Under the pieces are notes generated by a model. That model searched no databases and was not told where the DNA came from. It saw nothing but the letters and a program-made list of their open reading frames with translations. Positions 1 through 64,000 of a stretch of DNA of 64,000 bases are shown piece by piece; the first letter of the stretch is position 1; every line of letters starts with the position of its first letter. Origin of the DNA: Minisyncoccota bacterium (GTDB taxonomy: Bacteria > Patescibacteriota > Minisyncoccia > Phycocordibacterales > UBA9973). The position numbers and the translations under genes were made by a program. The stretch covers positions 21,595 through 85,594 of the forward strand of contig DAONFW010000001.1 of assembly GCA_035403785.1 (NCBI GenBank), given 5' to 3'.

Positions 1-58
1 TGGGGGGAGCCGGCAAAAAATGGAAAGGAAAATTTTTGGTTTTGGTTCCGACGCTTCA
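1..58. repeat. Left copy (truncated by window edge) of long inverted repeat X1; reverse complement of 4792..4850
   Basis: Read directly from the sequence: 1..58 equals the reverse complement of about 4792..4850 (ggaaccaaaaccaaaaattttcctttccattttttgccggctcccccc). The partner copy continues to 4995, so this copy presumably extends beyond the left window edge. Confidence 0.8.
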
Positions 59-360
59 TTCCTCCAGAAAGGACTTGTATTTATATTTTAGCATTGTGGC
101 GATATTTTGTCCGTCCTTTCCTCCGTCATTCGCGTCGGTGCGAGGCGCTCCCGTATCCGCGTTTTGTGGTAGTTCTATCGTCCTCTCACACTTCACAATC
201 ACCTCACATAGGCCGTTCGCATTCGCTCACGATGCCTGCTCGGTGCTTGCTTCGTGTTCGCTCCGTGACTTCGTTTAAGCCTGTGGTAACTCTAAAAAGC
301 GGATTGTGCTGAGGCACAAGCAAGTTTATATGTGCTTGCCCCACCCGCCCACGTGCGCGC

Positions 361-390
361 ACAGAAAACCACTCGCTAACGCGAGTGGCT
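361..390 (-). terminator. GC hairpin (ccactcgc-taac-gcgagtgg) just downstream of the minus-strand ORF that ends at 400
   Basis: Perfect 8-bp stem with a 4-nt loop. An A-run precedes it on the plus strand, which is a T-run on the minus strand. Confidence 0.4.
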
Positions 391-399
391 CCCTTGTGA

Positions 400-1737
400 T
401 CATTTAATCTTTAAGAACAAATCGGTAATACCTTTGAGTAAATTTTCATCCGGCACTAAATCTTTAAGCTCTTTTGCAAATGACAAGAAACTTTCCGTTT
501 CTTTTTCATTACTAGCATTCAATAATTCTATTTTTTCTTTCTCTTTCTTTACCTTTTTCCAATCAATAGATTTCTCGTAAGGTTCAGTATAAAGTTTCTC
601 AATGGTTTTCCTTATGAAGGTCGTAGTCTCACCGTCTGACCCCTTTTCTTTAATTTTTTGAATTAGGAAATCTGCGTGGTTGCGCATGACTTCGGCTACA
701 GTTGCCTTGAATGAATATTTTTCCTCTAAATCCCGCTCAGTACCATATCGTCTAATTGCAAAAGTAATCAAAAAGAGTAGTGGCGAAGTAAGCGTTAAGC
801 GATAGAACAGAGATTCCCATTTAGGAATTTCACCTCCATTATGCAAAAGAATTTCCTTTACATCAAAAATAAAATAGAGAAGGATAGAAAGAGCAACAAT
901 ACCCAACGAGAAAATCGCTAACCAAATATAGCTATTCCTGCGTAGTAATTTAGCCCTATTTTGAAACGAATTAGCAAAACCCGTGTCTGTAATGAGGTCT
1001 GCTATTTTTTCAACCTCGGATCGTTTTTCTGTCGCGATATCAAGATTCTTTTGTATGTCATCTCGCAGTTGTTCTGATTTTTTCTTATTCCCTTCGATCT
1101 CAGAAAGGTGTTTCTGTGATTGATCACGAAAAGACTGAATTTCTGTAGCAACAGCAGTTGCTTTTTTCTGCAAATCTTGAACTTGCGCAAGAACTGCTCC
1201 CAAGCCGGTATTCTGGTCAGTAATTTTTGCATTAACCGCGACAAATTCATTGTAGGCATTTTGAATTTGTGTGATTTTTTCTTGAACTTGCCCCAGTAAT
1301 TCATTAATTTTCCCTAACTGTTGCGTCGCGGTTGTTTTGGCTGTTTCAATATCTGTTCGCAGGTTATTAGCTGTCAGAACAAGTGACTCTATTTCTCCCT
1401 CTCTACCCTCGATTTTTCCTTTTATGTTTTCAAATTTACGCAAACCTTCATCAATCTGAGTAATACTGGATTGTGCTTTTTCAAGATTGCTTTTTATTTC
1501 TGCAACAAAAGTTGCGGAATCATTCTTTGCGTTCTCAATAGTCCCAAGTCGCTCCCGGGCATCGTTTGAGATTTTTTCGATCTCATTCTGTTTTGGTACA
1601 AGGGTTGCTTGTGTAGCTTCAAATTTAATTTGAAGTGCTGAAATTTTCTCCAAAATATCTTTGGCTTTGTTGTATTGGCTCTTGATGTTCCTTAATTCTT
1701 CAGGACTCAAGTTAAAATTGTCGTTTTCGTCTGGCAT
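400..1737 (-). CDS. Hypothetical coiled-coil protein with two central TM helices (possible 2TM effector or abortive-infection-like protein); island 1 cargo
   Basis: 445-aa ORF. The N-terminal ~270 aa are E/K/Q-rich heptad-like sequence. Two hydrophobic helices follow (IWLAIFSLGIVALSILLYFIF; LTLTSPLLFLITFAI), then a ~120-aa charged tail. No recognisable enzyme motif. The gene is divergent from the LexA-like gene. Confidence 0.6.
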   Translation of the reverse strand: MPDENDNFNLSPEELRNIKSQYNKAKDILEKISALQIKFEATQATLVPKQNEIEKISNDARERLGTIENAKNDSATFVAEIKSNLEKAQSSITQIDEGLRKFENIKGKIEGREGEIESLVLTANNLRTDIETAKTTATQQLGKINELLGQVQEKITQIQNAYNEFVAVNAKITDQNTGLGAVLAQVQDLQKKATAVATEIQSFRDQSQKHLSEIEGNKKKSEQLRDDIQKNLDIATEKRSEVEKIADLITDTGFANSFQNRAKLLRRNSYIWLAIFSLGIVALSILLYFIFDVKEILLHNGGEIPKWESLFYRLTLTSPLLFLITFAIRRYGTERDLEEKYSFKATVAEVMRNHADFLIQKIKEKGSDGETTTFIRKTIEKLYTEPYEKSIDWKKVKKEKEKIELLNASNEKETESFLSFAKELKDLVPDENLLKGITDLFLKIK

Positions 1738-1749
1738 AAATTAATTGTG

Positions 1750-1792
1750 GATAACCGGGGACTTGTTTAGGTTATCTTTAGGTATTATAATC
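1750..1792 (+). promoter_or_regulatory. Palindromic operator candidate GATAACC-N13-GGTTATC overlapping a -10-like TATTATAAT in the divergent promoter region
   Basis: Seen in sequence: gataaccggggacttgtttaggttatc, then tattataat 6 bp before the ATG at 1798. It lies between the divergent 400..1737 and lexA-like genes. Confidence 0.45.
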
Positions 1793-1797
1793 TAACT

Positions 1798-2424
1798 ATG
1801 AAAAAGAAGTCAAGCGTTGGAATAGGTAAACCGACAAAGCGGGAAGCTGAAATCCTACAATTCGCACGAGAGTATCGTCAAGAAAATGGATTCTCCCCCT
1901 CACTGGTTGAGATTGCTAAACATTTTAAGCGTTCCGTGCCCACAATTCATCAACATGTCTATTCTTTGCGAAGCAAGAACCTTCTTTTGATAGATAAGGG
2001 CAAAAAGCGTTCAATCAATGCTTTACATAATCACAGGGTTTCGGAAGTAATGATACCTCTAATGGGAATTATTTCTGCCGGTGGTCCAATTGAGGCCATC
2101 CGCGATCCAAAACCAGTAGAAGTTCCGCGAAGTATGCTTTCCCCCGGACATGACTACTACGCACTAAAGGTTTCCGGGCTGAGCATGATTGAGGAAGGAA
2201 TATCAGATGGAGACGTTGTGATTGTAAGAGATCAACCAACAGTAGATGACGGAGAAAAAGCAGTCGCGTATATGCCAGATAGAAACGAAGTAACGCTCAA
2301 AAAAATATACAGAGAAAAAGGTCGGATAAAACTTGTTCCAGCAAATCAAACCATGAAGCCGTTTTATGAATCAAACGTGGTCATTCAAGGAAAGGTCGTA
2401 GGAGTATTAAGAAAAGAATTTTAA
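1798..2424 (+). CDS. lexA: LexA-like repressor (N-terminal winged HTH plus C-terminal S24 peptidase with an Ala-Gly self-cleavage site)
   Basis: HTH region LVEIAKHFKRSVPTIHQHV. Cleavage-site-like ISAGGP. Ser nucleophile in GLSM and Lys in TLKKI. Length of 208 aa is typical. Confidence 0.75.
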   Translation: MKKKSSVGIGKPTKREAEILQFAREYRQENGFSPSLVEIAKHFKRSVPTIHQHVYSLRSKNLLLIDKGKKRSINALHNHRVSEVMIPLMGIISAGGPIEAIRDPKPVEVPRSMLSPGHDYYALKVSGLSMIEEGISDGDVVIVRDQPTVDDGEKAVAYMPDRNEVTLKKIYREKGRIKLVPANQTMKPFYESNVVIQGKVVGVLRKEF

Positions 2425-2433
2425 AATAAACTT

Positions 2434-4008
2434 ATGTCATTAGTAACAATACACGAAGCATCAAAATGGGCGACGGACTATCTTGAAAAAGAGGTATCGC
2501 CAACAAATATTTCTTACCTTGTTCAATATGGTAAGGTTAAGAAACTTGGAGAAAATGGGTCAACCCTTGTTGATTTGAATGATTTGAAAAAGTATTACGA
2601 ATCATGGAAAGGTAAACGAGAGATTGATTGGAAAAAACAACTTGGTGATGATTTAAACTGGGCGTTGTCTTTTGATAATCTCAGGGAAAAAGATACGACG
2701 AAGCATGTTCATAGATTACATCCATACAAAGGAAAATATATTCCGCAACTTGTTGAATATTTTATTGATTCCCACATTGATGATTTTAAAAAAGAAGTTT
2801 ATTTTAAAACCGGTGATATAGTCCTCGATCCTTTTCTGGGTTCAGGAACAACAATTATTCAATCACTAGAAATGGGTATCCATTCCGTGGGTATTGATGT
2901 GTCTGAGTTTAATTGCATGATTGCGAGTTGCAAGGCAACAAACTATGATCACGACTATTTGCAGAAAGCAATTAAAAAAATGCTCTCCGCAATAGATACT
3001 TTTGAGCATGATAATAGAATCCAAGAATTTGAAACAGAGTTGTTGGCAGAATTGGCAAAGTTTAATAACAAACATTTTCCCGGCTCAGATTTCAAATATA
3101 AAATAAATCAGGGAAATTTTGATGAAAAAAAGTTTTCTTCAGAAAAAGAAAGGGAGTTTTTGCCTACATATCAGAAATTACTCAAAAAATATTCAATAAA
3201 ACTGAAACAAGACAAAACTGAGTCATTTTTAGATACTTGGTTTATGGATAATGTGAGAAAAGAAATTGATCATGTTTTTAACACTATAAAACAAGAGAAG
3301 GATACAAAAACAAAAAAGATTCTCGCTCTAATTTTGAGCCGAACAATTAGATCGTGTCGAGCTACAACACACAGCGATCTTGCTACCCTAAAAGAACCTC
3401 AACTAACAACATATTATTGCTATAAGCACAAAAAGATTTGCAAACCGTTGTTTTCTATAAAAACAATGCTTAATCGTTACGCTTACGATACTGTTTCAAG
3501 GATCAAGGAATTTGAAAGGTTGCGAAAACCAGTTCATTATTCTGCTATTGCTGGTGATTCAAGAGTTGTGGATATTTTTGAAAAAGTTGAAAAGCAAAAC
3601 CCAGAGTTCGCAAAAATTCTTAAAAAACAAAAAATTTCAGGTATTTTCTGCTCGCCTCCATATGTTGGACAGATTGATTATCACGAACAACACGCCTACG
3701 CCTATGACTTGTTAGGATTTAAGAGAAAAGATGATCTAGAAATTGGCCCACTTTACAAAGGACAAGGACAAGAGGCACGCAGATCATACGCACAAGGAAT
3801 AGCCGATGTGCTAAATAACTGTAAGAAATATCTAAAAGATGATTACGATATTTTCCTTGTGGCAAACGATAAATATAATCTTTATCCAGAAATTGCTGAA
3901 AAATCTGGAATGAAGATTGTTAATCAATTTAAAAGACCTGTTTTGAATCGAACAGAACGGGACAGGAATCCATATTCCGAAATAATTTTTCATTTTAAAT
4001 CAATATAA
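2434..4008 (+). CDS. Type II DNA methyltransferase, amino-MTase (N6-adenine or N4-cytosine), alpha-class motif order
   Basis: Motif I DPFLGSGTT at about aa 135. Motif IV SPPY (IFCSPPYVGQIDY) at about aa 410, with a long intervening target-recognition region. Confidence 0.75.
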   Translation: MSLVTIHEASKWATDYLEKEVSPTNISYLVQYGKVKKLGENGSTLVDLNDLKKYYESWKGKREIDWKKQLGDDLNWALSFDNLREKDTTKHVHRLHPYKGKYIPQLVEYFIDSHIDDFKKEVYFKTGDIVLDPFLGSGTTIIQSLEMGIHSVGIDVSEFNCMIASCKATNYDHDYLQKAIKKMLSAIDTFEHDNRIQEFETELLAELAKFNNKHFPGSDFKYKINQGNFDEKKFSSEKEREFLPTYQKLLKKYSIKLKQDKTESFLDTWFMDNVRKEIDHVFNTIKQEKDTKTKKILALILSRTIRSCRATTHSDLATLKEPQLTTYYCYKHKKICKPLFSIKTMLNRYAYDTVSRIKEFERLRKPVHYSAIAGDSRVVDIFEKVEKQNPEFAKILKKQKISGIFCSPPYVGQIDYHEQHAYAYDLLGFKRKDDLEIGPLYKGQGQEARRSYAQGIADVLNNCKKYLKDDYDIFLVANDKYNLYPEIAEKSGMKIVNQFKRPVLNRTERDRNPYSEIIFHFKSI

Positions 4009-4012
4009 TTTT

Positions 4013-4795
4013 ATGGCACTATCAAAAGAACAAGTTAAAAATGTCGAGGATGTACTAAAAGCAAGTCTCAGAAACAAATTCCAAAATTACAAACCGGAAC
4101 CGGCTTCGATGCCATTCCATACTCGTCTTTTGGGTAAGGATAGATTGGCACTTTATTCATTTATCCATTCTCTCAATACTAATTTTGGAACAAGTATTTT
4201 TGAACCGGTCGGCTTAGCTTTGGCGCAAAAGAATTTCAAAATGGCTACATGCCAAGCTACTGCCGGAGATCGTATAAGCACCGGCGCACAAGCAGAAATA
4301 CAAAAAATTATTGATGGACTAACGACGGCAACATCATCACCAAACAAAAAAGAGGAAATTGAACGAATAAGAAAAGTTTGTCAGTCTGGTGAGATGATAA
4401 AAGCAAAACCTACCAAAGTAGATTTAATGTTTGAATCAAAAGACGGCGGTTATTATTTATTTGATATAAAAACAGCAAAACCTAATGCTGGAGGATTTAA
4501 GGAATTTAAACGAACACTACTTGAATGGGTCGCTGTGACTTTGGCGAACAATCCAAAAGCCGATATAAACACATTTATCGCAATTCCATATAATCCTTAC
4601 GAACCAGAGCCTTACACACGATGGACAATGCGTGGAATGCTTGATTTGGATAATGAGCTTAAAGTAGCTGATGAATTTTGGGATTTTCTTGGTGGTAAAG
4701 GCACATACAAAGATTTACTAGATTGTTTTGAACGAGTTGGAATTGAACTTCGTGGCGAAATAGATGACTACTTTAAGCGCTTCAATAAAAAATAA
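4013..4795 (+). CDS. Putative cognate type II restriction endonuclease
   Basis: The start lies 4 bp after the MTase stop on the same strand. There is a possible D..D-x-K catalytic signature (KDGGYYLFDIK). No other homology is recognisable by eye. Confidence 0.45.
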   Translation: MALSKEQVKNVEDVLKASLRNKFQNYKPEPASMPFHTRLLGKDRLALYSFIHSLNTNFGTSIFEPVGLALAQKNFKMATCQATAGDRISTGAQAEIQKIIDGLTTATSSPNKKEEIERIRKVCQSGEMIKAKPTKVDLMFESKDGGYYLFDIKTAKPNAGGFKEFKRTLLEWVAVTLANNPKADINTFIAIPYNPYEPEPYTRWTMRGMLDLDNELKVADEFWDFLGGKGTYKDLLDCFERVGIELRGEIDDYFKRFNKK

Positions 4796-4995
4796 GCGTC
4801 GGAACCAAAACCAAAAATTTTCCTTTCCATTTTTTGCCGGCTCCCCCCACACCCCCCGCCGAAAGAGGAATTGTAAGGAAAATTTTGGTTTTGGGATCGC
4901 GACCGAAGGGAGCGTGCGAGGCGCAAGTATCATTCGTCAAAATCCTGCGGATTTTGTCCGAAATACATTCGAACTTCGTCCAATACACACCGCCA
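4792..4995. repeat. Inverted repeat X1, right copy, ending in the CCGCCA core at 4990..4995
   Basis: 4792..4850 matches the reverse complement of 1..58. The distal 50 bp (ggattttgtccgaaatacattcgaacttcgtccaatacacaccgcca) is conserved with the end of X2 at 36857..36906. Confidence 0.65.
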
Positions 4996-5109
4996 AAATT
5001 GGAAATCGGAATCGGAAGCCGAAATGGGGTCGGCGCGAAGCGCCGACACAAACGCATTCCCGCCAAAAATTCCCGAATCCAAAAGGTTTTTCCACGCTCC
5101 GCGTGGCTC
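4990..5109. repeat. Inverted repeat Y1, copy A (120 bp, GC-rich, with internal hairpins)
   Basis: Appears to be a perfect reverse-complement match to 6512..6631 when read by eye in chunks. It contains the hairpins gtcggcgc-gaa-gcgccgac and ccacgc-tcc-gcgtgg. Confidence 0.85.
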
Positions 5110-5131
5110 TCTCGTTTGCCAATACAATTTT

Positions 5132-6730
5132 ATGAATAATCAAACCAAAAAGTTTTTCATATATACTCGCAAGTCTACGGATGACAAAGACAGACAAGTC
5201 CGCAGTATTGCAGACCAACTTTCTGAATTGAAAGAATTAGCAAGGAAAGAAGATTTAGATGTTGTTGATGTCTTTGTCGAAAAGCAGACCGCCAAAATAC
5301 CAGGTCGCCCAGTGTTTGGTGAGATGTTGGAGCGAATGGAGAAAGGCGAAGCCACTGGTATTTTGGCGTGGCATCCCGATAGACTTGCTCGCAACTCGAT
5401 AGACGGAGGAAAAGTCATCTACCTCGTTGACACCGGTGTCATTTCAGAAATGAAATTCCCAACTTTTTGGTTTGATCCGACACCGCAAGGCAAGTTTATG
5501 CTTTCAATCGCTTTTTCGCAGTCCAAGTATTATGTGGACAATTTGAGCGAAAATATTAAGCGTGGACATAGAAACAAAGTGAAAGAAGGAATATGGCCTC
5601 AAATGTCGCCGCTAGGATATATAAACGAGGGCGGGAAAATTGTCGTTGATGAAAATATCGCACCTTTAATCAAGAAAACATTTGAGGCATATTCGTCTGG
5701 GTCTTTCACTTTGCGACAACTTCGCGACAAATTTAATGAACTTGGATTGAAGCGAAAAAGCGGAAAGGAACTTGCGGTGTCGAATTATCAAAAACTTTTG
5801 AAAAACCCAATTTACACAGGTTTGATGTTGTATAACGGCGAGATACACGAAGGTAAGCACGAACCGATTATTACAAAGAAACTTTTTGATTCCGTTCAAG
5901 AAGTGATGATGAGAAAATCTAAACCGAAGTCGCGAGGATTGAAACCATTTTTGTACAGAGGATTTTTCCGTTGCGGAGAATGTAGTTGCTTCATTACCAC
6001 CGAAACACAGAAGGGTCATAATTATTTGCGATGTACCAAACGGAAAAATCCTTGTTCACAAAAATATACTCGTGAGGAAACCATCACTTCTGAAATTCAA
6101 AAGGAAATCAAAAAAGTTTCTTTGCCAGACGATTGGGCTTCTTGGATGTTAGTGGAAAATAGAAAAGATATATTGAGTGAAGCCCAATTGTCTACGCTTT
6201 TTGCAGACAACACAAAAGCCGATATTTCTCTTTTGGATTCTAAAATTGAGAAGCTGATGAACGCATATTTAGAGAACGCACTTTCGCTAGACGAGTATCG
6301 AGATATGAAAAACAAACTTGTGAACGAAAAACAGCTTCTCAAAGAGAAATTATCGGCTTTTGAGAAAAAAGCGAATAATCGGTTCGAACTTACCGAAAAG
6401 TTTTTGAAATACAATGTGGAATTGGCAAACGAGTGTACAAATGAAGAAAAACTTCATTTGTACAAAAAAGTCGGTTCGAACTTTCAAATTAAGGATCGAA
6501 CCGTACTTTTTGAGCCACGCGGAGCGTGGAAAAACCTTTTGGATTCGGGAATTTTTGGCGGGAATGCGTTTGTGTCGGCGCTTCGCGCCGACCCCATTTC
6601 GGCTTCCGATTCCGATTTCCAATTTTGGCGGAGGCGGAGGGATTCGAACCCTCGATGCCCTTTCAGACATACAGACTTTCCAGGTCTGCGCACTAGACCG
6701 CTATGCGACGCCTCCAAAATTTCTTATTAA
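5132..6730 (+). CDS. Large serine recombinase (resolvase/invertase catalytic domain, recombinase domain and zinc ribbon)
   Basis: The ATG at 5132 aligns with the paralog start MDNINLQTKKIFLYARKSTDE. Catalytic Ser is in YTRKSTDD. The Cys cluster FRCGECSCFITT...LRCTKRKNPC is present. Homology to the paralog ends near aa 465 (GSNFQIKDRTVLFEP). The last ~70 codons are encoded by repeat Y1 copy B and antisense tRNA-Ser, so the functional end is probably earlier than the ORF stop. Confidence 0.85.
   Translation: MNNQTKKFFIYTRKSTDDKDRQVRSIADQLSELKELARKEDLDVVDVFVEKQTAKIPGRPVFGEMLERMEKGEATGILAWHPDRLARNSIDGGKVIYLVDTGVISEMKFPTFWFDPTPQGKFMLSIAFSQSKYYVDNLSENIKRGHRNKVKEGIWPQMSPLGYINEGGKIVVDENIAPLIKKTFEAYSSGSFTLRQLRDKFNELGLKRKSGKELAVSNYQKLLKNPIYTGLMLYNGEIHEGKHEPIITKKLFDSVQEVMMRKSKPKSRGLKPFLYRGFFRCGECSCFITTETQKGHNYLRCTKRKNPCSQKYTREETITSEIQKEIKKVSLPDDWASWMLVENRKDILSEAQLSTLFADNTKADISLLDSKIEKLMNAYLENALSLDEYRDMKNKLVNEKQLLKEKLSAFEKKANNRFELTEKFLKYNVELANECTNEEKLHLYKKVGSNFQIKDRTVLFEPRGAWKNLLDSGIFGGNAFVSALRADPISASDSDFQFWRRRRDSNPRCPFRHTDFPGLRTRPLCDASKISY
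6512..6631. repeat. Inverted repeat Y1, copy B, overlapping the recombinase 3' end and abutting the tRNA-Ser 3' end
   Basis: Reverse complement of 4990..5109. Its last 6 nt (tggcgg) are the terminal CCGCCA of the tRNA. Confidence 0.85.
6626..6715 (-). tRNA. tRNA-Ser (anticodon GGA), class II with a long variable arm
   Basis: Reverse complement reads GGAGGCG-TC-GCAT...; anticodon stem-loop CAGAC-CTGGAAA-GTCTG; T arm GAGGGTTCGAATCCCTC; acceptor CGCCTCC-G-CCA. Length 90 nt. Confidence 0.85.
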
Positions 6731-6731
6731 A

Positions 6732-7274
6732 TTATACTTTTTTGTATGCCAAAAAAGTCTTTTTTAGTTTAAATGATTCTTTAGAAAAAATCCACTTATT
6801 TAAAGCAGGGCTAACAGTCAAAGCAAAACCAATATTTCCCGCTAGATGCAAAATAGTGAAAGGTATTTGTAATGCTAAAGCAGTTAGAATAGTCTGGCCA
6901 AAAATAGGCGCGACCAAAACACCAGTTATTAAGTCATAAAAAATGGTTGAAACTATCGCAAATACTGCAAAATTCAAAACAGAAGTTTTATATTTTTTAA
7001 AATAAAAAGTAGCTACTACTCCGATCAAACCATAAGTAATTCCGGTAATCCAAGTCCATGAACCAAAATGAGTTACAGCATCGTAAAGGAAAATACTCAA
7101 AAATCCAAAAAGAAAACTCAAAACCGCGCCGTATTTCTTGCTTACAGGCATCACAGAAGCCATAATTGGCTCTAAATTTGGAGCTCTAAACGGAACCAAT
7201 CTGAACAAAAAACAACCCAAGAATATTGCAAAAATTTTTGATTTTTCTTTAATAAAATTTGTCATGGAATTCAA
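6732..7274 (-). CDS. Polytopic membrane protein of unknown function (about 5 TM helices)
   Basis: Hydrophobic helices run throughout and there is no soluble domain. The true start may be an internal Met. Confidence 0.5.
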   Translation of the reverse strand: MNSMTNFIKEKSKIFAIFLGCFLFRLVPFRAPNLEPIMASVMPVSKKYGAVLSFLFGFLSIFLYDAVTHFGSWTWITGITYGLIGVVATFYFKKYKTSVLNFAVFAIVSTIFYDLITGVLVAPIFGQTILTALALQIPFTILHLAGNIGFALTVSPALNKWIFSKESFKLKKTFLAYKKV

Positions 7275-7316
7275 TTATAATCTTTCAAAAAAAATCCGGC
7301 AATCTGGACATTTTTT

Positions 7317-9356
<2,040 letters not shown>

Positions 9357-9427
9357 CTATCTATTTTATTTAATATCTAATCAAAAATTTTAGTCAATTA
9401 GTTAGTCGGCCAGTCAGTTAATTATTT

Positions 9428-9934
9428 TTAGTATGTTACTTTTAATTCACGTACAGCAACGCCAGAATTTGTATTACAATTATTGTACCCAGTAGAAATT
9501 ATAGTGGTTGTGTTGCTAGCAATATCTCTTATTAAAGTGACATCTGCACAGGCTTTCCCAGATTCACCCAAATTACGCACTTCAAAAGACCAAGATCCAC
9601 TTCCGATTAAACTTCCTATTGAACTAACCACAATATTTTGACCAGCACATTTCATCTGATGATCCAATGTACCAGAAAATACGTTTAGTGTTGGGTCTGA
9701 TTTGTCATAAAAAAGCGCGCATTCTGCTCCAGTATCTGCTGCAAAAAAAGCTTCGTTCCCAGCACGCGCAGAGACACTAAAGTTTGCTTCTTTTAAAGCA
9801 ATTCTCAAAATTCCCATCGCAATAGCCAAAATAATACTTGCCAAAATCATCGTATACAAAACCACGAAGCCATTATTCTTAATATTACTTATTTTGTTTC
9901 TTTTAAAAATTTTATTTTTCATTACTGTGTCCAA
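9428..9934 (-). CDS. Pilus-associated membrane-anchored protein (PilX-like); last gene of the minor pilin set
   Basis: N-terminal TM (VVLYTMILASIILAIAMGI). It overlaps the upstream minor pilin gene by 13 bp in the same operon. Confidence 0.4.
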   Translation of the reverse strand: MDTVMKNKIFKRNKISNIKNNGFVVLYTMILASIILAIAMGILRIALKEANFSVSARAGNEAFFAADTGAECALFYDKSDPTLNVFSGTLDHQMKCAGQNIVVSSIGSLIGSGSWSFEVRNLGESGKACADVTLIRDIASNTTTIISTGYNNCNTNSGVAVRELKVTY

Positions 9935-10503
9935 TTAAATAAACTTTCTGATAAAGAAACTTTTTTGCCATCTCCCCAAGAAACTGTTGATGTTATTTTT
10001 GTCTCACCATCAATTATTTTTTCTGTATGCAAAGAGCGTACAAAAATTGTTTCTTGATCTCCTGACCCAGCTGAATTATATTTACCAGTACTAGAATCGT
10101 ATTTAAGATTAGGGCACCCGTCAGTAGGACAAGTTTTTAAAAAAATGTAATTTATTGGCATAGATGGATTAGTAAAATCTAAATTTTCATCATTAAAAAA
10201 ACATTCTTTTCCGGGACCACAATAAGTGAACATTTTAGTATTAAAATCACTCCAACCATCATTAGCTGTAGTTGAATAAAGAACATAAGTATCTCTCATA
10301 TTTCTCATATACTCAATTCCTTCTTGCGCTAAAAATGTCGCAGTCATTTTTTTTCTTGCTTCCATTGTATTAGTTAAACCACTAGACAAAACAGCCATAA
10401 TTCCCAAAATAGATATAGAAAAAATAGAAAGCGCAACCAAAGTTTCAATCAAAGTAAAGCCTCTTTCGTTCTTTGTATTTTTTTGTTTTAAAAATTTTTT
10501 CAT
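9922..10503 (-). CDS. Type IV minor pilin / pseudopilin (prepilin N-terminus)
   Basis: The N-terminus RGFTLIETLVALSIFSI matches the class III signal G/FTLIE. Confidence 0.75.
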   Translation of the reverse strand: MKKFLKQKNTKNERGFTLIETLVALSIFSISILGIMAVLSSGLTNTMEARKKMTATFLAQEGIEYMRNMRDTYVLYSTTANDGWSDFNTKMFTYCGPGKECFFNDENLDFTNPSMPINYIFLKTCPTDGCPNLKYDSSTGKYNSAGSGDQETIFVRSLHTEKIIDGETKITSTVSWGDGKKVSLSESLFNWTQ

Positions 10504-10518
10504 TTTAAATTAAATTAA

Positions 10519-11253
10519 TTAACGCAAAGTTGCCGACTCTCTAGCCGATTGTTCTAATGTGCTTGCTTCTAGAGGCAAGACTGGTTCAGAAACTACAAAC
10601 TCTCCCGGCTCGGCCACTGGCGTAATTGGGGTTACTGGAATTATTGTCGGATTTGTTTCAATATCAATTAATCTTTGCGACACTGCAGTTTCAATAGAAA
10701 ATGGAATATCCCTTACACTTCCAACTAACCTGATAATTACCAACGGCTGCTGTTTATCATCAGATGGCGGCTCGGCTCCCAACACAGAAAAGCCCGAAGC
10801 TTGTTCACCCAACACAACCTCATCTGGCGTCATTTGAACAGCAAAGTTATCGACTCCCGAATAAGAAGGTCCTGTACTTTTATAAAGTTTGTTTTCACTT
10901 ATAAAATAAACCCATTGATCTTTTCCATTTCCTTTTGTACCAGTAGAGGATTCGAAGGAAATACCTAAGCCATCTTTGCAACTTTTTGTTTTTTCATCTT
11001 GAATAGAATAAAAATCAGTTCCTTCTGTAATACAAAAATATGACGATCCAACTCTGATATTTTTTGACATATCATCCAAAGCAAAAGTTAAACTATCATA
11101 AAGTGAACGCATGCTTTGAGATTTTTTTTGCACAAAGTTTGCATTTAACAAAGACTGCATTCCAAAAACAACAACCACCAAAAAAATAGCAATCGCAATC
11201 ATCATTTCTATGATAGTAAAACCTCTTATTTTTTTTACATTCTCTTTTTTCAT
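10519..11253 (-). CDS. Type IV minor pilin / pseudopilin
   Basis: N-terminus RGFTIIEMMIAIAIFLV. Confidence 0.75.
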   Translation of the reverse strand: MKKENVKKIRGFTIIEMMIAIAIFLVVVVFGMQSLLNANFVQKKSQSMRSLYDSLTFALDDMSKNIRVGSSYFCITEGTDFYSIQDEKTKSCKDGLGISFESSTGTKGNGKDQWVYFISENKLYKSTGPSYSGVDNFAVQMTPDEVVLGEQASGFSVLGAEPPSDDKQQPLVIIRLVGSVRDIPFSIETAVSQRLIDIETNPTIIPVTPITPVAEPGEFVVSEPVLPLEASTLEQSARESATLR

Positions 11254-11266
11254 TTATTATTTTATC

Positions 11267-11854
11267 TTATTTTATTTCAATTCTTCCTGTTGGATAAATA
11301 TCTATATGTGAAACTGCAGAATGATCAGCTGAGGAAACATAAATATCAACAAAAGAAAAACCGGAACAACTTCCATTCGAAGACGTAGAAACAAAAGCAG
11401 TAGAATCCGGACGTTCAAAGACAACATTTACATCATTTGTCTGACCAGAGCAACTCCCCCCGTTTATATTTATATCTTTAATAAAACTCTGTTTGGTTAT
11501 TTTTATGACATCTAACCCTTCTCCTGATTCATAGCTTTTATTATCATTAAAATCCGCAAAAGGAATAAATTGCTGGTTATCTGATAAACTAAAATAAACA
11601 CCGTAAGCTGGTTTATCGTCAAACGAACCGAGAGTTGATAATTTTCCAGCCATAGCGCTTTTCTGAGCATCCACAATTTGCAACGCTATATCGTTTGCTA
11701 GATTTTTTATTTCAACTTTTGCCTCAAATTTTCTATAGTCAAACAAACTAATTGCTGACATGATAGAAAAAATACTCAAAACTACAATGAGCTCAACATA
11801 AGTCATGCCCTTTCTGAATTTCGCTTTTTTAAATTTTTTAAAATTAAAACTCAT
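11267..11854 (-). CDS. Type IV minor pilin / pseudopilin
   Basis: N-terminus KGMTYVELIVVLSIFSI. Confidence 0.7.
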   Translation of the reverse strand: MSFNFKKFKKAKFRKGMTYVELIVVLSIFSIMSAISLFDYRKFEAKVEIKNLANDIALQIVDAQKSAMAGKLSTLGSFDDKPAYGVYFSLSDNQQFIPFADFNDNKSYESGEGLDVIKITKQSFIKDININGGSCSGQTNDVNVVFERPDSTAFVSTSSNGSCSGFSFVDIYVSSADHSAVSHIDIYPTGRIEIK

Positions 11855-11862
11855 TTTTTAAA

Positions 11863-12657
11863 TTAAAAATTCAAAGGAAAAAGATGCAATTCAAAAAGAA
11901 ATGCCAAAACTGAACCGAGTACTAGAAATGGCGCAAATGGAATTTCGCTTTTTGCAGTATATTTCTTTTTTGAAAAAATCATTAAAACAACACCAAAAAT
12001 TGCTCCAATCCAAAATGCTAGAACAACGCCACTCAAAGCTCTAGACAAACCAAGCATCCAGCCAATTCCAACCATTAATTTTGCATCTCCAAGCCCCATC
12101 CATTTTCCTTTTGAAACTAACCAAAAAATTGCGAACGGAGCAGCCACTATAATTCCTGACAAAAATTCCCAAACAGAAGGAATATGCGGATAAAAACCAA
12201 AACCAGCAAACAAGAATAATCCAATAAAAGATAAAATAGCCAAAACCAAAACCAAAGAATCTGGAATTATTTTATGACGCAAATCGTATACAGCGATTAC
12301 CATCAAAAGAGAAAACATCGTTGCATAAAAAGCCATCGTGATTGAAAAAGCGCCAGTACTCAAAAAAAATAAATTTTCAAATTTCAAAAACAAACCGGCA
12401 AAAAATAGTCCTGTTAGAAATTCAACAATCGGATACTGTTTGGAAATTCTAGTTTTACAGCCAGCGCATCTTCCCTTCAAATACAAAAAACTAAAAACCG
12501 GAATCAATTCATGCCAGTTTAATTTTTTGCCACAAGTCATACACTTACTCCTTCCCCCAAAAGACTTGTGTGTATTTAGTCTAAAGATTACAACATTCAA
12601 AAAACTTCCAATAATAAGACCAAAAATAAAGAAAAATATGGTGATAGCTAATGTCAT
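11863..12657 (-). CDS. pilD: Prepilin peptidase / N-methyltransferase PilD (A24 family)
   Basis: N-terminal TM, zinc-binding CMTCGKK...CAGCK tetracysteine, polytopic body, GxGDxKL motif (GLGDAKLM). Confidence 0.85.
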   Translation of the reverse strand: MTLAITIFFFIFGLIIGSFLNVVIFRLNTHKSFGGRSKCMTCGKKLNWHELIPVFSFLYLKGRCAGCKTRISKQYPIVEFLTGLFFAGLFLKFENLFFLSTGAFSITMAFYATMFSLLMVIAVYDLRHKIIPDSLVLVLAILSFIGLFLFAGFGFYPHIPSVWEFLSGIIVAAPFAIFWLVSKGKWMGLGDAKLMVGIGWMLGLSRALSGVVLAFWIGAIFGVVLMIFSKKKYTAKSEIPFAPFLVLGSVLAFLFELHLFPLNF

Positions 12658-12679
12658 AAATTATTTTGTTAAATTAATC

Positions 12680-12719
12680 CCGACGCTTTCAGGTCGGGAC
12701 TCCGACTTTACGTCGGGGT
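12680..12719 (-). promoter_or_regulatory. Tandem GC-rich hairpins in the pilD leader (cccgac-N8-gtcggg; ccgac-N5-gtcgg)
   Basis: Two adjacent stem-loops with near-identical stems, about 20 nt upstream of the pilD start codon, within a 70% AT context. Confidence 0.35.
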
Positions 12720-12850
12720 TAATAAACTCTATATATTATATCATCCCGTACGAAAATTACTATCAAGTATGCGGTAATAAAATTAATATAATTAACTGAG
12801 ACAAAAATACCAACTATAACCAAAATATATTTTTGTTCGGGATCACATAA

Positions 12851-12890
12851 GCCCAAAACAAAAACCACCCAATTTGATTGGATGGTTTTT
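12851..12890 (-). terminator. Rho-independent terminator downstream of pilA
   Basis: Hairpin ccacccaat-ttgat-tggatgg (one G-U pair). An A-run on the plus strand gives a T-run on the minus strand. It lies 20 bp past the pilA stop. Confidence 0.6.
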
Positions 12891-12910
12891 GAATAAGTTT
12901 TTTAATACAA

Positions 12911-13309
12911 TTAACAACTTTCACCAGTTTGAGACGTGAACTCTGCTCCACTAGGGGTAATAGTAACTGTACCACATTTTTCAGCAACCCCTGCATTAGC
13001 TGGTGAAGCCGTAAATGCCCAATCTCCACTTCCCGTAGCACCACAAATTTCAGGTTGACTTCCATCATGATTTGCTACCCAAGCTGCACCGGTCAAATTA
13101 TTTGTGTTTGCTGGCAATGTCAAAGCTCCATCATCACATTGAGAAATGAAACCTGGGGCAACTCCTGAAGCTTCTGCTTTAAATGCAGCAACTTGTGCCT
13201 TTCCTCTTGCACTATTAAGTGATGCCAAAACAACTGATGACAAAATTCCGATGATTGCGATAACAACCAACAATTCAATTAATGTAAAACCTTTTTTTGA
13301 ATTTTTCAT
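12911..13309 (-). CDS. pilA: Type IV major pilin PilA
   Basis: KKGFTLIELLVVIAIIGILSSVVLASL prepilin signature. Length 132 aa. C-terminal Cys pair. Confidence 0.9.
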   Translation of the reverse strand: MKNSKKGFTLIELLVVIAIIGILSSVVLASLNSARGKAQVAAFKAEASGVAPGFISQCDDGALTLPANTNNLTGAAWVANHDGSQPEICGATGSGDWAFTASPANAGVAEKCGTVTITPSGAEFTSQTGESC

Positions 13310-13445
13310 TTATTTTTTTCTCGTTAAACGAGATTTTTATTATTAATAATTTATAATTTTTATCTGCATATTTCTCGGCAGATATCGACTTATTTTTACT
13401 GTTTCTATTATATCATAGCTACAAATATAAACTGTGGAAATCTTT

Positions 13446-14651
13446 TTAAGCTATTCCACCAGCAATATTGTAAATAGGCATCAAGATAGAAACCAAAAGA
13501 ATACCAACGCCGACACCAAGGAAAATAATCATGAACGGCTCGATCAAACCAACCAAAGTGTCTACAGCGCCATCTACTTCTCTTTTATAGAAATCTCCCA
13601 TTGTTTTCAAAATAGAACCAAGAGAACCTGTTTCTTCTCCTACTTTTACCATCTGAGTCATCATATTTGGTATTTCTGGATGTTTTTCTAATGCAGCAGA
13701 AAAAGAAAGTCCCGACTTAACTCCTTCGGCTGTATCTTTCAAAACTCTTTGGAACACTTTGTTCCCTACAACTTCTCCTGTGATATCAATAGCGCGAACA
13801 ATCGGAATACCTGAAGTGAGCATTGTGTCCATGTTGTCAGCCATTCGAGACAAATAAAGTTTTTGGTACAAATCTCCAATTGCCGGCAAACTGAGTTTCA
13901 TTTTATCTAAATATTCTTTGCCTCTTTCTGTTGCAGAAAGTCTCCAAAGCCAAATTCCACCTAATGCCAAGAAAATTACAATGATAAATCCGTAATTCAT
14001 AAAGAAATTAGAAAGGCCGATTATCAGCTTAGTAAAGAACGGCACAGCTTGTCCTGACTCATTAATGATTGCGGACATTTTTGGTATAACCACAACGAAC
14101 ATTAAAATCATAACAGCGATAAAAGTGAAAATAACAAATATTGGATAGATCAAAGCATTTCTAGTTTTTGAAGTTAAGGCATACTGTCTGTCCAAATAAT
14201 CTGCTAAGTGATTAAAAGTTTGATTTAACTTTCCTGTCTCTTCTCCAGCTTTTACTAAGTTTACATAAAAATCAGAAAAAACGTCTGGGTGTTTTGACAA
14301 AGCACCAGAAATAGAAACTCCAGCCTGCAAATCATCGCTAATTTGAGTTAATTTTCTTTTTAAAATTTTATTTTCTGTATTTGCAGCAAGTAAAGTAAAA
14401 GCCTTTAATGCAGACACTTGCGCTTCGAACAAAGTAGCAATCTGCCTAGACAAAACTACAACATCTTTCGTTTTTACTTTTCCAAATAAAGATTTTTTAA
14501 ATATCGGCGTTTTTTCTCCTTCTTCTTTTATTCCAACAACAATCAAGCCTCTTCCCTGCAGACCACTTATCGCAACGTCTCTACTTGGAGCGTCTATTTG
14601 TCCCTCTCTATTTATTCCTTTTTCATCTACTGCTTTATATTTGAATAACAT
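13446..14651 (-). CDS. pilC: Type IV pilus platform protein PilC (GspF family)
   Basis: Two T2SS-F repeats in a 401-aa polytopic protein. Confidence 0.85.
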   Translation of the reverse strand: MLFKYKAVDEKGINREGQIDAPSRDVAISGLQGRGLIVVGIKEEGEKTPIFKKSLFGKVKTKDVVVLSRQIATLFEAQVSALKAFTLLAANTENKILKRKLTQISDDLQAGVSISGALSKHPDVFSDFYVNLVKAGEETGKLNQTFNHLADYLDRQYALTSKTRNALIYPIFVIFTFIAVMILMFVVVIPKMSAIINESGQAVPFFTKLIIGLSNFFMNYGFIIVIFLALGGIWLWRLSATERGKEYLDKMKLSLPAIGDLYQKLYLSRMADNMDTMLTSGIPIVRAIDITGEVVGNKVFQRVLKDTAEGVKSGLSFSAALEKHPEIPNMMTQMVKVGEETGSLGSILKTMGDFYKREVDGAVDTLVGLIEPFMIIFLGVGVGILLVSILMPIYNIAGGIA

Positions 14652-14657
14652 ATTTTT

Positions 14658-15716
14658 TTACATCATTCTTTCTAATCCTTTTGGATTGAGAGAATACTGA
14701 TAAGCGCTTTCAATAGTAATTTCCCCTGCTCTAACTAACTCCATGAGAGATCTGTTCAAGTCTATCATTCCAGATTCTGTACCAGTTTCTATCACTACAT
14801 CAATTTCATGAGTCCTTTTTTCACGAATCAAGTTTGCTACAGCATTATTATTTAGTAGAAGCTCATATGCTGGAATAAGGCCACCCCCAATTTTTGGAAC
14901 AAGTCTTTGTGAAAAAATTCCCAGCAAACTGGATGCCAACTGAACTCTAATTTGGTCTTGCTGTTCACCCGGAAAAGAATCGATAATTCTGTCGATTGTT
15001 TGAGAAGCATTATTTGTATGCAAAGTTGAAAGCACTAAGTGTCCAGTTTCAGCCGCAGTAACCGCAGCGGAAATTGTTTCTGGATTTCGCATTTCACCGA
15101 TCATGATTACGTTCATGTCTTCACGAAAAGCCGATTTGAGCGCAACGTGAAAATCTTTTGTATCTATTCCAACTTCTCTTTGGTCAATTATAGATTTCTT
15201 CGGTTCATAAACGTGCTCAATAGGATCTTCTATAGTAACAATATGTCTTGTCTGTTCTTCGTTTATCAAATTTATCATTGAAGACAAGGTAGTAGATTTT
15301 CCTTGTCCTACTGGACCTACGCACAAAAAGAATCCTTGCTTCTTCCTAGCCAAATCAGCAATAATGTTTGGTAAATGCAATTCAGATAGTGGCCTTACTT
15401 TTGGCACCAATCTCAAAGCAATACTAATCAAACCTTTTTGGAAAAAAGCATTTCCTCTCAATCTTGCTTCTCCTCTAAAATCATAAGAAAAATCTAATTC
15501 TTGGTCTTCTAAAAATTTATTTAACTTTTTCTCATCTAAAATTTCTTTCAAAATACCCAACATGTCTTCTTTTGAAAAGATTGGATGCTTTACCAAAAAA
15601 ATAAGTTCACCCGAAACACGAATAGCTGGATTTCTCCCAGCACCGATATGCAAATCAGACCCACCTTCCCTGATGACTGTTAAAATTAATTCTTCGAGTT
15701 CTTTTTTGTAGTCCAT
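14658..15716 (-). CDS. pilT: Twitching motility / retraction ATPase PilT
   Basis: Walker A GPVGQGKSTT. Length 352 aa. No N-terminal GspII domain. Confidence 0.85.
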   Translation of the reverse strand: MDYKKELEELILTVIREGGSDLHIGAGRNPAIRVSGELIFLVKHPIFSKEDMLGILKEILDEKKLNKFLEDQELDFSYDFRGEARLRGNAFFQKGLISIALRLVPKVRPLSELHLPNIIADLARKKQGFFLCVGPVGQGKSTTLSSMINLINEEQTRHIVTIEDPIEHVYEPKKSIIDQREVGIDTKDFHVALKSAFREDMNVIMIGEMRNPETISAAVTAAETGHLVLSTLHTNNASQTIDRIIDSFPGEQQDQIRVQLASSLLGIFSQRLVPKIGGGLIPAYELLLNNNAVANLIREKRTHEIDVVIETGTESGMIDLNRSLMELVRAGEITIESAYQYSLNPKGLERMM

Positions 15717-15795
15717 CCCGTTAGAAATTTATATTAATTAATAATTACTAAACTAGTATACCCCCGTTTTCAATCTTTTTGTTATTTCTAACGGG
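15717..15795 (-). promoter_or_regulatory. 12-bp long-range inverted repeat in the pilT leader (cccgttagaaat ... atttctaacggg) that includes the bases immediately 5' of the start codon
   Basis: Seen in sequence. The arm at 15717..15728 directly abuts the pilT ATG (minus strand). The arm at 15784..15795 lies 57 nt upstream. Confidence 0.4.
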
Positions 15796-15805
15796 ATACA
15801 TTTTT

Positions 15806-16198
15806 TTATTTGTGTTTTTCTTCAAAAATTTTAATAACTTGAGCAATAACTTCAACTGGTGTTGAATTTGCCTTCACTATATAACCAGAAGCCCCTAACT
15901 TTATTCCCTCTTCTATATCAGAATGCTGACCTTTATTTGAAAGAATTACCCTAACAGAATTTACTGCTAAATTTCCTTCATTTATTTTCTTTAACATTTC
16001 AAAACCATCCATTCCCGGCATGATAATGTCTGTCAAAAGGATATCTGGCGAAAGGCCACCTTTTAACCTTTCCAAGGCTTGTTCCGCGCCTGAAGCAGTA
16101 TGAACTTCAAATCCGTTCTGGCTGAACTTCAACGCATACATATCTAAAAGAAAAGTATCATCATCAACTATTAAAATTTTTCTTTTTTCTCCTTCCAT
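15806..16198 (-). CDS. Single-domain response regulator (CheY-like receiver), PilH-like
   Basis: ILIVDDD...DIIMPGMDGFEMLKKI. A conserved Lys is present. There is no output domain. Confidence 0.8.
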   Translation of the reverse strand: MEGEKRKILIVDDDTFLLDMYALKFSQNGFEVHTASGAEQALERLKGGLSPDILLTDIIMPGMDGFEMLKKINEGNLAVNSVRVILSNKGQHSDIEEGIKLGASGYIVKANSTPVEVIAQVIKIFEEKHK

Positions 16199-16245
16199 AT
16201 TTTTATTATACTACTTAAAAAAACCTTTGTTAATTAGTAAAAATA

Positions 16246-18000
16246 TTATTCATTTTCATTGGTAAAATTGTATACTTCTCTAGTTGGAATTATTCCGTTA
16301 ACTGCTTTCAGTATTGCATCTTCACGCATCGTGAGCATTCCTTTCTTTCTTGCAACTTTGTAAATTTCAGAATCAGTTGGATTCTTCAAAATTGTATCTT
16401 GCATCTCTTTATCTATCTTAAACATTTCAAAAACAGCAATACGGCCACTGGTACCACTTGGATATCCAGCCGAAGGAACTGTTTCGTACATTTCATTTTT
16501 AATTTCAATAGTTTTTCTGTATTCTTCTGGAAGATCTTTGATTTGCTCTTCTATTTGCGCTTTGATACTTGGATCTATCGGAACAAGTTTTCTAGATTCC
16601 GGCACAGTCATTTGTGCCAACCTTTGTGCTACAGACAAAATCAAAGTAGGCGCTATCAAATATGGATCAACACCCATATCTACAAGTCTCGGCACAGCAC
16701 CAATTGCATTGTTAGTATGCAAAGTTGAAAGCACTAAATGTCCAGTCAAAGCGGCTTGAATAGCAAGTTGCGCGGTTTCTTTATCGCGGATTTCTCCTAC
16801 CATGATCACATCTGGATCTTGTCTCAAAATAGAACGCAAACCAGAAGCAAAAGTATAACCAATTTCTGGCATCATCTGTGATTGGTTTATATCCGGCATG
16901 TGATATTCGACAGGATCTTCCAAAGAAACTATGTTCAATTTATCTTTATCCAATTCATTCATCATTGAATAAAGTGTTGTAGATTTTCCGGAACCAGTCG
17001 GACCAGTAATAAGAATTAAACCATATGGTTTCTTTATTGCTTCACGTACCATTTCTAAATTTTTTCCCGAAAGTCCAAGCTGATCGAGTGGCTTAACTCC
17101 TTTTTCTGAATCAAGAATACGCAAAACAACTTTTTCACCATAATAAGCCGGCATCGTAGAAACACGGAAATCTATTTTTCTTCCTTCTACAATATTCGCG
17201 CTAAAAGATCCGTCTTGTGGTTTTCTTTTTTCGTCAAGACGTAACTTTGCAAGAATTTTTATTCTGGCAACTATTCCACTGTGTATGGCTGGCGGCAAAA
17301 CAATAGTAGTATGCAAAATTCCATCAACACGATAACGAACTTTTACATTTTCTCCAGTGTGCTCAATATGAATATCAGAAGCATTTCCTTCAATAGCATT
17401 TCGTAAAATAACAGCAACGATTTTTATAACCGGTGCATCTTCTACAATTTTTTGAGCACCTTCAGCACCAGCTTCTTTGATGTCTTTACTTAAAGCGGAA
17501 GCTTCACTCATGGCTTTTATATCTTCTTCCTCTGCTTTAGCAAATTCGTCTACTGCTTCCCCTACTTCTGTAGACATTCCCTTATAATTTTCTAGTATCT
17601 CATTGTAATTACTTTTAGTAATCAAAAATAATTTAAAAGGCAAACCGGATTTTGCAGAAATAAACTGCAAAGCATCTGTCGCTTGAATATTTTCTGGATT
17701 TAATATACCAACTTCCAAAACACCTTCAGTGTAACCAATCGGTACAAAACCATAATGTTTCGCAGAATCTTCAGGAATATATTTAAAAATATCAAAAGGC
17801 AATCTTTTCGTACTTACTTTCTTAATAGGCATAGAAAAATATTCTCCTTTGATTTCTAGCAGTTTATCTTCTGGCAAACCCAAATCAATTAGAGCTTTGT
17901 CTAAATCTCCTTTGTATTTTTCATTGACGCGATTTTTTATCTCACCAAGCTGGCTTTCGTCAATTAAACCTTTTTGTACTAAATATTCTAAAAAACTCAT
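16246..18000 (-). CDS. pilB: Type IV pilus assembly ATPase PilB (GspE family)
   Basis: N-terminal GspII-like domain, Walker A GPTGSGKSTT, tetracysteine-free C-terminus. Length 584 aa. Confidence 0.85.
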   Translation of the reverse strand: MSFLEYLVQKGLIDESQLGEIKNRVNEKYKGDLDKALIDLGLPEDKLLEIKGEYFSMPIKKVSTKRLPFDIFKYIPEDSAKHYGFVPIGYTEGVLEVGILNPENIQATDALQFISAKSGLPFKLFLITKSNYNEILENYKGMSTEVGEAVDEFAKAEEEDIKAMSEASALSKDIKEAGAEGAQKIVEDAPVIKIVAVILRNAIEGNASDIHIEHTGENVKVRYRVDGILHTTIVLPPAIHSGIVARIKILAKLRLDEKRKPQDGSFSANIVEGRKIDFRVSTMPAYYGEKVVLRILDSEKGVKPLDQLGLSGKNLEMVREAIKKPYGLILITGPTGSGKSTTLYSMMNELDKDKLNIVSLEDPVEYHMPDINQSQMMPEIGYTFASGLRSILRQDPDVIMVGEIRDKETAQLAIQAALTGHLVLSTLHTNNAIGAVPRLVDMGVDPYLIAPTLILSVAQRLAQMTVPESRKLVPIDPSIKAQIEEQIKDLPEEYRKTIEIKNEMYETVPSAGYPSGTSGRIAVFEMFKIDKEMQDTILKNPTDSEIYKVARKKGMLTMREDAILKAVNGIIPTREVYNFTNENE

Positions 18001-18002
18001 AA

Positions 18003-18530
18003 TTAATTATTCGCAGGTGTTGTCGGGGTTGTTGTATTTGTTTGAGTAGTTGAAGTTGGCGCAGTAGAAGCAGAAGAAGTATTGCCGGAATTTTCTACAG
18101 TTGGCATGGTTGGTGTTGCGCTTGGTGTTGTATTCAAATTTGTTTCTGTAGTAGTAGTTGGAACTAAATTATTAGGAGAACTTACTGGTGTAATATCAGT
18201 TCCAAGAGGAGCAAAAGGATTCGGTCTTCCTTCTGTACCATCAGAAACTAATTCTATAGTTGAGTCACGAAGAGATAAGAAAGCTGGATCAGAAAAAATA
18301 GAATCATCAATTTTTATATTTCTGACATTTAGCAAAACAGACAAAAAGTTTTTACTGACATCTTCGTTTTCACTTTGAGTTGTATTTATAGTAGCAGTAG
18401 TTGCAACTGTGCCACCAGTCGTTGAAACCAAAGAAGCTTCTTCTGGGCTCTTTTTGAAAACAAAGAAATATACCAAAACTAGTACCACTAGAATTCCTAC
18501 GAATATTAAAATGTTTTTTATCTTTGCCAT
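18003..18530 (-). CDS. Membrane-anchored Thr/Pro-rich protein (possible PilP-like component)
   Basis: N-terminal TM followed by a low-complexity T/S/P/N-rich tail. It sits between pilO and pilB. Confidence 0.3.
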   Translation of the reverse strand: MAKIKNILIFVGILVVLVLVYFFVFKKSPEEASLVSTTGGTVATTATINTTQSENEDVSKNFLSVLLNVRNIKIDDSIFSDPAFLSLRDSTIELVSDGTEGRPNPFAPLGTDITPVSSPNNLVPTTTTETNLNTTPSATPTMPTVENSGNTSSASTAPTSTTQTNTTTPTTPANN

Positions 18531-18531
18531 A

Positions 18532-19131
18532 TTAATTCTTCAGCCAATAAGTTTTAATTTTAAATGTATATTTGTAATTATTAGATGGTTGTGTTGCTGC
18601 TAATCCTGTTCCTGTTTTAGAAGAAAATTCTACAGAAGAAATATCAACAATTCTTAAATTCTTTTCCAAATCTTTTACAAAGTTTAAGAAATCAAAGTAA
18701 CTTCCCTGTGTAGAAAATTCCAATTCCCAAGTGCCGTATTCTTTATTATTTTCTTCTGCTGTAGCTGTCTTTGCATTTTTCAAAGCTAAAGTAGTATCTT
18801 CTTCTTGGGTTTTTGTGTCATATTTAACATCTTTTAAGACCATACCATATGGGATTGCAAGCTTTTCTATTTCAAGAATCAAACGAATATTATCCACACT
18901 ATCAGGTAACATTCTTTCTAATTTAACTAAATTATTTCTATCAATAGAATTGTACTGCTGAGTTAATTTATCTCTTTCAGCTTCGAGCGATTTGGAATTA
19001 TTAAGAGCTTCGTTATATGAATCTACTTGGTCTTTCAATGCAACGACTTCTTTGTAATATGGATTAGTAAAAAAGAAAAAACCAGCTACTGAGATTCCTA
19101 CTAAAATGATTGGTGATAAAAATCTAAACAT
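18532..19131 (-). CDS. pilO: PilO-like pilus assembly protein
   Basis: N-terminal TM followed by a coiled coil. Its position after pilN is typical. Confidence 0.55.
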   Translation of the reverse strand: MFRFLSPIILVGISVAGFFFFTNPYYKEVVALKDQVDSYNEALNNSKSLEAERDKLTQQYNSIDRNNLVKLERMLPDSVDNIRLILEIEKLAIPYGMVLKDVKYDTKTQEEDTTLALKNAKTATAEENNKEYGTWELEFSTQGSYFDFLNFVKDLEKNLRIVDISSVEFSSKTGTGLAATQPSNNYKYTFKIKTYWLKN

Positions 19132-19145
19132 AAAATTTAAATTAA

Positions 19146-19817
19146 TTAACTTTGCACAGGCATAGTCTGATTGCCTGTATTCTCTTGAGTAGTTCCAGAA
19201 GTTACTTCAGTTTCGCTCAAAAGCATTTGTTTATAATCCACAAAATTTGGGTCGACCGAAAATTCCAAATCGAAAAGCACATTTCCTTTGTCGTCTAATT
19301 TAAGGTTTGAGAAAGTAGGATCAATTATATTTTTATTTTCTGCCAACAAATCAGCCTGGAGCGCAATTGATCTATACCCTATTGCCTGTCCACTCATGAT
19401 AACGTTTATCAATTTAGAATTTTTTTCTGTACCAAATGAGTAATTAAAATCTGTGTAACGAATCGTCTTCATCGTGCTTTCTTGCAAAGTTTCAAAAATT
19501 GGAGAAATCGCGATGTGTTTAGTTAAAATCTGATCAGAAGCTGAAAGTCTTTTTCCTAATACTTGCAATTGATTTATTTTAGCTGGTTCAAAACGTTCTT
19601 GTGCCAAAGCTAAATTGGCAGACATTTCTGTAATATTTTTTTGCAACATGCTTTTGTACAAATACAAACCGCCCGTTGCTAGAACAACTGCTAAAAATAT
19701 AAAAATAGAAATCAAAGTTAAAATACTAACCGGTCTTCTTGGGCGCGCAGTTTCTGTCCGCTCTTCTGTTACGATCGGTTTTTTAGGTATGAATGATGTT
19801 TGAAAATTTTGTTCCAT
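19146..19817 (-). CDS. pilN: PilN-like pilus assembly protein
   Basis: Short cytoplasmic N-terminus, single TM, then coiled coil. It immediately follows pilM. Confidence 0.55.
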   Translation of the reverse strand: MEQNFQTSFIPKKPIVTEERTETARPRRPVSILTLISIFIFLAVVLATGGLYLYKSMLQKNITEMSANLALAQERFEPAKINQLQVLGKRLSASDQILTKHIAISPIFETLQESTMKTIRYTDFNYSFGTEKNSKLINVIMSGQAIGYRSIALQADLLAENKNIIDPTFSNLKLDDKGNVLFDLEFSVDPNFVDYKQMLLSETEVTSGTTQENTGNQTMPVQS

Positions 19818-19839
19818 ACTTCTACTTCTATTATCTCAT

Positions 19840-20967
19840 TTATTGTAATTTTCGTAAAGCCAAACCTATGGCAACTGCGAATTCTGGGCCAGTTGCCTCA
19901 AGAACTTTGTCCAAAAATGCTGGGGCGCCAACTTTTGAAAACGGTTTCCCCACTACTACTTCTGCTTTAAAACTATTTGTAGCTATTTCTTTCAACCCTT
20001 TCATCAAAGCCCCACCGCCAGTCAAAATAACTTTACTAATAGTCCTTCCGTATTTTTTTTCATAGCCAAGCAAGACATCATTCGTTTCAGCAATAATATA
20101 ATCTGTATGCAATTTTATTATTTCCGGCAAAGTTTTTTCTATTGGATTATCGTAAAGGCCATATTCTTTTTTTAATTCTTCTGCTTTCGCAAACGGAATG
20201 CTCAAAGATTTTGAAATCGAATCTGTTATATCAGAGCCTCCCCTATTCACAGTATGAAAACTTTTTATTGTGCCAAATTCAACAATTGAAAGTTTGGTAC
20301 GCGATGCGCCAAAGTCCATTAGCAATACTGGTGAAAGTTCGTGTTCAAAATTTGATCGAATAGAAGAAAAAACTTCTACCTCAAAAAAATCTGTCTCTAA
20401 TTCTGCGCCTGAAACAATCGAGCGATATTTTGAGACTGCATCGTTCTGAATAGCTACAACTAGAACTTCTATTTTTTCAGCCACAACGATTGCGTCTGGA
20501 TTGTGTGATTCTGCAAATGATGGCTCTTTTTTTGGTAAGACAAAATAATCCAAAGAAACTTCGGTAATCGGCACTGGAATATACTTTCTTGCTTCTGTTT
20601 TTACAATCGCATCTATCTCGCTTTCTTTTATCTGAGCTGGGAGTTCGATAGTAAAAATCAAACTTGAAACAACCGGAATGGCTAATGCTGAATTTTTAGT
20701 AGTAACATTTGAATCTTTTAGAACTTCTTTCAGAGCTTCAATTATTTTTTCCGGCTGAAGACTTGTAACTCTTCCCATTTCTAATTCTGCGTACGGGCCT
20801 AAAGAGATCGCACCATAAGTTTCAAGCACAGCGCGCCCTTCTTTTTTCTTAATCTGCACAATTTTAATCATTGAAGAACCGATGTCGATTCCGACAGCGC
20901 TTTCACTAGAACCTCCTTTGAATATACCAGAAGCTGTATCTAAAATTTTCTTGAACGGATTATCCAT
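19840..20967 (-). CDS. pilM: PilM (actin-like ATPase fold)
   Basis: GIDIGSSMIKIV phosphate-1-like motif. Length 375 aa. First gene of the pilMNO set. Confidence 0.75.
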   Translation of the reverse strand: MDNPFKKILDTASGIFKGGSSESAVGIDIGSSMIKIVQIKKKEGRAVLETYGAISLGPYAELEMGRVTSLQPEKIIEALKEVLKDSNVTTKNSALAIPVVSSLIFTIELPAQIKESEIDAIVKTEARKYIPVPITEVSLDYFVLPKKEPSFAESHNPDAIVVAEKIEVLVVAIQNDAVSKYRSIVSGAELETDFFEVEVFSSIRSNFEHELSPVLLMDFGASRTKLSIVEFGTIKSFHTVNRGGSDITDSISKSLSIPFAKAEELKKEYGLYDNPIEKTLPEIIKLHTDYIIAETNDVLLGYEKKYGRTISKVILTGGGALMKGLKEIATNSFKAEVVVGKPFSKVGAPAFLDKVLEATGPEFAVAIGLALRKLQ

Positions 20968-21047
20968 CTTTAAATTAATTTAAAACTTTATTTATCTGTG
21001 TTAAAATACATCAGCATCCTTAATAGATTACTGTAATTATAACATAT

Positions 21048-21698
21048 ATGAGCTTTATAAACACCATATTAGACGTTATTTTTCCTGTGAATTGCGTTTC
21101 CTGCGGAAAACCAAGCGAAGAACTTTGCGCAATTTGTTTGAGAAAATTTCCTGAAAACAAAAACAATAATTCAGATTGGATATTTTCCCTTTTTGAATAT
21201 CAATATCCTTCTGTAAAAAAATCTATTTGGTTTTTAAAATATAAAAATAAAAAAAGACTTGCAAAAACCTTTGCAGAACTTTTGTATACTAAAATAGTAA
21301 GAGAATTGTCGAGTTTGCCAGAGCAAGAAAAATTTTCTAATCCCCTTCTAATGCCTATTCCGATTTCTGCAAAACGCAGACGCGAGCGCGGTTACAACCA
21401 AACAGAACTTTTGTGCCAAGAATTATTAAAATTAGATAGAGAGCGAATTTTAAGTTTAGAAAAAACTGTTTTGATCAAACCGAAAGAAACAGAACATCAA
21501 GCACAAATAAAAAACAAACAAGAAAGACTACAAAATATCGTCGGCACTTATTCGTTGAAAAACAGAGAAAAAATAAAAGACAGAAATATTATTCTAATAG
21601 ACGACGTCACTACAACCGGCGCAACACTAGAAGAAGCAAAAAAATTGTTAAAAAAATTTGAAGCAAAAAAAATTATTGCTTTTACAATTGCGCATTAA
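21048..21698 (+). CDS. comFC: ComF-family competence protein (zinc finger plus phosphoribosyltransferase domain)
   Basis: CVSCGK...CAICL zinc finger. PRTase motif IILIDDVTTTGATL. Confidence 0.75.
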   Translation: MSFINTILDVIFPVNCVSCGKPSEELCAICLRKFPENKNNNSDWIFSLFEYQYPSVKKSIWFLKYKNKKRLAKTFAELLYTKIVRELSSLPEQEKFSNPLLMPIPISAKRRRERGYNQTELLCQELLKLDRERILSLEKTVLIKPKETEHQAQIKNKQERLQNIVGTYSLKNREKIKDRNIILIDDVTTTGATLEEAKKLLKKFEAKKIIAFTIAH

Positions 21699-21841
21699 AA
21701 TTACATATAAATATTTAAAATAAGTCAAGATATTAAAACCTTTAGAATCAAGGTTCAAATTACTTCCCTGCTATTTCCACAAATAATAACAACTTTTTTA
21801 AAATATAAAGATATAATTTAGTCAAACCAATTCTTTGTAAA

Positions 21842-22201
21842 ATGGAAACAAAACCAAACCCAATCGAACGTCTGGAGCGTACCCAGTACTCAGAAGATTA
21901 TGACAAAGAACTAACTTTTGAATTTGGAGAAGAGAAACTAATTTGCCCTGTAAGTTTTAGACAGGATCAAAAAAATCGTGACGTTTTTAATGTTTCTAAA
22001 GTTTTATCAGAGAAAGGAGAATCATTTTTAAAATGTAAAAAGAAACTAATAAAACGACAAATGATTTATCTTATCATTAAGGGATACCAGTATACATTAG
22101 CTGGAGGTGAACTGAAAAAAGTTCCAGGCCCAAAAGAGTTTATTTTATGCCAAGTAATTGATATAAGAACAACTCTAATCAAAGTTAAGATATTGTTATA
22201 A
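21842..22201 (+). CDS. Hypothetical protein
   Basis: 119-aa ORF with no recognisable motif. Confidence 0.35.
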   Translation: METKPNPIERLERTQYSEDYDKELTFEFGEEKLICPVSFRQDQKNRDVFNVSKVLSEKGESFLKCKKKLIKRQMIYLIIKGYQYTLAGGELKKVPGPKEFILCQVIDIRTTLIKVKILL

Positions 22202-22302
22202 TTATTAATTTCAAAAAAATTTAAAGTATGGGTACGTTCGACAGAAGATGAAGCAGGACACACTCTCAGAGTAACTCCTGCTTTTTTATTTTTCATATAA
22301 AC

Positions 22303-22331
22303 AAAAAGACCCAGATTACTCTGGGTTTTTT
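22303..22331. terminator. Bidirectional rho-independent terminator (acccag-attact-ctgggt flanked by A- and T-runs)
   Basis: Seen in sequence. It is near-identical to the hairpin at 50150..50178. Confidence 0.6.
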
Positions 22332-22352
22332 GTAATAATTACTATTTAATTA

Positions 22353-24539
22353 TTATTTCAAACTATTTATCACTGTATTTGTCTTAGGACCAATAATACC
22401 ATCACCTACTAACTTGTTAGCTAATTGGAACTTAATGACTGCTTTTTTAGTTAAAGTACCAAAGTAGTTTGTCTCATGTCCTGGTGAACCTGCTCCTGTA
22501 GTAGCTACTTGATAACCATGAGTGTTTAAGAACTTTTGGAGTTCTTTTACGTCATTGTTTATCATAGAGTATTTTAGGAGTTTGGTGAAGGTGAAGGAAG
22601 TTGCTGAAGTATTACTAAATTGTGATTGTAATTGTGCAGCTTCTGTTGTTTTACCCATTGATACTAAGTTGGCCACTTGAGCTCCTAGAGATGAGCCGGA
22701 AGAAGTGTGAGACCTTGGAGTTAAAATTGTAGTAAAATTCCAAAATGTTTTATTTGAAATCGCCCCAATAGGATTACCAGACAAATCAGTAACAGCACCC
22801 TCTTCGGTTAAAACATAATATCCTGTATTTTCATCTAATACATTAGATGGATTAACAGTGACAACATTACCTACTATGGTTACACTAGGATCACCACCCG
22901 TTACTGTTTCAACTAATGAATCATCAGATGTTTTATAAATTCTAAAAGTTTTACCATTTCCAATTAAAATATCTTCATTAAAAGTTATAGCTAAATTTGT
23001 ATCTACTGCTACATCAATAGCATTATCTAATGGATTAAATAAAGAAACAGTAGGAGGAATAACATCTTCTAAAACAAGTTTAGAAATAAAACTATCCCAA
23101 TCACCAAAAGAAGTTAAAGTAGTTGTTCCTACTCCTGGATCAAAACCACCTGTACCAGAAAAAGATCCTGCAACCCAAACATTATCTCCCGAAGAATCAA
23201 CAGCAACACTTGCATCATAACTCGAACCTGAACCCATTTGTTTTGCCCAAACAAAATTACCATCTGAATCAAGTTTTAAAACGAATTTACTATTACCAGC
23301 TGAAGCCAAATTATAGGTTCCTGCTCCAGGATCAAAATCAACTGTACTATTAAAAAATCCAGCGGTATAAGTATTACCACTTGAATCAATTGCAATACCA
23401 AAAGATTCATCTTCGGCTCCTGTACCTCCTATTTGTTTTACCCATACAAAATTTCCATCTGAATCAAGTTTTAAAATAAAAATATCCTCCGTTCCAGAAG
23501 TAGCTATTAATTTATTTTCTGCTACTCCAGGATCAAAATCAACCGTTCCAGTAAAATATCCGGTAAGATACAAATTATTCCCAGTAAAATCAAGAACTGA
23601 ATCAAACGGGGTGCTTGCACCCACACCAGAACCTACTATTTGTTTTGCCCATACAAAATTACTAGAAGAATCTAACTTCACAACAAAACTATCTGTTCCT
23701 ACAGCTGTAAGAGGAAAGATTCCTGCCCCAGGGTCAAAATCATCAGTTCCATCAAAATAACCAGAAAAATAAACATTGCCATTAGAATCAACTGCAGCAG
23801 AAGGACTAGTCCCCCATCTATATGTTCCCATTTGTTTTGCCCATACAAAATTACCATCTGAATCCAGTTTTAAAACATACGAAGCACTATTGTTCGGTGA
23901 GACAATATCAACAACAGAAGCTCCTGGATCAAAATCAACAGTTCCAGAAAAAGAACCCGAAATATAAATATTATTTAATGAATCAAGAGTTAAATTTTTA
24001 CTATCCGCAGAATCAGTACCAGTATTATGCCCTCCTACTTGTTTTGCCCAAACAAAATTTCCACTTGAATTTAATTTAACAATAAAAACATCTGTTCCAC
24101 CAACAGCCGTAAGGGGAAAAGTTCCTGCCCCAGGATCAAAATCAACAGTTCCAGAAAAATAACCAGTTATATAAACATTTTTAGAAGCATCCACTTTCAA
24201 AGAACGACCAAAAGCCTGATTTCCAGCTGTTCCACCCATTTGTTTTGCCCATACAAAATTACCATCTGAATCCATTTTTAAAACAAAAGCATCATAAAGA
24301 GCAGATGTTAAAGAAACATTTCCTATCCCCGGATCTAAATCAGCTGTCCCAGAAAAAAAACCAGTGGTATAAACATTACCGCTTGAATCAATCGCATTAG
24401 AATAAGAAATATCTCTTCCAGCTCCTCCAATTTGCCCGACCCAATTCAAAAGGACATTATCAGCTTTTGCTAACTGAGGAAACATCACACCAAATACTAA
24501 GAATAAAACAAAAACACTTAAAACTAAATATTTTTTCAT
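22353..24539 (-). CDS. Secreted SBBP (beta-propeller) repeat protein with Ig-like region and C-terminal peptidoglycan-binding domain
   Basis: Signal peptide. At least 8 repeats of DSxGNxYxTGxFSGTxDFDPG...FVxKLDSDGNFVWAKQ. The C-terminus LQKFLNTHGY...GxxTxxAVxxFQ matches the PG_binding_1 pattern. Confidence 0.75.
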   Translation of the reverse strand: MKKYLVLSVFVLFLVFGVMFPQLAKADNVLLNWVGQIGGAGRDISYSNAIDSSGNVYTTGFFSGTADLDPGIGNVSLTSALYDAFVLKMDSDGNFVWAKQMGGTAGNQAFGRSLKVDASKNVYITGYFSGTVDFDPGAGTFPLTAVGGTDVFIVKLNSSGNFVWAKQVGGHNTGTDSADSKNLTLDSLNNIYISGSFSGTVDFDPGASVVDIVSPNNSASYVLKLDSDGNFVWAKQMGTYRWGTSPSAAVDSNGNVYFSGYFDGTDDFDPGAGIFPLTAVGTDSFVVKLDSSSNFVWAKQIVGSGVGASTPFDSVLDFTGNNLYLTGYFTGTVDFDPGVAENKLIATSGTEDIFILKLDSDGNFVWVKQIGGTGAEDESFGIAIDSSGNTYTAGFFNSTVDFDPGAGTYNLASAGNSKFVLKLDSDGNFVWAKQMGSGSSYDASVAVDSSGDNVWVAGSFSGTGGFDPGVGTTTLTSFGDWDSFISKLVLEDVIPPTVSLFNPLDNAIDVAVDTNLAITFNEDILIGNGKTFRIYKTSDDSLVETVTGGDPSVTIVGNVVTVNPSNVLDENTGYYVLTEEGAVTDLSGNPIGAISNKTFWNFTTILTPRSHTSSGSSLGAQVANLVSMGKTTEAAQLQSQFSNTSATSFTFTKLLKYSMINNDVKELQKFLNTHGYQVATTGAGSPGHETNYFGTLTKKAVIKFQLANKLVGDGIIGPKTNTVINSLK

Positions 24540-24582
24540 TTTTATAAATTAAATTATTAATAATTAAGATAGAATTATTATA

Positions 24583-24593
24583 CCCCCCCCCCC
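24583..24593. repeat. Homopolymeric C11 (G11 on the coding strand) tract about 45 bp upstream of the SBBP gene start
   Basis: Seen in sequence: tataccccccccccccgcaag in an otherwise ~30% GC intergenic region. Confidence 0.9.
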
Positions 24594-24697
24594 GCAAGAT
24601 TTACAAAATTTTAAAAAGTGAAAAAACTAAAAACCCCACACAATTAAGTGCGAGGTTTTTAAAATATTTCTAATATTTTCTGTTTTTTATTTTTTAT

Positions 24698-25150
24698 TTA
24701 CTGAACAGGAACAGCAACGTTTCTTACTTCAACAGACTGCGCAGTGACGCTACCATCAGAATTTGGAGTCCCATTTATACTTACAGTCTTCCCTACTTCT
24801 AAATCTTGAACTGTGCCTTCTGTACTTTTTGAAACAGAAGTTTTGTCAGAAAGAAAAATTATTCTCGAACCACCATTTTTCATTTTTAGAGTAATACTCA
24901 TTGCATCTTTTGCTAATATTTCTCCAGAGAACATGCCACTGTTAAAACCCGACTCAAAATTTCCATTTCTCATTCCCCCAACTGGACCACCCAAGCCCAT
25001 CTGCTGCTGAAATTTATCATTCTTCATCCTGTTAGAATTTCTATTTTTTGAAACACAAGAACCGATTGCAAAAAAGATAATTGCGATGGCCAAAAATCCT
25101 GCTATCAAAATCAAAGCCTTTTTGTTTTTTAATAAATTTTTTATATTCAT
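24698..25150 (-). CDS. Small membrane-anchored secreted protein; paralog of the 28988..29500 product
   Basis: N-terminal TM. The C-terminal ~80 aa are similar to the C-terminus of the 28988..29500 ORF (the ...DKTSVSK.../...ENTQIQK...VEVR/VRL pattern). Confidence 0.45.
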   Translation of the reverse strand: MNIKNLLKNKKALILIAGFLAIAIIFFAIGSCVSKNRNSNRMKNDKFQQQMGLGGPVGGMRNGNFESGFNSGMFSGEILAKDAMSITLKMKNGGSRIIFLSDKTSVSKSTEGTVQDLEVGKTVSINGTPNSDGSVTAQSVEVRNVAVPVQ

Positions 25151-25217
25151 ATATGTATTTTTATTTTTACTATTTTTTAATTTTCTACACGACTATTTAT
25201 TAATATTAATTATAAAC

Positions 25218-26441
25218 TTATTCGTAACGCAAAGCATCTATTGGATTAAGAGATGCTGCGCGCTTCGCCGGATAAAAACCAAACACAATTCCAATAACAG
25301 TAGAAACACCAAAAGCAAGCAAGACAGAAGAAACAGAAACCTGCGCTTGTAATATTCCCAATTTGGTTACCAAAAAAGAAACAAGCCAACCTAAAACTAT
25401 TCCTATGAAACCTCCAAAAAATGTAAGCATTATTGCTTCTATCAAAAACTGCTTACTGATATCTTTTTTCTTGGCACCAATAGCTTTACGCAAGCCGATT
25501 TCTCGGGTGCGTTCTGTGACCGTAGTGAGCATCATATTCATGATCCCTATTCCACCAACAATAAGCGAGATACCAGCAACCGCAGCGAGTAACGTAGTAA
25601 AAGTGCTTGTCACAGAAGATGCTGTCGCAATAATGTCAGACTGATTCATCGTGCTAAAATCTGCACTCGATTCATCTTTTATTTTATGTCTAGCCAAAAG
25701 TAAAGACGTGATATCTTCTTGCACTTGAGTAGAAACTTCAGAGCTTGCTGCTGAAACATCTATTTCACTTAAATATTTATTTCCCGAAAGATATCTCTGC
25801 GCAGTAGTATATGGAATATAAATAATATCATCGCTGTTACTAAAACCAGATCCGCCTTTTGATTTTGTAATTCCAATAATTTTATATTCAGCGCCGGAAA
25901 TACGAACTTTTTGTCCAACAACATCAGTAGCATTTTCACCAAACAAATCATCTCGCGTTGTCGGACCAATAACTGCTACTTTTGCGCTACTTAAAACATT
26001 TTGTTCTGAAATAAAAGCTCCTTCATCAACTGTTACATTGCGCACTGTTGAATAAGAATTTTCTGTGCCAATAATACTTGTGTTTGTATTATTTCCACTG
26101 GCTACAACTTGTTGCCTAGAAGTAACTTCTCGCGCAATGCCAGAGATATTTTCGATTTGATTTTCTATAGCATTTGCATCTTCTATTGTTAAAGTCTGAG
26201 CGCCGCCGCGAGCAGCATTGGGTCCACCAAAAGAACGTTGCGCCCCCGGTGTCACCATGACCAGATTTGCGCCGATAGACTGAATACTAGAAGAAATAGA
26301 ATTCTGTGCGCCCTGCCCTATCGCTGTCATAGCGATCACCGAAGCGATCCCGATGATTATACCGAGCATCGTAAGTCCCGTTCGAACTTTATTCGATTTC
26401 AGAGCTGAAAAAGTTTCTTTTAAAATATCTCTCGTTTTCAT
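25218..26441 (-). CDS. ABC transporter permease, MacB/FtsX family
   Basis: N-terminal TM, large extracytoplasmic domain, C-terminal FtsX 3-TM bundle. Ends with LNPIDALRYE. Confidence 0.8.
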   Translation of the reverse strand: MKTRDILKETFSALKSNKVRTGLTMLGIIIGIASVIAMTAIGQGAQNSISSSIQSIGANLVMVTPGAQRSFGGPNAARGGAQTLTIEDANAIENQIENISGIAREVTSRQQVVASGNNTNTSIIGTENSYSTVRNVTVDEGAFISEQNVLSSAKVAVIGPTTRDDLFGENATDVVGQKVRISGAEYKIIGITKSKGGSGFSNSDDIIYIPYTTAQRYLSGNKYLSEIDVSAASSEVSTQVQEDITSLLLARHKIKDESSADFSTMNQSDIIATASSVTSTFTTLLAAVAGISLIVGGIGIMNMMLTTVTERTREIGLRKAIGAKKKDISKQFLIEAIMLTFFGGFIGIVLGWLVSFLVTKLGILQAQVSVSSVLLAFGVSTVIGIVFGFYPAKRAASLNPIDALRYE

Positions 26442-26491
26442 AATATATTTTTTGTTTCTTCTAATTAATTTAATTAAACTAAAAATTAAAA

Positions 26492-27202
26492 TTAAATTTC
26501 TGCAATTTTCTTTTTGTGGCTATTGGGACTTTCTGTTAACAAACCATCGCGGATAAATAAAATCCGATCAGCGTGTTCAGCCACATCTTGTTCATGGGTA
26601 ATAAGAATTATTGTTCTTCCAAATTCTTTATTTAATTTTTGAAAAGTTGCAAGCACAATGTTTCCTGTTTTGGTATCAAGATTTCCAGTCGGCTCATCGG
26701 CCAAAATAATAGCTGGATCATTTACCAACGCACGCGCAATCGCTACACGCTGAATTTGTCCTCCGGAAAGTTGATTTGATAAATGATGAAAATATTTTTC
26801 ATCAAGACCAGCTTCTTTCAAAGCTTCTTTCGCTCGCGCTTCTCTTTTTTCTTTCGGAATTCCGTCATAAACAAGTGGTAATTCTACATTTCTCAAAACA
26901 GTCGCACGTGGCAAAAGATTGAAAGACTGAAAAACAAAGCCAATATTATTTTTTCTAATATCAGCAAGCTGATCATCTGATAGAGTTGAAACATCTTTGT
27001 TATCTAGAAAATAAGTTCCAGAAGTCGCAGTGTCCAATGCTCCCAAAATATGCATGAGCGTAGATTTTCCAGAGCCAGACGGACCCATGATCGCAACAAA
27101 TTCGCCTTTCTTTACTGAAAAACTAACTCCTTTCAAAGCCTGAAATGGTTCACTGCCACCAGATGCATAAATTTTAGTTATATCTTCAACTTTTATAATC
27201 AT
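26492..27202 (-). CDS. ABC transporter ATP-binding protein (MacB/LolD-like)
   Basis: Walker A GPSGSGKST. Signature LSGGQIQRVAIARAL. Walker B ILADEPT. Confidence 0.9.
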   Translation of the reverse strand: MIIKVEDITKIYASGGSEPFQALKGVSFSVKKGEFVAIMGPSGSGKSTLMHILGALDTATSGTYFLDNKDVSTLSDDQLADIRKNNIGFVFQSFNLLPRATVLRNVELPLVYDGIPKEKREARAKEALKEAGLDEKYFHHLSNQLSGGQIQRVAIARALVNDPAIILADEPTGNLDTKTGNIVLATFQKLNKEFGRTIILITHEQDVAEHADRILFIRDGLLTESPNSHKKKIAEI

Positions 27203-27224
27203 AAAATAAATAAATATTAAAATA

Positions 27225-28949
27225 TTACATTCCCAACGGTGGTCCTCCTGCTCTCATGTTATTACTAGAACTTTTACTGCTACTAGAACTGCTTTTATTA
27301 TTATTGTTATTTTTAAATGAATTTAAAATACTCGGCGCAGAAGAAGATGAGCTGCTAGAACTCGAACCGTTAATAGTTTTTGTTACAACAATATCTCCTT
27401 CTTGAAGTCCGGAAACAATTTCAGTTGATGTGTCATCGGAAAGACCAATCTCAACTACTTTTTGTTCTGGTAAAACACTAGAAATAGAACCTTGCTCTCC
27501 AGATTTTGGCTCTGTTAAAGCTTCAGAAAAAATTTCTACATAAGAAATATTATTTTTTGTTTTTACTGCACTGGTTGGCACAACCAAAACATCTTGAGCC
27601 GTGTCGATAATAACAGAAGCCGTAACACTCATGCCTGGTTTTATTCTTTCATCTTGAGTATCAAAATTAATTTTGACATCATAATTTACCACTCCAGAAG
27701 AAACCGTACCGACAGAATCAACTTCTACAACTTCACCAGAAATAGTCAGATCTGAAATCGCGTCAAAAGTGAGTGTTGCTTTTTGCCCAGTTTTTATTTG
27801 AGCAATATCAACTTCATTAAATGGAATTTCAGCTATCTTCGCATCAGTAATGAAAGTAGCCACAGTTGTACCAGAACTTATTGAATCAGATTTTTCTACA
27901 GCAATATCTGCCACGATTCCATCAAACGGCGCTCTAATATAATAATCTGATAATTCTTCTTTCAAATCATTGAGAGAATTTTGTTTTTGTCGCACAGAAA
28001 TTTGATAACTTTCTAGATCCAAACCAGAAGTTGAAAAATCTTCCTGCGCAGTTTTGATATCTTGTTTTGAAGAATACAAATCAGACAAGTGCCCATCTAC
28101 CGTATTGATATACTGAGTCAAAGAATTCTGAATTGAAGAAAAATCTGCGCCACCGTCACGTTCATAAGATAAATAATCTACTAAATTCTTCACGCTCTTC
28201 AACATGTCTGAAGTTTTTTTAACAGTTTCATAAGTTTCGTTTACAACATTTTCAATTTCTTCATTTGTAGAATTTCTATTTACTGTTCTGTATGTTGATC
28301 TAACTTCTTGAAACATTCTATCAGTTTCGTAATATAAATTTTCAGCTTTGTCTAAATAATTCACTGCCGTTTTTCCAGAACTGATAACAACATTATTAGA
28401 TAAACTTTGCTCAGACAAAATAGCATCTTCTACTCCAGTAATCACTGTAGGTAAATCTAAAAAGGCATCAGCCACAGCTGTCAGACCGTCTTCGTAAGCT
28501 TTTTGTAAATCAGAACTTCTGTTTTCTTCAGAATTTTGAATCTCTGCTTTTTGTAAAGAAATTTTGGCGCTCTGTAAACTCAACTCTGCATCACGCAAAG
28601 ATTTTTGCATATCGCCTGAATCTATTTGCGCAATAAGAGTGTCTTTCGAAACTCTCTGTCCGCTTTTCACTCCGATAGCCACAATATCGCCAGAAGCTTT
28701 TGCTTTCAGATCAACCTGATTCGAAGCAGAAACCTGTCCTGTGCCACTTACCGAAGTTATAATCGTGCCTTTTTCAACATTAGTTGTGACATAACGTACT
28801 TCGTCAGAAGCGTTAGAAACTTTTTTGTAAGCCCAAAATCCTATCGAAAGCACCACAATCAAAATAACAATGCTTACTACTTTGTGTGCAATAAAATAAT
28901 TTTTGCACTTCAAAAAACAATTTTTCATTTTTTCTTTTATTTGAGTCAT
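27225..28949 (-). CDS. Periplasmic adaptor / membrane fusion protein (HlyD/MacA family) with Ser-rich C-terminal tail
   Basis: N-terminal TM, biotin-lipoyl-like and coiled-coil segments, beta-barrel. SSSSSSSS tail. Confidence 0.7.
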   Translation of the reverse strand: MTQIKEKMKNCFLKCKNYFIAHKVVSIVILIVVLSIGFWAYKKVSNASDEVRYVTTNVEKGTIITSVSGTGQVSASNQVDLKAKASGDIVAIGVKSGQRVSKDTLIAQIDSGDMQKSLRDAELSLQSAKISLQKAEIQNSEENRSSDLQKAYEDGLTAVADAFLDLPTVITGVEDAILSEQSLSNNVVISSGKTAVNYLDKAENLYYETDRMFQEVRSTYRTVNRNSTNEEIENVVNETYETVKKTSDMLKSVKNLVDYLSYERDGGADFSSIQNSLTQYINTVDGHLSDLYSSKQDIKTAQEDFSTSGLDLESYQISVRQKQNSLNDLKEELSDYYIRAPFDGIVADIAVEKSDSISSGTTVATFITDAKIAEIPFNEVDIAQIKTGQKATLTFDAISDLTISGEVVEVDSVGTVSSGVVNYDVKINFDTQDERIKPGMSVTASVIIDTAQDVLVVPTSAVKTKNNISYVEIFSEALTEPKSGEQGSISSVLPEQKVVEIGLSDDTSTEIVSGLQEGDIVVTKTINGSSSSSSSSSAPSILNSFKNNNNNKSSSSSSKSSSNNMRAGGPPLGM

Positions 28950-28987
28950 ATATTTATTTTTATAAATTATTCTAGAAGCAAAATTTG

Positions 28988-29500
28988 TTAATTGCTTGCT
29001 CCCATTCTTGGCGCGCTATTATTATTCGAATTATTCATCATGAATTCTTGATTCGGCATCAGTCTAACAAATTTTGCTTCTATCTGACCTTGATCATTGG
29101 GCGAACCAATCACAACCACAAAGTCATCTATTTTTAGATCTGCTATTTTTATCTGTTCTCTTCCCTTTTGAATTTGAGTATTTTCTTTTATTAAAACAAC
29201 TTTTTCGATATTTTCTCTATCTTGAACAATAATATTAGCATCAGTTATTTTGATAATTTTTCCAACTGCACCATGCGCGTTTGGCATTGCGTTCTCTCCA
29301 AAAATTGGCGGTGGAGTCATTCCAAAATTATTTTTATAATGTTCTCCCCAAGCTCTATTAAACTGCGCTTTTCTGAAACCTACAGACACTCCAGCAGAAA
29401 AAATTAGTCCGGCAATTATCAAAATTCCAAAAGCATAAATCATGCCGATTAAAATTTTTGATTTAAATATTTTTTCTAACTTTTCGTTTATTTTTTTCAT
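28988..29500 (-). CDS. Membrane-anchored hypothetical protein
   Basis: N-terminal TM. Shares a C-terminal domain with the 24698..25150 product. Confidence 0.4.
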   Translation of the reverse strand: MKKINEKLEKIFKSKILIGMIYAFGILIIAGLIFSAGVSVGFRKAQFNRAWGEHYKNNFGMTPPPIFGENAMPNAHGAVGKIIKITDANIIVQDRENIEKVVLIKENTQIQKGREQIKIADLKIDDFVVVIGSPNDQGQIEAKFVRLMPNQEFMMNNSNNNSAPRMGASN

Positions 29501-29550
29501 ATACTTATTTTTATAAATTATTTTTAAATTTTAATTTTATTAAATATTTA

Positions 29551-29955
29551 TTAATTAAATGCTAATTCCTGATTTCTAATAACTTGCTTGAGCGCATATC
29601 TGGCTGACAAGAAAAATATAAAAACAACCGCGCAAGAAAGCAGTATATTTGAAACTGGCAATGTCTCAGCAATAGAATAAACCAACTCTTTCCAAAAACC
29701 TGCCAAACCACTAACATTTGAAAATGCAAGCGACAAATATTCATAAAAACCAGACTGTGCAAACTGAGTTGCCAAATTCTTAAAAATAGGAAAAGCTCCA
29801 ACAAAAGCAACAAAACTTGTTATTGAAAATAAAGTAAGCTTAATTTTTGCAGCTTTCTTTTGACGTAAAACAATAGAACGCCAAATATCTTCAGATAAAT
29901 TTGGCTCTGCTTGATAACCGGCTTTTTTCATTATTTTTGCTAATTCATTTTCCAT
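29551..29955 (-). CDS. Membrane protein, possible anti-sigma factor partner of the ECF sigma
   Basis: It lies immediately downstream of the ECF sigma gene. It has a short cytoplasmic N-terminus and TM helices. Confidence 0.35.
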   Translation of the reverse strand: MENELAKIMKKAGYQAEPNLSEDIWRSIVLRQKKAAKIKLTLFSITSFVAFVGAFPIFKNLATQFAQSGFYEYLSLAFSNVSGLAGFWKELVYSIAETLPVSNILLSCAVVFIFFLSARYALKQVIRNQELAFN

Positions 29956-30006
29956 ATAATATATATACGGGAAAGAACTACTTTTTGGTGCAAAATTAAA
30001 AATTAA

Positions 30007-30603
30007 CTAAACTATCATTTTTCTTAATTCCAAAATAGCCCTTCTGTGATAACTTTTTACTGTATTTAAAGGCTTATCTAAAATTTTACTTATTTCATCA
30101 AAAGTCATTTCTTCTTGATAATGAAAAATCAAAACGGTCTTGTAGTGTGCTGGCAGTTTTTCTAAAAGTTCATTCAAATATTCTGCATCTTGAATTTTTT
30201 CTAGAAGTTTATCTGGTAGTAAATTTTCATCTTTGACTGTTTCAGAAAAATCTTCGAAACCTTCTTTTGTCTCAAGATCAGAAAATGAAATTATTTTCTT
30301 TTTTCTCAAAAAATCAAAACTTGTATTTTTTGCAATCGTAAAAATCCAAGTCTTGAAACTTGATTTCTTTTCATCAAATTTTCTTATGTTTTTCCAAACT
30401 TTTATAAAAACTTCTTGGAGAATATCAGAAGCATTTTCTTTGCCAACCAAATGTGCGACAAAATTAAAAAGAGGCTGGGAGTATCTGTCGATCAATTCTT
30501 TGAAAATTTCTCTATCTCCTTTTTTGTATAACAAAATTAAATTTTCATCTGAATCTAAATCTAAATCTTTCTGGTTTAAAGACATAATTAAAATATAGCA
30601 CAA
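30007..30603 (-). CDS. RNA polymerase sigma-70 factor, ECF subfamily
   Basis: Region 2 (FIKVWKNIRKFD...FKTWIFTIAKN). Region 4 HTH (MTFDEISKILDKPLNTVKSYHRRAILELR). Confidence 0.8.
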   Translation of the reverse strand: MCYILIMSLNQKDLDLDSDENLILLYKKGDREIFKELIDRYSQPLFNFVAHLVGKENASDILQEVFIKVWKNIRKFDEKKSSFKTWIFTIAKNTSFDFLRKKKIISFSDLETKEGFEDFSETVKDENLLPDKLLEKIQDAEYLNELLEKLPAHYKTVLIFHYQEEMTFDEISKILDKPLNTVKSYHRRAILELRKMIV

Positions 30604-30621
30604 AAAACTTCTGAAAAGTTT

Positions 30622-32106
30622 TTACTCGACTAAAACTTTGACATTAGTATTTTCGTTTTTTATTTTCAAAGTCAAAATAGTGAACGAACCTAGAAATACT
30701 ACAATACTCGAAACAATAAAGACAAAACTGTACGCGCTAATTTGCGCTTTCAAAATTATAAGTGCAACATATTTTTGAAAATCTACTAATGCTGTTCCAA
30801 AAAAATGACTAAATTGATTTATGCGCAAAACATTACTTTCGATTCGGTTATTTAGCAAAGTTCCAAAAAGAGCAATCCCGAAAGCTCCGGAAATACTTCT
30901 GGCAAGTGCAAGCACAGAGGAAGCAATTCCAATTTCTGTCGGTTTAACAACTGAAGCGATTATATTTGTACGTTGAGACATACCAAAGCCCATTCCCAAA
31001 GCCATCACGCAAAGTGGAATAATAACTTCAATTGAACTTGATTTTGGGTCCAAGAAAGAAAGCATGAACAAGCCAACTGAAGCGACAGCGGTACTTGCAA
31101 AGATTGCGTATTTCGCTTTTATTTTTCCAGCAAATTTACCTCCGATCGCCGCAGAAACAACCATTGTTATCGCCATTGGCATAAATAAATAACCTGCTTT
31201 TGTCGCATCGTAACCCAAAAATGTCTGCACGAAAACAGGCACCAAAAACATTGATCCCATCATTCCCATGAACACGATAAAGTTATTCGAAAGCGTATTT
31301 ACAAAAGCTGGAATCTTAAAGAAACTCAAATCCACAATCGGCTCTTCAGATCTTTTCTCAATTTTTACGAAAATACTAAAGAACATTAATACAATAAAAT
31401 AACAAACAAGACTTTGCGCTGACATCCAACCCCAACTAAAACCTTTTTCTAGAACAAGCATCAAAGATGAAAGAGTCACACCCAAAGTAATAGCGCCCCA
31501 CCAATCAAACTTTTTACTTTTTACTTCGGATCTTGATTCGTTAATAAATCTCAAAGCCATCAATGTTCCAATAATTCCGATCGGCAAGTTGATAAAGAAA
31601 ACGGATCGCCAACCAAAATTATCTATCAATGGACCCCCAACAAGCGGACCCAAAACAGATGCCGCCGCAAAAGATGTTGACCACAAACCAAGAGCTTGAG
31701 CTCGTTCTTTCCCCTCTCTGAACGTAACAGTAATAATCGCCATCGCCGTCGGATAATCAGCAGAGCCGGCAATTGCTTGAATAACTCTGAAAACGATCAT
31801 TGAACTAAAACTCCAAGAAAGTCCTGCAAGCACAGAACCGATAATAAAAATACCGAAGCCAAGAATATAAACTTTTTTTCTTCCAATCGTGTCACCCAAT
31901 TTTCCCCAGATAGGCACAAAAACCGCATTCGCTAAAATGTATGCTGTTGCAATCCATCCGGCAGTAGAAACTGATATACCGAAATCATTAATCATTTTTG
32001 GAAGAGCTAGATTAACAATCGTCTGGTCTAGCGAACCCAAAAAAGTTCCAATAATAACGGTTATCAGTATCCACCATCGCAGTTTGTTCTGCTTGGTTTC
32101 TTCCAT
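30622..32106 (-). CDS. MFS drug:H+ antiporter, 14-TMS (EmrB/QacA, DHA2 family)
   Basis: 494 aa, 14 predicted helices. Motif GKLGDTIGRKKV (motif A-like). Confidence 0.8.
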   Translation of the reverse strand: MEETKQNKLRWWILITVIIGTFLGSLDQTIVNLALPKMINDFGISVSTAGWIATAYILANAVFVPIWGKLGDTIGRKKVYILGFGIFIIGSVLAGLSWSFSSMIVFRVIQAIAGSADYPTAMAIITVTFREGKERAQALGLWSTSFAAASVLGPLVGGPLIDNFGWRSVFFINLPIGIIGTLMALRFINESRSEVKSKKFDWWGAITLGVTLSSLMLVLEKGFSWGWMSAQSLVCYFIVLMFFSIFVKIEKRSEEPIVDLSFFKIPAFVNTLSNNFIVFMGMMGSMFLVPVFVQTFLGYDATKAGYLFMPMAITMVVSAAIGGKFAGKIKAKYAIFASTAVASVGLFMLSFLDPKSSSIEVIIPLCVMALGMGFGMSQRTNIIASVVKPTEIGIASSVLALARSISGAFGIALFGTLLNNRIESNVLRINQFSHFFGTALVDFQKYVALIILKAQISAYSFVFIVSSIVVFLGSFTILTLKIKNENTNVKVLVE

Positions 32107-32111
32107 AGTTT

Positions 32112-32744
32112 TTATTTATTATAAACTTCTATTTTTGCTGACATTCCATTTTTAAATTCTGGATGAGCAGCTGTGTCATATTTTACTTTTACCGTAAATT
32201 CTTTTGTTTCTCTTTTATCTGAGATACTAAAAACAACACTAGAATCTTTTGAAGTAGCACTGATTTCATCTACATAGCCAACAAATTTCTTTCCACCAAA
32301 AGCGTCTACTGTGAAAGTTGCAGGATCACCAATAGCGATGTCAGCAAAACCGGCATCTTCTTTGATAGTTCCAACTATTCGCATTTCATTTGGGTCAATC
32401 ATTTTTACCACAGCTTGAGTAGGACTAAAAAGTTGCCCTGGCGTATTATTCACATCAATTACTAAGCCATCAATTTTTGCAGTCAAAACTTCTGCTCCAA
32501 CGTGAGCAAGTTGTTGTCCCGCTGTCACCGTGTCGCCAGTTTTAACATAGACTTCATCCAAAATTCCAGCACTTGTTGGACTAATAGTAATAACAGGTGC
32601 AGAAACTGTCCCGTTTTCAATACTTACAGTAGAAACTGCTGACTTAACAAACAAAATTACTGTAACTATTACTATCACTAGAAATATTCCAGTTAAACTT
32701 TGAACCCAAGGTTTTTTAAATATACTTTCTTTAGGATTTTCCAT
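32112..32744 (-). CDS. HlyD/EmrA-like periplasmic adaptor (short form)
   Basis: N-terminal TM. Biotin-lipoyl-like VKTGDTVTAGQQLAHV. Confidence 0.6.
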   Translation of the reverse strand: MENPKESIFKKPWVQSLTGIFLVIVIVTVILFVKSAVSTVSIENGTVSAPVITISPTSAGILDEVYVKTGDTVTAGQQLAHVGAEVLTAKIDGLVIDVNNTPGQLFSPTQAVVKMIDPNEMRIVGTIKEDAGFADIAIGDPATFTVDAFGGKKFVGYVDEISATSKDSSVVFSISDKRETKEFTVKVKYDTAAHPEFKNGMSAKIEVYNK

Positions 32745-32753
32745 AACTATTTA

Positions 32754-33734
32754 TTATTTTAAAGTAATACTGATAACAGGTTTATTAAGTGGCACCGACT
32801 GCCCCACTTTTAGATTTTCATCAACTGAAGTAATAACTCCGTTTCCTGGTGCAATAATTAAACTATTTTCGTAAACACCAAGCGCAGCTTCATAAGCACC
32901 ACGAGCCGCATTTATCTGGGCACGAGCAACGCTCATTTCTTCTGTTTCACTTCCAATATTTGTCGCAAGGTCAGAAAGAATTTTTTCTCTGTTTGCAACG
33001 GCCAGCTCATACGCATTTTTACTTGCCAAATATGTAGCGCTTTTTGTATTTGGAATTTCAATTTTCCAATTTATATTATCGTCAAAATAACCTTCTTTAT
33101 TTACCCACTTAATTTGCAGACCACAATTCCCAAGTGCTACAGCATTTTCATATTTTACAGAAGCGGTACCAGTTTCAAGACCAGAAAACTGAAAAGAATG
33201 TCCTGTGTCATTATCAGATGAACCATAAGGATTCAAGAAATAAGTTCCTTCTTTTCCACAAGTATAAGTTCCAGAAATTATTGGATAATTAGAAGTTTGT
33301 TTATCCGGAATAGCCTCAAGACCACTTGAAAGCAAAGTATTGTAAGCATTTTGAACCAACAAATCTTGCTGCTTTTTTGTCGTCTTATACTGAGAGTTTA
33401 GAGAAGCGTATTGTGCTTCAGCCAAATCCAAAGCTCCTTTTGCCTGGCTTACTGCTCCCTGCGCTTCTGGCGCAGATACTTTTGCTAAAATATCTCCTTT
33501 TTTGACTTCCTGTCCAACTTTTGCAAAAACTGCTTCCAGTCTTCCGCTTCTAGAAAAAGAAAGATCTACGTTTCCAGTTAATTTTTGCGGAATAATACTT
33601 TTATTTTCAATATTAATTTTTGGTGCTCTTCCAACATAATTCAAGCCGAACAAAATAACAGCTACTCCAAGAACTGCTACTATCGGAATTACTTTTTTAG
33701 GTTTTGATAAAACTTTTTTAATTTTTGTTTTCAT
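32754..33734 (-). CDS. HlyD/EmrA-like membrane fusion protein
   Basis: N-terminal TM, coiled coil, C-terminal beta-barrel (IIAPGNGVITSV). Confidence 0.6.
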   Translation of the reverse strand: MKTKIKKVLSKPKKVIPIVAVLGVAVILFGLNYVGRAPKINIENKSIIPQKLTGNVDLSFSRSGRLEAVFAKVGQEVKKGDILAKVSAPEAQGAVSQAKGALDLAEAQYASLNSQYKTTKKQQDLLVQNAYNTLLSSGLEAIPDKQTSNYPIISGTYTCGKEGTYFLNPYGSSDNDTGHSFQFSGLETGTASVKYENAVALGNCGLQIKWVNKEGYFDDNINWKIEIPNTKSATYLASKNAYELAVANREKILSDLATNIGSETEEMSVARAQINAARGAYEAALGVYENSLIIAPGNGVITSVDENLKVGQSVPLNKPVISITLK

Positions 33735-33753
33735 ATACTTATTTTTTATTTAA

Positions 33754-34176
33754 TTAATTTCGCACACATTTCATAAGGATTCTTGTTAAATCTTCTTTGT
33801 CTTTTTTTGAAAGTCCTTCAAGCGCTTTTTTGAAAAACAACATTTTTCTTTTATGAATAGAAGCAAATAATTTTTGCGCTTCTTTTCCCAATATCACATG
33901 CGTAGTCCTACGATCTCCATTCAACTGCACTCTTGATACTAATTTCTTTTTTTCCAAAGTATCTACAAGCGCGCTAGCCGACGGCGGAGTGATATTTAGT
34001 ACCGAAGCTACTTTTTTCATAGTAATAGAGCCACTCTTTAGAATATTAGTCAGCACTTCGAATTGCGAAAGCGGAATCTTTAATCTCTTTGCTTCTTCAA
34101 ACAAAGAATCCGTTATAGCCTGTCTAAACTCTAAAAGAAGCCCATCTAGGCTTGTTTTTTTAGTTTTTGTTTTCAT
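33754..34176 (-). CDS. MarR-family transcriptional regulator
   Basis: Winged HTH LSQFEVLTNILKSGSITMKKVASVLNITPPSASALVDTLEKKKLVSR. First gene of the efflux operon. Confidence 0.75.
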   Translation of the reverse strand: MKTKTKKTSLDGLLLEFRQAITDSLFEEAKRLKIPLSQFEVLTNILKSGSITMKKVASVLNITPPSASALVDTLEKKKLVSRVQLNGDRRTTHVILGKEAQKLFASIHKRKMLFFKKALEGLSKKDKEDLTRILMKCVRN

Positions 34177-34267
34177 ATTTAAAATTTAAAATATCTAATA
34201 GTTAGATAAACTAAATATTATCATAAAGTTATTTTTTGTGCAAATAGAATAATTATTGAATTTAAAA

Positions 34268-34462
34268 ATCTGGCGGTGTTTTTTGGACGAAGTTCGAACG
34301 TTTTTTGACGAAAATCCTGAAAACTAATTTGGACTCGGCGGGGCAAACTATTTTTCTGGGGGAATGGAATTGCCCCGCCTCGGCTTTCTTCCCGCCCGCA
34401 GGAGGGGTCTGGGGAGGAATGCGGGCGGGTTTTTGAACCTTTCCTTTTTCGCTTCCGAATTT
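34268..34462. repeat. Inverted repeat X2, left copy (about 195 bp, GC-rich), starting with a tggcgg core
   Basis: Perfect reverse complement of 36712..36906 read by eye. The sequence at 34463..34480 differs from its partner, but each version is itself an 18-bp palindrome. Confidence 0.85.
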
Positions 34463-34493
34463 CGTGCCAGTTGAAAACTGGCGCGCCACCTAT

Positions 34494-35477
34494 TTAACTA
34501 TTTTTTAAATCACTCATTATTTTTTTTGCCAAGTGATGAGCAAAATTTACTGCAACAGCATTTCCAATCATTTTATAACCGTCAGCAATATCACGATATT
34601 TGAAAATAAAATCATCGGGAAATGTTTGTATTCTTGCACACTCACGAACAGACAAACGGCGGTATAATTGTTCTTTTCCGGGAACAAAAATTCTTTTATT
34701 TTGTTCAATAAATTTCATTTTTGGTGCTTGTGGGTGAATTGGTGCGTGGCGACCACCAGCTTGAATTGTGAAAGAAGGCTCGTCCCAAGAACGGACACGA
34801 TTTCGCGACATATAAATCGTTGAGAAACCGCCATTCATATATTCATGGTTTGGAATTTTCAACTCGTCGCCGTTTGTCTTGTTTTTATCTTTAGCTGGTT
34901 TTGCTAAACGCAAATCAAAAATAGCGTCTTTCAAAACAGGTTTATATTTTTGTGGTTCTGGAAATTCAAATTTCTTTTTTAATTTTTTATGATAACCAAC
35001 AATAATAACGCGAAGCCTATCCTCTGGAACATCATAATCATTTGCGTTTAGAAGTTTGCAAGAAATTACATATCCGGCATTTTCAAATTCCTTGATTATA
35101 TTTGAAAATGCCTCTTTGTGTTTTGGGTGTAAAATCCCCGATACATTTTCTGCAAGAAAAAATTTTGGCTGTTTTTCTTTCAATAAACGAATGTAGTCAT
35201 AAAATAATTGACCTCGCTTGTCGTTTATTCCACGCCCAGCACCAGCCTCACTCCAACTTTGGCAAGGAGGTCCGCCAATAATTCCGTCAACATCGGGGAT
35301 TTCAGACGCTGGAACATCAACAATACTTCTCTTGTCTAATTTTGTTTTTGGAAAATTATACTCAAATGTTTCCCAAATTGTCGGGTCGTATTCATTCGCC
35401 CAAACGACATGAAAACCAGCTCTTTCAAAGCCTAAATCTAACCCACCCGCACCTGTAAATAAAGAAGCTAATTTCAT
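34494..35477 (-). CDS. dcm: DNA (cytosine-5)-methyltransferase
   Basis: Motif I LFTGAGGLDLGF. Motif IV GGPPCQSWS. Motif VI ENV. Motif X GNAVAVN. Confidence 0.9.
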   Translation of the reverse strand: MKLASLFTGAGGLDLGFERAGFHVVWANEYDPTIWETFEYNFPKTKLDKRSIVDVPASEIPDVDGIIGGPPCQSWSEAGAGRGINDKRGQLFYDYIRLLKEKQPKFFLAENVSGILHPKHKEAFSNIIKEFENAGYVISCKLLNANDYDVPEDRLRVIIVGYHKKLKKKFEFPEPQKYKPVLKDAIFDLRLAKPAKDKNKTNGDELKIPNHEYMNGGFSTIYMSRNRVRSWDEPSFTIQAGGRHAPIHPQAPKMKFIEQNKRIFVPGKEQLYRRLSVRECARIQTFPDDFIFKYRDIADGYKMIGNAVAVNFAHHLAKKIMSDLKNS

Positions 35478-35478
35478 A

Positions 35479-36327
35479 TTATTTTCTAAAACTCAATAAT
35501 TTCGCCTCAAGCAATTTTGCTGGATTATTTGGCGATTTTATTTTTATATCTTTAATTAAAAAGTTATCACTAACTAAACTTTCAAGATGTTTTCTGTCTT
35601 TTTCTGGAAAAGACAAATATTTTTCTTTCAGCAAAATTGCATTAACAAAAAATTCAGAATTTTGCTCTGCCGGAACAACATAATCAAAAACTTTTATAGG
35701 ATTTTCAATTCCCCACATTCCACGAATACGCAAATATGTTATTCCAAGAGGATCAACGCGATTTACTCTGCCGAGTTCGTTTGTTTCCGAAAATTCAACA
35801 TCTTGTAATTCATTAACACCTTTTGAAATTTTATCTCTTATTCTTTCGTAAACTTCTTTATTTGCGGAATAACAATTACCATAAACAAGCCACAAGGCTT
35901 TTAGCTTGTCATCTTTTGAAACTCCAACAACATAAACTAAATCTTTTTCCCGCCAATCCTCACAATTTTTGCAAGCAGTGGTTATCATCGGACTATCAGA
36001 AAATAGTTTGTCTTTAGGATACGAACTATTAAGTGCAATTCCCGAACGCAAACTTTCAATTTTCTTAACTTCTATCGCATCACCTTGCTTGATAATAATG
36101 TCTGGCGGATTATTTTGATTTCCAATATAAGAAAAATATTTGCTGTAAATTTCATTTTTCTTTTCAAGATTATTTTCATTTAGGGAATTGCAAAATAAGT
36201 CTTTGATATAAAATTCTAAAGCGTCGCCCATACTGTTTGCTCGGTTGGCAGCACGATAATGAGAAACCAAATTTGTAATTGGATTTTTGACTAAATTTGA
36301 TATTGCGATAAGTAAATTTGTTTCCAT
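35479..36327 (-). CDS. Type II restriction endonuclease (PD-(D/E)xK fold), cognate of the m5C MTase
   Basis: PPDIIIKQGDAIEVKK fits PD-x10-ExK. It is 1 bp upstream of dcm on the same strand. Confidence 0.55.
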   Translation of the reverse strand: METNLLIAISNLVKNPITNLVSHYRAANRANSMGDALEFYIKDLFCNSLNENNLEKKNEIYSKYFSYIGNQNNPPDIIIKQGDAIEVKKIESLRSGIALNSSYPKDKLFSDSPMITTACKNCEDWREKDLVYVVGVSKDDKLKALWLVYGNCYSANKEVYERIRDKISKGVNELQDVEFSETNELGRVNRVDPLGITYLRIRGMWGIENPIKVFDYVVPAEQNSEFFVNAILLKEKYLSFPEKDRKHLESLVSDNFLIKDIKIKSPNNPAKLLEAKLLSFRK

Positions 36328-36331
36328 AGTT

Positions 36332-36526
36332 TTATTTTATTAAATCCTCAATCGGCACATTAAGTGCCTTCGCGATTTTTTTAATTGTATCAATAGTTGG
36401 ATTTTGTTGTTTGCCTGCCTCGATATTGATTATCGTATTATTGGAAACATCAGCAAGACGGGCTAGTTTTTCTTGCGACAAACCCATTTTTTCTCTTATT
36501 CGTTTGATTTTGCTTGACTCTACCAT
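36332..36526 (-). CDS. Controller (C) protein, XRE-family HTH
   Basis: 64-aa HTH (LSQEKLARLADVSNNTIINIEAGK). It lies immediately upstream of the REase gene. Confidence 0.7.
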   Translation of the reverse strand: MVESSKIKRIREKMGLSQEKLARLADVSNNTIINIEAGKQQNPTIDTIKKIAKALNVPIEDLIK

Positions 36527-36556
36527 ATTAAAATAGTAATATTAAATTGTGGTATA

Positions 36557-36600
36557 ATAATTATATGCTTCAACAAAATAACCACAATATAATATTACCA
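36557..36600 (-). promoter_or_regulatory. Candidate C-box operator palindrome (TTGTGGT ... ACCACAA) upstream of the C-protein gene
   Basis: Seen in sequence: attgtggtataataattatatgcttcaacaaaataaccacaat. Confidence 0.4.
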
Positions 36601-36711
36601 AAATATTTCGACTTCGTAAAGAAAAAAGGGAGTTCCTTAGCGTTGCCCGCGAATGGGTTGGGTGGGTCAAGGGCAACATCTCTTTTGGTGGCGCATTTTG
36701 CTTTGCAAAAT

Positions 36712-36906
36712 ACGAAATTCGGAAGCGAAAAAGGAAAGGTTCAAAAACCCGCCCGCATTCCTCCCCAGACCCCTCCTGCGGGCGGGAAGAAAGCCGAGGC
36801 GGGGCAATTCCATTCCCCCAGAAAAATAGTTTGCCCCGCCGAGTCCAAATTAGTTTTCAGGATTTTCGTCAAAAAACGTTCGAACTTCGTCCAAAAAACA
36901 CCGCCA
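36712..36906. repeat. Inverted repeat X2, right copy, ending in the CCGCCA core (36901..36906)
   Basis: Reverse complement of 34268..34462. Confidence 0.85.
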
Positions 36907-37034
36907 AGTTTTACATTCAGCGAAATTGAAAGATGTTGCCTCGGCGCAAAGCGCCTCGGCATGGTATTTTTCCGCAATTTTGAAGGCATTTTTGAAATCC
37001 AAAACCAAAGTGCGGTCGGCAATGCGGAAGTTCG
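36901..37034. repeat. Inverted repeat Y2, copy A (about 133 bp)
   Basis: Perfect reverse complement of 38518..38650 read by eye. It contains the ggcgc-aaa-gcgcc hairpin. Confidence 0.85.
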
Positions 37035-37148
37035 CCGTGCAAAGCACGGGCAAAATGAAATTTTGCAAACCAATCTTTTTTCTTTCGCTTTCGGCGAAAG
37101 GTTGAGCGTATTTTTCTTTGATTGCCCAAAAACTAATTTCAAAACAAT

Positions 37149-38702
37149 ATGGACAACATAAATTTACAAACCAAAAAGATTTTTCTCTATGCCCGTAAAT
37201 CCACGGACGAACCCGAAAGGCAGGTTTTGAGTATTGAGGCGCAAATGTTTGAATTGCGGGAATTTGCGAAAAAAGAAGGACTAAATATCGTCCGTGAATT
37301 TGTGGAAAGCAAAACCGCCAAAGAGCCGGGGCGTGAGATTTTTAACGAAATGATCACAAGCATAGAGAAAAATGAAGCAGAGGGAATTTTAGCGTGGCAC
37401 CCCGACCGCCTCGCTCGAAATAGCATAGACGGCGGACGAATAATCTATTTCGTAGATACTGGCAAAATTACCACGCTAAAATTTCCAACTTTTTGGTTTG
37501 ATCCGACACCGCAGGGAAAATTTATGTTGAGTATCGCTTTTGGGCAATCAAAATATTATGTGGATAATCTTTCGGAAAATATAAAGAGGGGTATTCGCCA
37601 GAAATTGCGAAATGGAATATGGCCCGCTTGGGCGCCACTTGGGTATGTGAACGACAAGAACGCCCGCTGTATTGCCGTGGACAAGGAAAAGGCAAAGTAT
37701 ATCAAGCGGGCTTTTGAAATGTACGCGACTGGCGAATACCCCCTCGCTCAAATCCGAAAGATTATCAATTCCTTGGGCTTGGTTGGCAAGAAAGGCAAAA
37801 TGCTTTCCGTCTCAAATTATCAGTATATGCTGAAAAATAAAATCTATTACGGAATGATTGAATATAACGGCGAATTGTATGACGGAAAGCACGAACCGAT
37901 TATCACAAAGAGACTTTTTGATTTATGCCAAGAAGTGATGATGAATAAGTCAAAACCGAAAACACCAAAACTCAAGCCATACATTTTTAGAGGATTTTTC
38001 CGTTGTGGGGAGTGCGGTTGTTTCATTACCACCGAAACGCAAAAAGGTCATAACTATTTGCGATGTACGAAACGGAAAAATCCTTGTTCGCAAAGGTATG
38101 TAAGAGAGGACGCCATCACTTCTCAAATTAAAGAGGAAATCAAAAAAGTTTCTTTGTCTTCCGCTTGGGCAAACGCTTCAATCAATTATTTTGAAAATGA
38201 AAAAATGAAACTTGCCCAAGCGGAAAGCTCTTTCGCCCAAGAAGCGAGAAATGAGCTTGTAGAGATAGAAACAAAACTTGATCGTTTGCTTGATTTACAA
38301 CTGGACGGCAGTTTGTCGCAAGCAGAATATACCGCTAAAAAGCACAAGCTCATTCTCGCCAAAAAGGATTTGGAAGAAAAAATCACTGCTTTTGGGCGAA
38401 AGAGCAATAATCGGTTCGAACTTACCATTGCCTTTCTAAAAGACGCCAACCAAGCCGAAAAATACGCTCAACAAGAAAATCCCGAAAGGATTCGGGATTT
38501 TCTCAAAAAGATTGGTTCGAACTTCCGCATTGCCGACCGCACTTTGGTTTTGGATTTCAAAAATGCCTTCAAAATTGCGGAAAAATACCATGCCGAGGCG
38601 CTTTGCGCCGAGGCAACATCTTTCAATTTCGCTGAATGTAAAACTTGGCGGAGACGGCGGGATTCGAACCCGCGATGGGTTTTGAAGCCCATGCCTCTTT
38701 AG
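37149..38702 (+). CDS. Large serine recombinase (paralog of 5132..6730)
   Basis: YARKSTDEPERQ catalytic motif. Zinc ribbon FRCGECGCFITT...LRCTKRKNPCSQ. The C-terminal tail is encoded by repeat Y2 copy B and then antisense tRNA-Ser, giving WRRRRDSNPR as in the paralog. Confidence 0.85.
   Translation: MDNINLQTKKIFLYARKSTDEPERQVLSIEAQMFELREFAKKEGLNIVREFVESKTAKEPGREIFNEMITSIEKNEAEGILAWHPDRLARNSIDGGRIIYFVDTGKITTLKFPTFWFDPTPQGKFMLSIAFGQSKYYVDNLSENIKRGIRQKLRNGIWPAWAPLGYVNDKNARCIAVDKEKAKYIKRAFEMYATGEYPLAQIRKIINSLGLVGKKGKMLSVSNYQYMLKNKIYYGMIEYNGELYDGKHEPIITKRLFDLCQEVMMNKSKPKTPKLKPYIFRGFFRCGECGCFITTETQKGHNYLRCTKRKNPCSQRYVREDAITSQIKEEIKKVSLSSAWANASINYFENEKMKLAQAESSFAQEARNELVEIETKLDRLLDLQLDGSLSQAEYTAKKHKLILAKKDLEEKITAFGRKSNNRFELTIAFLKDANQAEKYAQQENPERIRDFLKKIGSNFRIADRTLVLDFKNAFKIAEKYHAEALCAEATSFNFAECKTWRRRRDSNPRWVLKPMPL
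38518..38650. repeat. Inverted repeat Y2, copy B, abutting the tRNA-Ser 3' end
   Basis: Reverse complement of 36901..37034. Confidence 0.85.
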
Positions 38703-38737
38703 CAAAGAGGTACGTTAGACCACTCTGACACGTCTCC
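38646..38737 (-). tRNA. tRNA-Ser (anticodon GCU), class II
   Basis: Reverse complement reads GGAGACG...; anticodon loop CCTCT-TTGCTAA-AGAGG; long variable arm; GGTTCGAATCC T-loop; CCA is encoded. Confidence 0.85.
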
Positions 38738-38809
38738 TTGAACTTTACTCTAACATATTTTCATTATTTTTCCATTTATGCTATATTGACTTTATATTTA
38801 AACAAAAAC

Positions 38810-38898
38810 GGAGGCGTGGATGAGTGGTTTAAATCAACGGTTTACTAAACCGTCGTACCCTAACCGGTACCGTGAGTTCGAATCTCACCGCCTCCGCA
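38810..38898 (+). tRNA. Class II (Ser-type) tRNA with apparent anticodon ACU (unusual A34); possible tRNA-Ser variant or pseudo-tRNA
   Basis: Acceptor GGAGGCG/CGCCTCC. D-stem GAT/ATC with GG in the loop. Anticodon arm ACGGT-TTACTAA-ACCGT. Variable arm GTACC-CTAACC-GGTAC. T arm GTGAG-TTCGAAT-CTCAC. The 3' CCA is not fully encoded (GCAG). Confidence 0.6.
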
Positions 38899-39001
38899 GT
38901 AAGAACTTGGTATCGACAGACTCGCTGGCTTATGATTGTGAAACGACCCGAGTGGCTGATTACCTAAACTGGGATATATAAGCTAAAATTGATTTATATC
39001 T

Positions 39002-39964
39002 ATGACTGAAGATTTATTGTTCAAAATAAAAGAAAAATCTAGTGAAATAGACTGGGCAGATACAGATATCAAAAAACCTTTAAGTATCAATTTTCCTGTA
39101 CCTGTTTTACACGCGCGCTATCCAAAAATCCAGCAATATTTGTTATCTGTTGCGCAACTTAGTAATTATCATTTTCTTGAAAACGATTTGATTATTTGCG
39201 ACATAGAAATTAAAAAACATCTCACAAAAAATATTGCGGATTTGCCAAATATAATTTTTCTCGAGGCAGCAGAAAATAAGACAAAAATTCTATCAGAAGC
39301 AAATATTCTAGTTAAACAAGTCACAGGAAAAAACTACAAAAGAATACTCGCTATTGGCGGTGGAATAATTGCTAATATTGCTTCATATATCGCAGAAAAG
39401 TTAGAGGTTGATATTGTTCATGTTCCCACTACAGTTCTTTCTATGTCTGATGCGAGTATTGGCGGAAAAGTCCGAGTCAATGACATTCAGGGAAATACTT
39501 TTATTAAACATGCGTATAAAACTTTTTATGAACCATCTGAGATAGTTCTTGATCCGCTTTTTCTTACATATTTAAGCGATGAACAGATACGAATTGGACT
39601 CGCTGAAATTATTAAGCACGCCCTCTATCAGTCTCCGTTACTTGCTGAGTATCTTTTATCAGATGCATTTCAGCCTTTTACCGACAGACTTAGCTTGTTG
39701 AGAGCAATTCTATGGGTCGCTGATCTAAAACGAATTTGTCTTGAGATCGATCCAGAGGAAACTAAAAATGGTTCATATAAAATTCTTCGAGCAGCGCATG
39801 ATATTTCTGACAAACTTGAGGAAAGAAGTGGATTCACGTTGCCTCATGGAAAAGCCGTAGAAAAAGCAATGGTTGAAGATTTGTATTCTAACAAAGGAAA
39901 ATCTGAGCAACTCGCTCGAATTTATCAAAAGCTTGGTATTGGATACACAACAGTATTTTCTTAG
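39002..39964 (+). CDS. 3-dehydroquinate synthase family protein (AroB-like sugar phosphate cyclase fold)
   Basis: Gly-rich NAD loop LAIGGGIIANIASY. VPTTVLSMSDASIGGKVRVN resembles the DHQS motif. A conserved HG occurs later (LPHGKAVE). Confidence 0.6.
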   Translation: MTEDLLFKIKEKSSEIDWADTDIKKPLSINFPVPVLHARYPKIQQYLLSVAQLSNYHFLENDLIICDIEIKKHLTKNIADLPNIIFLEAAENKTKILSEANILVKQVTGKNYKRILAIGGGIIANIASYIAEKLEVDIVHVPTTVLSMSDASIGGKVRVNDIQGNTFIKHAYKTFYEPSEIVLDPLFLTYLSDEQIRIGLAEIIKHALYQSPLLAEYLLSDAFQPFTDRLSLLRAILWVADLKRICLEIDPEETKNGSYKILRAAHDISDKLEERSGFTLPHGKAVEKAMVEDLYSNKGKSEQLARIYQKLGIGYTTVFS

Positions 39965-40082
39965 ACTAAGACTCGAGTGCCTCAGTAAGACGTGTGAAAA
40001 AGTGCTAAAATATCCTTACTGGGCTTTAACTCGTGGGTACCTAACTCACATGGCCCGCAAAAATTAATGCTATAATATATCC

Positions 40083-40877
40083 ATGATTTTAAAAAAGAGA
40101 AAGTCTTCTTTTAAAGCTAAAAAGAAAGAACCTGAAAATTTAAAAGAAGAAAACAAAAAGTTAAAAAAATTAAATGCCGTAAAAACAGATTTGGTTTCTA
40201 TCAGCGCGCATCAAATACGTACTTCCCTCTCTGCGCTTAAGTGGATCATAAAAATGTTCTTGGATGGCGATCTTGGTAAGCTTACACCTGAGCAAGACAC
40301 TCTACTGCGAAAAGCTTTTCAAGGGAACGAACGCGCTATCAATATTGTCAGTGAATTACTTCTAGCCAACAAAACTGAAAATCTAGAAGAGAAAGCGTAC
40401 GATTTTGTTAAATTAGATATTATAGACACAATCGAGAGTTGCATCTTTGATTTTACTGGAGAGGCACGTTCTCAAGATATTGAAATAATTTTTCTAAAAC
40501 CAAATGGGAAAGAACCGTTTGTAAGAGCAGACAAAGAAAAAATTCGAGTAGTATTTCAAAATCTTTTAGAAAATGCTATCAAGTACAGCAATCAACATAG
40601 TAAAATTTTTATAATATTAAAAGAAAATAAAGACGAAGTTGAGATTTCTGTAAAAGATTCTGGAATTGGCATCTCAGCCGAAGGACAAAAGAGAATCTTT
40701 GAGAAATTCTATCGAGACCTAACTGCCCAAAAAAAAGAAGTGGTGGGCTCAGGAATCGGACTTTTCACCAGCAAACAGATTGTTGAAAAACACTCAGGAA
40801 AAATATGGTTCGAAAGCAAAGAGGGTGAAGGTACGACTTTCTTCTTTACGATACCAATTTATAAGGGTAATAAATAA
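40083..40877 (+). CDS. Cytoplasmic sensor histidine kinase (HisKA plus HATPase_c, no TM)
   Basis: H-box ISAHQIRTSLSAL. N-box LLENAIKYS. G-boxes DSGIGIS and GSGIGLF. Confidence 0.8.
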   Translation: MILKKRKSSFKAKKKEPENLKEENKKLKKLNAVKTDLVSISAHQIRTSLSALKWIIKMFLDGDLGKLTPEQDTLLRKAFQGNERAINIVSELLLANKTENLEEKAYDFVKLDIIDTIESCIFDFTGEARSQDIEIIFLKPNGKEPFVRADKEKIRVVFQNLLENAIKYSNQHSKIFIILKENKDEVEISVKDSGIGISAEGQKRIFEKFYRDLTAQKKEVVGSGIGLFTSKQIVEKHSGKIWFESKEGEGTTFFFTIPIYKGNK

Positions 40878-40916
40878 GTTGCATGCAATTGTGCAAATAG
40901 TATAATTATTATACAT

Positions 40917-41291
40917 ATGGCAAAAACAATACTTATAGTTGAAGACGATAATTTTCTACAGGGGCTTGAAGCCACCAAATTAAAAAAAGAAGGTTACGAA
41001 ATTTTAACAGCTTCAAATAGTGTAGAAGCTTTTAAGCATATCGAAAGCCCAACAAAAATTGATTTGATATTACTAGACTTGTTGCTTCCAGAAGTGGACG
41101 GATTTATGATTTTGGAAAAAATAAGAGATAACAAGAATTATGTAACTATTCCTGTTATTGTTTTCTCAAATCTTTCAGAAGAAAAAGATATCAAGCGCGC
41201 AACTAAACTTGGAATTAGTGAATTTATGGTCAAGTCAAACTTTACACTAGATGAACTTGCAAAGAAAGTAAAAGATTTGATTGGTGTATAG
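40917..41291 (+). CDS. Response regulator, receiver domain only
   Basis: ILIVEDD...DLILLDLLLPEVDGF. Conserved Lys is present. Length 124 aa. Confidence 0.8.
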   Translation: MAKTILIVEDDNFLQGLEATKLKKEGYEILTASNSVEAFKHIESPTKIDLILLDLLLPEVDGFMILEKIRDNKNYVTIPVIVFSNLSEEKDIKRATKLGISEFMVKSNFTLDELAKKVKDLIGV

Positions 41292-41303
41292 ATTGGTGCA
41301 TAA

Positions 41304-43475
41304 ATGGAATTACACGATAAACTTGAAGAAAAATTTAGATTAGATATTAATCAAAAAAAAGCTCTAAAGAGATTAGGGCTTTTTTCTGTTCGCGATTTAC
41401 TTTATCACTTCCCTGTCAGATATTCTGACATAAGCACGCTCAAAAAAATTTCTGACTTAATTCCTGGAGAGGTAGCAACTGTCTATGGAAAAATTTCAAA
41501 ATTAAAAACACGCAAAGCCTTCAAATCCAAAATTCCTATGGGTGAAGGTGAAATAGAAGATCTCTCAGGAAAAATAAAAATCATTTGGTTCAATCAAGCT
41601 TATTTGGCAAAAATGATTAAAAATGGCGAGAACGTAAAAATCACTGGAAAAGTTACTCAAAGCAAAAACGGTCTTTATTTAGCAAATCCAGAAGTTGAAA
41701 AAGCGCCAGACTTGCCGATAGATTCGCACGACTCTTTATTTAGCAAAAATACAGATAATAACACAGAAAATTCTGGCTTCTCTTATCCTGTTTATCGCGA
41801 AACCAGAGGCATCACTTCTAAATGGTTTTATCACGCAATAGAAAAAATTTTGAAAGAAAAAAGTTTAGATAATCTAGAAGATTATATTCCAAAAGATATT
41901 TTGGAAAAATATAATTTACCTAGCTTAAAAGCTGCTTTAATTTGGATTCATAAACCAAAAAATCCAAAAGACGCAGAAGCGGCGAAGAAAAGATTCGCGT
42001 TCGAAGAAGTTTTTTGTATTCAGTTGGAACGCCAACACGACAAACTAGAGTACAGAAAAAATAAATCTTTCAAAATTTCAAAAGAAGATAAAGATGTGAA
42101 AGAGTTTCTAGAAAGATTCCCTTTTGAACCAACAGATTCACAAAAAAATTCTATCCAAACTATTTTGGAAGACATGGGAAAAAATTTTCCAATGTCTAGA
42201 TTGCTTGAAGGAGACGTTGGCTCTGGTAAAACCGCCGTGGCCGCAACAGCTGCATATGTGGCCGTCAAACAAAGACCCAAAGGTCAAAATTTTGGCAATC
42301 TACAAGTCGCCTATATGGCGCCAACAGAAATTCTTGCTTCACAACATTTTGAATCTTTTATTCAGTATTTCAAGCATTTGCCGATAAATATCGGCTTAAT
42401 TACTGGCTCAGGTTGCAAAAAATTTCCGTCAAAAGTAAATCCATCTGGCTGGACGGATATTTCTCGTACTCAACTGCTCAAATGGTCAGCCAATGGCGAA
42501 TTGCCAATTTTAATCGGCACACATGCGCTAATTCAAAAAACTGTAAAATTTAAAAATCTCGCATTTGTGGTAATAGATGAGCAACATAGATTCGGCACAA
42601 ACCAACGCAGAAAATTAGTACGTAAAGATGGTGTTGCCCCACATTTGCTTTCTATGACTGCGACACCAATTCCCCGCACACTCGCACTCACAATTTATGG
42701 GGATTTGGATTTATCACTTCTTGATCAAATGCCAACAGGCAGAAAACAAATAATTACCGAAATTATCACACCAGACAAAAGAGAAAACACTTACGAGAAA
42801 ATAAAAAAAGAATTAGAAGCCGGCAGACAACTCTATGTAATTTGTCCGAGAATAGATGAACCAGATCCAGAAAAAGAAATGGCTGTGCAAGCAAAGTCTG
42901 CTGTCGCTGAAGCAAAAAGATTAAAAAAAGAAGTTTTTCCGCAATATGAAATTGGTGTATTGCATTCAAAAATGAATAAAGATAAAAAAGAAAAAGTAAT
43001 GAAAGATTTTTCTAATGGAAAAATAGATATCTTGTGCGCTACTTCGGTTGTTGAAGTTGGTGTAAATGTGCCAAACGCAACTGTCATAATAATAGAAGGC
43101 GCGGAGAGATTTGGTTTGGCTCAACTTCACCAGCTCAGAGGCCGTGTAATCAGAAGTAATCATCAAGCTTACTGCTATGTTTTCGCCGACGCAAAAACTG
43201 ACAAAACTATCCAAAGATTAAATGCATTAAAAAATGCAAAAAACGGCTTTGAACTCGCAGAACTTGATTTATCTTTGCGTGGCGCAGGAGAACTTTCTGG
43301 CGCAAAACAATGGGGCATTTCGGATTTAGGAATGGAAGCTATCAAAAATATAAAAATGGTGGAAGCAGCAAGAACAGAAGCTATCAGATTAATTTCTGAA
43401 GATCCAGAATTAAAAAACTATCCCCTACTCAAACAGAGAGTTCGTGAGAAAGCTGGAGAGTTTCATTTTGAATAA
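41304..43475 (+). CDS. recG: ATP-dependent DNA helicase RecG
   Basis: N-terminal wedge/OB domain. Motif I GDVGSGKT. Motif II DEQHRFG. Length 723 aa. Confidence 0.85.
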   Translation: MELHDKLEEKFRLDINQKKALKRLGLFSVRDLLYHFPVRYSDISTLKKISDLIPGEVATVYGKISKLKTRKAFKSKIPMGEGEIEDLSGKIKIIWFNQAYLAKMIKNGENVKITGKVTQSKNGLYLANPEVEKAPDLPIDSHDSLFSKNTDNNTENSGFSYPVYRETRGITSKWFYHAIEKILKEKSLDNLEDYIPKDILEKYNLPSLKAALIWIHKPKNPKDAEAAKKRFAFEEVFCIQLERQHDKLEYRKNKSFKISKEDKDVKEFLERFPFEPTDSQKNSIQTILEDMGKNFPMSRLLEGDVGSGKTAVAATAAYVAVKQRPKGQNFGNLQVAYMAPTEILASQHFESFIQYFKHLPINIGLITGSGCKKFPSKVNPSGWTDISRTQLLKWSANGELPILIGTHALIQKTVKFKNLAFVVIDEQHRFGTNQRRKLVRKDGVAPHLLSMTATPIPRTLALTIYGDLDLSLLDQMPTGRKQIITEIITPDKRENTYEKIKKELEAGRQLYVICPRIDEPDPEKEMAVQAKSAVAEAKRLKKEVFPQYEIGVLHSKMNKDKKEKVMKDFSNGKIDILCATSVVEVGVNVPNATVIIIEGAERFGLAQLHQLRGRVIRSNHQAYCYVFADAKTDKTIQRLNALKNAKNGFELAELDLSLRGAGELSGAKQWGISDLGMEAIKNIKMVEAARTEAIRLISEDPELKNYPLLKQRVREKAGEFHFE

Positions 43476-43591
43476 AAGAAAAATTTTTACACTTGTCGTC
43501 ACAAATAATTTCTCGCCGTCGCTCGAAATTTTTGCGACCCCGGCTCGCGGTTTTGTTTACTAACAAAACATCGCTCCGCCTCGGCCAAGCT

Positions 43592-43620
43592 AAAAATCTC
43601 CCATAAGGGAGATTTTTTTA
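43592..43620. terminator. Bidirectional terminator (tctccc-ataa-gggaga flanked by A5 and T7)
   Basis: Seen in sequence. It lies downstream of the minus-strand tRNA and the plus-strand recG. Confidence 0.55.
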
Positions 43621-43626
43621 ACGCTT

Positions 43627-43702
43627 GTCCGCCCTCTTGGACTCGAACCAAGGACCCCAGAGGTATAAGCTCTGTGCTCTAGCCAGCTGAGCTAAGGGCG
43701 GA
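43627..43702 (-). tRNA. tRNA-Ile (anticodon UAU, or possibly modified)
   Basis: Reverse complement: TCCGCCC acceptor; D arm GCTC-AGCTGGCTA-GAGC; anticodon arm CAGAG-CTTATAC-CTCTG; T arm CTTGG-TTCGAGT-CCAAG. Length 76 nt. Confidence 0.7.
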
Positions 43703-43737
43703 TATGTATTAATATAGCATTACAAAACCAAACTCGC

Positions 43738-43780
43738 AAACAAAAACACTCTGAGATTTTCAGAGTGTTTTTTATTTTTT
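43738..43780 (-). terminator. Terminator downstream of ftsH (cactctga-gatttt-cagagtg)
   Basis: 8-bp perfect stem, flanked by A-rich (plus strand) and T-rich runs. Confidence 0.6.
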
Positions 43781-45686
43781 ATTTAACTTCTTCTTCGAGC
43801 TTTTTCGGCATTATGCCATGAGCGATAATTATCTGTTCGTATTCGTCTTGCTCTAGAGTTTCAACTTCTATCAATTTGTCAGCTATCGCATCTAATGCTT
43901 TTTTATTTTCTTTCAAAACTTTTTCTGCCGTGATAATTCCATCATTTATTATTCTTGAAATTTCTGAATCAACTTTTTCAAACATTTTTTCAGAAAATTC
44001 TTTTTCCTCATTCATCCCCCACTGCACCTTTCCGCCATCACTACTCAAGGCTACGGGACCGATCAAGTCAGACATTCCCCAACGAGTCACCATTGCTTTT
44101 GCTAAATCTGTCGCAACTTGCAAATCACTAGACGGGCCAGTTGTCACATCATTGAAAATCATTTTTTCTGCAACATAACCACCGAGAGACATTGCGATAT
44201 CATCAAGAAATTCTTTTCTGGACTGCAATCTTTTTTCTTCAAGTGGAAGCTTGAGTGTATAACCACCAGCTCTACCACGGGCCACGATAGAAACTTTGTG
44301 CACCGGATCTGCGTTCGGCAAAACAGATGCAACTAGCGCATGCCCTGCTTCGTGATAAGCAGTAATTTTCTTTTCATTTTTTGAAAGTAAGTGACTTTTT
44401 CTTTCTGGCCCCATCATTACTTTTTCAATAGATCTAATCAAGTCAAACTGAAAAACTTTCTTTCTATTTTCGCGAGCAGCAAGAATAGCCCCTTCGTTCA
44501 TAAGTGAATACAAATCAGCACCAGAGAATCCCGGCGTACGTTCTGCAATTAATTTCAAATTAACATCTTCAGCTAATGGTTTTTTCGTTGCATGAATTTT
44601 CAAAATTTCTTCTCTGTCTGCTCTATCTGGTAAATCTAGTATTACTCTCCTATCGAATCTTCCTGGTCTCAAAAGGGCTGGATCAAGCACATCTGGTCTG
44701 TTTGTAGCAGCCATGACTATTACTTTATCATTCGGCTCAAAGCCGTCCATTTCAACAAGAATCTGGTTCAAAGTCTGTTCACGTTCGTCATTTCCACCAC
44801 CAACACCAGTTCCTCTGACTCGCCCAACAGCATCTATTTCATCCACGAAAATAATCGCTGGGGCTGCGCGTTTTGCCATCTTGAATAAATCTCTCACTCT
44901 AGAAGCCCCAACTCCAACGAACATTTCTACGAATTCAGAACCAGACAGATGAAAGAAAGGCACAGAAGCTTCCCCTGCTACCGCTCTAGCCAACAAAGTT
45001 TTTCCCGTTCCAGGTGCACCAGTTAAGATCACACCTTTTGGAATTCTTGCACCAATATCCAAAAACTTTTTTGGACTTTTCAAAAAATCTACAATCTCTT
45101 TCAGTTCTTCTTTTGCTTCTTTGCAACCAGCAACATCTTTAAAAGTTATTTTATTATTTTTGTCATTCGGGTCTGTAATTCTTGCTTTTGACTGTCCAAA
45201 AGAAAAAGCTTGCATACCAGAACCCTTCGCCTGTCTAGACAAATACCAAAAGAAAAAAATTATAAACAAAACTGGCAATAAGAACGGCAGTAAATTCAAC
45301 ATCCAATAACCAAAGCCAGATTCATTTTTTACTTCTATCTGCGCAACAGCAAGCGCCTCTGGTTTTACCCCATAGTTAGATAAAGTTTCAGAAAGAGAAG
45401 TTTCTGCTTCTTTCTTTGCTTTCTTTACTTCGTCGTTTTGATACGTGATAGTCAAATCTTCTCCTTCAATCAAAATTTTCTTTACTTCCCCAGCTGATAC
45501 ACTTTTTGCCAAATCAGAAATTGGAACTTCCGGTACAACTTTCGTGCTTCCAGAAATCACTAAATACAAAGCTGTTATCAACATGAAAATCAAAAGCGCC
45601 CCAGCAATACTGCTAGAAAATTTGCTTTCTTTCTTCTTTTTACCTTTATTTTGCGTGTTTTTTTGGTTTAAAAAATTCATATCCAT
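43779..45686 (-). CDS. ftsH: ATP-dependent zinc metalloprotease FtsH
   Basis: Two N-terminal TM helices. Walker [12 protein letters not shown]. Zinc motif HEAGHAL. Confidence 0.95.
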
Positions 45687-46005
45687 ATACTAAAAGATTA
45701 ACACAGAAAAATGTAATTGTTAAATACCATAAAATAAAAAAAATCATTTGCGCCCAAGCAACAAATGATTTTGGTTAATCAGAACCAAGATACACAATAT
45801 CTGGCTCAAACTCGAGAGTAAAAAGTGTAGTTTTGGGTTGTTTGTTAATAAAAATCTTCAACCCTTTAAAAAACTTTTCATCAAGAAAATCTTCTGTCTT
45901 ATTAGACTTCTTCATTTCCTGATATTTCTTTTCGATTTTTGAATTAATGTGCATATTTTTCGGATTTGCTTATTATAATACCATTATAAAATAAAAAGTC
46001 AAATG

Positions 46006-46680
46006 TTATTTATAAAAAGGCTTGAGAGCTGATTTTATGTTTTTTACCATTTCCAAGTCATCTTTAAAAAATCCATTAACAAACTCATACCTCCCTTTTT
46101 TAGGATTATACATAGAAACACTCTCTTCATATGTAAAATCACTACCTGAACCATAAGTTGCTGTACCGAAATCAATTATTACAGGCAAACCATCTTCGTT
46201 TATCATAATATTTTTTTCATGCAAGTCTCTGTGATAGATACCAACTTTATGCATAGTAGCAATCTGCTCCTCCAGCGCTTTACAAAAATTTTCATAATCA
46301 AATTTTTTAGGCATAAGTTCTGGTTTCTGAATCACCTCTGATATATTATATCCATCGACTCTCTCCATAAGAAAGTATTTTCCGTTTGGTGAATCTATAG
46401 ACACCAAAATTTCTGGGGTGTTCACTCCGTTTTCTCTCAACTCTTCTTGGTATTTACTTTCCTGCTCAAGGTCATTGTATTGAATCTGTGGTTTTTCTTT
46501 AACTTTTTTTAAACAAACTCCCTTAAGTTTCTCTTCTTTAGGAACAAAAATCACAGCGTTCCCTCCCTCTCCGATTGGAGTTTCTTCAAATTCAACATTT
46601 TTAATACGCTCTAAAATAATGTCGACTTCATTCGACTCTATTAGTTTTTTTACGCTACTATTTTCAAAAATGTTTTTCAT
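46006..46680 (-). CDS. Small protein-kinase-like fold protein (eukaryotic-like kinase / Kdo kinase superfamily)
   Basis: Catalytic loop YHRDLHEKNIMI. DFG (IIDFGTA). Upstream Lys in AVIFVPK. Confidence 0.55.
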   Translation of the reverse strand: MKNIFENSSVKKLIESNEVDIILERIKNVEFEETPIGEGGNAVIFVPKEEKLKGVCLKKVKEKPQIQYNDLEQESKYQEELRENGVNTPEILVSIDSPNGKYFLMERVDGYNISEVIQKPELMPKKFDYENFCKALEEQIATMHKVGIYHRDLHEKNIMINEDGLPVIIDFGTATYGSGSDFTYEESVSMYNPKKGRYEFVNGFFKDDLEMVKNIKSALKPFYK

Positions 46681-46712
46681 GATAATTTTATGAAAGTTAT
46701 TATATCAAATTC

Positions 46713-47105
46713 TGTGGAGATGGGGGAAATCGAATCCCCGTGCAGAAGGTTACTGAAATGAAATCTACATACTTAGTTTGTTTTTTTGTTTAAACCTAAA
46801 AACTAATAAGCAAACAAAATGTTTTTAGATCGATCCTCTTTGTTTCGGAAAAGACCCGAGGCTTGTCTTCCCTATCCCGAAAATATTATGCCCCAAACTT
46901 ATATATCGGAAGTCTATAAGCGAGACACCAGCCCTCTTAAGCGAAAGCTGGAGCAAAAGCGAAGTCCTTCATACCGAAGTATGGAGAAACTGAATCTTTT
47001 ACTTTAGAAGCTAATTTTGCAATTAGTTTTTTGAATAAGTTAACGAGATTATTCAGCTCGGTATGCATCAAGACAAACAGCCAACTGTCTATGCCTTGCA
47101 TCCCC
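46713..47105 (-). ncRNA. ssrA: tmRNA (ssrA) adjacent to smpB
   Basis: The reverse complement begins GGGGATGCAAGGCAT. It ends with a T-arm-like GGGGATTCGATTTCCCC and acceptor CATCTCCA with a G3-U70 pair. An internal reading frame ...MKDFAFAPAFA-TAA resembles Mollicutes-type proteolysis tags. The region is otherwise noncoding. Confidence 0.75.
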
Positions 47106-47143
47106 ATAAAAAATTTTCAAAGTTCACGCGTGCTTAGTCTCAC

Positions 47144-47590
47144 CTATCTTTTGAACTCACGTCTAATCTCAATATCTGTCTCACGCTTTTTGATACTTTC
47201 TCTTTTGTCTCGCGTCTTCTTTCCTTTTACCAAAGCAATTTCTACTTTGATTTTTCGATTTTTATTATACATTGCAAGTGGCACTATTGTCAAACTCTTA
47301 TTCTTTTCAGAATCAGCCAATTCTTTGATTTCTTTTTTGGTTAATAACAACTTCCTGTTTCTTAAAGTGTCATAATCAGCTGGTGTATTTTTTACTTGAT
47401 ACGGCTGAATATTCGCATTCATCAGAAAACACTCACCTCCTCTGATAATACAAAAAGCCCCTTCAAGAGAAACCTTGCCGGCACGAATAGCTTTGACTTC
47501 AGTACCAATAAGCTCAATTCCAGTTTCATATTTTTCTAGAATTTCATAGTCAAACCTAGCTTTTCTGTTTTCTGCATAATAAAATGCCAT
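47144..47590 (-). CDS. smpB: SsrA-binding protein SmpB
   Basis: NRKARFDYEILE...GTEVKAIR...ANIQPY SmpB signature. Basic C-terminal tail. Confidence 0.9.
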   Translation of the reverse strand: MAFYYAENRKARFDYEILEKYETGIELIGTEVKAIRAGKVSLEGAFCIIRGGECFLMNANIQPYQVKNTPADYDTLRNRKLLLTKKEIKELADSEKNKSLTIVPLAMYNKNRKIKVEIALVKGKKTRDKRESIKKRETDIEIRREFKR

Positions 47591-47649
47591 ATTTATATAC
47601 TAACATTTGATTTGAATTAAACAATAAAAAGAATAAAATAAAGTAATAT

Positions 47650-49026
47650 ATGGAAAAAAGAAAACTTAACGTCTCTGGATACAGAGGAATTTGGGGTGAA
47701 AGTTTAACAAAAGAAATTACTGAAAATTTTGTGAAAGCTTTTGGGTCTTTAATAAAAGAGACTTCTCAGTCTGAAAGGCCAACTCTTTTAATTGGCCGAG
47801 ATGGTAGAGAAAGCGGACCAGAAATTAAAAAAATAATTATCGCAACTCTAGAAAATTTAGGAATCAACCCAATAGATGGCGACATCATGCCGACACCAAC
47901 TGTGCTGTTTTCTGTCAGAAAGCACAAATATGACGGCGGAATAATAATTACCGCTTCACACAATCCGATAGAATACAACGGCTTAAAATTTGTGAATAGA
48001 AACGGCTTCTTCGCAACAAAAGAAGAAATAGCAAAGATAAACGAATATTACGAACAGAAGCAAACTGAAAAAATAGAAACAAAAAATCTTTCAGAAATTT
48101 CTGAACAAAAAGAGTTAAATATCCCGAATTTTACAAAAGAACACGCTGACCAGATTCTTTCTAAAATAAACGTAGAAAAAATAAAATCTAAAAAATTTAA
48201 AGTCGCCGTTGATATGATTAACGCTTCGGCTTGTGTGATAGACCCATATTTATTTGAACAGCTAGGTGTTGAATTAATTCAAGTTAATAATATTCCAAAT
48301 GGAAAATTCGCCCATAGACCAGAGCCGCTGAAAGAGAATCTGACAGAAATCGGAAAAATAGTGAAAGCATCTGGAGCTAATCTAGGTTTTGCTCATGATC
48401 CGGACGCAGACAGACTTGTTATGATTAATGAACTTGGTGAGGTTGTGCTAGAAGAATACACTTTGGCTTTTAGTGTTGAAAATATTTTATCTAAAAATCC
48501 AAATCAAAATATTACGATCAATCTTTCTACTTCACGCATGAGTGAGGACATCGCAGAAAGATATGGCAGTAAATGTTTTCGAACGAAAGTTGGTGAAGCA
48601 AATGTAGTTGAAGAAATGCAAAAAAAGAACGCTGTTATTGGTGGCGAAGGAAACGGCGGCACTATCTACCCTGCTATTAACTTCTGCCGAGACAGTTTTG
48701 TTAGTATTGCGCTTATTTTAGAACTATTAGCTGAAAGAAACCAAACTGTAACAGAATGCATAAATTCTCTGCCAAAATATTTTATAAAAAAAGACAAAAT
48801 GCCAGCAAATAGAGACTTAAATGAAATGTTTGCAAAGCTAAAAGAACACTTTTCTAATACTCAAACAAATGAAGAAGACGGATTGTATTTGAGTTTTCCA
48901 GACAAATCATGGGTACATTTACGCGCCTCCAACACAGAGCCAATAATAAGACTATTTGGCGAAGCTGCTAATGAAGAGCATATCGAGTCTTTATTTAACG
49001 AGATAAAGTTGACTTTGGGCTTATAA
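47650..49026 (+). CDS. glmM: Phosphoglucosamine mutase / phosphohexomutase family
   Basis: Active-site ITASHNPIEYNGLKF. Metal-binding FAHDPDADR. Sugar-binding GGEGNGG. Confidence 0.8.
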   Translation: MEKRKLNVSGYRGIWGESLTKEITENFVKAFGSLIKETSQSERPTLLIGRDGRESGPEIKKIIIATLENLGINPIDGDIMPTPTVLFSVRKHKYDGGIIITASHNPIEYNGLKFVNRNGFFATKEEIAKINEYYEQKQTEKIETKNLSEISEQKELNIPNFTKEHADQILSKINVEKIKSKKFKVAVDMINASACVIDPYLFEQLGVELIQVNNIPNGKFAHRPEPLKENLTEIGKIVKASGANLGFAHDPDADRLVMINELGEVVLEEYTLAFSVENILSKNPNQNITINLSTSRMSEDIAERYGSKCFRTKVGEANVVEEMQKKNAVIGGEGNGGTIYPAINFCRDSFVSIALILELLAERNQTVTECINSLPKYFIKKDKMPANRDLNEMFAKLKEHFSNTQTNEEDGLYLSFPDKSWVHLRASNTEPIIRLFGEAANEEHIESLFNEIKLTLGL

Positions 49027-49067
49027 TAAGCTATTATCTACAGAAGTTAAGTATTTATTTATATCAA

Positions 49068-49571
49068 TTGCGTGAACGAATAAACAACCAAATAAGGGCT
49101 AAAGAACTCCGAGTCATAGACAACGAAAACCAAAACCTAGGCGTTTTGACTTTTGCGGAAGCGTTAAAAATTGCTCAAGAAAGAAATTTAGATCTCATAG
49201 AGATATCACCAAATGCCAATCCTCCAGTAGCGAAGATAATGAATTTTGGAAAATATCAGTATGAGACAAGCAAAAAGCTGAAAAAAGCTAAAGCTGGAGC
49301 AAAGACGACAGAAACAAAAGCAGTACAAATCAAAATAGGCACAGGTGACCATGATTTAGAGCTAAAAGCTAAAACAGCTTCAAAATGGCTCAAAGAAGGA
49401 CACAGAATCAAAATGGAACTGTTCTTATCGGGAAGAGCAAAGTACATGGATGAAAAATTTTTGAAAGAACGCTTAGATAGAGTATTAAACTTAATCACTG
49501 AAGAATACAAAATAGCCGAGTCTTACAAAAAAGGTCCTAAAGGTTTATTTATAACAATAGAAAAAAAATAA
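49068..49571 (+). CDS. infC: Translation initiation factor IF-3 (TTG start)
   Basis: INNQIRAKELRVID...LDLIEISPNANPPVAKIMNFGKYQYE. It is followed by rpmI-rplT in the canonical order. Confidence 0.9.
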   Translation: MRERINNQIRAKELRVIDNENQNLGVLTFAEALKIAQERNLDLIEISPNANPPVAKIMNFGKYQYETSKKLKKAKAGAKTTETKAVQIKIGTGDHDLELKAKTASKWLKEGHRIKMELFLSGRAKYMDEKFLKERLDRVLNLITEEYKIAESYKKGPKGLFITIEKK

Positions 49572-49575
49572 TTTT

Positions 49576-49761
49576 ATGAAAACAAACAAATCATATACAA
49601 AAAGATTGAAGCTAACAAAAACAGGAAAGCTTATTTCAAGAAAACCTGGTTTTAACCATTTCAATGCTAAGCAATCAAGAACAACACAATTATCAGGTCG
49701 CAAAGGAAGTAGTTTTGTTATCAAAAACAAACCAAAAAGTCATTTATTGCCTTTTTCCTAA
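49576..49761 (+). CDS. rpmI: 50S ribosomal protein L35
   Basis: 61-aa basic protein in the canonical position. Confidence 0.8.
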   Translation: MKTNKSYTKRLKLTKTGKLISRKPGFNHFNAKQSRTTQLSGRKGSSFVIKNKPKSHLLPFS

Positions 49762-49794
49762 TTAAAAAATAACAAGTAAGAATTTTATAAAAAC

Positions 49795-50139
49795 ATGACA
49801 AGAGTTAAAAAAGGAGTACATGCGTTAAAAAGAAGAAGAAGTGTTCTAAAACAAACAAAAGGTTTTAGACATGGATTAAGATCAAAGGAGCGTCAAGCAA
49901 AGGATGCCCTACTCCACGCAGGAAATTATTCTTTTGCACACAGAAAAGACAAAAAGTCACACAATAGAACTTTGTGGAATATAAAAATAAATGCCGGAGC
50001 CAGAGAGATTGGAATGAGTTATTCAAAACTAATCAGTGGATTAAAGAAAAATAAAATAGAATTAGATAGAAAAATCCTAGCAGACCTAGCAGAAAACAAT
50101 CCAGAAACATTCAAGAAAGTTCTAGCAAATATAAAATAA
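49795..50139 (+). CDS. rplT: 50S ribosomal protein L20
   Basis: MTRVKKGVHALKRRRSVLKQTKGF... Confidence 0.9.
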   Translation: MTRVKKGVHALKRRRSVLKQTKGFRHGLRSKERQAKDALLHAGNYSFAHRKDKKSHNRTLWNIKINAGAREIGMSYSKLISGLKKNKIELDRKILADLAENNPETFKKVLANIK

Positions 50140-50149
50140 CAAACTAATT

Positions 50150-50178
50150 AAAAAACCCAGAGTACTCTGGGTTTTTTA
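50150..50178. terminator. Bidirectional terminator (cccagag-tac-tctggg)
   Basis: Seen in sequence, between rplT and the convergent LOG-like gene. Confidence 0.65.
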
Positions 50179-50200
50179 ATTATATTTAATCTTTATATCT

Positions 50201-50803
50201 TTATATCGGCTTATATTCTGGAACTTTGTATTTCTTTACTATCTCTATAACGTCAGAAACTAATTTCTTTGGATCTTCACCGAATACAATTTTTTCATTT
50301 GGACGATGTCCTTTTTCTATTATTTCTTTAATTTCTCCGGACATTTCCCATTCCCCTTCGTAGATTCCTATCGCTTTATCGTCTTCAAAAGCAATCGTAA
50401 ATTCATGGATAGTACCAATACGGCCACAACCACAAATTACAGCGTCAGAAGCTCTAGTAAGCAACAAATCTCTACCTGGATAGCCAAAACCTGTATAAAC
50501 TATCAAATCCATATAATCTAACGGAAGCTTATAAACTTCTACGTGTTCTTTTTCTGTAGATGCTGGAGAAAATCCGATAGAAAGACCTCCGACTTCTTTT
50601 GCTCCCATAGCTGCCCAAAGCGGAAAACCCGTTGTAGCACCAGTTACAAGAACAGCTCCTTGTCGAGCAATTTCTCTCCCAAGTTCTTTTGCTTTTTCTA
50701 AAGCGTTGATACCACAGTGTCCTGTTTCTGCCGCGCCAGAAACACAAATTTTTACTTGTTGATGACCGTGTTTTGTATACGGATTTAATGAAAGTGAGTC
50801 CAT
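50201..50803 (-). CDS. LOG/SLOG-family Rossmann-fold protein (TIGR00725-like)
   Basis: ICVSGAAETGHCG...AVLVTGATTGFPLWAAMGAKE. Confidence 0.55.
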   Translation of the reverse strand: MDSLSLNPYTKHGHQQVKICVSGAAETGHCGINALEKAKELGREIARQGAVLVTGATTGFPLWAAMGAKEVGGLSIGFSPASTEKEHVEVYKLPLDYMDLIVYTGFGYPGRDLLLTRASDAVICGCGRIGTIHEFTIAFEDDKAIGIYEGEWEMSGEIKEIIEKGHRPNEKIVFGEDPKKLVSDVIEIVKKYKVPEYKPI

Positions 50804-50858
50804 GTTTAAAATTATATATTAAAAAATAAGTCTAGTAAATAAAAACGTAAAACAAAAA

Positions 50859-52223
50859 TTAACAATTTAAAATAACAGTGCTTCCCTCTTCTGGAACATG
50901 CGCTTCAACTCCTAAATTATCCAAAAGCTTCTGAGAAAGATACATTGAGGATCTCGGTTCACCCATAACCACAAAAACTTTTTTAAGTGTTTCCATTGAA
51001 TTTTCAACAAACTTTAACAATGCATCTGAATCTTTATGTCCAGAATAACCACTTATTGTTACAACTCTTGCTCTCACTGGAACATCTTCACCATATATTT
51101 TTACAGTTTTTATTCCTTCTTGAATCAAACGTCCAATTGTTCCAACTGCTTGATAACCAGTGAGAAGAATAATATTGTTTGGATCTGGTAAATAATGTTT
51201 TTCATGGTGCACAATTCTTCCACCTGAAGACATGCCAGAACCAGCAATTATTATTTTTGGATTTGGCACTTCATTTATTTTTTTTGATTCTTCTGAATGC
51301 AAAGTCAAATGGAGTCCTGGAAATTCAAATAAATGTTTTTCGTTCACCATGACTTTCTGCGCTTTAACGTTAAAATAATCTTTGTATCTTTCAAAAACCT
51401 CAGTCAGACGAATAGCTAGAGGAGAATCCAAAAAGACTGGCATCACAGGAACTCGATTGTGCTCCACGAGATCGTCCATTTCGAATAAAAGTTCCTGTGC
51501 TCTTTCCAAAGAAAAAGTTGGGATAATCAAAGTACCTTTTGCTTTATAATTATCTTCTATCGTAGCTTCTAGTAATTTTTTTCTGTCGTCTCTTGATTCA
51601 TGATTTCTATCTCCATAAACACTTTCCATTATTAAATAATCTATGTCATCTATCTTTTCTGTGTCTGGTAACAATGGCGATGGGCTATTGCCCAAATCTC
51701 CAGTAAACAAAATTTTCTTTTTATTATAAATAAACTCAACCATTGCAGAGCCTAAAATATGTCCAGAATCTCTGAAAGAAACTTCAAAATTGTCTGCGAG
51801 CTTTATTGTTTTATGATATTCGAATCCTTCCCAAAGAGATAGAGTTTTTTCTATTGTTTCTTCGTTATAGATTTCTTCTAGATTGTATTCTTTATTTTTA
51901 GAAAGAATCGTCATTGTATCTTCTAACATCGGACGAGCCAACGCTTGAGTTGGTAAAGTAGAATAAATTTTTCCTTCAAAACCTTCTTTAACCAATTTGG
52001 GAATTCTTCCCAAATGATCTATGTGTGCATGCGTAACAAAAAGGATATCAATTTGTTTTGGATCATATGGAAATTTGTCCCAGTTTATATCATCAGCAAG
52101 TTTTATCCCCTGAGTCAACCCGCAGTCTACTAAAATTTTTTTACCTTCGACTTCAAATAGAAAATTGGCACCGGTAACCGTACCTGTTCCACCACAAAAT
52201 GTTAACTTAGCAATACGTGACAT
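50859..52223 (-). CDS. Metallo-beta-lactamase / beta-CASP family ribonuclease (RNase J / CPSF-like)
   Basis: HxHxDH motif (THAHIDHLG). beta-CASP region with conserved D, H, H. Length 454 aa. Confidence 0.7.
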   Translation of the reverse strand: MSRIAKLTFCGGTGTVTGANFLFEVEGKKILVDCGLTQGIKLADDINWDKFPYDPKQIDILFVTHAHIDHLGRIPKLVKEGFEGKIYSTLPTQALARPMLEDTMTILSKNKEYNLEEIYNEETIEKTLSLWEGFEYHKTIKLADNFEVSFRDSGHILGSAMVEFIYNKKKILFTGDLGNSPSPLLPDTEKIDDIDYLIMESVYGDRNHESRDDRKKLLEATIEDNYKAKGTLIIPTFSLERAQELLFEMDDLVEHNRVPVMPVFLDSPLAIRLTEVFERYKDYFNVKAQKVMVNEKHLFEFPGLHLTLHSEESKKINEVPNPKIIIAGSGMSSGGRIVHHEKHYLPDPNNIILLTGYQAVGTIGRLIQEGIKTVKIYGEDVPVRARVVTISGYSGHKDSDALLKFVENSMETLKKVFVVMGEPRSSMYLSQKLLDNLGVEAHVPEEGSTVILNC

Positions 52224-52230
52224 GAACTTA

Positions 52231-52632
52231 TTATAACTTATTTTCTTCTTTTATAAAAATTCTTTTTACAAAATAAATAGTAGCGAAAGTACCACCAGCC
52301 AAATCACAAAAAATATCAGAAACAGTATCTAAAATATTAAAAGGATTTTGTGCAATTGTTTCGTTAACAAATATTTCAAAAAATTCCCAAAAAATGCCAA
52401 TTGTTAAAACAATAAGCAATATTTGTATTATATATTTATAAGTTATTTTTTGTTCTTTGGTAGGAAATATCCAAAGCGCAGCCAAAGCAACCCAAAAGCC
52501 ACCCAGAGTGTGCATGATTATATCAAAATACCATACAGAATAATACCAATAAAACTTACTTCCAATGAAATTCAAAAAGAAAATAAACAATATAACTGTG
52601 GCTAACCGGATAAAAAGTTTTTTCTTGTCCAT
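52231..52632 (-). CDS. Small polytopic membrane protein
   Basis: Four hydrophobic helices. Length 133 aa. Confidence 0.45.
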   Translation of the reverse strand: MDKKKLFIRLATVILFIFFLNFIGSKFYWYYSVWYFDIIMHTLGGFWVALAALWIFPTKEQKITYKYIIQILLIVLTIGIFWEFFEIFVNETIAQNPFNILDTVSDIFCDLAGGTFATIYFVKRIFIKEENKL

Positions 52633-52904
52633 TTTTTAATTATATCTTAAAAATTCTGTTAGAAAAGAAAAAATCCGTGTAAAAACGGATATCTTCTTAG
52701 GACTATTTTCAATATATTACCCTAGCTTTAAACTAGGTGGATGCTAGACACAAGGGACCAAGGTCGATTGCGATCGAAGCTTCCATATATATAGTGTTCT
52801 AGGTAATAATTGAAAATAACCCTACTTAAATTCTAACCAAAAAATTTTCTTTTGCAATAGAAAAAATCAAAAAACCATAACTTATTTTAAAAAACAAGTT
52901 GCAA

Positions 52905-52934
52905 AAAATAAAAACCCACTTTTGTGGGTTTTTA
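52905..52934 (-). terminator. Terminator downstream of ndk (cccac-tttt-gtggg)
   Basis: Seen in sequence with flanking A- and T-runs. Confidence 0.55.
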
Positions 52935-52945
52935 TTTAAAAAAAT

Positions 52946-53461
52946 TTATTTTTTCTTTGTCTGAGTAAATTTTTCATGAACAACCTCGTAGTCAAAAAGC
53001 TCGTTTTCAGAAAACCAATGACTTATTTCTAGTTTTGCTTCTTCTTCATTTCCAGACGCATGAATTAAATTTGGAATTCCAACTTTGTTAACATCACCAT
53101 GCGTATAACTCATATGAGCATAATCCCCTCGAATCGTACCAGGCTGAGCTGACTTTGGCTCTGTTGAACCAACCATCTTTCTAACTAAAGTTACAGCTTC
53201 AATCCCTTCCAAAACGAAAGCAACTACTGGACCAGCACTCATCATTTCTAAAGTTACATCAAAAACATCTTTTCCTCTTCGGGAAACTAATTTCCCTATT
53301 TTTTCATAATGATGAAAAAAATGATCATAATCTGGCTGAAGCATTTTTGCTCCAACTATTTTTAATCCGACTCTTTCAAACCGAGATAAAATTTCACCCA
53401 TTACTCCACGCTGAACAGCGTCCGGTTTAAAAACTATTAGGGTTCTCTCCAAATGTGCCAT
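52946..53461 (-). CDS. ndk: Nucleoside diphosphate kinase
   Basis: ERTLIVFKPDAV...FERVGLKIVGAKM. His-loop region NLIHASGN. Confidence 0.75.
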   Translation of the reverse strand: MAHLERTLIVFKPDAVQRGVMGEILSRFERVGLKIVGAKMLQPDYDHFFHHYEKIGKLVSRRGKDVFDVTLEMMSAGPVVAFVLEGIEAVTLVRKMVGSTEPKSAQPGTIRGDYAHMSYTHGDVNKVGIPNLIHASGNEEEAKLEISHWFSENELFDYEVVHEKFTQTKKK

Positions 53462-53536
53462 AAATTTAAAAATTTAAATTAATAATAAATATATCTTAGC
53501 AGAAATTGAGCTATTTTTCAAAAATATAATAAATAT

Positions 53537-56305
53537 TTATCTTTCGTATTTTCTCATAATTCCTGCTTCAATATCTTCCCTATCCCGTCCGTACTTCAAA
53601 TAAGAAAGTTCTTTCAATGGTTCTACAATTTCTAAATTTCCCTCCTCCGGAGCTATTGTGTGCATATTAAATGGTTTTGTCGGCTGCCCTTTAACTAACA
53701 TATTTACGTACGCATTATAGTTATCTAATTTCATAATATCAGCAGCTTTGAAAGTCGGTAAAAATCTTTTTTCTAAAAACTGTGCATCTTCAGAACTCAC
53801 ACGAAAAACAGCCATCGAACCAACGTTTCCAAAAACAGCATTTTTTATGCCTTCTTCAAGTTGCGAAATATATTGGTGCGCTATATTCAAAGACAATCTG
53901 TATTTTCTAGCTTCTGAAAGAATAGATGCAATAGAATCTGTAGTTACGTTTTGGAACTCGTCTATATACAAATAAAAATCATTCATCTTTTTTCCAAACA
54001 TATCTACACGAGAAAGCGCCGCCATTTGAATTTTTCCTACCAAAACTAGACCAATCAAGTTTGCATTCATTTCACCTAATCTACCTTTTGAGAGATTAAC
54101 TAGCAAAATTTTCTTGTTGTCCATTATTTCTCTGAAATTGAATACAGATTTTTCTTGAAGCACCACTGGTCGCATAATATCGTTTGAAATAAAGTTATCA
54201 AATTTAGAAGTAATATACGGCACAAAGTTCGCAAGACCTTGATCTCCTGTCGTTTGTTCTGCTGAAGCCCAAAATTGCTTAATAATAGGATTTTTACATT
54301 TTGAGAGTTTCATATCACGAAATGCCTTATCAGAAAGAATTCTAGATATTTCAAGTAAAGTACAACCAGAATCTGGATCTTCCATGGCAAGAAAAGCACT
54401 GTTCTTGAAATACTGTTCGAACATTGGACCTCCAGAGGTTTTCATATCGAAAAGCTTGTTAAAAATTCCCATCAGTTCATTCACTACAAAAGTCTTCTGT
54501 TCAGGATATTTTGGGTCAAATTCAAGCATATTAAGCCCCATTGGTCGTGCTGTATATGCAGGGTCAAAGTATATAACATCATCTATTCTATTTTCTGGAA
54601 TTCTAGAAAGGATAGTCTGAATATCAGTACCGTGTGGATCAATATAACAACAGCCATCACCATTTTTAATATCCTGAGTTATCATGTTTAACATAATATT
54701 AGTCTTACCTGTCCCGGTCTGACCAATTACATACATATGACGGACTCTATCTTCGCGAGCCATACGAATTTCTGTATCTTTGCCACGATAGCTATTTATA
54801 CCCAACACAATCCCCTCTTGCCCCATTTCAAACGGAGCTGGGGCAATTCCTGCTTTTGCTTCCTTAAGTTGTCCTTGACCAGTAATTCCAACAGGAAAAT
54901 GAAATACTGAAGAAAGTTCTTTTAAGTTCATCGGCAAAATTTTATTTGAAGGAAATGTTCGGTAAGAAAAATCATGAAAGAAATTTTTTAAATCTCCACC
55001 AGTCATTTTTTCAAAAACAATAGAATTACTTGCTGATTCAGTAAACTGATTAAAAGAAGATTCTATGTCACCCAAAATAGCGTCCGCCCTTTCTTTTGTT
55101 TCAGCAGAAGTGGCTATTCGAATACTTGCTTTCATAATAGAACTCTTCAATTTTTTATTAATATTTTCAACAGCGTTCTGGTCAACCGCTCGTCTACCTT
55201 TCATATATTTTTCTTTCTTTTCTTCTTCTGTTTTTTTTGTATCAAAAAATAAACCTTTTGCCGCCTGCATAAAAGCTTTATTGAACTTATAAAAATTATC
55301 AGCAGCATATTTGACAGACATACCATCTTTTACATCGTCTAAAATCAGATGAAATTGATCTATAAATTTAGTTCCAGCTGGAGCAACCAATAACTGAATC
55401 GCTGCTCCCTCCCCTTCAGATTTTAATTTTGTGAATACATTCAAAATAGTATTCATTGGGTCATGATCTATTTCTTCATAAGTTTTTATAGGTAAAACTG
55501 GACGCTCTAAAAAGCTTGCATAAGCTCCAGCTGAATATCCTTTTTCTGTAAAAATATTATAGTCATCAGAAACTTCTACAATTTTTGCATCGTGATAAAA
55601 AGCTAAAACTTGTTTTTCAAAAAGAGAAACATACTTATTTGGAACAGCGGCATAAACGACAACAGAGTCTCTGCTGTTTTCGAGAGCCACTTCTAATGTA
55701 AAATAATTTTCTTTCTCATTGTTTTTATCTTCTGCAATAGACTGCATTCCAGCATAGAACTGCTCCATTGCACCAATAAATTCTTTAAAACCTTTTTGTT
55801 TATCAGCCTCATCTTGTGGTGGAGGAAGTGTAATTTCAAAAAGCGTCATGTGCAAAGATTTATGCAACGGCGTTCCTTCTTTCAAACCCAAAATAGGCTG
55901 GCCAGTTTTCAAATACTGAATCAAAAGTCTATGAAAATCATCATCTATGTGAGGATTATTCATCGCTTCAACCACTGATATTGCATTACGAATACCTTTT
56001 GTTAAAACAATTCCCAAAAGTTCTTCCATCACTGAGTCATGCGCTTCCGGTTTCAATTTGAGTACTATTTCTCCAACTTCTTTTTCTTTCATCAACTGCG
56101 ATTTGTGCACAGCTTCTTTTGCTGGAACCTTTTTATATTCTTCTACTATATTAACTGCTGCTTTCTCGCTAGTATTTTCAAAATGTCCTAACTCTTTAAG
56201 CTCTTGCTCTCTCTTTGCCACATGCGCACGCAAATAATCAAGCTCTTCAGTCGGGCTTTTGAATTTTGGCATTTCTTTAAAAAACGAATTGGAAGATCCA
56301 AACAT
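53537..56305 (-). CDS. Large P-loop ATPase of the VirB4/TraC / T4CP / HerA-FtsK superfamily with a ~500-aa uncharacterised N-terminal domain
   Basis: Walker A YVIGQTGTGKTNIMLNM at about aa 525. Walker B YLYIDEFQN at about aa 770. Length 922 aa. No TM helices seen. Confidence 0.6.
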   Translation of the reverse strand: MFGSSNSFFKEMPKFKSPTEELDYLRAHVAKREQELKELGHFENTSEKAAVNIVEEYKKVPAKEAVHKSQLMKEKEVGEIVLKLKPEAHDSVMEELLGIVLTKGIRNAISVVEAMNNPHIDDDFHRLLIQYLKTGQPILGLKEGTPLHKSLHMTLFEITLPPPQDEADKQKGFKEFIGAMEQFYAGMQSIAEDKNNEKENYFTLEVALENSRDSVVVYAAVPNKYVSLFEKQVLAFYHDAKIVEVSDDYNIFTEKGYSAGAYASFLERPVLPIKTYEEIDHDPMNTILNVFTKLKSEGEGAAIQLLVAPAGTKFIDQFHLILDDVKDGMSVKYAADNFYKFNKAFMQAAKGLFFDTKKTEEEKKEKYMKGRRAVDQNAVENINKKLKSSIMKASIRIATSAETKERADAILGDIESSFNQFTESASNSIVFEKMTGGDLKNFFHDFSYRTFPSNKILPMNLKELSSVFHFPVGITGQGQLKEAKAGIAPAPFEMGQEGIVLGINSYRGKDTEIRMAREDRVRHMYVIGQTGTGKTNIMLNMITQDIKNGDGCCYIDPHGTDIQTILSRIPENRIDDVIYFDPAYTARPMGLNMLEFDPKYPEQKTFVVNELMGIFNKLFDMKTSGGPMFEQYFKNSAFLAMEDPDSGCTLLEISRILSDKAFRDMKLSKCKNPIIKQFWASAEQTTGDQGLANFVPYITSKFDNFISNDIMRPVVLQEKSVFNFREIMDNKKILLVNLSKGRLGEMNANLIGLVLVGKIQMAALSRVDMFGKKMNDFYLYIDEFQNVTTDSIASILSEARKYRLSLNIAHQYISQLEEGIKNAVFGNVGSMAVFRVSSEDAQFLEKRFLPTFKAADIMKLDNYNAYVNMLVKGQPTKPFNMHTIAPEEGNLEIVEPLKELSYLKYGRDREDIEAGIMRKYER

Positions 56306-56477
56306 ACTCTATATTATACAGCAAAATCCTTATTTTAATGATATTTTATATACTTGACTTTTTATGTTTATTATGATATACTGTTCTTGTAGTTAATTAA
56401 GAGAAAGTATATAATATAAACAAATAGAAATTAGTATTATTAGTCGATTTTATAAAAAATTAATTAAAAAAATATTT

Positions 56478-56939
56478 ATGAGTAATCAAGAATTTCCACC
56501 AAGATCAAGCGATCAAGCTGATGTATTGGAAAACAAAGTTTCTAATGTAGAAACTCCAAAAGTATTAAGTGAACAAGAAAAATTAGCCGCTGAAGCTATG
56601 CAACAGCAAAAAGGAACAGAGAAAATTACAAAAGAAGAAAAAGAAAAAATTGGCATTTGGACAAAATTAGGAAGAACATTTAATACAGAGAAAGCTTGGA
56701 AAAACGCTCCTATCGCTGCCTTAGAAAAGCATGCGGAACAAGTATTTAAGAATCCTGGTGGCAAAAGAAAAATGATGAGATATCAGGAATTAAAAAATTC
56801 CGGAGATCTTGATAGAGCAAAAGCATTCTTAATAGCTATTAGCGCACAGAATTATGAGCTTCCAGATGAAAAAACATATGATGATGTAAACAAAAGATAC
56901 ACGAAAGACACTGACACAGGAGGAACATTTGGGCAATAA
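56478..56939 (+). CDS. Hypothetical charged protein
   Basis: 153-aa ORF with no motif. Confidence 0.35.
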   Translation: MSNQEFPPRSSDQADVLENKVSNVETPKVLSEQEKLAAEAMQQQKGTEKITKEEKEKIGIWTKLGRTFNTEKAWKNAPIAALEKHAEQVFKNPGGKRKMMRYQELKNSGDLDRAKAFLIAISAQNYELPDEKTYDDVNKRYTKDTDTGGTFGQ

Positions 56940-56961
56940 TATATATTTATCGTTACACAAA

Positions 56962-56990
56962 ACAAAAACCCGCGTTATGTGGGTTTTTGT
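56962..56990. terminator. Terminator hairpin between convergent genes
   Basis: aaaaacccgcgttatgtgggttttt. Confidence 0.45.
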
Positions 56991-56997
56991 TTTGTTT

Positions 56998-57765
56998 TTA
57001 AATTTTAGTTAAAATTTCTGGGTCACCGTCTGTAATCAAAACAGTATGCTCGAAGTGAGCGCTCTTTTTTTTGTCTAATGTTGTAAAAGTCCAATCATCA
57101 TCTTCTACCACAACGTGTTTGGAACCGTTATTTAGCATCGGCTCTATCGCTATCACCATCCCTTTTCGCAACTTCTCACCCTTGCCCGGTTTCCCAAAAT
57201 TTGGAATAAAAGGATCTTCATGAATTTTTTTTCCTACGCCATGGCCAGCCAAAACTTCTACAATTCCGTATTTATGTTTTTTTACAAAATTTTCTATCGC
57301 ATGACCAATGTCTCCAGTGTGGTTCCCTTCTCTCGCAGCTTCAATACCGATTTCTAAAGCTTTCTGGGTTACTTCTATCAACTTTTTAGATGAATTACTT
57401 ATTTCTCCCACACCAACAGTCATCGCCATATCTGAAAAATAACCGTCGTGCTCTAGACCCAAATCAATAGATACGATATCCCCTTCTTTTAAAATTCTAT
57501 TTTTCTTTGGTATTCCGTGCACAACTTCTTCGTTTACTGAAACACACAAAGCTGCGGGAAAAGCGTAACTCGCTCCTTCCGGCTTGTAATTCAAAAAAGC
57601 CGGGCGATCACCCATATCTCTGATTAACTTTTCTGCGTATTTATCAAGATCCCATGTTGAAATACCAGGCTTTATCATGTCTTTAACTTTATTCAAAACA
57701 ACAGCGAGCCTTCTGCTTGCCTCTCGAATTTTCTCTATTTCTTTTTCTGTTTTTATAATTACCAT
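56998..57765 (-). CDS. map: Methionine aminopeptidase, type I
   Basis: Metal ligands in the FSDMAMT...AGHGVG...IEP context. Length 255 aa. Confidence 0.9.
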   Translation of the reverse strand: MVIIKTEKEIEKIREASRRLAVVLNKVKDMIKPGISTWDLDKYAEKLIRDMGDRPAFLNYKPEGASYAFPAALCVSVNEEVVHGIPKKNRILKEGDIVSIDLGLEHDGYFSDMAMTVGVGEISNSSKKLIEVTQKALEIGIEAAREGNHTGDIGHAIENFVKKHKYGIVEVLAGHGVGKKIHEDPFIPNFGKPGKGEKLRKGMVIAIEPMLNNGSKHVVVEDDDWTFTTLDKKKSAHFEHTVLITDGDPEILTKI

Positions 57766-57796
57766 ATTCTAGTTTTTAATTTATTTTTACCTGATT

Positions 57797-58486
57797 TTAT
57801 TTGATTAGCGTGCCTAAAAATTTACCATTTTCTAAATAGCCTGTCAAATTAGAAACTGGTTTTCCGTTCATGATAACAACTTCTATGCCAACAGTTTCCG
57901 CTTCTCTAGCGGCAGTAGGATCAAACGGTGTATTTAATCCTGGATTCCAATCAGTTGGAATTAATTTTCTATATTCAGCCCATGAGATCTCTTCGATCTT
58001 CTTTGCGTCTGGATTTAGCTTCGGATCTGAATCATAGACATAGTCGGTATTTGAAAGATTTATAACAACTTTTGCTCCGACTTTTTTAGCTAATTCGATA
58101 GCGTCCCAATCTGTGCTGTGCCCTGGTTCATAGGCAGAACCAATATAAATTGGTCTTTTGAAATCTAAATTTTCAGAAAAATCACTAACAACTTTTTCGT
58201 TCGCGTATTCACCAAAGATAGTTCTAATTAGTTCTGCGTTTAATTTTAAAGAAGCGATCCCAATCCAATCCAAATCATCATTATTTGGCGTTGAAATTTC
58301 CTTAGCTGCATTCTGATATTTTCTACAAATTTTTCCGCCACCAGTTATAATGATAAATTTTTTATTTTTGGCAACCTGAGAAAGAATCAATTCTCTAAAA
58401 TCTTTCAAGAAATCAACATCTATTTGCTCTGGCACTATCAAAGAACCTCCTAGTGAGATTATAATTATGTCTTCTTTATGTTCCAT
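57797..58486 (-). CDS. pyrH: Amino-acid-kinase-family protein, probable UMP kinase
   Basis: IISLGGSLI N-terminal motif. TDYVYDSDP. Length 229 aa. Confidence 0.6.
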   Translation of the reverse strand: MEHKEDIIIISLGGSLIVPEQIDVDFLKDFRELILSQVAKNKKFIIITGGGKICRKYQNAAKEISTPNNDDLDWIGIASLKLNAELIRTIFGEYANEKVVSDFSENLDFKRPIYIGSAYEPGHSTDWDAIELAKKVGAKVVINLSNTDYVYDSDPKLNPDAKKIEEISWAEYRKLIPTDWNPGLNTPFDPTAAREAETVGIEVVIMNGKPVSNLTGYLENGKFLGTLIK

Positions 58487-58491
58487 ATTAT

Positions 58492-59094
58492 TTATATTGC
58501 TAAAGCTTTAATAATATCTTTGTGCACATCTTCAACAGATTGTTCTCCGTTTATCGTTATTATCTCATAGCCAGCTTTCTCAAGAAAATAATTCATAGCT
58601 GGAACTACGTTGTTTTTATACTCATTAAATCTTCTTCTTAATCCTTCTTCAGTATCATCTGCTCTGCCTCTCAATAAATTTCTCTTCATTGCTTCTTCTT
58701 CTGAAAGTTCTATATAAATAATTTTTATATTTTCTCTTTTGAAAAATTGCATCATTTTTTCAAAACTTTCAGACTGCTCAACAGTTCTTGGATAGCCATC
58801 TGCGATCAAATGCTTATTTTCATCCAAAGAAGAAATTAGCACATTAGTGAAAAGCGCTGTCGTCAAAAAGTTTGGCTGAAGCTCACCTTTGTTCATCGAG
58901 TCTTTTATCAATTTTGCCGTAAAATTGTCTAATTCTAGGATTTTTCTAAACTCTTCCCCTGTCCCACCATAGACAATATCTCTATTATCTTTAGTCTTTA
59001 TGTATTCCATCAAGAGTTTAATTTGAGTCCCCTTGCCAGAGCCGACCTGACCGAAAAATACGAAAGTTTGTGTTTGCATTATATTAGAATACAA
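58492..59094 (-). CDS. adk: Adenylate kinase
   Basis: P-loop FFGQVGSGKGTQ. NMP-binding region. DGYPRT. LID Arg residues. Confidence 0.8.
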   Translation of the reverse strand: MYSNIMQTQTFVFFGQVGSGKGTQIKLLMEYIKTKDNRDIVYGGTGEEFRKILELDNFTAKLIKDSMNKGELQPNFLTTALFTNVLISSLDENKHLIADGYPRTVEQSESFEKMMQFFKRENIKIIYIELSEEEAMKRNLLRGRADDTEEGLRRRFNEYKNNVVPAMNYFLEKAGYEIITINGEQSVEDVHKDIIKALAI

Positions 59095-59142
59095 AATTTG
59101 AGCTTAAAAATCAATAATGCTATTATTTAGTTATAAAATAAT

Positions 59143-59709
59143 ATGAAAAAAGAAATTATAACAATAGCTGGTACTGCAGGCAGCGGAAAGTCTAGTACTG
59201 CAAACTTAGTAGCTCAAAAACTTGGTTTTAAAAGATTCTCATCTGGAGACTTCATGCGAAAAATCGCTTTAGAGTTAAATATGAGTCTAGACGAGCTTTC
59301 AACCAAGGCTGAAACAGATAGCTCTATCGACGAAAAAATAGACGCAGAAGTTAAGAAAGCCGGTGAAAATACTAAACTAGTAATAGATTCACGCTTAGCT
59401 TTTCATTGGATACCAGATTCTTTCAAGGTATTTTTGGATTTATCACCAGAAATAGCAAAAAATAGAATTCTAAGCGACCTGAAAACTAACACGCTCAGAA
59501 AACAAAGCGAAGATGCTTCCAGTCCAGAAGAAATTTATAAAAAAATAACAGACCGTTTAGAAAGTGAGAAAAAAAGATACATGCAGCTTTACAACATAGA
59601 TTATACAGATAAAAATAATTATGATTTGGTTATAAATACAGATATAAATAATCTAGAAGAAGTGGCAAATATAGTAGTAACTGGCTATAAAAATTGGCTA
59701 GAAAAATAA
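59143..59709 (+). CDS. cmk: Cytidylate kinase-like NMP kinase
   Basis: P-loop ITIAGTAGSGKSST...FSSGDFMR. Confidence 0.65.
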   Translation: MKKEIITIAGTAGSGKSSTANLVAQKLGFKRFSSGDFMRKIALELNMSLDELSTKAETDSSIDEKIDAEVKKAGENTKLVIDSRLAFHWIPDSFKVFLDLSPEIAKNRILSDLKTNTLRKQSEDASSPEEIYKKITDRLESEKKRYMQLYNIDYTDKNNYDLVINTDINNLEEVANIVVTGYKNWLEK

Positions 59710-59749
59710 AATTTTAGAAATTTAAAAAAATCAAAAAGTAAATAAAAAA

Positions 59750-59775
59750 TAAAAACCCGAACTCGGGTTTTTATT
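59750..59775. terminator. Bidirectional terminator (cccga-ac-tcggg)
   Basis: Seen in sequence, between cmk and the convergent secY. Confidence 0.6.
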
Positions 59776-59802
59776 TTTCTGATTTTTTCTATTAAGCTGC
59801 TC

Positions 59803-61074
59803 TTAGTATTCTCGCATTGAGATCTGTGCGTCTATTTTCTTTATCAAATCTAGAAGTACTGAGACAACGATCAACAAAGCTGTACCGCCAAGAGCTATCG
59901 CTGTTATTCCCGTAACTGCTCTCATAATCAAAGGCAAAATTGCAATGAATCCCAAGAAGACTGCTCCAAGCATTGTAATTCTGTTTAGAACTTTGGTGAT
60001 ATAAACTGAAGTTGATTGACCTGGTCTAATTCCTGGAATGAAAGCTCCGTTTTTCTGTAAGTTAGTTGAAAGTGCTTCTGGATCAAAAGTAACTGCTGTG
60101 TAGAAGTATGTGAACAAGAAGACTAAAACGAAATACAAAACTCCGTACAATAATGAAGTTTGAGAAAATGAAGAAAGTGCGTGTGAAATTTTCAAAACTG
60201 TAGCATTACTTGAACTTGCCAAAAAGTTTCCGATCATTTGAGGAAAAAGCAAAATTGACAAGGCAAAGATTATCGGAATAACTCCAGCTTGGTTCACACG
60301 TAATGGAATATAAGTAGAACCTCCACCGTACATTTTTGCTCCCCTAACCTGTTTTGCATAAGTAACTGGAATTGGTCTTTCTGCTTCTGTAACTATAACA
60401 ACTCCTGCTACTACTAAAATTCCAACAACTATAAACATTATATAAAGTGGAATTTGTGATACATCAAATGAGAACAAAAGTTGTCCAACTTCAGAAGGAA
60501 TTCTTGAAACGATACCGGCAAAAATCAACATTGAAACTCCATTTCCAATACCGAATTCTGTCATTAATTCTCCGATCCACATTAGCAACATTGATCCTGC
60601 AATAACAATCACCATATTTGTAATTCTGTCGAAAACAGTTAAGTTTACCAAAATATTTTGACGTTCTAATATTGCCAAAAGACTATAACCTTGAATTGCA
60701 GCTAACGGAATCGTAAGCAGTCTTGAATACTGAGTGAATTTCTTTCTGCCTAATTCTCCTTCTTCATGATAAAGCCTCTTAAGAGCTGGAACCATGATAG
60801 TCAAAAGCTGCATGATGATAGAACTTGTGATATAAGGTCCAACTCCAAGCATTATGATCGAAAGATTTGAAAGTCCACCTCCAGAAAAAATGTTTAGAAT
60901 TCCGAAAAACTGGTTATTAGATAAGAATCTATTAAGCTGCACTGTATCGATTCCAGGAATTGGAATAGCAGAAAGTAATCTGAAAATAACCAAACCTCCT
61001 AACATAAACAGAATCTTATTTCTCAAAGATTTATCTGACCAAACTAATTTAATTTTGCTTAAAAATTTGTCCAT
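59803..61074 (-). CDS. secY: Preprotein translocase subunit SecY
   Basis: 10-TM 423-aa protein in the canonical position after rplO. Confidence 0.9.
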   Translation of the reverse strand: MDKFLSKIKLVWSDKSLRNKILFMLGGLVIFRLLSAIPIPGIDTVQLNRFLSNNQFFGILNIFSGGGLSNLSIIMLGVGPYITSSIIMQLLTIMVPALKRLYHEEGELGRKKFTQYSRLLTIPLAAIQGYSLLAILERQNILVNLTVFDRITNMVIVIAGSMLLMWIGELMTEFGIGNGVSMLIFAGIVSRIPSEVGQLLFSFDVSQIPLYIMFIVVGILVVAGVVIVTEAERPIPVTYAKQVRGAKMYGGGSTYIPLRVNQAGVIPIIFALSILLFPQMIGNFLASSSNATVLKISHALSSFSQTSLLYGVLYFVLVFLFTYFYTAVTFDPEALSTNLQKNGAFIPGIRPGQSTSVYITKVLNRITMLGAVFLGFIAILPLIMRAVTGITAIALGGTALLIVVSVLLDLIKKIDAQISMREY

Positions 61075-61089
61075 AATTTTTATAAATTT

Positions 61090-61512
61090 TTATAAAACTG
61101 AACCACCGGCCTTTTCTATCTTTTCTTTTGCTGAAGCTGAAACAGAACATTTTGAAACTTGAATTTTAATTCCAAAATCTCTTTTACCAGCTAAAATTTT
61201 AACAGCTGGCACAACTCCTTTTTTCTTTTTTATTATATTCAATTCTAAAAGCTTAGTTGGATTGATTTCTCCATCTTTTGTAATCTTATCTAGAGATACA
61301 CCCACTGGTTTAATCTGGAAAGAATTGAATCTGTATCCTCTGTTCTTTGGTAATCTTTTTATGATGTCACGAAGTTCTGGACGTCTCTTGTTACCAGCTC
61401 TCGCTGTTTGTCCTTTTCCTCCACGACCAGAAGTCTTTGCGTGTTTTCCACCACGTCCGACTATTCTGTCTTTTTTATTCTTATGTGTTCTTTTAACGTT
61501 ATGTATTTGCAT
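61090..61512 (-). CDS. rplO: 50S ribosomal protein L15
   Basis: Gly/Arg-rich N-terminus GRGGKHAKTSGRGGKGQTARAG. Confidence 0.9.
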   Translation of the reverse strand: MQIHNVKRTHKNKKDRIVGRGGKHAKTSGRGGKGQTARAGNKRRPELRDIIKRLPKNRGYRFNSFQIKPVGVSLDKITKDGEINPTKLLELNIIKKKKGVVPAVKILAGKRDFGIKIQVSKCSVSASAKEKIEKAGGSVL

Positions 61513-61523
61513 AAAAATTTAAA

Positions 61524-62162
61524 TTATTTTTTAACTTCTCTTTTAACAAAAGGTCTTTCTGATTTAACGAACGGCTTTTCTGTTGTCTGACTTTCTACTG
61601 GTCTAACATACTTTGTTGAAACTTGTGAAAGTGCTGCCATAACTGCTTTTGAGTTATTTAGCTTATTCTTAGTTCCAGACAAAATTTTTCCTGTTACATC
61701 TTTGATACCTGCTAGTTTAATGATATCACGAAGTACTGAACCAGCAACCAATCCTCTTCCTTTGTTTGGAATAATTACTACTTTTGAACTTGAGAATTTT
61801 GCTGAAACTTCATGAGGCAGTGAAGAACTTTTAGTCAAATTAACTTTGATCATATTCTTCTTAGCATTTCTCAAAGCTTTATTGATAGCCAAAGAAGTAT
61901 CTCCGGCCTTCCCAAGTCCTAAACCAACAGCACCTTTTTTGTCCCCTGCTGCCAATGTAACACTGAAAGAAAATCTTCTTCCTCCAGCTACAACACGAGT
62001 AACTCTTCTAATATCAACAATCTTTTGGTCAAATTCTGGTTTTGGTCGGTCAAAAGAAGAAGGTCTTCTTCCTGTATTTCTTCTTGGGCCAAAACCTGAG
62101 TTTGCACTTGTACTTGCATTTGCGCTTGTATTTGAATTTGTATTTGTTTTTCCTTTTTCCAT
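61524..62162 (-). CDS. rpsE: 30S ribosomal protein S5 with low-complexity N-terminal extension
   Basis: IVDIRRVTRVVAGGRRFSFSV...GLGLGKAG. Confidence 0.9.
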   Translation of the reverse strand: MEKGKTNTNSNTSANASTSANSGFGPRRNTGRRPSSFDRPKPEFDQKIVDIRRVTRVVAGGRRFSFSVTLAAGDKKGAVGLGLGKAGDTSLAINKALRNAKKNMIKVNLTKSSSLPHEVSAKFSSSKVVIIPNKGRGLVAGSVLRDIIKLAGIKDVTGKILSGTKNKLNNSKAVMAALSQVSTKYVRPVESQTTEKPFVKSERPFVKREVKK

Positions 62163-62167
62163 ATTTT

Positions 62168-62509
62168 TTAAAACTTCAAACCAGAAGCTCTGGCTTCATC
62201 AGCTACTAATTTAATACGGCCTGTGTACTTAAAACCATTTCTATCAAAAACAACTTTTGATATTTTATTCTGAAGAGCTAGTTCAGCTACTTTCTTTCCA
62301 ACTTCTTTTGCTCTTTCTGTCTTTGTGCCTTTGGTCAATTTAATGTCACTAGCTTGAACAATAGTTTTTCTTGTATCATCATCAATTATTTGAGCATAGA
62401 TAAATTTATTAGATCTGAAAACTGAAAGTCTTGGACGATCAGAAGTTCCATGAATTCTTGATTTAATCTTTGCTTTTAATCTCATTCTTTTTTCGTTTTT
62501 CTTTTGCAT
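62168..62509 (-). CDS. rplR: 50S ribosomal protein L18
   Basis: RLSVFRSNKFIYAQIIDD; C-terminal FDRNGFKYTGR. Confidence 0.9.
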   Translation of the reverse strand: MQKKNEKRMRLKAKIKSRIHGTSDRPRLSVFRSNKFIYAQIIDDDTRKTIVQASDIKLTKGTKTERAKEVGKKVAELALQNKISKVVFDRNGFKYTGRIKLVADEARASGLKF

Positions 62510-62532
62510 ATGTTTAAAATTAAATTAAAAGC

Positions 62533-63066
62533 TTAGACGGTTTTCTTACCTTGCTTTCTTCTAATAATTTCACCTTCATATCTCATCCCCTTTCCTTTGT
62601 ATGGTTCTGGTTTCTTCAAAGCTCTAACAGCAGCGGTATAGCTTCCGACAAGTTCTTTGTCGATACCAGTAACTGTAATGATGTTTTTTTCAGCTGTCAC
62701 AGTAAGACCTTCTGGAATTTTCACGATAACTGGATGAGAAAAACCTAAAGCAAAATGAATTTCTTTCCCTTTTACTTCTGATTTAAATCCAACTCCTTCT
62801 AGAATTAATTTTTTCTGATAAGGAGTCTGCACACCCTGAATCATATTCTTTAAGTGTGAAGCGTAAGTACCCCAAAGAGATTTTGAGAACTTATCGTTTC
62901 TTTTAACATTCAAAGTTATCATATTGTCAGCGATTGTGATAACAACATCATCTTTGAAATCTTTTGAAAGAGATCCTTTTGGACCTTTCACAGTAAAAGT
63001 ATTGCCATTTTTTGTGACTTCAACTCCTGCTGGTATTTTAATTTCTTGTTTTCCTATTCTTGACAT
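62533..63066 (-). CDS. rplF: 50S ribosomal protein L6
   Basis: MSRIGKQEIKIPAGVEV. Confidence 0.9.
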   Translation of the reverse strand: MSRIGKQEIKIPAGVEVTKNGNTFTVKGPKGSLSKDFKDDVVITIADNMITLNVKRNDKFSKSLWGTYASHLKNMIQGVQTPYQKKLILEGVGFKSEVKGKEIHFALGFSHPVIVKIPEGLTVTAEKNIITVTGIDKELVGSYTAAVRALKKPEPYKGKGMRYEGEIIRRKQGKKTV

Positions 63067-63075
63067 AAAATTTTA

Positions 63076-63462
63076 TTACCACATTTTAAATAATACTTCT
63101 CCGCCGACCTGTTCTTTTCTGGCTTCTTTTCCAGACAAAATTCCTTTAGGTGTTGAAAGAACCAACACACCCAAACCATTTCTAATAGTATGAATATCTT
63201 TCATACCAAAATAAACTCTCTTTGACTGTTTTGAAATTCTTGTGACTTCTGTAATTTTTGGTTTTTTGTTAGTGTAAACTAATTCAACTTCCAAAACAGG
63301 TTTCCCTTTTTTAACTTTTTTTGAAAATTCAGAAACGAAGCCTTCTCTCTTTAGACAATCTAAGATAGCATTCTTCATTTTTGAATAAGGGAAAGAAACA
63401 TTAGCCTTATTTGCAAGACTAGCGTTCTTCATCATTATTATCATATTTGCTATTGGATCCAT
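63076..63462 (-). CDS. rpsH: 30S ribosomal protein S8
   Basis: MDPIANMIIMMKNA...; C-terminal GGEVL. Confidence 0.9.
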   Translation of the reverse strand: MDPIANMIIMMKNASLANKANVSFPYSKMKNAILDCLKREGFVSEFSKKVKKGKPVLEVELVYTNKKPKITEVTRISKQSKRVYFGMKDIHTIRNGLGVLVLSTPKGILSGKEARKEQVGGEVLFKMW

Positions 63463-63483
63463 AATTTTTTATTTATTCTGCTA

Positions 63484-63669
63484 TTACCAAGAAGATTTTC
63501 TTACTCCTGGTAACATACCTTCGTTTGCTAATTCTCTGAAACAAATTCGACATACTCCGAAATCTCGCATGAAGCCATTTCCTCGGCCACAGCGAAAACA
63601 TCGATTCTTTGCTCGAGTGCTAAATTTTGGTTTTTTTAAAGCTCTTGCTTTTACTGACGTTTTAGCCAT
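63484..63669 (-). CDS. rpsZ: 30S ribosomal protein S14, zinc-ribbon type Z
   Basis: 61 aa with CxxC...CxxC. Confidence 0.9.
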
Positions 63670-63860
63670 TTTTACTTTTTGTTTATTATTTATTATTCTT
63701 ATAATTAATACTTAAAAATACTCAGGATTTGCTTTGCAATATCTCACTTTTTTTCTTATTTTCTCAAAATTCCCTGAAAAAATAAGGAGAAAAGCGGATT
63801 AAACAAAACAAGATTCCCTTAACTTTCATATTATCAGATTTTACGAATAAGTCAAACAAA

Positions 63861-63905
63861 TAAAATAAACAAAAATCCCCTGCCGAGTAGCAGAGGATTT
63901 TTTAT
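63861..63905 (-). terminator. Terminator-like hairpin between rplE and rpsZ inside the ribosomal operon
   Basis: atcccctgc-cgagta-gcagaggat. The plus-strand A-run gives a T-run on the minus strand. It lies 20 bp past the rplE stop. Confidence 0.45.
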
Positions 63906-63922
63906 GAAAAAATTTTCTATTT

Positions 63923-64000
63923 TTTAAAAGGCACACCAACTAGTTCAAAAAATTCTATTCCTTCTTTTTTACTTTTTGCGGAAGATACTAGAGTGATAGC
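63923..64000 (-). CDS. rplE: 50S ribosomal protein L5, C-terminal fragment (truncated by the window edge)
   Basis: The translated tail ...AITLVSSAKSKKEGIEFFELVGVPFKK resembles the L5 C-terminus (...FPFRK). It lies upstream of rpsZ as expected. Confidence 0.6.

Follow-up and report, generated by a model that had tools for sequence, protein, structure and literature searches.

Paired hairpins with conserved structure at the cassette boundaries of a serine-recombinase element in Patescibacteria

Organization of the element

The window, that is, the whole stretch of 64,000 nucleotides that was analyzed, contained a restriction-modification (R-M) cassette held between two copies of a long inverted repeat, next to a large serine recombinase gene and a tRNA-Ser gene (Table 1). 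Comparison with related loci gave the order of the parts: tRNA-Ser, b, the recombinase gene (reading towards the tRNA gene) and b', followed by arm a', hpB, 8-mer, leader, HTH gene (reading towards the cargo), cargo, 8-mer, hpA, arm a and flank. Separate long inverted repeats enclose the recombinase gene (134 bp) and the cargo cassette (~220 bp), which leaves an intact a-b junction of attP-like form (36906/36907) within the integrated element.

Table 1. Features of the element, in window coordinates
Feature	Position	Strand	Description
Left arm a	34271..34465	-	195 nt; outward strand ends ...GTTCGAACTTCGTCCAAAAAACACCGCCA at 34271
U-tract hairpin of left arm, inward reading	34391-34400 / 34420-34429 / 34430-34434		CCCGCCCGCA / TGCGGGCGGG / TTTTT
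Left copy, whole order	34483-34490; 34465-34482; 34455-34464	-	GGTGGCGC; GCCAGTTTTCAACTGGC+A; CGAAATTCGG
hpA	34466..34482	-	17-nt hairpin GCCAGTT-TTC-AACTGGC, read outward from cassette
Inner-side 8-mer at hpA	34483..34490	-	GGTGGCGC, conserved among related elements
C5 cytosine DNA methyltransferase (M)	34494..35477	-	Cargo, last cassette gene; PF00145, E = 7e-98
NgoPII-family restriction endonuclease	35479..36327	-	Cargo; PF09521, E = 7e-119
Xre/Cro-type HTH gene	36332..36526	-	64 aa; first gene of cassette
Candidate outward promoter	36514..36542	+	TTGACT-17-TAATAT; -35 element overlaps HTH start codon; consensus match only
Leader block	36627..36686	+	60 nt, conserved; between HTH promoter region and 8-mer
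Inner-side 8-mer at hpB	36687..36694	+	GGTGGCGC, conserved among related elements
Right copy, whole order	36687-36694; 36695-36712; from 36713	+	GGTGGCGC; ATTTTGCTTTGCAAAAT+A; CGAAATTCGG
hpB	36695..36711	+	17-nt hairpin ATTTTGC-TTT-GCAAAAT, read outward from cassette; HTH-leader end
Right arm a, inverted copy	36712..36906	+	Outer end CACCGCCA (36899-36906) abuts repeat b
b-stub	36907..37034	+	Inverted copy of last ~128 nt of recombinase gene; left arm of second inverted repeat
h1	37035-37049	+	CCGTGC-AAA-GCACGG; inner edge of b-stub, upstream of recombinase gene
h2	37050-37066	+	GCAAAAT-GAA-ATTTTGC; inner edge of b-stub, upstream of recombinase gene
Large serine recombinase gene	37149..38702	+	PF00239 Resolvase (7e-20), PF07508 Recombinase (3e-16), PF13408 Zn_ribbon_recom (2e-9)
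tRNA-Ser(GCT)	38646..38737	-	3' end ...TCCGCCA; junction with b at 38645/38646

The two arms were identical from the hairpin to CACCGCCA, so the earlier note was right to call the repeat otherwise perfect; a repeat search reported 201 nt at 99%, and its 2 mismatches lay outside the element, in the flanks (GATTTT versus AGTTTT). At its inner edge the 195-nt repeat was broken by 17 unrelated nucleotides and then matched again for the 8 nucleotides GGTGGCGC. Re-reading of both copies bore out two unrelated, equal-length perfect hairpins, each with a 7-bp stem around a 3-nt loop. The length had been given as 18 bp, which is indeed equal in both copies, but the divergent block is 17 nt because the 18th base (A) is common to both; the right copy had been placed 6 nt too low, at 36689..36706 instead of 36695-36712. 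Identity of the two copies, which had been named as grounds for abandoning the observation, was not found: hpA and hpB agreed at 2 of 17 positions, both in the loop. By our own arithmetic, a random 17-mer of this base composition forms a perfect 7-bp stem with a probability of ~1e-4, and two such hairpins at homologous positions would arise by chance with a probability of ~1e-8. The pattern of the flanking blocks had 2 matches in the window and none in 100 shuffles. hpA began 11 nt past the stop codon of M, and the 8-mer together with the first bases of hpA formed a 10-bp palindrome, TGGCGCGCCA.

Among Rfam covariance models, only those for tRNA and tmRNA scored above threshold, and no match with an E-value below 1 fell over the arms or modules. 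Minimum free energy folds of whole arms gave modest z-scores, from -2 to -3.4, and their long-range pairs were unstable. Only the inward strand lengthened the hairpin stem to 10 bp, via a U.G pair, which is a poor fit to an outward RNA. The left arm contained two GC-rich hairpins. One of these, the sole U-tract hairpin of the arm, has its U-tract when read inward, in the form of the native terminators of this genome, and was missed by the inward-strand folds; the second GC hairpin showed a compensatory change across loci. A 204-codon open reading frame (36547-37161) ran over hpB, arm a, b, h1 and h2, but a protein-coding arm was rejected, as relatives carried +4 and +10 nt indels and wholly different bodies.

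The second inverted repeat (36901-37034, 134 nt, 100% in the repeat search) included the b-stub, which was conserved in at least 11 related loci. At its edge, h1 and h2 showed the same pairing-preserving behavior as the cassette hairpins: h1 covaried (CAGAGC/GCTCTG, CTGTGC/GCACAG), and h2 was exchanged wholesale for GTCCCGC-TCA-GCGGGAC in one locus (L069), which parallels the difference between hpA and hpB. Long-range pairing between hpB and h2, which have the same arms in swapped order, was rejected, since h2 differed in L069 and L049 while hpB was unchanged.

The last ~45 codons of the recombinase gene lay within repeat b (38518-38645), and its reading frame continued into the tRNA gene. The 3' end of tRNA-Ser appears, from its sequence, to be the attB half-site: in 10 of 11 related loci TCCGCCA was followed directly by A(G/T)TTT, and the exception (L060) had no b. 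The direct-orientation junctions joined flank to TGGCGG-arm at 34270/34271 and b'-AAAACT to TGGCGG-tRNA at 38645/38646, which points to TGGCGG (34271-34276 and 38646-38651) as the crossover core; distal junctions at other loci diverged straight after CACCGC. A TTCGAAC motif, assigned by eye, started 16 nt after TGGCGG in the arm versus 11 nt in the tRNA. In serine integrases, att sites are 40-50 bp, and the zinc-ribbon motif lies 5 bp farther from the center in attP-type than in attB-type half-sites (PMC3783163); the putative motif, with its 5-bp offset, matches this geometry. The domains, the shared-core junctions and the motif offset all place the element among integrative elements of large serine recombinases. 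Its circular junction is predicted to read arm-CACCGC joined to CAAGTTTT-b, and the crossover dinucleotide is probably GC, which is self-complementary. No empty site joining MarR to tRNA-Ser was found among contigs with the same MarR gene.

The HTH protein at the head of the cassette, called the C protein in the earlier note, was indexed in identical form in 220 blocks of a public collection, and also headed cassettes with no R-M genes. An 18-bp inverted repeat (36536-36553 / 36581-36598) lay over the promoter of its gene, while hpB was farther out than that promoter, ~160 nt upstream of the HTH start, and hpA was at the opposite end of the operon. The leader block contained a 7-bp stem (GTTGCCC 36642-36648, GGGCAAC 36671-36677) with a G-tract loop, GGGTTGGGTGGGTCAAGGG. 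It was found with several unrelated HTH leaders, its stem covaried (GTTGTGT/ACACAAC), and it was a present/absent indel within one leader type. The candidate outward promoter, of sigma-70-like form, was the nearest plus-strand promoter-like site upstream of the recombinase start, and its pattern (TTGAC[ATC]-N16-18-TAnnnT, outward strand) occurred in 40 of 51 leaders that were distinct but phylogenetically non-independent (shuffles: mean 1.6, maximum 5).

Recurrence and variation in related loci

Comparison with related elements in other genomes, which the earlier note had proposed, found the same two hairpins in approximately 100 independent loci of Patescibacteria (CPR). This recurrence ruled out that the hairpins had been misread or stemmed from an isolated assembly error. 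An assembly artefact was also rejected for the repeat itself, which about 100 independent assemblies share, while single orientation calls remain doubtful. The carrier is apparently an undescribed and widespread serine-recombinase mobile element of this group. A search of viral contigs for GGTGGCGC-N10-30-CGAAATTCGG gave 28 matches, all chance occurrences in GC-rich DNA, and blastn against a plasmid collection gave none.

The recognized modules in these loci fell into only two hairpin lineages. Type B (ATTTTGC-TTT-GCAAAAT) always adjoined the leader of the small HTH gene, and type A (GCCAGTT-TTC-AACTGGC) always stood 3' of the last cargo gene. Every one of the 33 complete elements combined a single B hairpin, at the HTH end, with a single A hairpin, at the 3' end of the cargo. 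The hairpins are old, fixed and end-specific, not swapped or allelic as first supposed. The 8-mer flanking them, already noticed as a conserved block, was kept in related loci, and the cargo sequences diverged immediately inside it. The strict pairing of A with B and the exact cargo boundary at the 8-mer would suit a junction site in DNA equally well as a structure in RNA. The same arms carried other cargo, including Thoeris-like TIR, PycTM, ATPase and ABC-transporter genes; cassettes measured 1.3-6.3 kb.

The same type B hairpin occurred with at least five unrelated leader types of the HTH gene and its operator region, and the same hairpins occurred with recombinases 53-100% identical to one another. 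The module was found with at least four arm bodies: a, a3 (L030), a4 (L186) and a5 (L117). Arms of the a2 type, including those of a second element in the window, were without it. The arm body was 95-100% identical across loci spanning many candidate phyla; concerted evolution of whole arm bodies, a candidate mechanism, would require a means of copying.

Arms with hpB stood next to b or the recombinase gene 21 times, with a further 4 derived cases, and none of 41 hpA arms with a scorable flank did so. The known cases of A next to the recombinase gene were L053, the flank of which was too short for the 41-arm count, and L088, with a divergent b. Both orientations of the cassette relative to the flank or recombinase gene were seen (the window and L033 versus L037 and L238, plus L053 and L088), each a call that a short-read path across the 195-nt exact repeat could fake; by such calls, ~80-90% of arms were in one orientation state. 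Inversion would leave expression of the cargo unswitched, because the segment includes the promoter. The idea of an inversion or exchange at the 8-mers themselves was rejected, as hpB was never seen away from the leader.

Across loci the structure was kept and the sequence was not. Stem positions were paired in 97.4% of cases, versus 61.8% in shuffles and less than 40% with the partner slid, among hairpins that entered the catalogue with at most one stem mismatch, yet all anchored arms of the a family had a hairpin. Double changes were found at 7 of 7 stem pairs, a covariation signal that mostly reflects the one old split between A and B. Variants that preserved pairing included GCCAAT/ATTGGC, GCCGAT/ATCGGC, GCCAGT/ACTGGC and ATTTCGC/GCGAAAT. 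In one variant of hpB the loop was flipped (TTT to AAA), and stem length varied from 7 to 6 bp, giving a module of 8 + 15-17 nt. The outermost 3-4 bp were conserved within each lineage (GCC.../...GGC and ATTT.../...AAAT). An oriented count of G.U versus C.A pairs, aimed at the functional strand, drew on few variants. Symmetric changes of a palindrome are also compatible with a dimeric DNA-binding protein. The compensatory changes and the excess of pairing agree with the original impression of a stem-loop module and not of random drift.

Interpretation of the hairpins

The reading we prefer, with a probability of roughly 0.45, is that the 17-mers are structure-selected stem-loops at the junctions of cassette and arm, which probably act in outward transcripts and which diverged outside the homogenized part of the arms. 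The junction module would consist of GGTGGCGC, the hairpin and AC at each boundary between the cassette and a long inverted arm. The 195-nt arm bodies may be held identical within an element by copying or recombination between arms, and each hairpin would have evolved alone, because only 8 nt of homology lie past it. If selection acted on a 6-7 bp stem with a triloop and not on a particular sequence, the two ends could have diverged fully over time while the 8-mer, constrained in sequence, stayed unchanged. Both modules are probably transcribed outward: in the 3' UTR of the cargo operon, hpA would come before any other structure, and hpB would lie 70-150 nt downstream of the outward promoter that is conserved in the HTH leader. 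Where the parts are arranged in the commonest way, the outward transcript would head for the recombinase gene and cross, in turn, the leader block, the 8-mer, hpB, arm a, the b-stub, h1 and h2. Given such transcription of both modules, the hairpins would be RNA (or transient single-stranded DNA) structures that mark the boundary of cassette and arm, with possible roles as elements controlling stability, processing or read-through, and not as operators.

A reading that we consider unlikely, if not strongly so, is that the 8-mer and hairpin act in DNA, as a structure-dependent site for recombination or end definition, with the two hairpin identities giving the cassette its polarity. The logic of the site would then resemble that of attC in integrons or of subterminal hairpins in single-strand transposons. 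Divergence of the cargo exactly at the 8-mer would be expected of such a site, as would a module that stays constant through exchanges of the cargo on its inner side and of the arm body on its outer side, and in L093 the 8-mer, hpA and 21 nt of arm were tandemly duplicated around two extra genes. The 8-mer includes TGGCG, the bases of the inferred core TGGCGG, and an unfolded single strand would give a four-way junction made of the arms, the two hairpins and an 8-bp stem. Triloops of GAA or AAA closed by C-G form unusually stable mini-hairpins in DNA, and variants of h1 have them (GCGAAGC). However, no enzyme for such a reaction is encoded, the sole recombinase being of the large serine type that uses 40-50 bp duplex sites, and the fixed ends of hpA and hpB in 33 of 33 elements leave no visible inversion or exchange at the 8-mers. 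The tandem case was also the only one among 96 loci with modules, so that cassette arrays were not seen beyond it; the smallest cassette measured 1.3 kb, and none of the loci showed an empty arm-hairpin-hairpin-arm site; and both the cores (RYYYAAC / GTTRRRY) and the length of attC were absent. A bolder form of this idea, which we hold to be quite improbable, is a cassette system that resembles an integron but is based on a serine recombinase, in which GGTGGCGC and the hairpin would form a DNA site, read by its structure, that sets the limits and the orientation of exchangeable cargo cassettes. The elements would then be a new class of two-module Patescibacterial elements with identical half-sites around a self-complementary GC crossover, and polarity, which a palindromic crossover cannot give, would come from the two hairpin identities.

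It is similarly improbable that the hairpins have no function and are by-products of mutation where a long inverted repeat ends, made for example by template switching in replication and inherited by descent. The flipped loop of hpB and the replacement of h2 in L069 do resemble one-step template switches, and a2-type arms work with no module; yet the module has outlasted exchange of the arm body, cargo and leader, the 8-mer keeps both its sequence and its place at either end, and stems are perfect or near-perfect in almost all copies, with repeated independent compensatory changes.

Least probable, and in our view very doubtful, is that the 17-mers are palindromic operators for a dimeric protein (the C/HTH protein, the recombinase or a host factor), different proteins being recruited at the two ends: a perfect 17-bp palindrome with a free 3-bp center is of a size typical for operators, each lineage conserves its outermost 3-4 bp and an Xre-type HTH protein is encoded beside hpB, but the hairpins covary with neither HTH type nor recombinase type, stems of 7 and 6 bp would shift the half-site spacing, and the HTH gene has an inverted repeat of its own on its promoter, with hpA at the far end of the operon. 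The binding sites suggested in the earlier note fail on the same grounds, that for the C protein since one hpB serves at least five unrelated leaders from beyond the promoter and the identical HTH protein heads a cassette that lacks R-M genes (L032), and that for the recombinase since enzymes only 53-60% identical have the same hairpins, which lie 195 nt from the inferred crossover, outside a 40-50 bp att site.

The genomes of Patescibacteria are tiny, and the mobile elements in them are poorly characterized. This family of elements is very widespread and ferries defense genes (R-M, TIR, PycTM, ATPases), and the hairpin modules offer a precise, searchable signature of its cassette boundaries. 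They also form a natural experiment in which an 8-mer constrained in sequence stands beside a hairpin constrained purely in structure. If the modules act in recombination, they would represent a new mode of cargo exchange; if they act in RNA, they would indicate a switch that connects a Cro-like regulator with recombinase expression. A recombinase that targets the CCA end of tRNA-Ser, with an apparently symmetric core, may also interest those who mine serine integrases for genome engineering.

Comparison with known systems

Like an intrinsic terminator, hpA is a stem-loop directly after the last stop codon. Unlike terminators, hpA and hpB are followed by ACGAAATTCGG and no U-tract, so they are not classical terminators; the native terminators of this genome have an A-tract, a GC stem and a U-tract, and a scan of the window for intrinsic terminators called neither hairpin. 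The inverted terminal repeats of parvoviruses (AAV) contain the internal palindromes B-B' and C-C'. These are alike in having two different small triloop hairpins (AAA/TTT/GAA) at the inner end of a long palindrome, and the loop-flipped hpB recalls flip and flop, but here the hairpins are 1.3-6.3 kb apart in a bacterial chromosome, with no Rep/HUH nickase or single-stranded replication stage known.

Integron attC sites share with the modules a position at the 3' end of variable cargo, a fold conserved over sequence and, in L093, one tandem module. They are 57-141 nt long, whereas the present hairpins are 15-17 nt, have no R''/R' cores, form no arrays and are matched by a second, different hairpin at the 5' end; no IntI or other tyrosine recombinase was seen in the annotated loci, which sets the modules apart from attC. 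The operators (C-boxes) of type II R-M C proteins are similar in that a small Xre-type HTH gene stands just upstream of R and M with palindromes nearby. In contrast, hpA and hpB lie away from the promoter, are kept with unrelated HTH types and with cassettes lacking R-M, and are conserved in structure and not in sequence; the lack of covariation of hpB with the C protein, across at least five HTH leaders, separates it from this class.

R-M complexes between long inverted repeats, and units of R-M and integrase at tRNA genes, are an already described category (Furuta, Abe & Kobayashi 2010, PMC2853133). The present locus is alike in that a type II R-M system lies between long inverted repeats near a recombinase and a tRNA gene. 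In the described cases the repeats are either imperfect, 26-65 bp long and accompanied by an 8-bp duplication of the target, or direct and located at tRNA genes, whereas those of the present locus are part of the carrier rather than of the R-M system, and the same arms bear other cargo.

Integrative elements of large serine recombinases (for example those of the integrases of phages A118, Bxb1 and phiC31, and islands of the SCCmec and Tn4451 types) resemble the present element in the Resolvase, Recombinase and zinc-ribbon domains, in short-core junctions, in the attP-attB geometry matched by the 5-bp offset of TTCGAAC and in defense-type cargo. Targets in tRNA genes are typical of tyrosine integrases. 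A search of the literature found no description, for elements of this kind, of a tRNA-Ser CCA target, a double inverted-repeat enclosure with an attP-like junction left inside, a GC core or hairpin modules. The present element differs from them in its target, the CCA end of tRNA-Ser, and in having two long inverted repeats, an internal a-b junction, a probable GC core and hairpin modules.

The hairpins and their surroundings

Two 17-mers at the inner edges of the 195-nt inverted-repeat arms that flank the cargo cassette, hpA at the 3' end of the cargo and hpB at the leader of the HTH gene, each formed a perfect hairpin (7-bp stem, 3-nt loop), and had 2 of 17 bases in common. Beyond the hairpin, the arms did not differ at any position out to their ends (CACCGCCA, 34271 and 36906). 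The earlier note had described unrelated, equal-length perfect hairpins between conserved blocks, and the sequence bears this out with small corrections: the divergent block is present, but it is 17 nt long and not 18, and its right copy had been placed 6 nt too low. By our arithmetic, a perfect 7-bp stem would arise in a random 17-mer of the window's composition with a probability of about 1e-4, and the flanking pattern occurred twice in the window and in none of 100 shuffles. Of the two strands, the inward one alone extends the stem to 10 bp, via a U.G pair.

Features of the two elements in the window, with both modules read outward from the cassette
Feature	Position	Strand	Remarks
Left module	GGTGGCGC 34483-34490, GCCAGTTTTCAACTGGC 34466-34482, A 34465	-	then CGAAATTCGG
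Right module	GGTGGCGC 36687-36694, ATTTTGCTTTGCAAAAT 36695-36711, A 36712	+	then CGAAATTCGG
C5 methyltransferase gene	34494-35477	-	between arms
NgoPII-family endonuclease gene	35479-36327	-	between arms
Xre-type HTH gene	36332-36526	-	between arms
Inverted repeat b	36901-37034 / 38518-38651		134 nt, 100%; right of cassette, encloses recombinase gene
Large serine recombinase gene	37149-38702		inside repeat b
tRNA-Ser(GCT)	38646-38737	-	
Second element, arms	1-56 and 4794-4995		first arm cut by window start
Second element, serine recombinase	~5133-6630		inside 120-nt perfect inverted repeat 4990-5109 / 6512-6631
Second element, tRNA-Ser(GGA)	6626-6715		adjoins recombinase

The right copy of repeat b forms the 3' end of the recombinase gene and abuts the 3' end of tRNA-Ser(GCT). 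The CCA end of this tRNA, TGGCGG / CCGCCA, lies at all three junctions: flank to arm (34271), arm to b (36906), and b' to tRNA (38646). No stop codon ends the recombinase ORF ahead of the crossover site (38640-38702 and 36850-36912), so the C-terminal tail of the protein is encoded by sequence across the junction: ECKTWR is followed by RRRDSNPRWVLKPMPL from the tRNA in the window, and by CFLDEVRTFFDENPEN from the arm at the left b copy. ARAGORN placed a tRNA-Ser with anticodon ACT at 38810-38897 (+), as in locus L059 (3494-3583), forming a divergent pair with tRNA-Ser(GCT); A34 in a serine tRNA is unusual for bacteria. A tmRNA gene (46712-47105, minus strand, Rfam 122.9 bits) fits a bacterial chromosome as the window's identity.

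A second, more distant family member occupies 1-6715, with four ORFs in its cassette (57-4793). Only the outer ~30 nt of its arms match those of the first element, and the 8-mer/hairpin module was absent from its arms, as from others of their type (a2).

Two hairpin lineages in a family of elements

The identical 64-aa HTH protein was found in 220 blocks of a public collection. A scan of species-representative genomes with a 19-mer adjoining the hairpin found 77 loci, almost all of them in Patescibacteria MAGs, and a metagenome scan with the arm outer end gave at least 119 more. The recurrent order was tRNA-Ser, b, recombinase pointing to the tRNA, b', arm, hpB, 8-mer, leader, HTH gene, cargo, 8-mer, hpA, arm and unrelated flank, which indicates that both inverted repeats are family features and not accidents of the window genome. 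The target was a tRNA-Ser of any anticodon, and once tRNA-Asp. Near-identical arms also occurred in MAGs labelled Gammaproteobacteria, Bdellovibrionales, Pacearchaeota, Nanoarchaeota, Altiarchaeales and others (L045, L053, L057, L060, L072, L080, L099 and others); either CPR contigs contaminate these bins or transfer is very broad.

Cargo comprised restriction-modification (R-M) genes alone, R-M with TIR (ThsB-like), PycTM or AAA ATPase genes, or ABC-transporter genes without any R-M, and the element looks like a shuttle for mainly defence genes. With the same arms and HTH gene, loci L031/L035, L029/L034, L030 and L032/L077 carried ThsB-like TIR + 8xMP, PycTM, AAA_15/AAA_21 ATPase, or ABC-transporter genes.

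All modules found (8-mer, hairpin and AC) fell into two lineages. Lineage A is GCCAGTT-TTC-AACTGGC, with variants GCCAGT-TTC-ACTGGC, GCCAAT-GAA/GAT-ATTGGC and GCCGAT-AAA-ATCGGC; lineage B is ATTTTGC-TTT-GCAAAAT, which also occurs with the loop flipped to AAA and as ATTTCGC-AAA/GAA-GCGAAAT. Each of the 33 complete elements had one hairpin from each lineage, B always adjoining the HTH leader and A always after the last cargo gene, and cargo sequences parted ways exactly at the 8-mer. In 17 distinct modules, stem positions paired in 97.4% of cells, compared with 61.8% when shuffled and less than 40% with slid partners, and all seven stem pairs had changed on both sides, a signal that comes mostly from the one split between A and B. 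Entry to the catalogue allowed no more than one stem mismatch, yet a hairpin was present in every arm anchored independently of it. The same 8-mer, hairpin and AC stood at the inner edge of other arm sequences (L030, 309-nt arms; L186, 303-nt arms; the L117 group), so the module does not depend on the arm body.

Two more hairpins, h1 and h2 (37035-37066), lie ahead of the recombinase gene at the inner edge of the left b copy and behave like hpA and hpB. The stem of h1 covaries, whereas in L069 an unrelated 7-3-7 hairpin stands in place of the whole of h2. Across the loci compared (L069, L049, L030, L036), h2 was swapped entirely for unrelated hairpins of its own size, and a third small hairpin, CTTTC-GGC-GAAAG (~37094-37106), was likewise replaced in L036 and L069. 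In L093 (760-1480), the 8-mer, hpA and 21 nt of arm were duplicated in direct tandem, enclosing two extra small genes, the one array-like arrangement among 96 loci with modules.

What the hairpins may do

Arm bodies are identical within an element and different between sub-families, so something homogenises the arms. Beyond the hairpin just 8 nt of homology follow, which would leave the hairpin outside that process. Each end's hairpin would then evolve alone, constrained in shape, and the outcome would be a perfect repeat with a same-size, wholly diverged hairpin beside a sequence-conserved 8-mer. We infer every step from transcription onward. Outward transcription of both modules is probable, with hpA as the first structure past the last stop codon. 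An outward sigma-70-like promoter was found by consensus match in 40 of 51 distinct leaders (mean of 1.6 in shuffles), lying 70-150 nt ahead of the 8-mer and with its -35 element overlapping the HTH start codon; in the window it is the nearest plus-strand candidate upstream of the recombinase start. The single U-tract hairpin of the arm, a putative inward terminator that was not among the structures selected in inward-strand MFE folds, reads inward, so an outward transcript of the common isomer would pass hpB, arm, left b copy, h1 and h2 into the recombinase gene. That hpB lies so predominantly on the side of the recombinase is consistent with a functional link. Our leading reading, with a confidence of 0.45, is that nucleic-acid structure would act at the boundary of cassette and arm, in RNA stability, processing or read-through control.

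The exact cargo boundary, the survival of the module through exchange on both its sides, the tandem duplication in L093, the core-like TGGCG of the 8-mer and the GCGAAGC-type triloops, which are stable in DNA, would also suit a structure-dependent DNA junction or orientation site. This is nevertheless unlikely, as the loci encode no enzyme for it and showed neither arrays nor exchange at the 8-mers. That the hairpins are neutral by-products of template switching seems improbable, and a duplex operator for a dimeric protein, probably host-encoded, is very doubtful.

A protein-binding site, one of the two readings in the earlier note, is contradicted for the HTH (C-)protein by the same hpB standing beside at least five unrelated HTH leader types. 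The identical HTH protein also heads cassettes without R-M genes, among proteins of known structure its nearest relatives are generic Xre members such as CylR2 (the C.BclI match was weaker), and its promoter is already spanned by a separate 18-bp inverted repeat. The halves of this repeat (36536-36598; GTAATATTAAATTGTGGT / ACCACAATATAATATTAC) lie 27 nt apart and span two promoter-like sites that point at each other, one for the HTH gene (TTGTGG-N17-TATAAT) and one directed outward (TGGTATAAT), an arrangement similar to face-to-face switch promoters. A conserved 60-nt leader block (36627-36686), present or absent as an indel between otherwise identical leaders, contains four G-tracts (GGGTTGGGTGGGTCAAGGG) enclosed by a 7-bp stem that covaries; on the outward strand the tracts make up a G-quadruplex-like motif. 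A recombinase site fails as well: the hairpins are 195 nt away from the core and show no covariation with the recombinase, and serine-integrase sites span 40-50 bp (PMC3783163). Classical terminators were rejected because hpA and hpB lack the U-tract of terminators elsewhere in the window, as was a protein-coding role; no Rfam family matched the hairpins.

The probable carrier element and known systems

At TGGCGG the flank-arm and b'-tRNA junctions are in direct orientation, resembling the attL and attR sites of an element integrated by a serine integrase. From TGGCGG to TTCGAAC (the tRNA T-loop) the distance is 11 nt in the tRNA and 16 nt in the arm, which matches the zinc-ribbon motif lying 5 bp further outward in attP than in attB half-sites (PMC3783163). 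Distal junctions of other loci diverge immediately past CACCGC. This and the dyad symmetry around TTG-GC-GGT at the arm-b junction make the self-complementary GC the probable crossover dinucleotide.

The excised circle would carry two inverted arm-b junctions, that is two attP-like sites, which predicts two integrated isomers, and both were present. The common isomer, with the recombinase adjoining the hpB arm, accounted for 21 arms and 4 recombinase-deleted derivatives; the minority isomer had hpA by the recombinase (L053, L088) or hpB by the flank (L037/L238, with the window's MarR flank). Single orientation calls may reflect assembler path choice, since the 195-nt exact repeat exceeds short-read k-mers. 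Contigs L236 and L237 end exactly at the arm/hairpin edge. No empty MarR-tRNA-Ser site was found among contigs with the same MarR gene.

Among recombinase-less loci, b was joined to the leader block at a common 10-mer, AGATGTTGCC (L029, 9816-9860), or b-like sequence to mid-arm at GCCTCGGC (L038, 3530-3580); in L078 and L189 a ~20-nt palindrome of two b copies (ATTTTCAC...GTGAAAAT) was left between tRNA-Ser and arm. In other samples (L239 42-803, L240 284-646, L241), the region upstream of that MarR gene contained a different restriction enzyme gene (RE_R_Pab1), a SET-domain gene, or an element with arms of the a3 type, joined where the window's element is (CACCGCCA to GATTTTTT). This locus is a variable hot spot.

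The Patescibacterial family, its double inverted-repeat design and the hairpin junction modules were not described in the titles and abstracts of the literature searched, and the full text of one Patescibacteria paper mentions neither recombinases nor inverted repeats. R-M genes between long inverted repeats, and units of R-M genes and an integrase at tRNA genes, are categories already known (PMC2853133).

Follow-up and report, generated by a model that had tools for sequence, protein, structure and literature searches.

The window analysed here, a 64,000-nucleotide stretch of Minisyncoccota DNA, contains a serine tRNA gene with the anticodon ACU, and thus an encoded A34 in a codon box that is split with arginine. 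The gene is intact, conserved and under structural selection, and its family is widespread in Patescibacteria (CPR) and in phages. Our preferred reading, to which we give a probability of about 65%, is that it is a functional, native serine tRNA from an old ACU family inherited within the CPR, serving as an isoacceptor dedicated to AGU with A34 unmodified. The original prediction had put forward a pseudo- or decoy tRNA, a tRNA associated with an element, or a decoding peculiarity of the lineage; of these options the last alone was supported, in the form of a CPR-wide family.

The tRNA-Ser(ACU) gene and its chromosomal setting

The ACU gene and its immediate surroundings comprise the following features.

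38810..38897, + strand: tRNA-Ser(ACU) gene, class II, with G73 and without encoded CCA (ARAGORN, Rfam, cloverleaf and family covariation)
38844..38846, + strand: anticodon A34-C35-U36, in the 7-nt loop UUACUAA at 38842-38848 (sequence and ARAGORN)
38769..38798, + strand: promoter-like site (TTTCCA and TATATT separated by 18 nt), with its end 11 nt upstream of the tRNA gene (consensus match only)
38758-38787: second promoter-like site, overlapping the first (consensus match only)
38646..38737, - strand: tRNA-Ser(GCU), divergent, 72 bp upstream of the ACU gene, with encoded CCA (ARAGORN and Rfam)
37149..38702, + strand: large serine recombinase of island 2 (Pfam Resolvase, Recombinase and Zn_ribbon_recom)

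ARAGORN found four tRNAs in the 64 kb. One of them is tRNA-Ser(act) at 38810-38897(+), whose anticodon it places at position 35 of the tRNA (38844-38846 in the window). Against the Rfam family RF00005 (gathering threshold 29 bits) the gene scored 57.1 bits (E=1.1e-9) over model positions 1-71 of 71, which equals the score of the tRNA-Ser(GGA) at 6626-6715 and exceeds the 48 bits of the neighbouring tRNA-Ser(GCU). The cloverleaf could be read directly from the sequence. It has a 7-bp acceptor stem (GGAGGCG/CGCCTCC), U8, a 3-bp D stem (GAU/AUC), an anticodon stem ACGGU/ACCGU with the loop U-U-A-C-U-A-A, a variable arm with a 5-bp stem (GUACC/GGUAC; class II begins at 3 bp) and a 6-nt loop, and the T arm GUGAG-UUCGAAU-CUCAC. 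The discriminator, at 38896, is G73, as in serine tRNAs, versus the A73 of Leu and Tyr tRNAs. These results bear out the predicted canonical class-II tRNA-Ser with a 3-bp D stem and a long variable arm. The predicted contrast between its loop, UU-ACU-AA, and the UU-GCU-AA of the neighbouring tRNA was likewise seen, both loops being read from the sequence with ARAGORN in agreement. The 3' trailer is CAG, hence CCA is not encoded, again as predicted.

A single-sequence thermodynamic fold returned the anticodon, variable, T and acceptor helices, and no fold of this tRNA with a standard anticodon was found. Three promoter-like sites were counted versus 1.5 expected, a weak excess of consensus matches only. 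The 411 bp that span both tRNAs, A34 included, are 100% identical in the JGI assemblies of two other samples (3300009692 and 3300009694, probably sister samples), and because the sequence is identical in three assemblies a one-off read or assembly error at A34 is excluded. The gene is thus confirmed as a real, intact serine tRNA gene.

The window is a piece of Patescibacteria chromosome, with genes for ribosomal proteins S8, L6 and L15, IF3, LigA, RecG and FtsH, and it also encodes type IV pilus genes and tmRNA. The latter is full-length at 46712-47105 (-) and scores 122.9 bits in Rfam; it was not listed by ARAGORN. Island 2 (34494-38702) is made up of a C5 methylase, an NgoPII endonuclease and the large serine recombinase. 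Its insertion point is the 3' end of tRNA-Ser(GCU), facing away from the ACU gene. With its own 3' end the recombinase ORF overlaps the 3' end of tRNA-Ser(GCU) in antisense orientation, and the ACU gene lies 108 bp from the end of this ORF. In the related genome L209, homologues of the MarR-side genes found at 30.6-34.2 kb in the window come immediately after the ACU/GCU pair, and at the pair site there is no methylase, endonuclease or recombinase of island 2. In L167 (Paceibacterota) the pair is also kept and is followed by the same DHQS-like gene (82% identity), without island 2. An element-associated tRNA was therefore rejected for this locus, where the island lies beyond the GCU gene and the L209 pair is island-free. 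The tRNA-Ser(ACU) gene is native to its chromosomal locus and is an ordinary member of its own lineage's tRNA set. A recent duplication of the neighbouring GCU gene was rejected as well; the two local genes share about 64% identity and differ in their anticodon stems.

Like island 2, a second island in the window (island 1, 2434-6730) combines a restriction-modification pair with a large serine recombinase.

2434-4008: N6/N4 methylase of island 1
4013-4795: TdeIII/HinfI-type endonuclease of island 1
5024-6730: recombinase of island 1, adjoining tRNA-Ser(GGA)

Both islands sit at the 3' end of a tRNA-Ser gene, with the recombinase ORF antisense through the 3' part of the tRNA, and related recombinases adjoin tRNA-Ser(ACU) itself in the CPR genomes L139 and L148. 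The recombinase genes are flanked by perfect inverted repeats with 100% complementarity, of 120 nt in island 1 (4990-5109 / 6512-6631) and of 134 nt in island 2 (36901-37034 / 38518-38651). The repeat arm on the tRNA side holds the 3' coding end of the recombinase and stops 6 nt into the 3' end of the tRNA (CCGCCA). Such a layout suggests either a recombinase cassette that can invert or an ambiguity in the assembly; the sister-sample contigs break near these repeats. In the ENA contig L666 the restriction-modification pair of island 1 is followed by different genes. Two contigs that extend the window were searched for tRNA-Arg and further tRNAs, and neither contains a tRNA. Beyond the right end of the window, just past the ribosomal protein operon, the sister-sample contig L663 has a reverse transcriptase (RVT_1) adjoining a bAvd-family gene (636-2016), the signature of a diversity-generating retroelement.

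The ACU family in Patescibacteria and in phages

One genome per bacterial or archaeal species was scanned with the pattern GGTTTACTAAACC followed by a T loop, which yielded at least 120 loci. Among the matches listed, ARAGORN called tRNA-Ser(act) in 118 of 120 loci, and Patescibacteria were named in 58 of 80 record titles, with Saccharibacteria, Paceibacteria/Paceibacterota, Nomurabacteria, Microgenomates, Levyibacteriota, Roizmanbacteria and Minisyncoccia among the lineages. The other titles among these matches were MAGs labelled Gammaproteobacteria or Pseudomonadales (10/80), 'bacterium' only (6/80) and other phyla (6/80). Several of the 'Gammaproteobacteria' MAGs have neighbouring proteins that are 65-69% identical to those of labelled CPR loci, and judged by these proteins they are probably mislabelled. 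At least two of the loci from other phyla (labels Flavobacteriales and Pirellulales) have tRNAs identical or near-identical to phage tRNAs. The predicted restriction of A34 to tRNA-Arg(ACG) thus reflects the textbook view correctly, but it fails for Patescibacteria and phages, where tRNA-Ser(ACU) loci are found.

We defined the family by a class-II serine body, the anticodon stem-loop GGUUUACUAAACC and a closer relation to other ACU genes than to the GCU gene of the same genome. The window gene has the ACU-type sequence, with a divergent tRNA-Ser(GCU) immediately upstream. In an alignment of 113 distinct ACU sequences, that of the window included, 98.9% of the cells were paired in the cloverleaf, and compensatory double changes occurred at 18 of 25 pairs (616 cells). 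None of 500 shuffles reached the observed values, and slid controls were at most 61% paired. The helix of the variable arm covaries at all five of its pairs. The invariance of the anticodon loop is not evidence, since the loop was fixed by the search pattern; G73, however, is invariant in 113/113 members although the pattern left it unconstrained. Encoded CCA is absent in 82 of the 113.

Among the matches listed, the nearest neighbour of every ACU gene was another ACU gene (120/120), and mean identity was 76% between ACU genes of different species versus 63% between the ACU and GCU genes of one genome. These two results argue for an old paralogue family and not for a repeated recent G34A mutation. 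The window gene shares 96.6% identity with its counterpart in Nomurabacteria GW2011_GWE2_34_25; its identity to the closest chromosomal CPR ACU genes is 92-97%, versus 64% to the local GCU gene. The family was probably derived from a GCU-type gene, to judge from metagenomic GCU tRNAs that have almost the same D arm and anticodon stem. In a metagenome scan with the ACU backbone and N at position 34, there were 105 tRNAs with G, 15 with A and 1 with T. Exclusive use of this backbone with A34 was thereby rejected; it is common to ordinary GCU tRNAs of other bacteria. The single T34 case (one locus among L250-L369) has a serine-type class-II body with a TCT anticodon (Arg, AGA), and its 5' acceptor half is missing or disrupted; it is probably a 5'-truncated fragment and not a recoding tRNA.

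The pairing with tRNA-Ser(GCU) seen in the window recurs elsewhere. Among the matches listed, GCU co-occurs in 68 of 118 related loci and, in 66 of 69 cases, is found upstream of ACU. Of the 90 listed loci with at least 2 kb of upstream sequence, 35 have GCU no more than 500 bp upstream, and 32 listed genome loci have a divergent GCU/ACU pair within 400 bp, as in the window.

tRNA-Ser(ACU) also recurs, independently, in phages and viruses. A first scan of IMG/VR with N at position 34 gave 35 ACU and 86 GCU genes, and in an unbiased scan for A or G at this position ACU made up 15 of 77 (~19%) validated phage tRNA-Ser(NCU) genes. Neighbours of the viral ACU genes match PHROG families. The viral tRNAs share the anticodon, the class-II serine body and mostly G73 with those of the CPR, and many have the GGUUUACUAAACC stem-loop. 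They differ in lying in tRNA arrays, nearly always without GCU, and in their varied anticodon stems with U32 or C32. Scans with a free anticodon stem gave at least 117 viral loci with U32 and at least 114 with C32, in which at least 29 and at least 36 distinct anticodon stems, respectively, were present. Among the U32 matches listed, a GCU gene was found in the same locus in 1 of 117 and G73 in 105 of 117. The phage ACU genes sit in their arrays among readers of A/U-ending codons; one array, which has Arg(UCU) close by, runs Thr(UGU)-Gln(UUG)-Asn(GUU)-Ser(ACU)-Ile(UAU)-Glu(UUC)-Lys(UUU). When the window tRNA was compared with GenBank phages by BLAST, the best matches were tRNA-Ser(UGA), uninformative for the anticodon; BLAST with other viral ACU sequences led to cultured phages carrying tRNA-Ser(ACU). 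Among cultured phages, Rhizobium phage RHph_TM30 (MN988521.1) has an annotated tRNA-Ser(act) and Erwinia phage Hallingskeid carries tRNA-Ser(ACU). The tRNA of chlorovirus ATCV-1 is listed in a review table (PMC4810235). In the literature searched, phage and viral tRNA-Ser(ACU) appeared only in GenBank annotation and that one table, and no discussion of it was found.

Enrichment of AGU as the driver of ACU was considered and rejected. AGU has a share of 0.58 in phage loci that carry ACU versus 0.64 in those with GCU only, which is no clear difference in codon usage; since the ACU loci use AGU no more than the GCU loci, a rationale based on AGU demand is weak. The listed phage arrays with Ser(ACU) occasionally contain other A34 tRNAs as well: Leu(AAG) six times, Asp(AUC) three times, Gly(ACC), Thr(AGU) and Phe(AAA) twice each, and Cys(ACA), Tyr(AUA), Ala(AGC) and Ser(AGA) once each. 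Several of them likewise belong to the tRNAs said to be universally absent.

A pseudogene, or a sequencing or assembly error in a GCU gene, would require only a single G-to-A change, and the unencoded CCA might be taken in its favour. This is scarcely credible for a gene that is identical in three assemblies, is 64% identical to the local GCU gene, and has a full Rfam score, intact helices, the identity elements and the covariation of a family whose members mostly lack an encoded CCA themselves; a pseudogene was rejected on these grounds. It is highly improbable that the gene is horizontally acquired cargo of island 2 or of a prophage and stands outside the host's own set. Its position so close to the recombinase ORF and the frequency of tRNA-Ser(ACU) in phages would fit such an origin, but the island reaches only as far as the 3' end of tRNA-Ser(GCU), with the ACU gene beyond, the pair occurs without the island in L209 and L167, and the closest relatives are chromosomal CPR genes. 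A non-decoding role, as a chromosomal attachment site of integrative elements, as a decoy against nucleases that target tRNAs or as the origin of regulatory fragments, we consider very unlikely. The serine-recombinase islands of the window do target tRNA-Ser genes, and in L139 and L148 related recombinases stand beside Ser(ACU) itself. However, neither an attachment site nor a decoy needs compensatory upkeep of five helices across more than 100 species, an invariant G73 or canonical T and D loops, and phages place Ser(ACU) inside arrays of ordinary decoding tRNAs. The predicted pseudo-tRNA was thus contradicted by the Rfam score, the 98.9% paired cells, the compensatory changes and G73 alike.

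Decoding and the state of A34

In the preferred reading, tRNA-Ser(ACU) would be transcribed from its own promoter and CCA would be added post-transcriptionally. For recognition SerRS depends on the long variable arm, the acceptor stem and G73, not on the anticodon; by these same elements it would charge tRNA-Ser(ACU) with serine. The tRNA would then decode AGU through a Watson-Crick A34:U pair. The adjacent tRNA-Ser(GCU), the expected AGC reader, would stay necessary for AGC, and A34, most likely unmodified, would leave the arginine codons AGA and AGG unread. Its expression, its charging with serine, a decoding limited to AGU and an unmodified A34 are what we infer from the gene and its family. 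It is possible that serine alone among the two-codon NNY boxes tolerates A34 because SerRS ignores the anticodon.

As suggested in the original prediction, codon usage was examined. The 62 ORFs of the window (18,674 codons) contain 247 AGU versus 102 AGC codons, and 386 AGA and 47 AGG codons; AGA is the main arginine codon. In an alignment of FtsH with its Thermotoga counterpart, one protein only, 20 AGA codons were compared, of which 13 fell on R, 3 on K and none on S. Recoding of AGA to serine was rejected from this alignment and the arginine codon totals. Since AGA is the commonest arginine codon and encodes arginine, an inosine at position 34 would be harmful through mistranslation by ICU, which agrees with the earlier remark that I34 would misread AGA.

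The window also encodes a tRNA-Ile(UAU) at 43627-43701 (-), and AUA is very frequent (448 codons). Bacterial AUA is normally read by a lysidine-modified CAU tRNA, and a UAU tRNA-Ile is unusual; it was also seen in 6 of the CPR loci listed and in many of the phage arrays with Ser(ACU). The stop codons of the 62 ORFs are TAA (56), TAG (5) and TGA (1); TGA is seemingly not reassigned, as the ORFs are long under the standard bacterial code.

Functional data for the ACU anticodon come only from engineered tRNAs in E. coli. There, an ACU tRNA read AGU at 9.4% and AGG at 0.36%, with AGC and AGA below detection; its A34 was not deaminated, and U was discriminated from C by at least 95:5 (Schmitt 2024, PMC11066159). 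Selective reading of AGU by unmodified ACU is thus seen in the engineered A34 tRNAs (PMC11066159; 10.64898/2026.05.15.725136), but these are artificial, with the M. jannaschii Tyr backbone or as E. coli genes with G34A, whereas tRNA-Ser(ACU) is natural and conserved.

Conversion of A34 to inosine by TadA or another deaminase, with AGU and AGC read and AGA read weakly, is unlikely. In its favour, all well-studied bacterial A34 tRNAs (Arg-ACG and Leu-AAG) carry I34, and the split-box tRNA Phe(AAA) was deaminated once introduced into E. coli (preprint 10.64898/2026.05.15.725136). However, E. coli TadA edits only UACG in an Arg2-like anticodon stem-loop (PMC13170351). The loop of the window tRNA (U33-A34-C35-U36) is UACU and differs at position 36, so that A34 would be left unmodified, as it was in the engineered ACU tRNA. 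Known I34 tRNAs also replace their G34 partner (preprint 10.64898/2026.05.15.725136), the second feature of TadA substrates, whereas tRNA-Ser(GCU) is kept here, 72 bp away; the mistranslation of AGA that ICU would cause counts against inosine as well. The arginine tRNAs point the same way. Among the matches listed, tRNA-Arg(GCG) was present in 9 CPR loci (L163, L166, L170, L172, L180, L192, L204, L239 and L240) and tRNA-Arg(ACG) in 0 of 120 loci. Arg(ACG) accompanies tadA, while Arg(GCG) is otherwise missing in bacteria and its presence is linked to the absence of tadA (PMC8007984). The presence of Arg(GCG) and not Arg(ACG) in the CPR loci listed therefore suggests that CPR may lack TadA, and they may decode CGY without inosine. 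No TadA-like deaminase was found among the 40 ORFs scanned in the 64-kb window, and no paper on CPR tadA in the literature searched.

A further, quite unlikely possibility is that the tRNA reads beyond AGU, for example both AGY codons, through some other, undescribed modification of A34 or through superwobble of an unmodified A34. The unmodified A34 of Mycoplasma tRNA-Thr(AGU) reads several codons of its box, and no paper on tRNA modification in CPR was found in the literature searched. Broad reading in a split box would nevertheless strike arginine codons, the engineered ACU tRNA separates U from C, and GCU is retained. The retention of GCU beside ACU in reduced genomes itself argues that ACU is unable to read AGC.

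With canonical tRNA-Ser(GCU), tRNA-Ser(ACU) shares the class-II body, G73, U33, the U36-A37-A38 context and the codon box, and both are presumed substrates of SerRS. The GCU tRNA has G34 where the ACU gene has A34, and in CPR its anticodon stem is CCUCU/AGAGG versus RCGGU/ACCGY in ACU; the two coexist as separate paralogues. The closest natural analogue is tRNA-Thr(AGU) of Mycoplasma capricolum, a bacterium whose reduced genome is AT-rich; there, too, A34 is encoded in a natural gene, and it is unmodified (Andachi 1987, Inagaki 1995, cited in PMC11066159). Because the Mycoplasma tRNA reads a four-fold box, superwobble does no harm there, whereas the box of Ser(ACU) is split with arginine and only reading of U is tolerable; in Mycoplasma A34 stays adenosine, and the same state would apply to tRNA-Ser(ACU). 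tRNA-Arg(ACG) with TadA and the tRNA-Leu(AAG) of Lactobacillales and Oenococcus resemble Ser(ACU) in having a gene-encoded, lineage-conserved A34. They undergo deamination, read four-fold boxes and take the place of the G34 isoacceptor, whereas Ser(ACU) has no UACG motif, serves a split box and keeps its G34 partner.

Standing in the literature and significance

A review describes A34 as "universally missing" in the Ser/Arg split box (PMC8007984). According to a preprint of May 2026 (10.64898/2026.05.15.725136), which surveyed 4,047 bacteria in GtRNAdb, split-box A34 tRNAs are only sporadic; it speaks of a "deep mystery" in the scarcity of ANN anticodons and does not mention Patescibacteria. 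Both surveys rest on GtRNAdb-type sets, mostly of cultured organisms. No description of a CPR or phage tRNA-Ser(ACU) family was found in the literature searched, outside which most subscription journals lie, and the supplement of a paper on tRNA introns in Patescibacteria gives tRNA counts per amino acid only. The lineage-wide ACU family seems to have gone unrecognised so far.

A conserved A34 serine tRNA in a split box, present in CPR and many phages, contradicts the current general statements. We would give slightly better than even odds to the broader proposition that it is a bona fide decoding tRNA with an unmodified A34 in a split box, selected since the early Patescibacteria radiation and making up about one fifth of the phage AGY-type serine tRNA genes. 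If true, it would be the first natural, lineage-wide exception to the absence of ANN anticodons from split boxes, and a ready natural system for studying why A34 is otherwise excluded.

If confirmed, the family would provide natural material for how an A34 tRNA avoids misreading arginine codons, and a test of whether loss of TadA or mere non-recognition by TadA permits A34. A synthetase blind to the anticodon would be a possible reason for the serine exception. Annotation pipelines and codon-adaptation models should then keep Ser(ACT) calls and not drop them as pseudogenes.

Follow-up and report, generated by a model that had tools for sequence, protein, structure and literature searches.

Patescibacteria, which live attached to other cells, represent a considerable part of bacterial diversity. 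A T4SS-like machine is essential in the sole genetically tractable species of the group, and was described as having no recognisable coupling protein. Orphan homologues of the VirD4-type coupling proteins (T4CPs) have already been reported in Patescibacteria (Quinonero-Coronel et al. 2025, PMC12102498). In that study 5,713 such homologues are found in 2,918 of 3,035 genomes, only 148 of them near virB4; VirB4 is found in 2,417 of the same genomes, and the authors raise the possibility of exaptation. Patescibacteria VirB4 genes are there neighboured by TrsD, VirB3, VirB6 and VirB8. In Southlakia epibionticum the T4SS genes are essential, and the T4CP homologue was reported to be non-essential. 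The gene described here is very probably one of these orphan homologues. Its N-terminal domain, a VirB4-like fold, long and short architectures and the map-ndk synteny are apparently not described in PMC12102498.

The gene lies in a 64-kb stretch of DNA, hereafter the window, that was analysed as a whole. The C-terminal 425 aa of its product resemble VirD4-family T4CPs (TrwB of R388, PDB 1E9R/1E9S; DotL; Cag-beta) in the RecA-like nucleotide-binding domain and the motifs Walker A, IDPHG, Walker B and RK..HQ, and a helical insert is predicted between the two Walker motifs; identity to TrwB is only about 17%. Unlike these proteins, the window protein has no N-terminal transmembrane (TM) domain, and features instead 500 aa that comprise a helical extension and a predicted VirB4-N-domain-like module; the gene is a core gene, to all appearances vertically inherited, with no adjacent relaxase or T4SS. 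VirB4 (TrwK of R388, PDB 7O42/8RTD) shares no sequence-level similarity with the N-domain; further differences are that the models matched by the ATPase domain of the window protein are those of T4CPs rather than of VirB4, and that the window gene has no VirB3, VirB6 or VirB8 neighbours. Proteins filling the T4CP slot of monoderm plasmids (Embleya, B. subtilis) are homologous over both domains, but they are plasmid-borne and flanked by conjugation genes, whereas the window gene has no such neighbours. The same architecture, a DUF8128-like region joined to an ATPase, is found in gp156 of Bacillus phage G, in PHROG 5156 and in SPO1-like 'VirD4 component-like' proteins, yet in a phage context and at 20-23% identity only. 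HerA and FtsK-SpoIIIE belong to the same ATPase superfamily, but matches to DUF87/HerA are weak, scores are below or near cut-offs, and the window protein has neither the HAS-barrel of HerA nor the alpha/gamma domains of FtsK.

The gene and its surroundings

The initial annotation had reported a solitary 922-aa ORF among housekeeping genes. The ORF is real (Table 1), and its isolation was borne out: it sits among housekeeping genes of a CPR genome of the Paceibacteria/Nomurabacteria type, with no T4SS or relaxase neighbour in the window. GC content is 0.346, against 0.347 for the window. Downstream, the ndk gene (52946-53461) follows on the same strand after 76 bp; upstream are found map (56998-57765), then adk, secY and the spc ribosomal operon. 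The only non-housekeeping neighbour is orf153 (56478-56939, plus strand), rejected as a partner because neither a homologue in the 80 related loci nor a Pfam or PADLOC match was found for it. Promoter-like matches around the ATPase gene are not more frequent than in shuffled sequence. If the hairpin listed in Table 1 works as a bidirectional terminator, as is likely, the ATPase gene would form its own transcription unit in this genome.

No member of the VirB3, VirB4, VirB6, VirB8, T4SS-pilin and relaxase families was found within the 64-kb window by Pfam scans (about 50 ORFs) and precomputed Pfam assignments (genes between 43.8 kb and the right end). The window also hosts two serine recombinases, more than 14 kb from the ATPase gene, and restriction-modification systems. 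About 32 kb away are a cluster of type IV pilus genes and a ComFC-like gene. Action together with the pilus/ComF machinery, as proposed at first, finds no evidence, since these genes are remote and do not recur within 8 kb in the 80 related loci.

Table 1. Features of the ATPase gene, of its product and of the upstream region (window coordinates)
Feature	Residues (aa)	Position	Strand	Remarks
Whole ORF	1-922	53537..56305	minus	ATG start; 922 aa + stop; DUF8128 + T4CP-type ATPase
N-terminal extension, all-helical	1-140	55886..56305	minus	alignment; AF2 helices 18-134
Motif GI.NAL...NPH..DDFHR	90-140	55886..56038	minus	hhalign to small upstream protein
DUF8128 core, alpha/beta domain	153-470	54896..55849	minus	predicted VirB4 N-terminal-domain fold
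T4CP-type nucleotide-binding domain, RecA-like core + helical insert	497-922	53540..54817	minus	Pfam, profile vs PDB, Foldseek
Walker A, GQTGTGKT	528-535	54701..54724	minus	G528, T530, G531, G533, K534 invariant
IDPHG motif	555-559	54629..54643	minus	aligns with TrwB VDPNG
All-helical insert (predicted), between the Walker motifs	600-730	54116..54508	minus	predicted at the position of T4CP all-alpha domain; AF2 helices 603-706
Walker B, YIDEFQN	780-786	53948..53968	minus	D782, E783, F784, N786 invariant
EARKYRLSLNIAHQ	798-811	53873..53914	minus	aligns with TrwB TKGRKAGLRVVAGLQ (HMMER)
Promoter-like site upstream of ORF		56343..56370	minus	weak consensus match only
Hairpin between map and upstream spacer		56957..56995	.	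18-bp stem + T-runs; likely bidirectional terminator

Domains of the protein

The Pfam models TrwB_AAD_bind and TraG-D_C match the C-terminal domain with 25.4 and 24.4 bits (cut-offs 20.5 and 22), and recognise 47/47 and 46/47 relatives, respectively; T4SS-DNA_transf matches 22/47. Among the same relatives, the VirB4 ATPase model AAA_10 has a single match (E 2e-3), and CagE_TrbE_VirB none. TrwB (1e-6) and DotL (2e-5) are the top solved relatives found by comparing profiles to the PDB, and Foldseek aligns the domain to TrwB over 404-458 columns (TM 0.62-0.67, normalised to TrwB). DUF87 scores 20.8, below the cut-off of 23.2; FtsK_SpoIIIE matches weakly 14/47 relatives, and the match to HerA 4d2i (E 0.003) is restricted to the P-loop region. 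The assignment to the VirB4/T4CP branch of the HerA-FtsK superfamily made by the initial annotation is supported by Pfam models, PDB profiles and Foldseek alike, and neither profile nor fold comparison placed the protein in an unrelated ATPase family.

The Walker A and Walker B motifs had been correctly located, as they are separated by 245 residues and both fall in the C-terminal half. Along with IDPHG and the RK...HQ motif, they are invariant in 47 diverse relatives. Residues E798, A799, R800, K801, Y802, H810 and Q811 are invariant in EARKYRLSLNIAHQ, which may act as arginine finger or sensor. The helical insert shows a median identity of 83% among long forms of the family (see below), and the C-terminal domain is also 83% identical among them.

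The N-terminal 500 aa had been considered unrecognisable. This holds for the Pfam copy used, in which no match was found, but not for newer Pfam, which covers the region as PF26449 (DUF8128); precomputed annotation assigns PF26449 to the identical protein P0001 and to all listed relatives. No papers were found by a literature search on 'DUF8128'. In the predicted structure the DUF8128 domain has the fold of the VirB4 N-terminal domain, and aa 153-470 make up this VirB4-type module in a fold survey that covered the PDB and viral proteins. The core features the conserved motifs DDYNIF (247-252) and EGAAIQ (299-304), and the invariant residues E205, F252, G300, Q304, K385, R449 and E463. The helical extension preceding it is confined, in the alignment, to the long form of the family. 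No TM segment is found in the protein, as already stated in the initial annotation, the top Kyte-Doolittle 19-residue window reaching 1.40.

Distribution and origin of the family

Relatives have been identified in at least 596 GTDB species genomes of Patescibacteria, and relatives of the N-domain form 1013 clusters at 50% identity. Homologue searches gave mostly close relatives, and diversity was supplied by a profile of the short forms. The window protein is 78-88% identical to proteins of many species. In 22-29 of the 80 loci, down to about 45-50% identity, the genes secY-adk-map-X-ndk-DUF2238-RNase J, X being the ATPase gene, follow each other on one strand, and the order secY-adk-map-[ATPase gene]-ndk-RNase J is conserved in Paceibacteria. 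The median identity of the ATPase protein (about 55%) is similar to that of Map (57), RNase J (60) and L20 (59), and exceeds that of Adk (37) and Ndk (38). In Paceibacteria it is a core gene with a fixed place, flanked by map and ndk where the ribosomal spc-secY-adk-map cluster ends, and its distribution looks vertical.

The family includes two forms. Short forms feature an N-terminal TM helix, and a separate helical protein of about 145 aa is encoded just upstream. In the long form, to which the window gene belongs, the TM helix is missing, and the conserved motif of the small helical protein lies within the N-terminal extension. A strong N-terminal TM helix is found in 112/123 short forms, a TM-like window in 0/120 long forms. 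The small gene occupies position -1 in 7/7 loci where it is clustered, and the C-terminus of its product is homologous to aa 90-140 of the window protein (hhalign probability 95.9%, E 6e-9), so that the two are plausibly related by fusion or fission. In Moranbacteria, one locus has a T4SS pilin gene (PF18895) directly after the short form. Neither the window nor the related loci examined show VirB3, VirB6, VirB8 or TrsD neighbours, and none of the large proteins adjoining short forms has the polytopic topology of VirB6.

Distant homologues, full-length ones, are also carried by plasmids of actinomycetes and Bacillus. WP_331738717.1, encoded by the Embleya sp. plasmid NZ_CP108778, is 24% identical to aa 148-883 of the window protein (BLASTP 1e-55), and has a single N-terminal TM helix as the short-form CPR relatives; gene order is PrgI - VirB4 - homologue - Replic_Relax - NlpC/P60. 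Replic_Relax, conjugal-transfer genes and an AAA_10 VirB4 come after the homologue WP_345805471.1 in the 27.5-kb B. subtilis plasmid NZ_CP154917. The VirB4s adjoining the plasmid homologues score 7.7e-116 on AAA_10. Being flanked by VirB4, a PrgI/VirB3-like gene, a cell-wall hydrolase and Replic_Relax, the plasmid homologues belong to real conjugation modules. The last neighbour is denominated here only 'replication-relaxation family' gene, because PMC5313138 does not identify the Replic_Relax proteins as MOB_L relaxases. The origin of the ATPase family lies among the T4CPs of conjugative elements in monoderms.

Possible roles of the ATPase

The explanation that we prefer, with middling confidence, is that the gene encodes a domesticated T4CP-type hexameric translocase, not a relic, serving the chromosomal T4SS-like machine of Patescibacteria encoded elsewhere. 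By analogy with TrwB, VirD4 and VirB4, the protein would form a hexameric ring driven by ATP. The N-domain with its VirB4-like fold and the fused adaptor helices, in place of the ancestral TM anchor, would dock the ring onto an inner-membrane platform, belonging to the relaxase-less T4SS-like machine that other regions of the chromosome would encode; the ring may then recruit a substrate, either protein or nucleic acid, and feed it to the machine. Given that the long form is without a membrane anchor, it is the similarity in fold to the VirB4 N-domain that suggests docking to a membrane machine. The lack of T4SS genes in the 64-kb window and the T4CP homologue of Southlakia epibionticum, reported as non-essential, are counted against a coupling motor. 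Extreme conservation and location beside the ribosomal operon fit a general housekeeping translocase equally well.

Such a translocase, independent of any T4SS and moving DNA in division or segregation, or pulling in DNA imported by ComEC and type IV pili, is possible, if somewhat unlikely. Conservation typical of core genes such as those for Map, RNase J and L20, the fixed location by the ribosomal/secY/adk/map cluster in many lineages, the absence of T4SS genes nearby in the window and in most related loci, the missing TM anchor of the long form and the FtsK_SpoIIIE matches in 14/47 relatives all speak for it. The figures of PMC12102498 point the same way, T4CP homologues being found in more genomes (2,918) than VirB4 (2,417), so that some members must work without a T4SS, or assemblies are incomplete. 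However, division, segregation, ComEC and pilus genes show no conserved linkage within 8 kb in the 80 loci, the closest non-CPR homologues sit in conjugation modules, and the gene adjoins a T4SS pilin gene in one CPR lineage; in the one solved homologue the VirB4-type N-domain is a docking module of T4SS inner-membrane complexes.

That the gene is the true VirB4 of this genome, simply located away from the other genes of the system, is improbable in view of the Pfam matches of the C-terminal domain in the 47 relatives. In addition, the plasmid homologue occupies the T4CP slot by the replication-relaxation gene, alongside a separate AAA_10 VirB4, and the TrsD, VirB3, VirB6 and VirB8 neighbours reported for Patescibacteria VirB4 (PMC12102498) are absent here. 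Just as improbable is a phage-derived or anti-phage ATPase. It is true that phrog_5156 matches aa 153-918 (E 3e-78), that homologues occur in 43 phage records, including phage G gp156, SPO1-like phages and TP-84, that fold matches of the N-domain in BFVD go down to 7e-19, and that a candidate defence protein, PADLOC mad8, gives a weak match (6e-11). Yet phage homologues are only 20-23% identical (tblastn, aa 180-887), the flanks of the gene, here and in the related loci, are free of phage and defence genes, and both its housekeeping position and its vertical-looking distribution argue otherwise. A defence system was rejected, as the PADLOC mad8/HerA match covers only the generic P-loop domain. 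Least credible of all is a decaying remnant of an integrated conjugative element, a notion prompted by the isolation of the gene from T4SS and relaxase genes and compatible with the recombinases and restriction-modification systems found elsewhere in the window. The frame is full-length, with all catalytic motifs intact, the identity to proteins of many species is high, the chromosomal position recurs across lineages, GC matches that of the window and the recombinases are distant; the initial suggestion of a remnant has to be abandoned.

A bolder and rather doubtful reading makes the DUF8128-T4CP proteins, with their VirB4-type N-domain joined to a motor of T4CP type, a surviving intermediate between coupling proteins and VirB4, recruited as a near-universal, relaxase-independent core motor of Patescibacteria, in some genomes possibly independent also of a VirB4-type T4SS. 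If so, the motor might drive exchange of nucleic acids or proteins with the host during episymbiosis, and the change from TM helix to fused adaptor in Paceibacteria would mark a changed tethering of the motor.

For annotation, the name 'DUF8128' can be taken to denote a VirB4-N-domain-like module, and DUF8128-T4CP genes should not be counted as evidence of mobile elements. The predicted VirB4-type N-domain provides a concrete, testable docking hypothesis, and suggests an evolutionary relation between coupling proteins and VirB4. Near-universal, slow-evolving and set among housekeeping genes for translation and secretion, the DUF8128-T4CP family is the obvious candidate for the missing coupling motor, or for a second, independent translocase.

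The ATPase gene and its surroundings

The 922-aa ATPase gene has a GC content (0.346) close to that of the whole window (0.347). The highest Kyte-Doolittle score over every 19-residue window of the protein is 1.40, and no transmembrane (TM) segment is found. On the same strand, map, adk, secY and the spc ribosomal operon lie upstream, and ndk is located 76 bp downstream. Beyond ndk come DUF2238, a beta-CASP gene resembling RNase J, a LOG/SLOG gene, L20/L35/IF3, PGM, SmpB and FtsH. Gene content was surveyed by scanning about 50 ORFs with Pfam, complemented for the genes on the right by assignments already precomputed with Pfam. The survey identified a type IV pilus cluster (9.4-21 kb) and a ComFC-like gene, as well as two serine recombinases, restriction-modification systems, LigA, RecG and a MacB/HlyD exporter; VirB3, VirB4, VirB6, VirB8, T4SS pilin and relaxase genes are all missing from the set surveyed. 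The ORF check and this survey uphold the description in the initial annotation of an orphan ATPase lacking neighbouring T4SS or relaxase genes: the ORF is real, the motifs are in place, and there is no TM segment.

The pilus cluster is complete and includes four pilin-like genes with N_methyl motifs. Each of the two large serine recombinases is close to a restriction-modification system, and the two regions possibly represent small islands, either mobile or defensive.

Coordinates of features in the window and in related loci
Sequence	Feature	Position	Strand	Remark
Window	ATPase ORF	53537-56305	-	ATG start, 922 aa
Window protein	Walker A GQTGTGKT	aa 528-535
Window protein	Walker B YIDEFQN	aa 780-786
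Window	orf153	56478-56939	+	between map and ATPase gene
Window	Type IV pilus cluster	9428-21698 (ComFC-like gene included)	-
Window	PilD	11863-12657	-	pilus cluster
Window	PilC	13446-14651	-	pilus cluster
Window	PilT	14658-15716	-	pilus cluster
Window	Response regulator	15806-16198	-	pilus cluster
Window	PilB	16246-18000	-	pilus cluster
Window	PilO	18532-19131	-	pilus cluster
Window	PilM	19840-20967	-	pilus cluster
Window	ComFC-like phosphoribosyltransferase/zinc-ribbon gene	21048-21698	+	next after pilus cluster
Window	First candidate island	1798-6730
Window	LexA-like gene	1798-2424		adjoins first island methylase
Window	N6/N4 methylase	2434-4008		first island
Window	HinfI-like endonuclease	4013-4795		first island
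Window	Serine recombinase	5024-6730		first island
Window	Second candidate island	34494-38702
Window	C5 methylase	34494-35477		second island
Window	NgoPII	35479-36327		second island
Window	Serine recombinase	37149-38702		second island
Locus L069	Small partner gene	7356-7787
Locus L071	Small partner gene	7322-7780
Locus L073	Small partner gene	7229-7678
Locus L074	Small partner gene	7334-7759
Locus L075	Small partner gene	7384-7854
Locus L079	Small partner gene	2164-2541
Locus L084	Small partner gene	7503-7967
Locus L069	Large charged protein	4449-7016
Locus L078	Large charged protein			cluster c81, 892 aa
Locus L084	Large charged protein	1262-7084
Locus L086	Large charged protein	3875-6280
Locus L084	T4SS pilin gene (PF18895)	10510-10893		Moranbacteria
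Phage TP-84 (L088)	Phage homologue	5227-7491
Phage SP8 (L089)	Phage homologue	4200-6920

In this genome the ATPase gene is probably transcribed as a separate unit. A hairpin (56957-56995; 18-bp stem and T-runs) separates map from the spacer; located just after orf153, it could act as terminator for that gene as well as for the map transcript converging on it. Terminator-like hairpins are commoner in the 52600-57100 interval than in shuffled sequences (7 vs a mean of 2.4, sd 1.7). Promoter-like matches are found upstream of the ATPase ORF at a frequency not above chance. In several relatives map ends at most about 100 bp from the start of the ATPase gene. Across 80 related loci the interposed orf153 has no homologue, and neither Pfam nor PADLOC gives a match; it is a spurious ORF or else a small gene confined to this lineage.

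Domains and homologues

T4CP (type IV coupling protein) models TrwB_AAD_bind (25.4 bits, cut-off 20.5) and TraG-D_C (24.4, cut-off 22) cover aa 515-560 and aa 777-837 of the window protein; HerA/DUF87 falls below the Pfam cut-off, and NCBIfam matches are partial, to TraD-type T4CP models. The solved proteins best matching a profile of 47 diverse relatives are TrwB (1e-6) and DotL (2e-5), aligned over Walker A, IDPHG, Walker B and RK..HQ. TrwB_AAD_bind matches 47/47 of these relatives, TraG-D_C 46/47 and T4SS-DNA_transf 22/47. The AlphaFold model of the full-length protein (pLDDT 84.2) superposes on TrwB with a TM-score of 0.62-0.67, normalised to TrwB. The motor can therefore be assigned, by sequence, to the VirD4/TrwB-type coupling-protein ATPases, with catalytic motifs intact. 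The N-terminal half has no match in sequence searches of the local family libraries; PF26449 (DUF8128) is listed in the precomputed annotation of an identical database protein. DUF8128 is, as modelled, a module resembling the VirB4 N-terminal domain.

A tblastn search of plasmids returned 312 records (Streptomyces 91, Bacillus 54, Clostridium 17, Sulfolobus 11, haloarchaea and others), with matches spanning both domains. In an Embleya plasmid the homologue (BLASTP 1e-55, 24% identity, aa 148-883), which has an N-terminal TM helix, is preceded by PrgI-family (VirB3-like) and VirB4 (AAA_10/TraC) genes and followed by Replic_Relax and NlpC/P60 hydrolase genes. In a 27.5-kb B. subtilis plasmid a Replic_Relax gene comes after it, along with genes labelled 'conjugal transfer' and a VirB4 (AAA_10) of 847 aa. 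In both plasmids the family occupies the T4CP slot, alongside a separate true VirB4. More distant homologues (20-23% identity), likewise built of a DUF8128-like domain and an ATPase, are found in Bacillus and Geobacillus tailed phages, namely phage G (gp156), SPO1-like phages and TP-84, and correspond to PHROG 5156. The adjacent phage G genes gp155 and gp156 both encode products matching the N-domain fold.

Distribution and two architectures

A first homology search gave 2016 matches, the top 120 being full length, 77-100% identical, from Paceibacteria/Nomurabacteria MAGs, and named at NCBI 'TraM recognition domain-containing' or 'type IV secretion system DNA-binding domain-containing' protein. 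Querying with the N-terminal 494 aa yielded 1013 clusters at 50% identity (595 at E<=1e-10), and in full-length matches the domain is invariably N-terminal. In GTDB, scanned at one genome per species, at least 596 loci encode a relative; almost all are labelled Patescibacteria-type MAGs, and two carry other labels of uncertain reliability.

The order secY-adk-(amino-acid kinase)-map-X-ndk-DUF2238-RNase J-LOG, where X is the ATPase gene, is found on one strand in 22-29 of the 80 loci fetched, and persists to about 45-50% identity. In syntenic loci the median identity to the query is about 55% for the ATPase, 57 for Map, 60 for RNase J, 59 for L20, 37 for Adk and 38 for Ndk. Given the conserved order and an identity like that of Map, RNase J and L20, the gene behaves as a vertically inherited core gene, not as a decaying mobile-element gene. 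The interpretation in the initial annotation, a VirB4/T4CP-like ATPase orphan among CPR housekeeping genes, thus stands except for its suggestion of a remnant, which synteny and identity levels contradict; no evidence was found for the proposed action with the pilus/ComF machinery.

Aa 1-140 of the window protein have no counterpart in the short forms, which are relatives of about 820-840 aa from Moranbacteria, Portnoybacteria, Sungbacteria and others. A strong TM helix immediately precedes the DUF8128 core in 112/123 short forms vs 0/120 long forms; ATPase-domain identity is 83% among long forms and 55% between long and short. Directly upstream of the short-form gene is a gene for a protein of about 125-157 aa, at position -1 in 7/7 loci where clustered, with size-matched genes there in three more. 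The small protein has an acidic disordered N-terminus and a conserved C-terminal helical motif, and its appearance suggests a family of partners or adaptors so far uncharacterised. The homology between its C-terminal helices and the window protein falls at aa 90-140 of the latter (hhalign probability 95.9%, E 6e-9; shared motif GI.NAL...NPH..DDFHR). Therefore the long form holds the conserved motif of the separately encoded partner within its N-terminal extension, and has lost the membrane anchor. The two architectures reflect a fusion or fission event, which argues that the two parts work together.

Large highly charged proteins (700-1200 aa) with no Pfam match are encoded just upstream of the small partner gene and its short-form neighbour in several lineages. 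They are soluble, bar one weak TM-like window in one, are too divergent for joint clustering, and might belong to the same system. In the Moranbacteria locus L084 the pilin gene starts 20 bp after the short-form gene and encodes a 127-aa VirB2-like protein with a signal peptide and two hydrophobic helices. Around other short-form genes the setting is housekeeping (GroEL, UvrB, Tgt, GT39 glycosyltransferases, GtrA, ClpB). In locus L087 a 325-aa protein weakly matching PF18895 is encoded about 6 kb upstream of the ATPase.

Possible role and significance

Four points are taken as established: an intact T4CP-type ATPase domain, an N-terminal fold modelled as VirB4-like, the conduct of a core gene, and homology to the proteins that fill the T4CP slot in monoderm conjugation modules. 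We infer, with about even confidence, that the protein would form an ATP-driven hexamer, docked by its VirB4-like N-domain and fused adaptor helices, in place of a TM helix, on the inner-membrane platform of a T4SS-like machine, the relaxase-less one of Patescibacteria chromosomes, whose genes lie elsewhere, and would serve it as substrate-recruiting motor. A housekeeping translocase independent of any T4SS, the main alternative though a somewhat unlikely one, is favoured by the position beside the ribosomal operon, by the missing TM helix, and by T4CP homologues being spread more widely than VirB4. Very improbable, each taken singly, are a true VirB4 (AAA_10 matches 1/47 relatives, CagE_TrbE_VirB 0/47), a remnant, and a phage or defence gene.

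Quinonero-Coronel et al. 2025 (PMC12102498) reported VirB4 in 2,417/3,035 Patescibacteria genomes, and 5,713 VirD4-type T4CP homologues across 2,918 genomes, only 148 near virB4; the authors state that t4cp exaptation 'cannot be ruled out', and that the Southlakia t4cp homologue was non-essential. Wang et al. 2023 (PMC10633639) described the essential Southlakia T4SS as a system in which neither a coupling protein nor a relaxase is recognisable. That CPR bacteria have orphan T4CP homologues is therefore already known, and the window gene belongs, as an ordinary member, to a large family that is already catalogued (DUF8128, 'TraM recognition domain-containing protein'). In the papers searched, neither the N-domain fold nor the two architectures nor the synteny was found described. 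New here are a predicted fold of VirB4 type for the N-domain, a TM anchor and a fused adaptor as alternatives within the family, the conserved place of the gene between map and ndk, and its link to the genes that fill the T4CP slot on monoderm plasmids.
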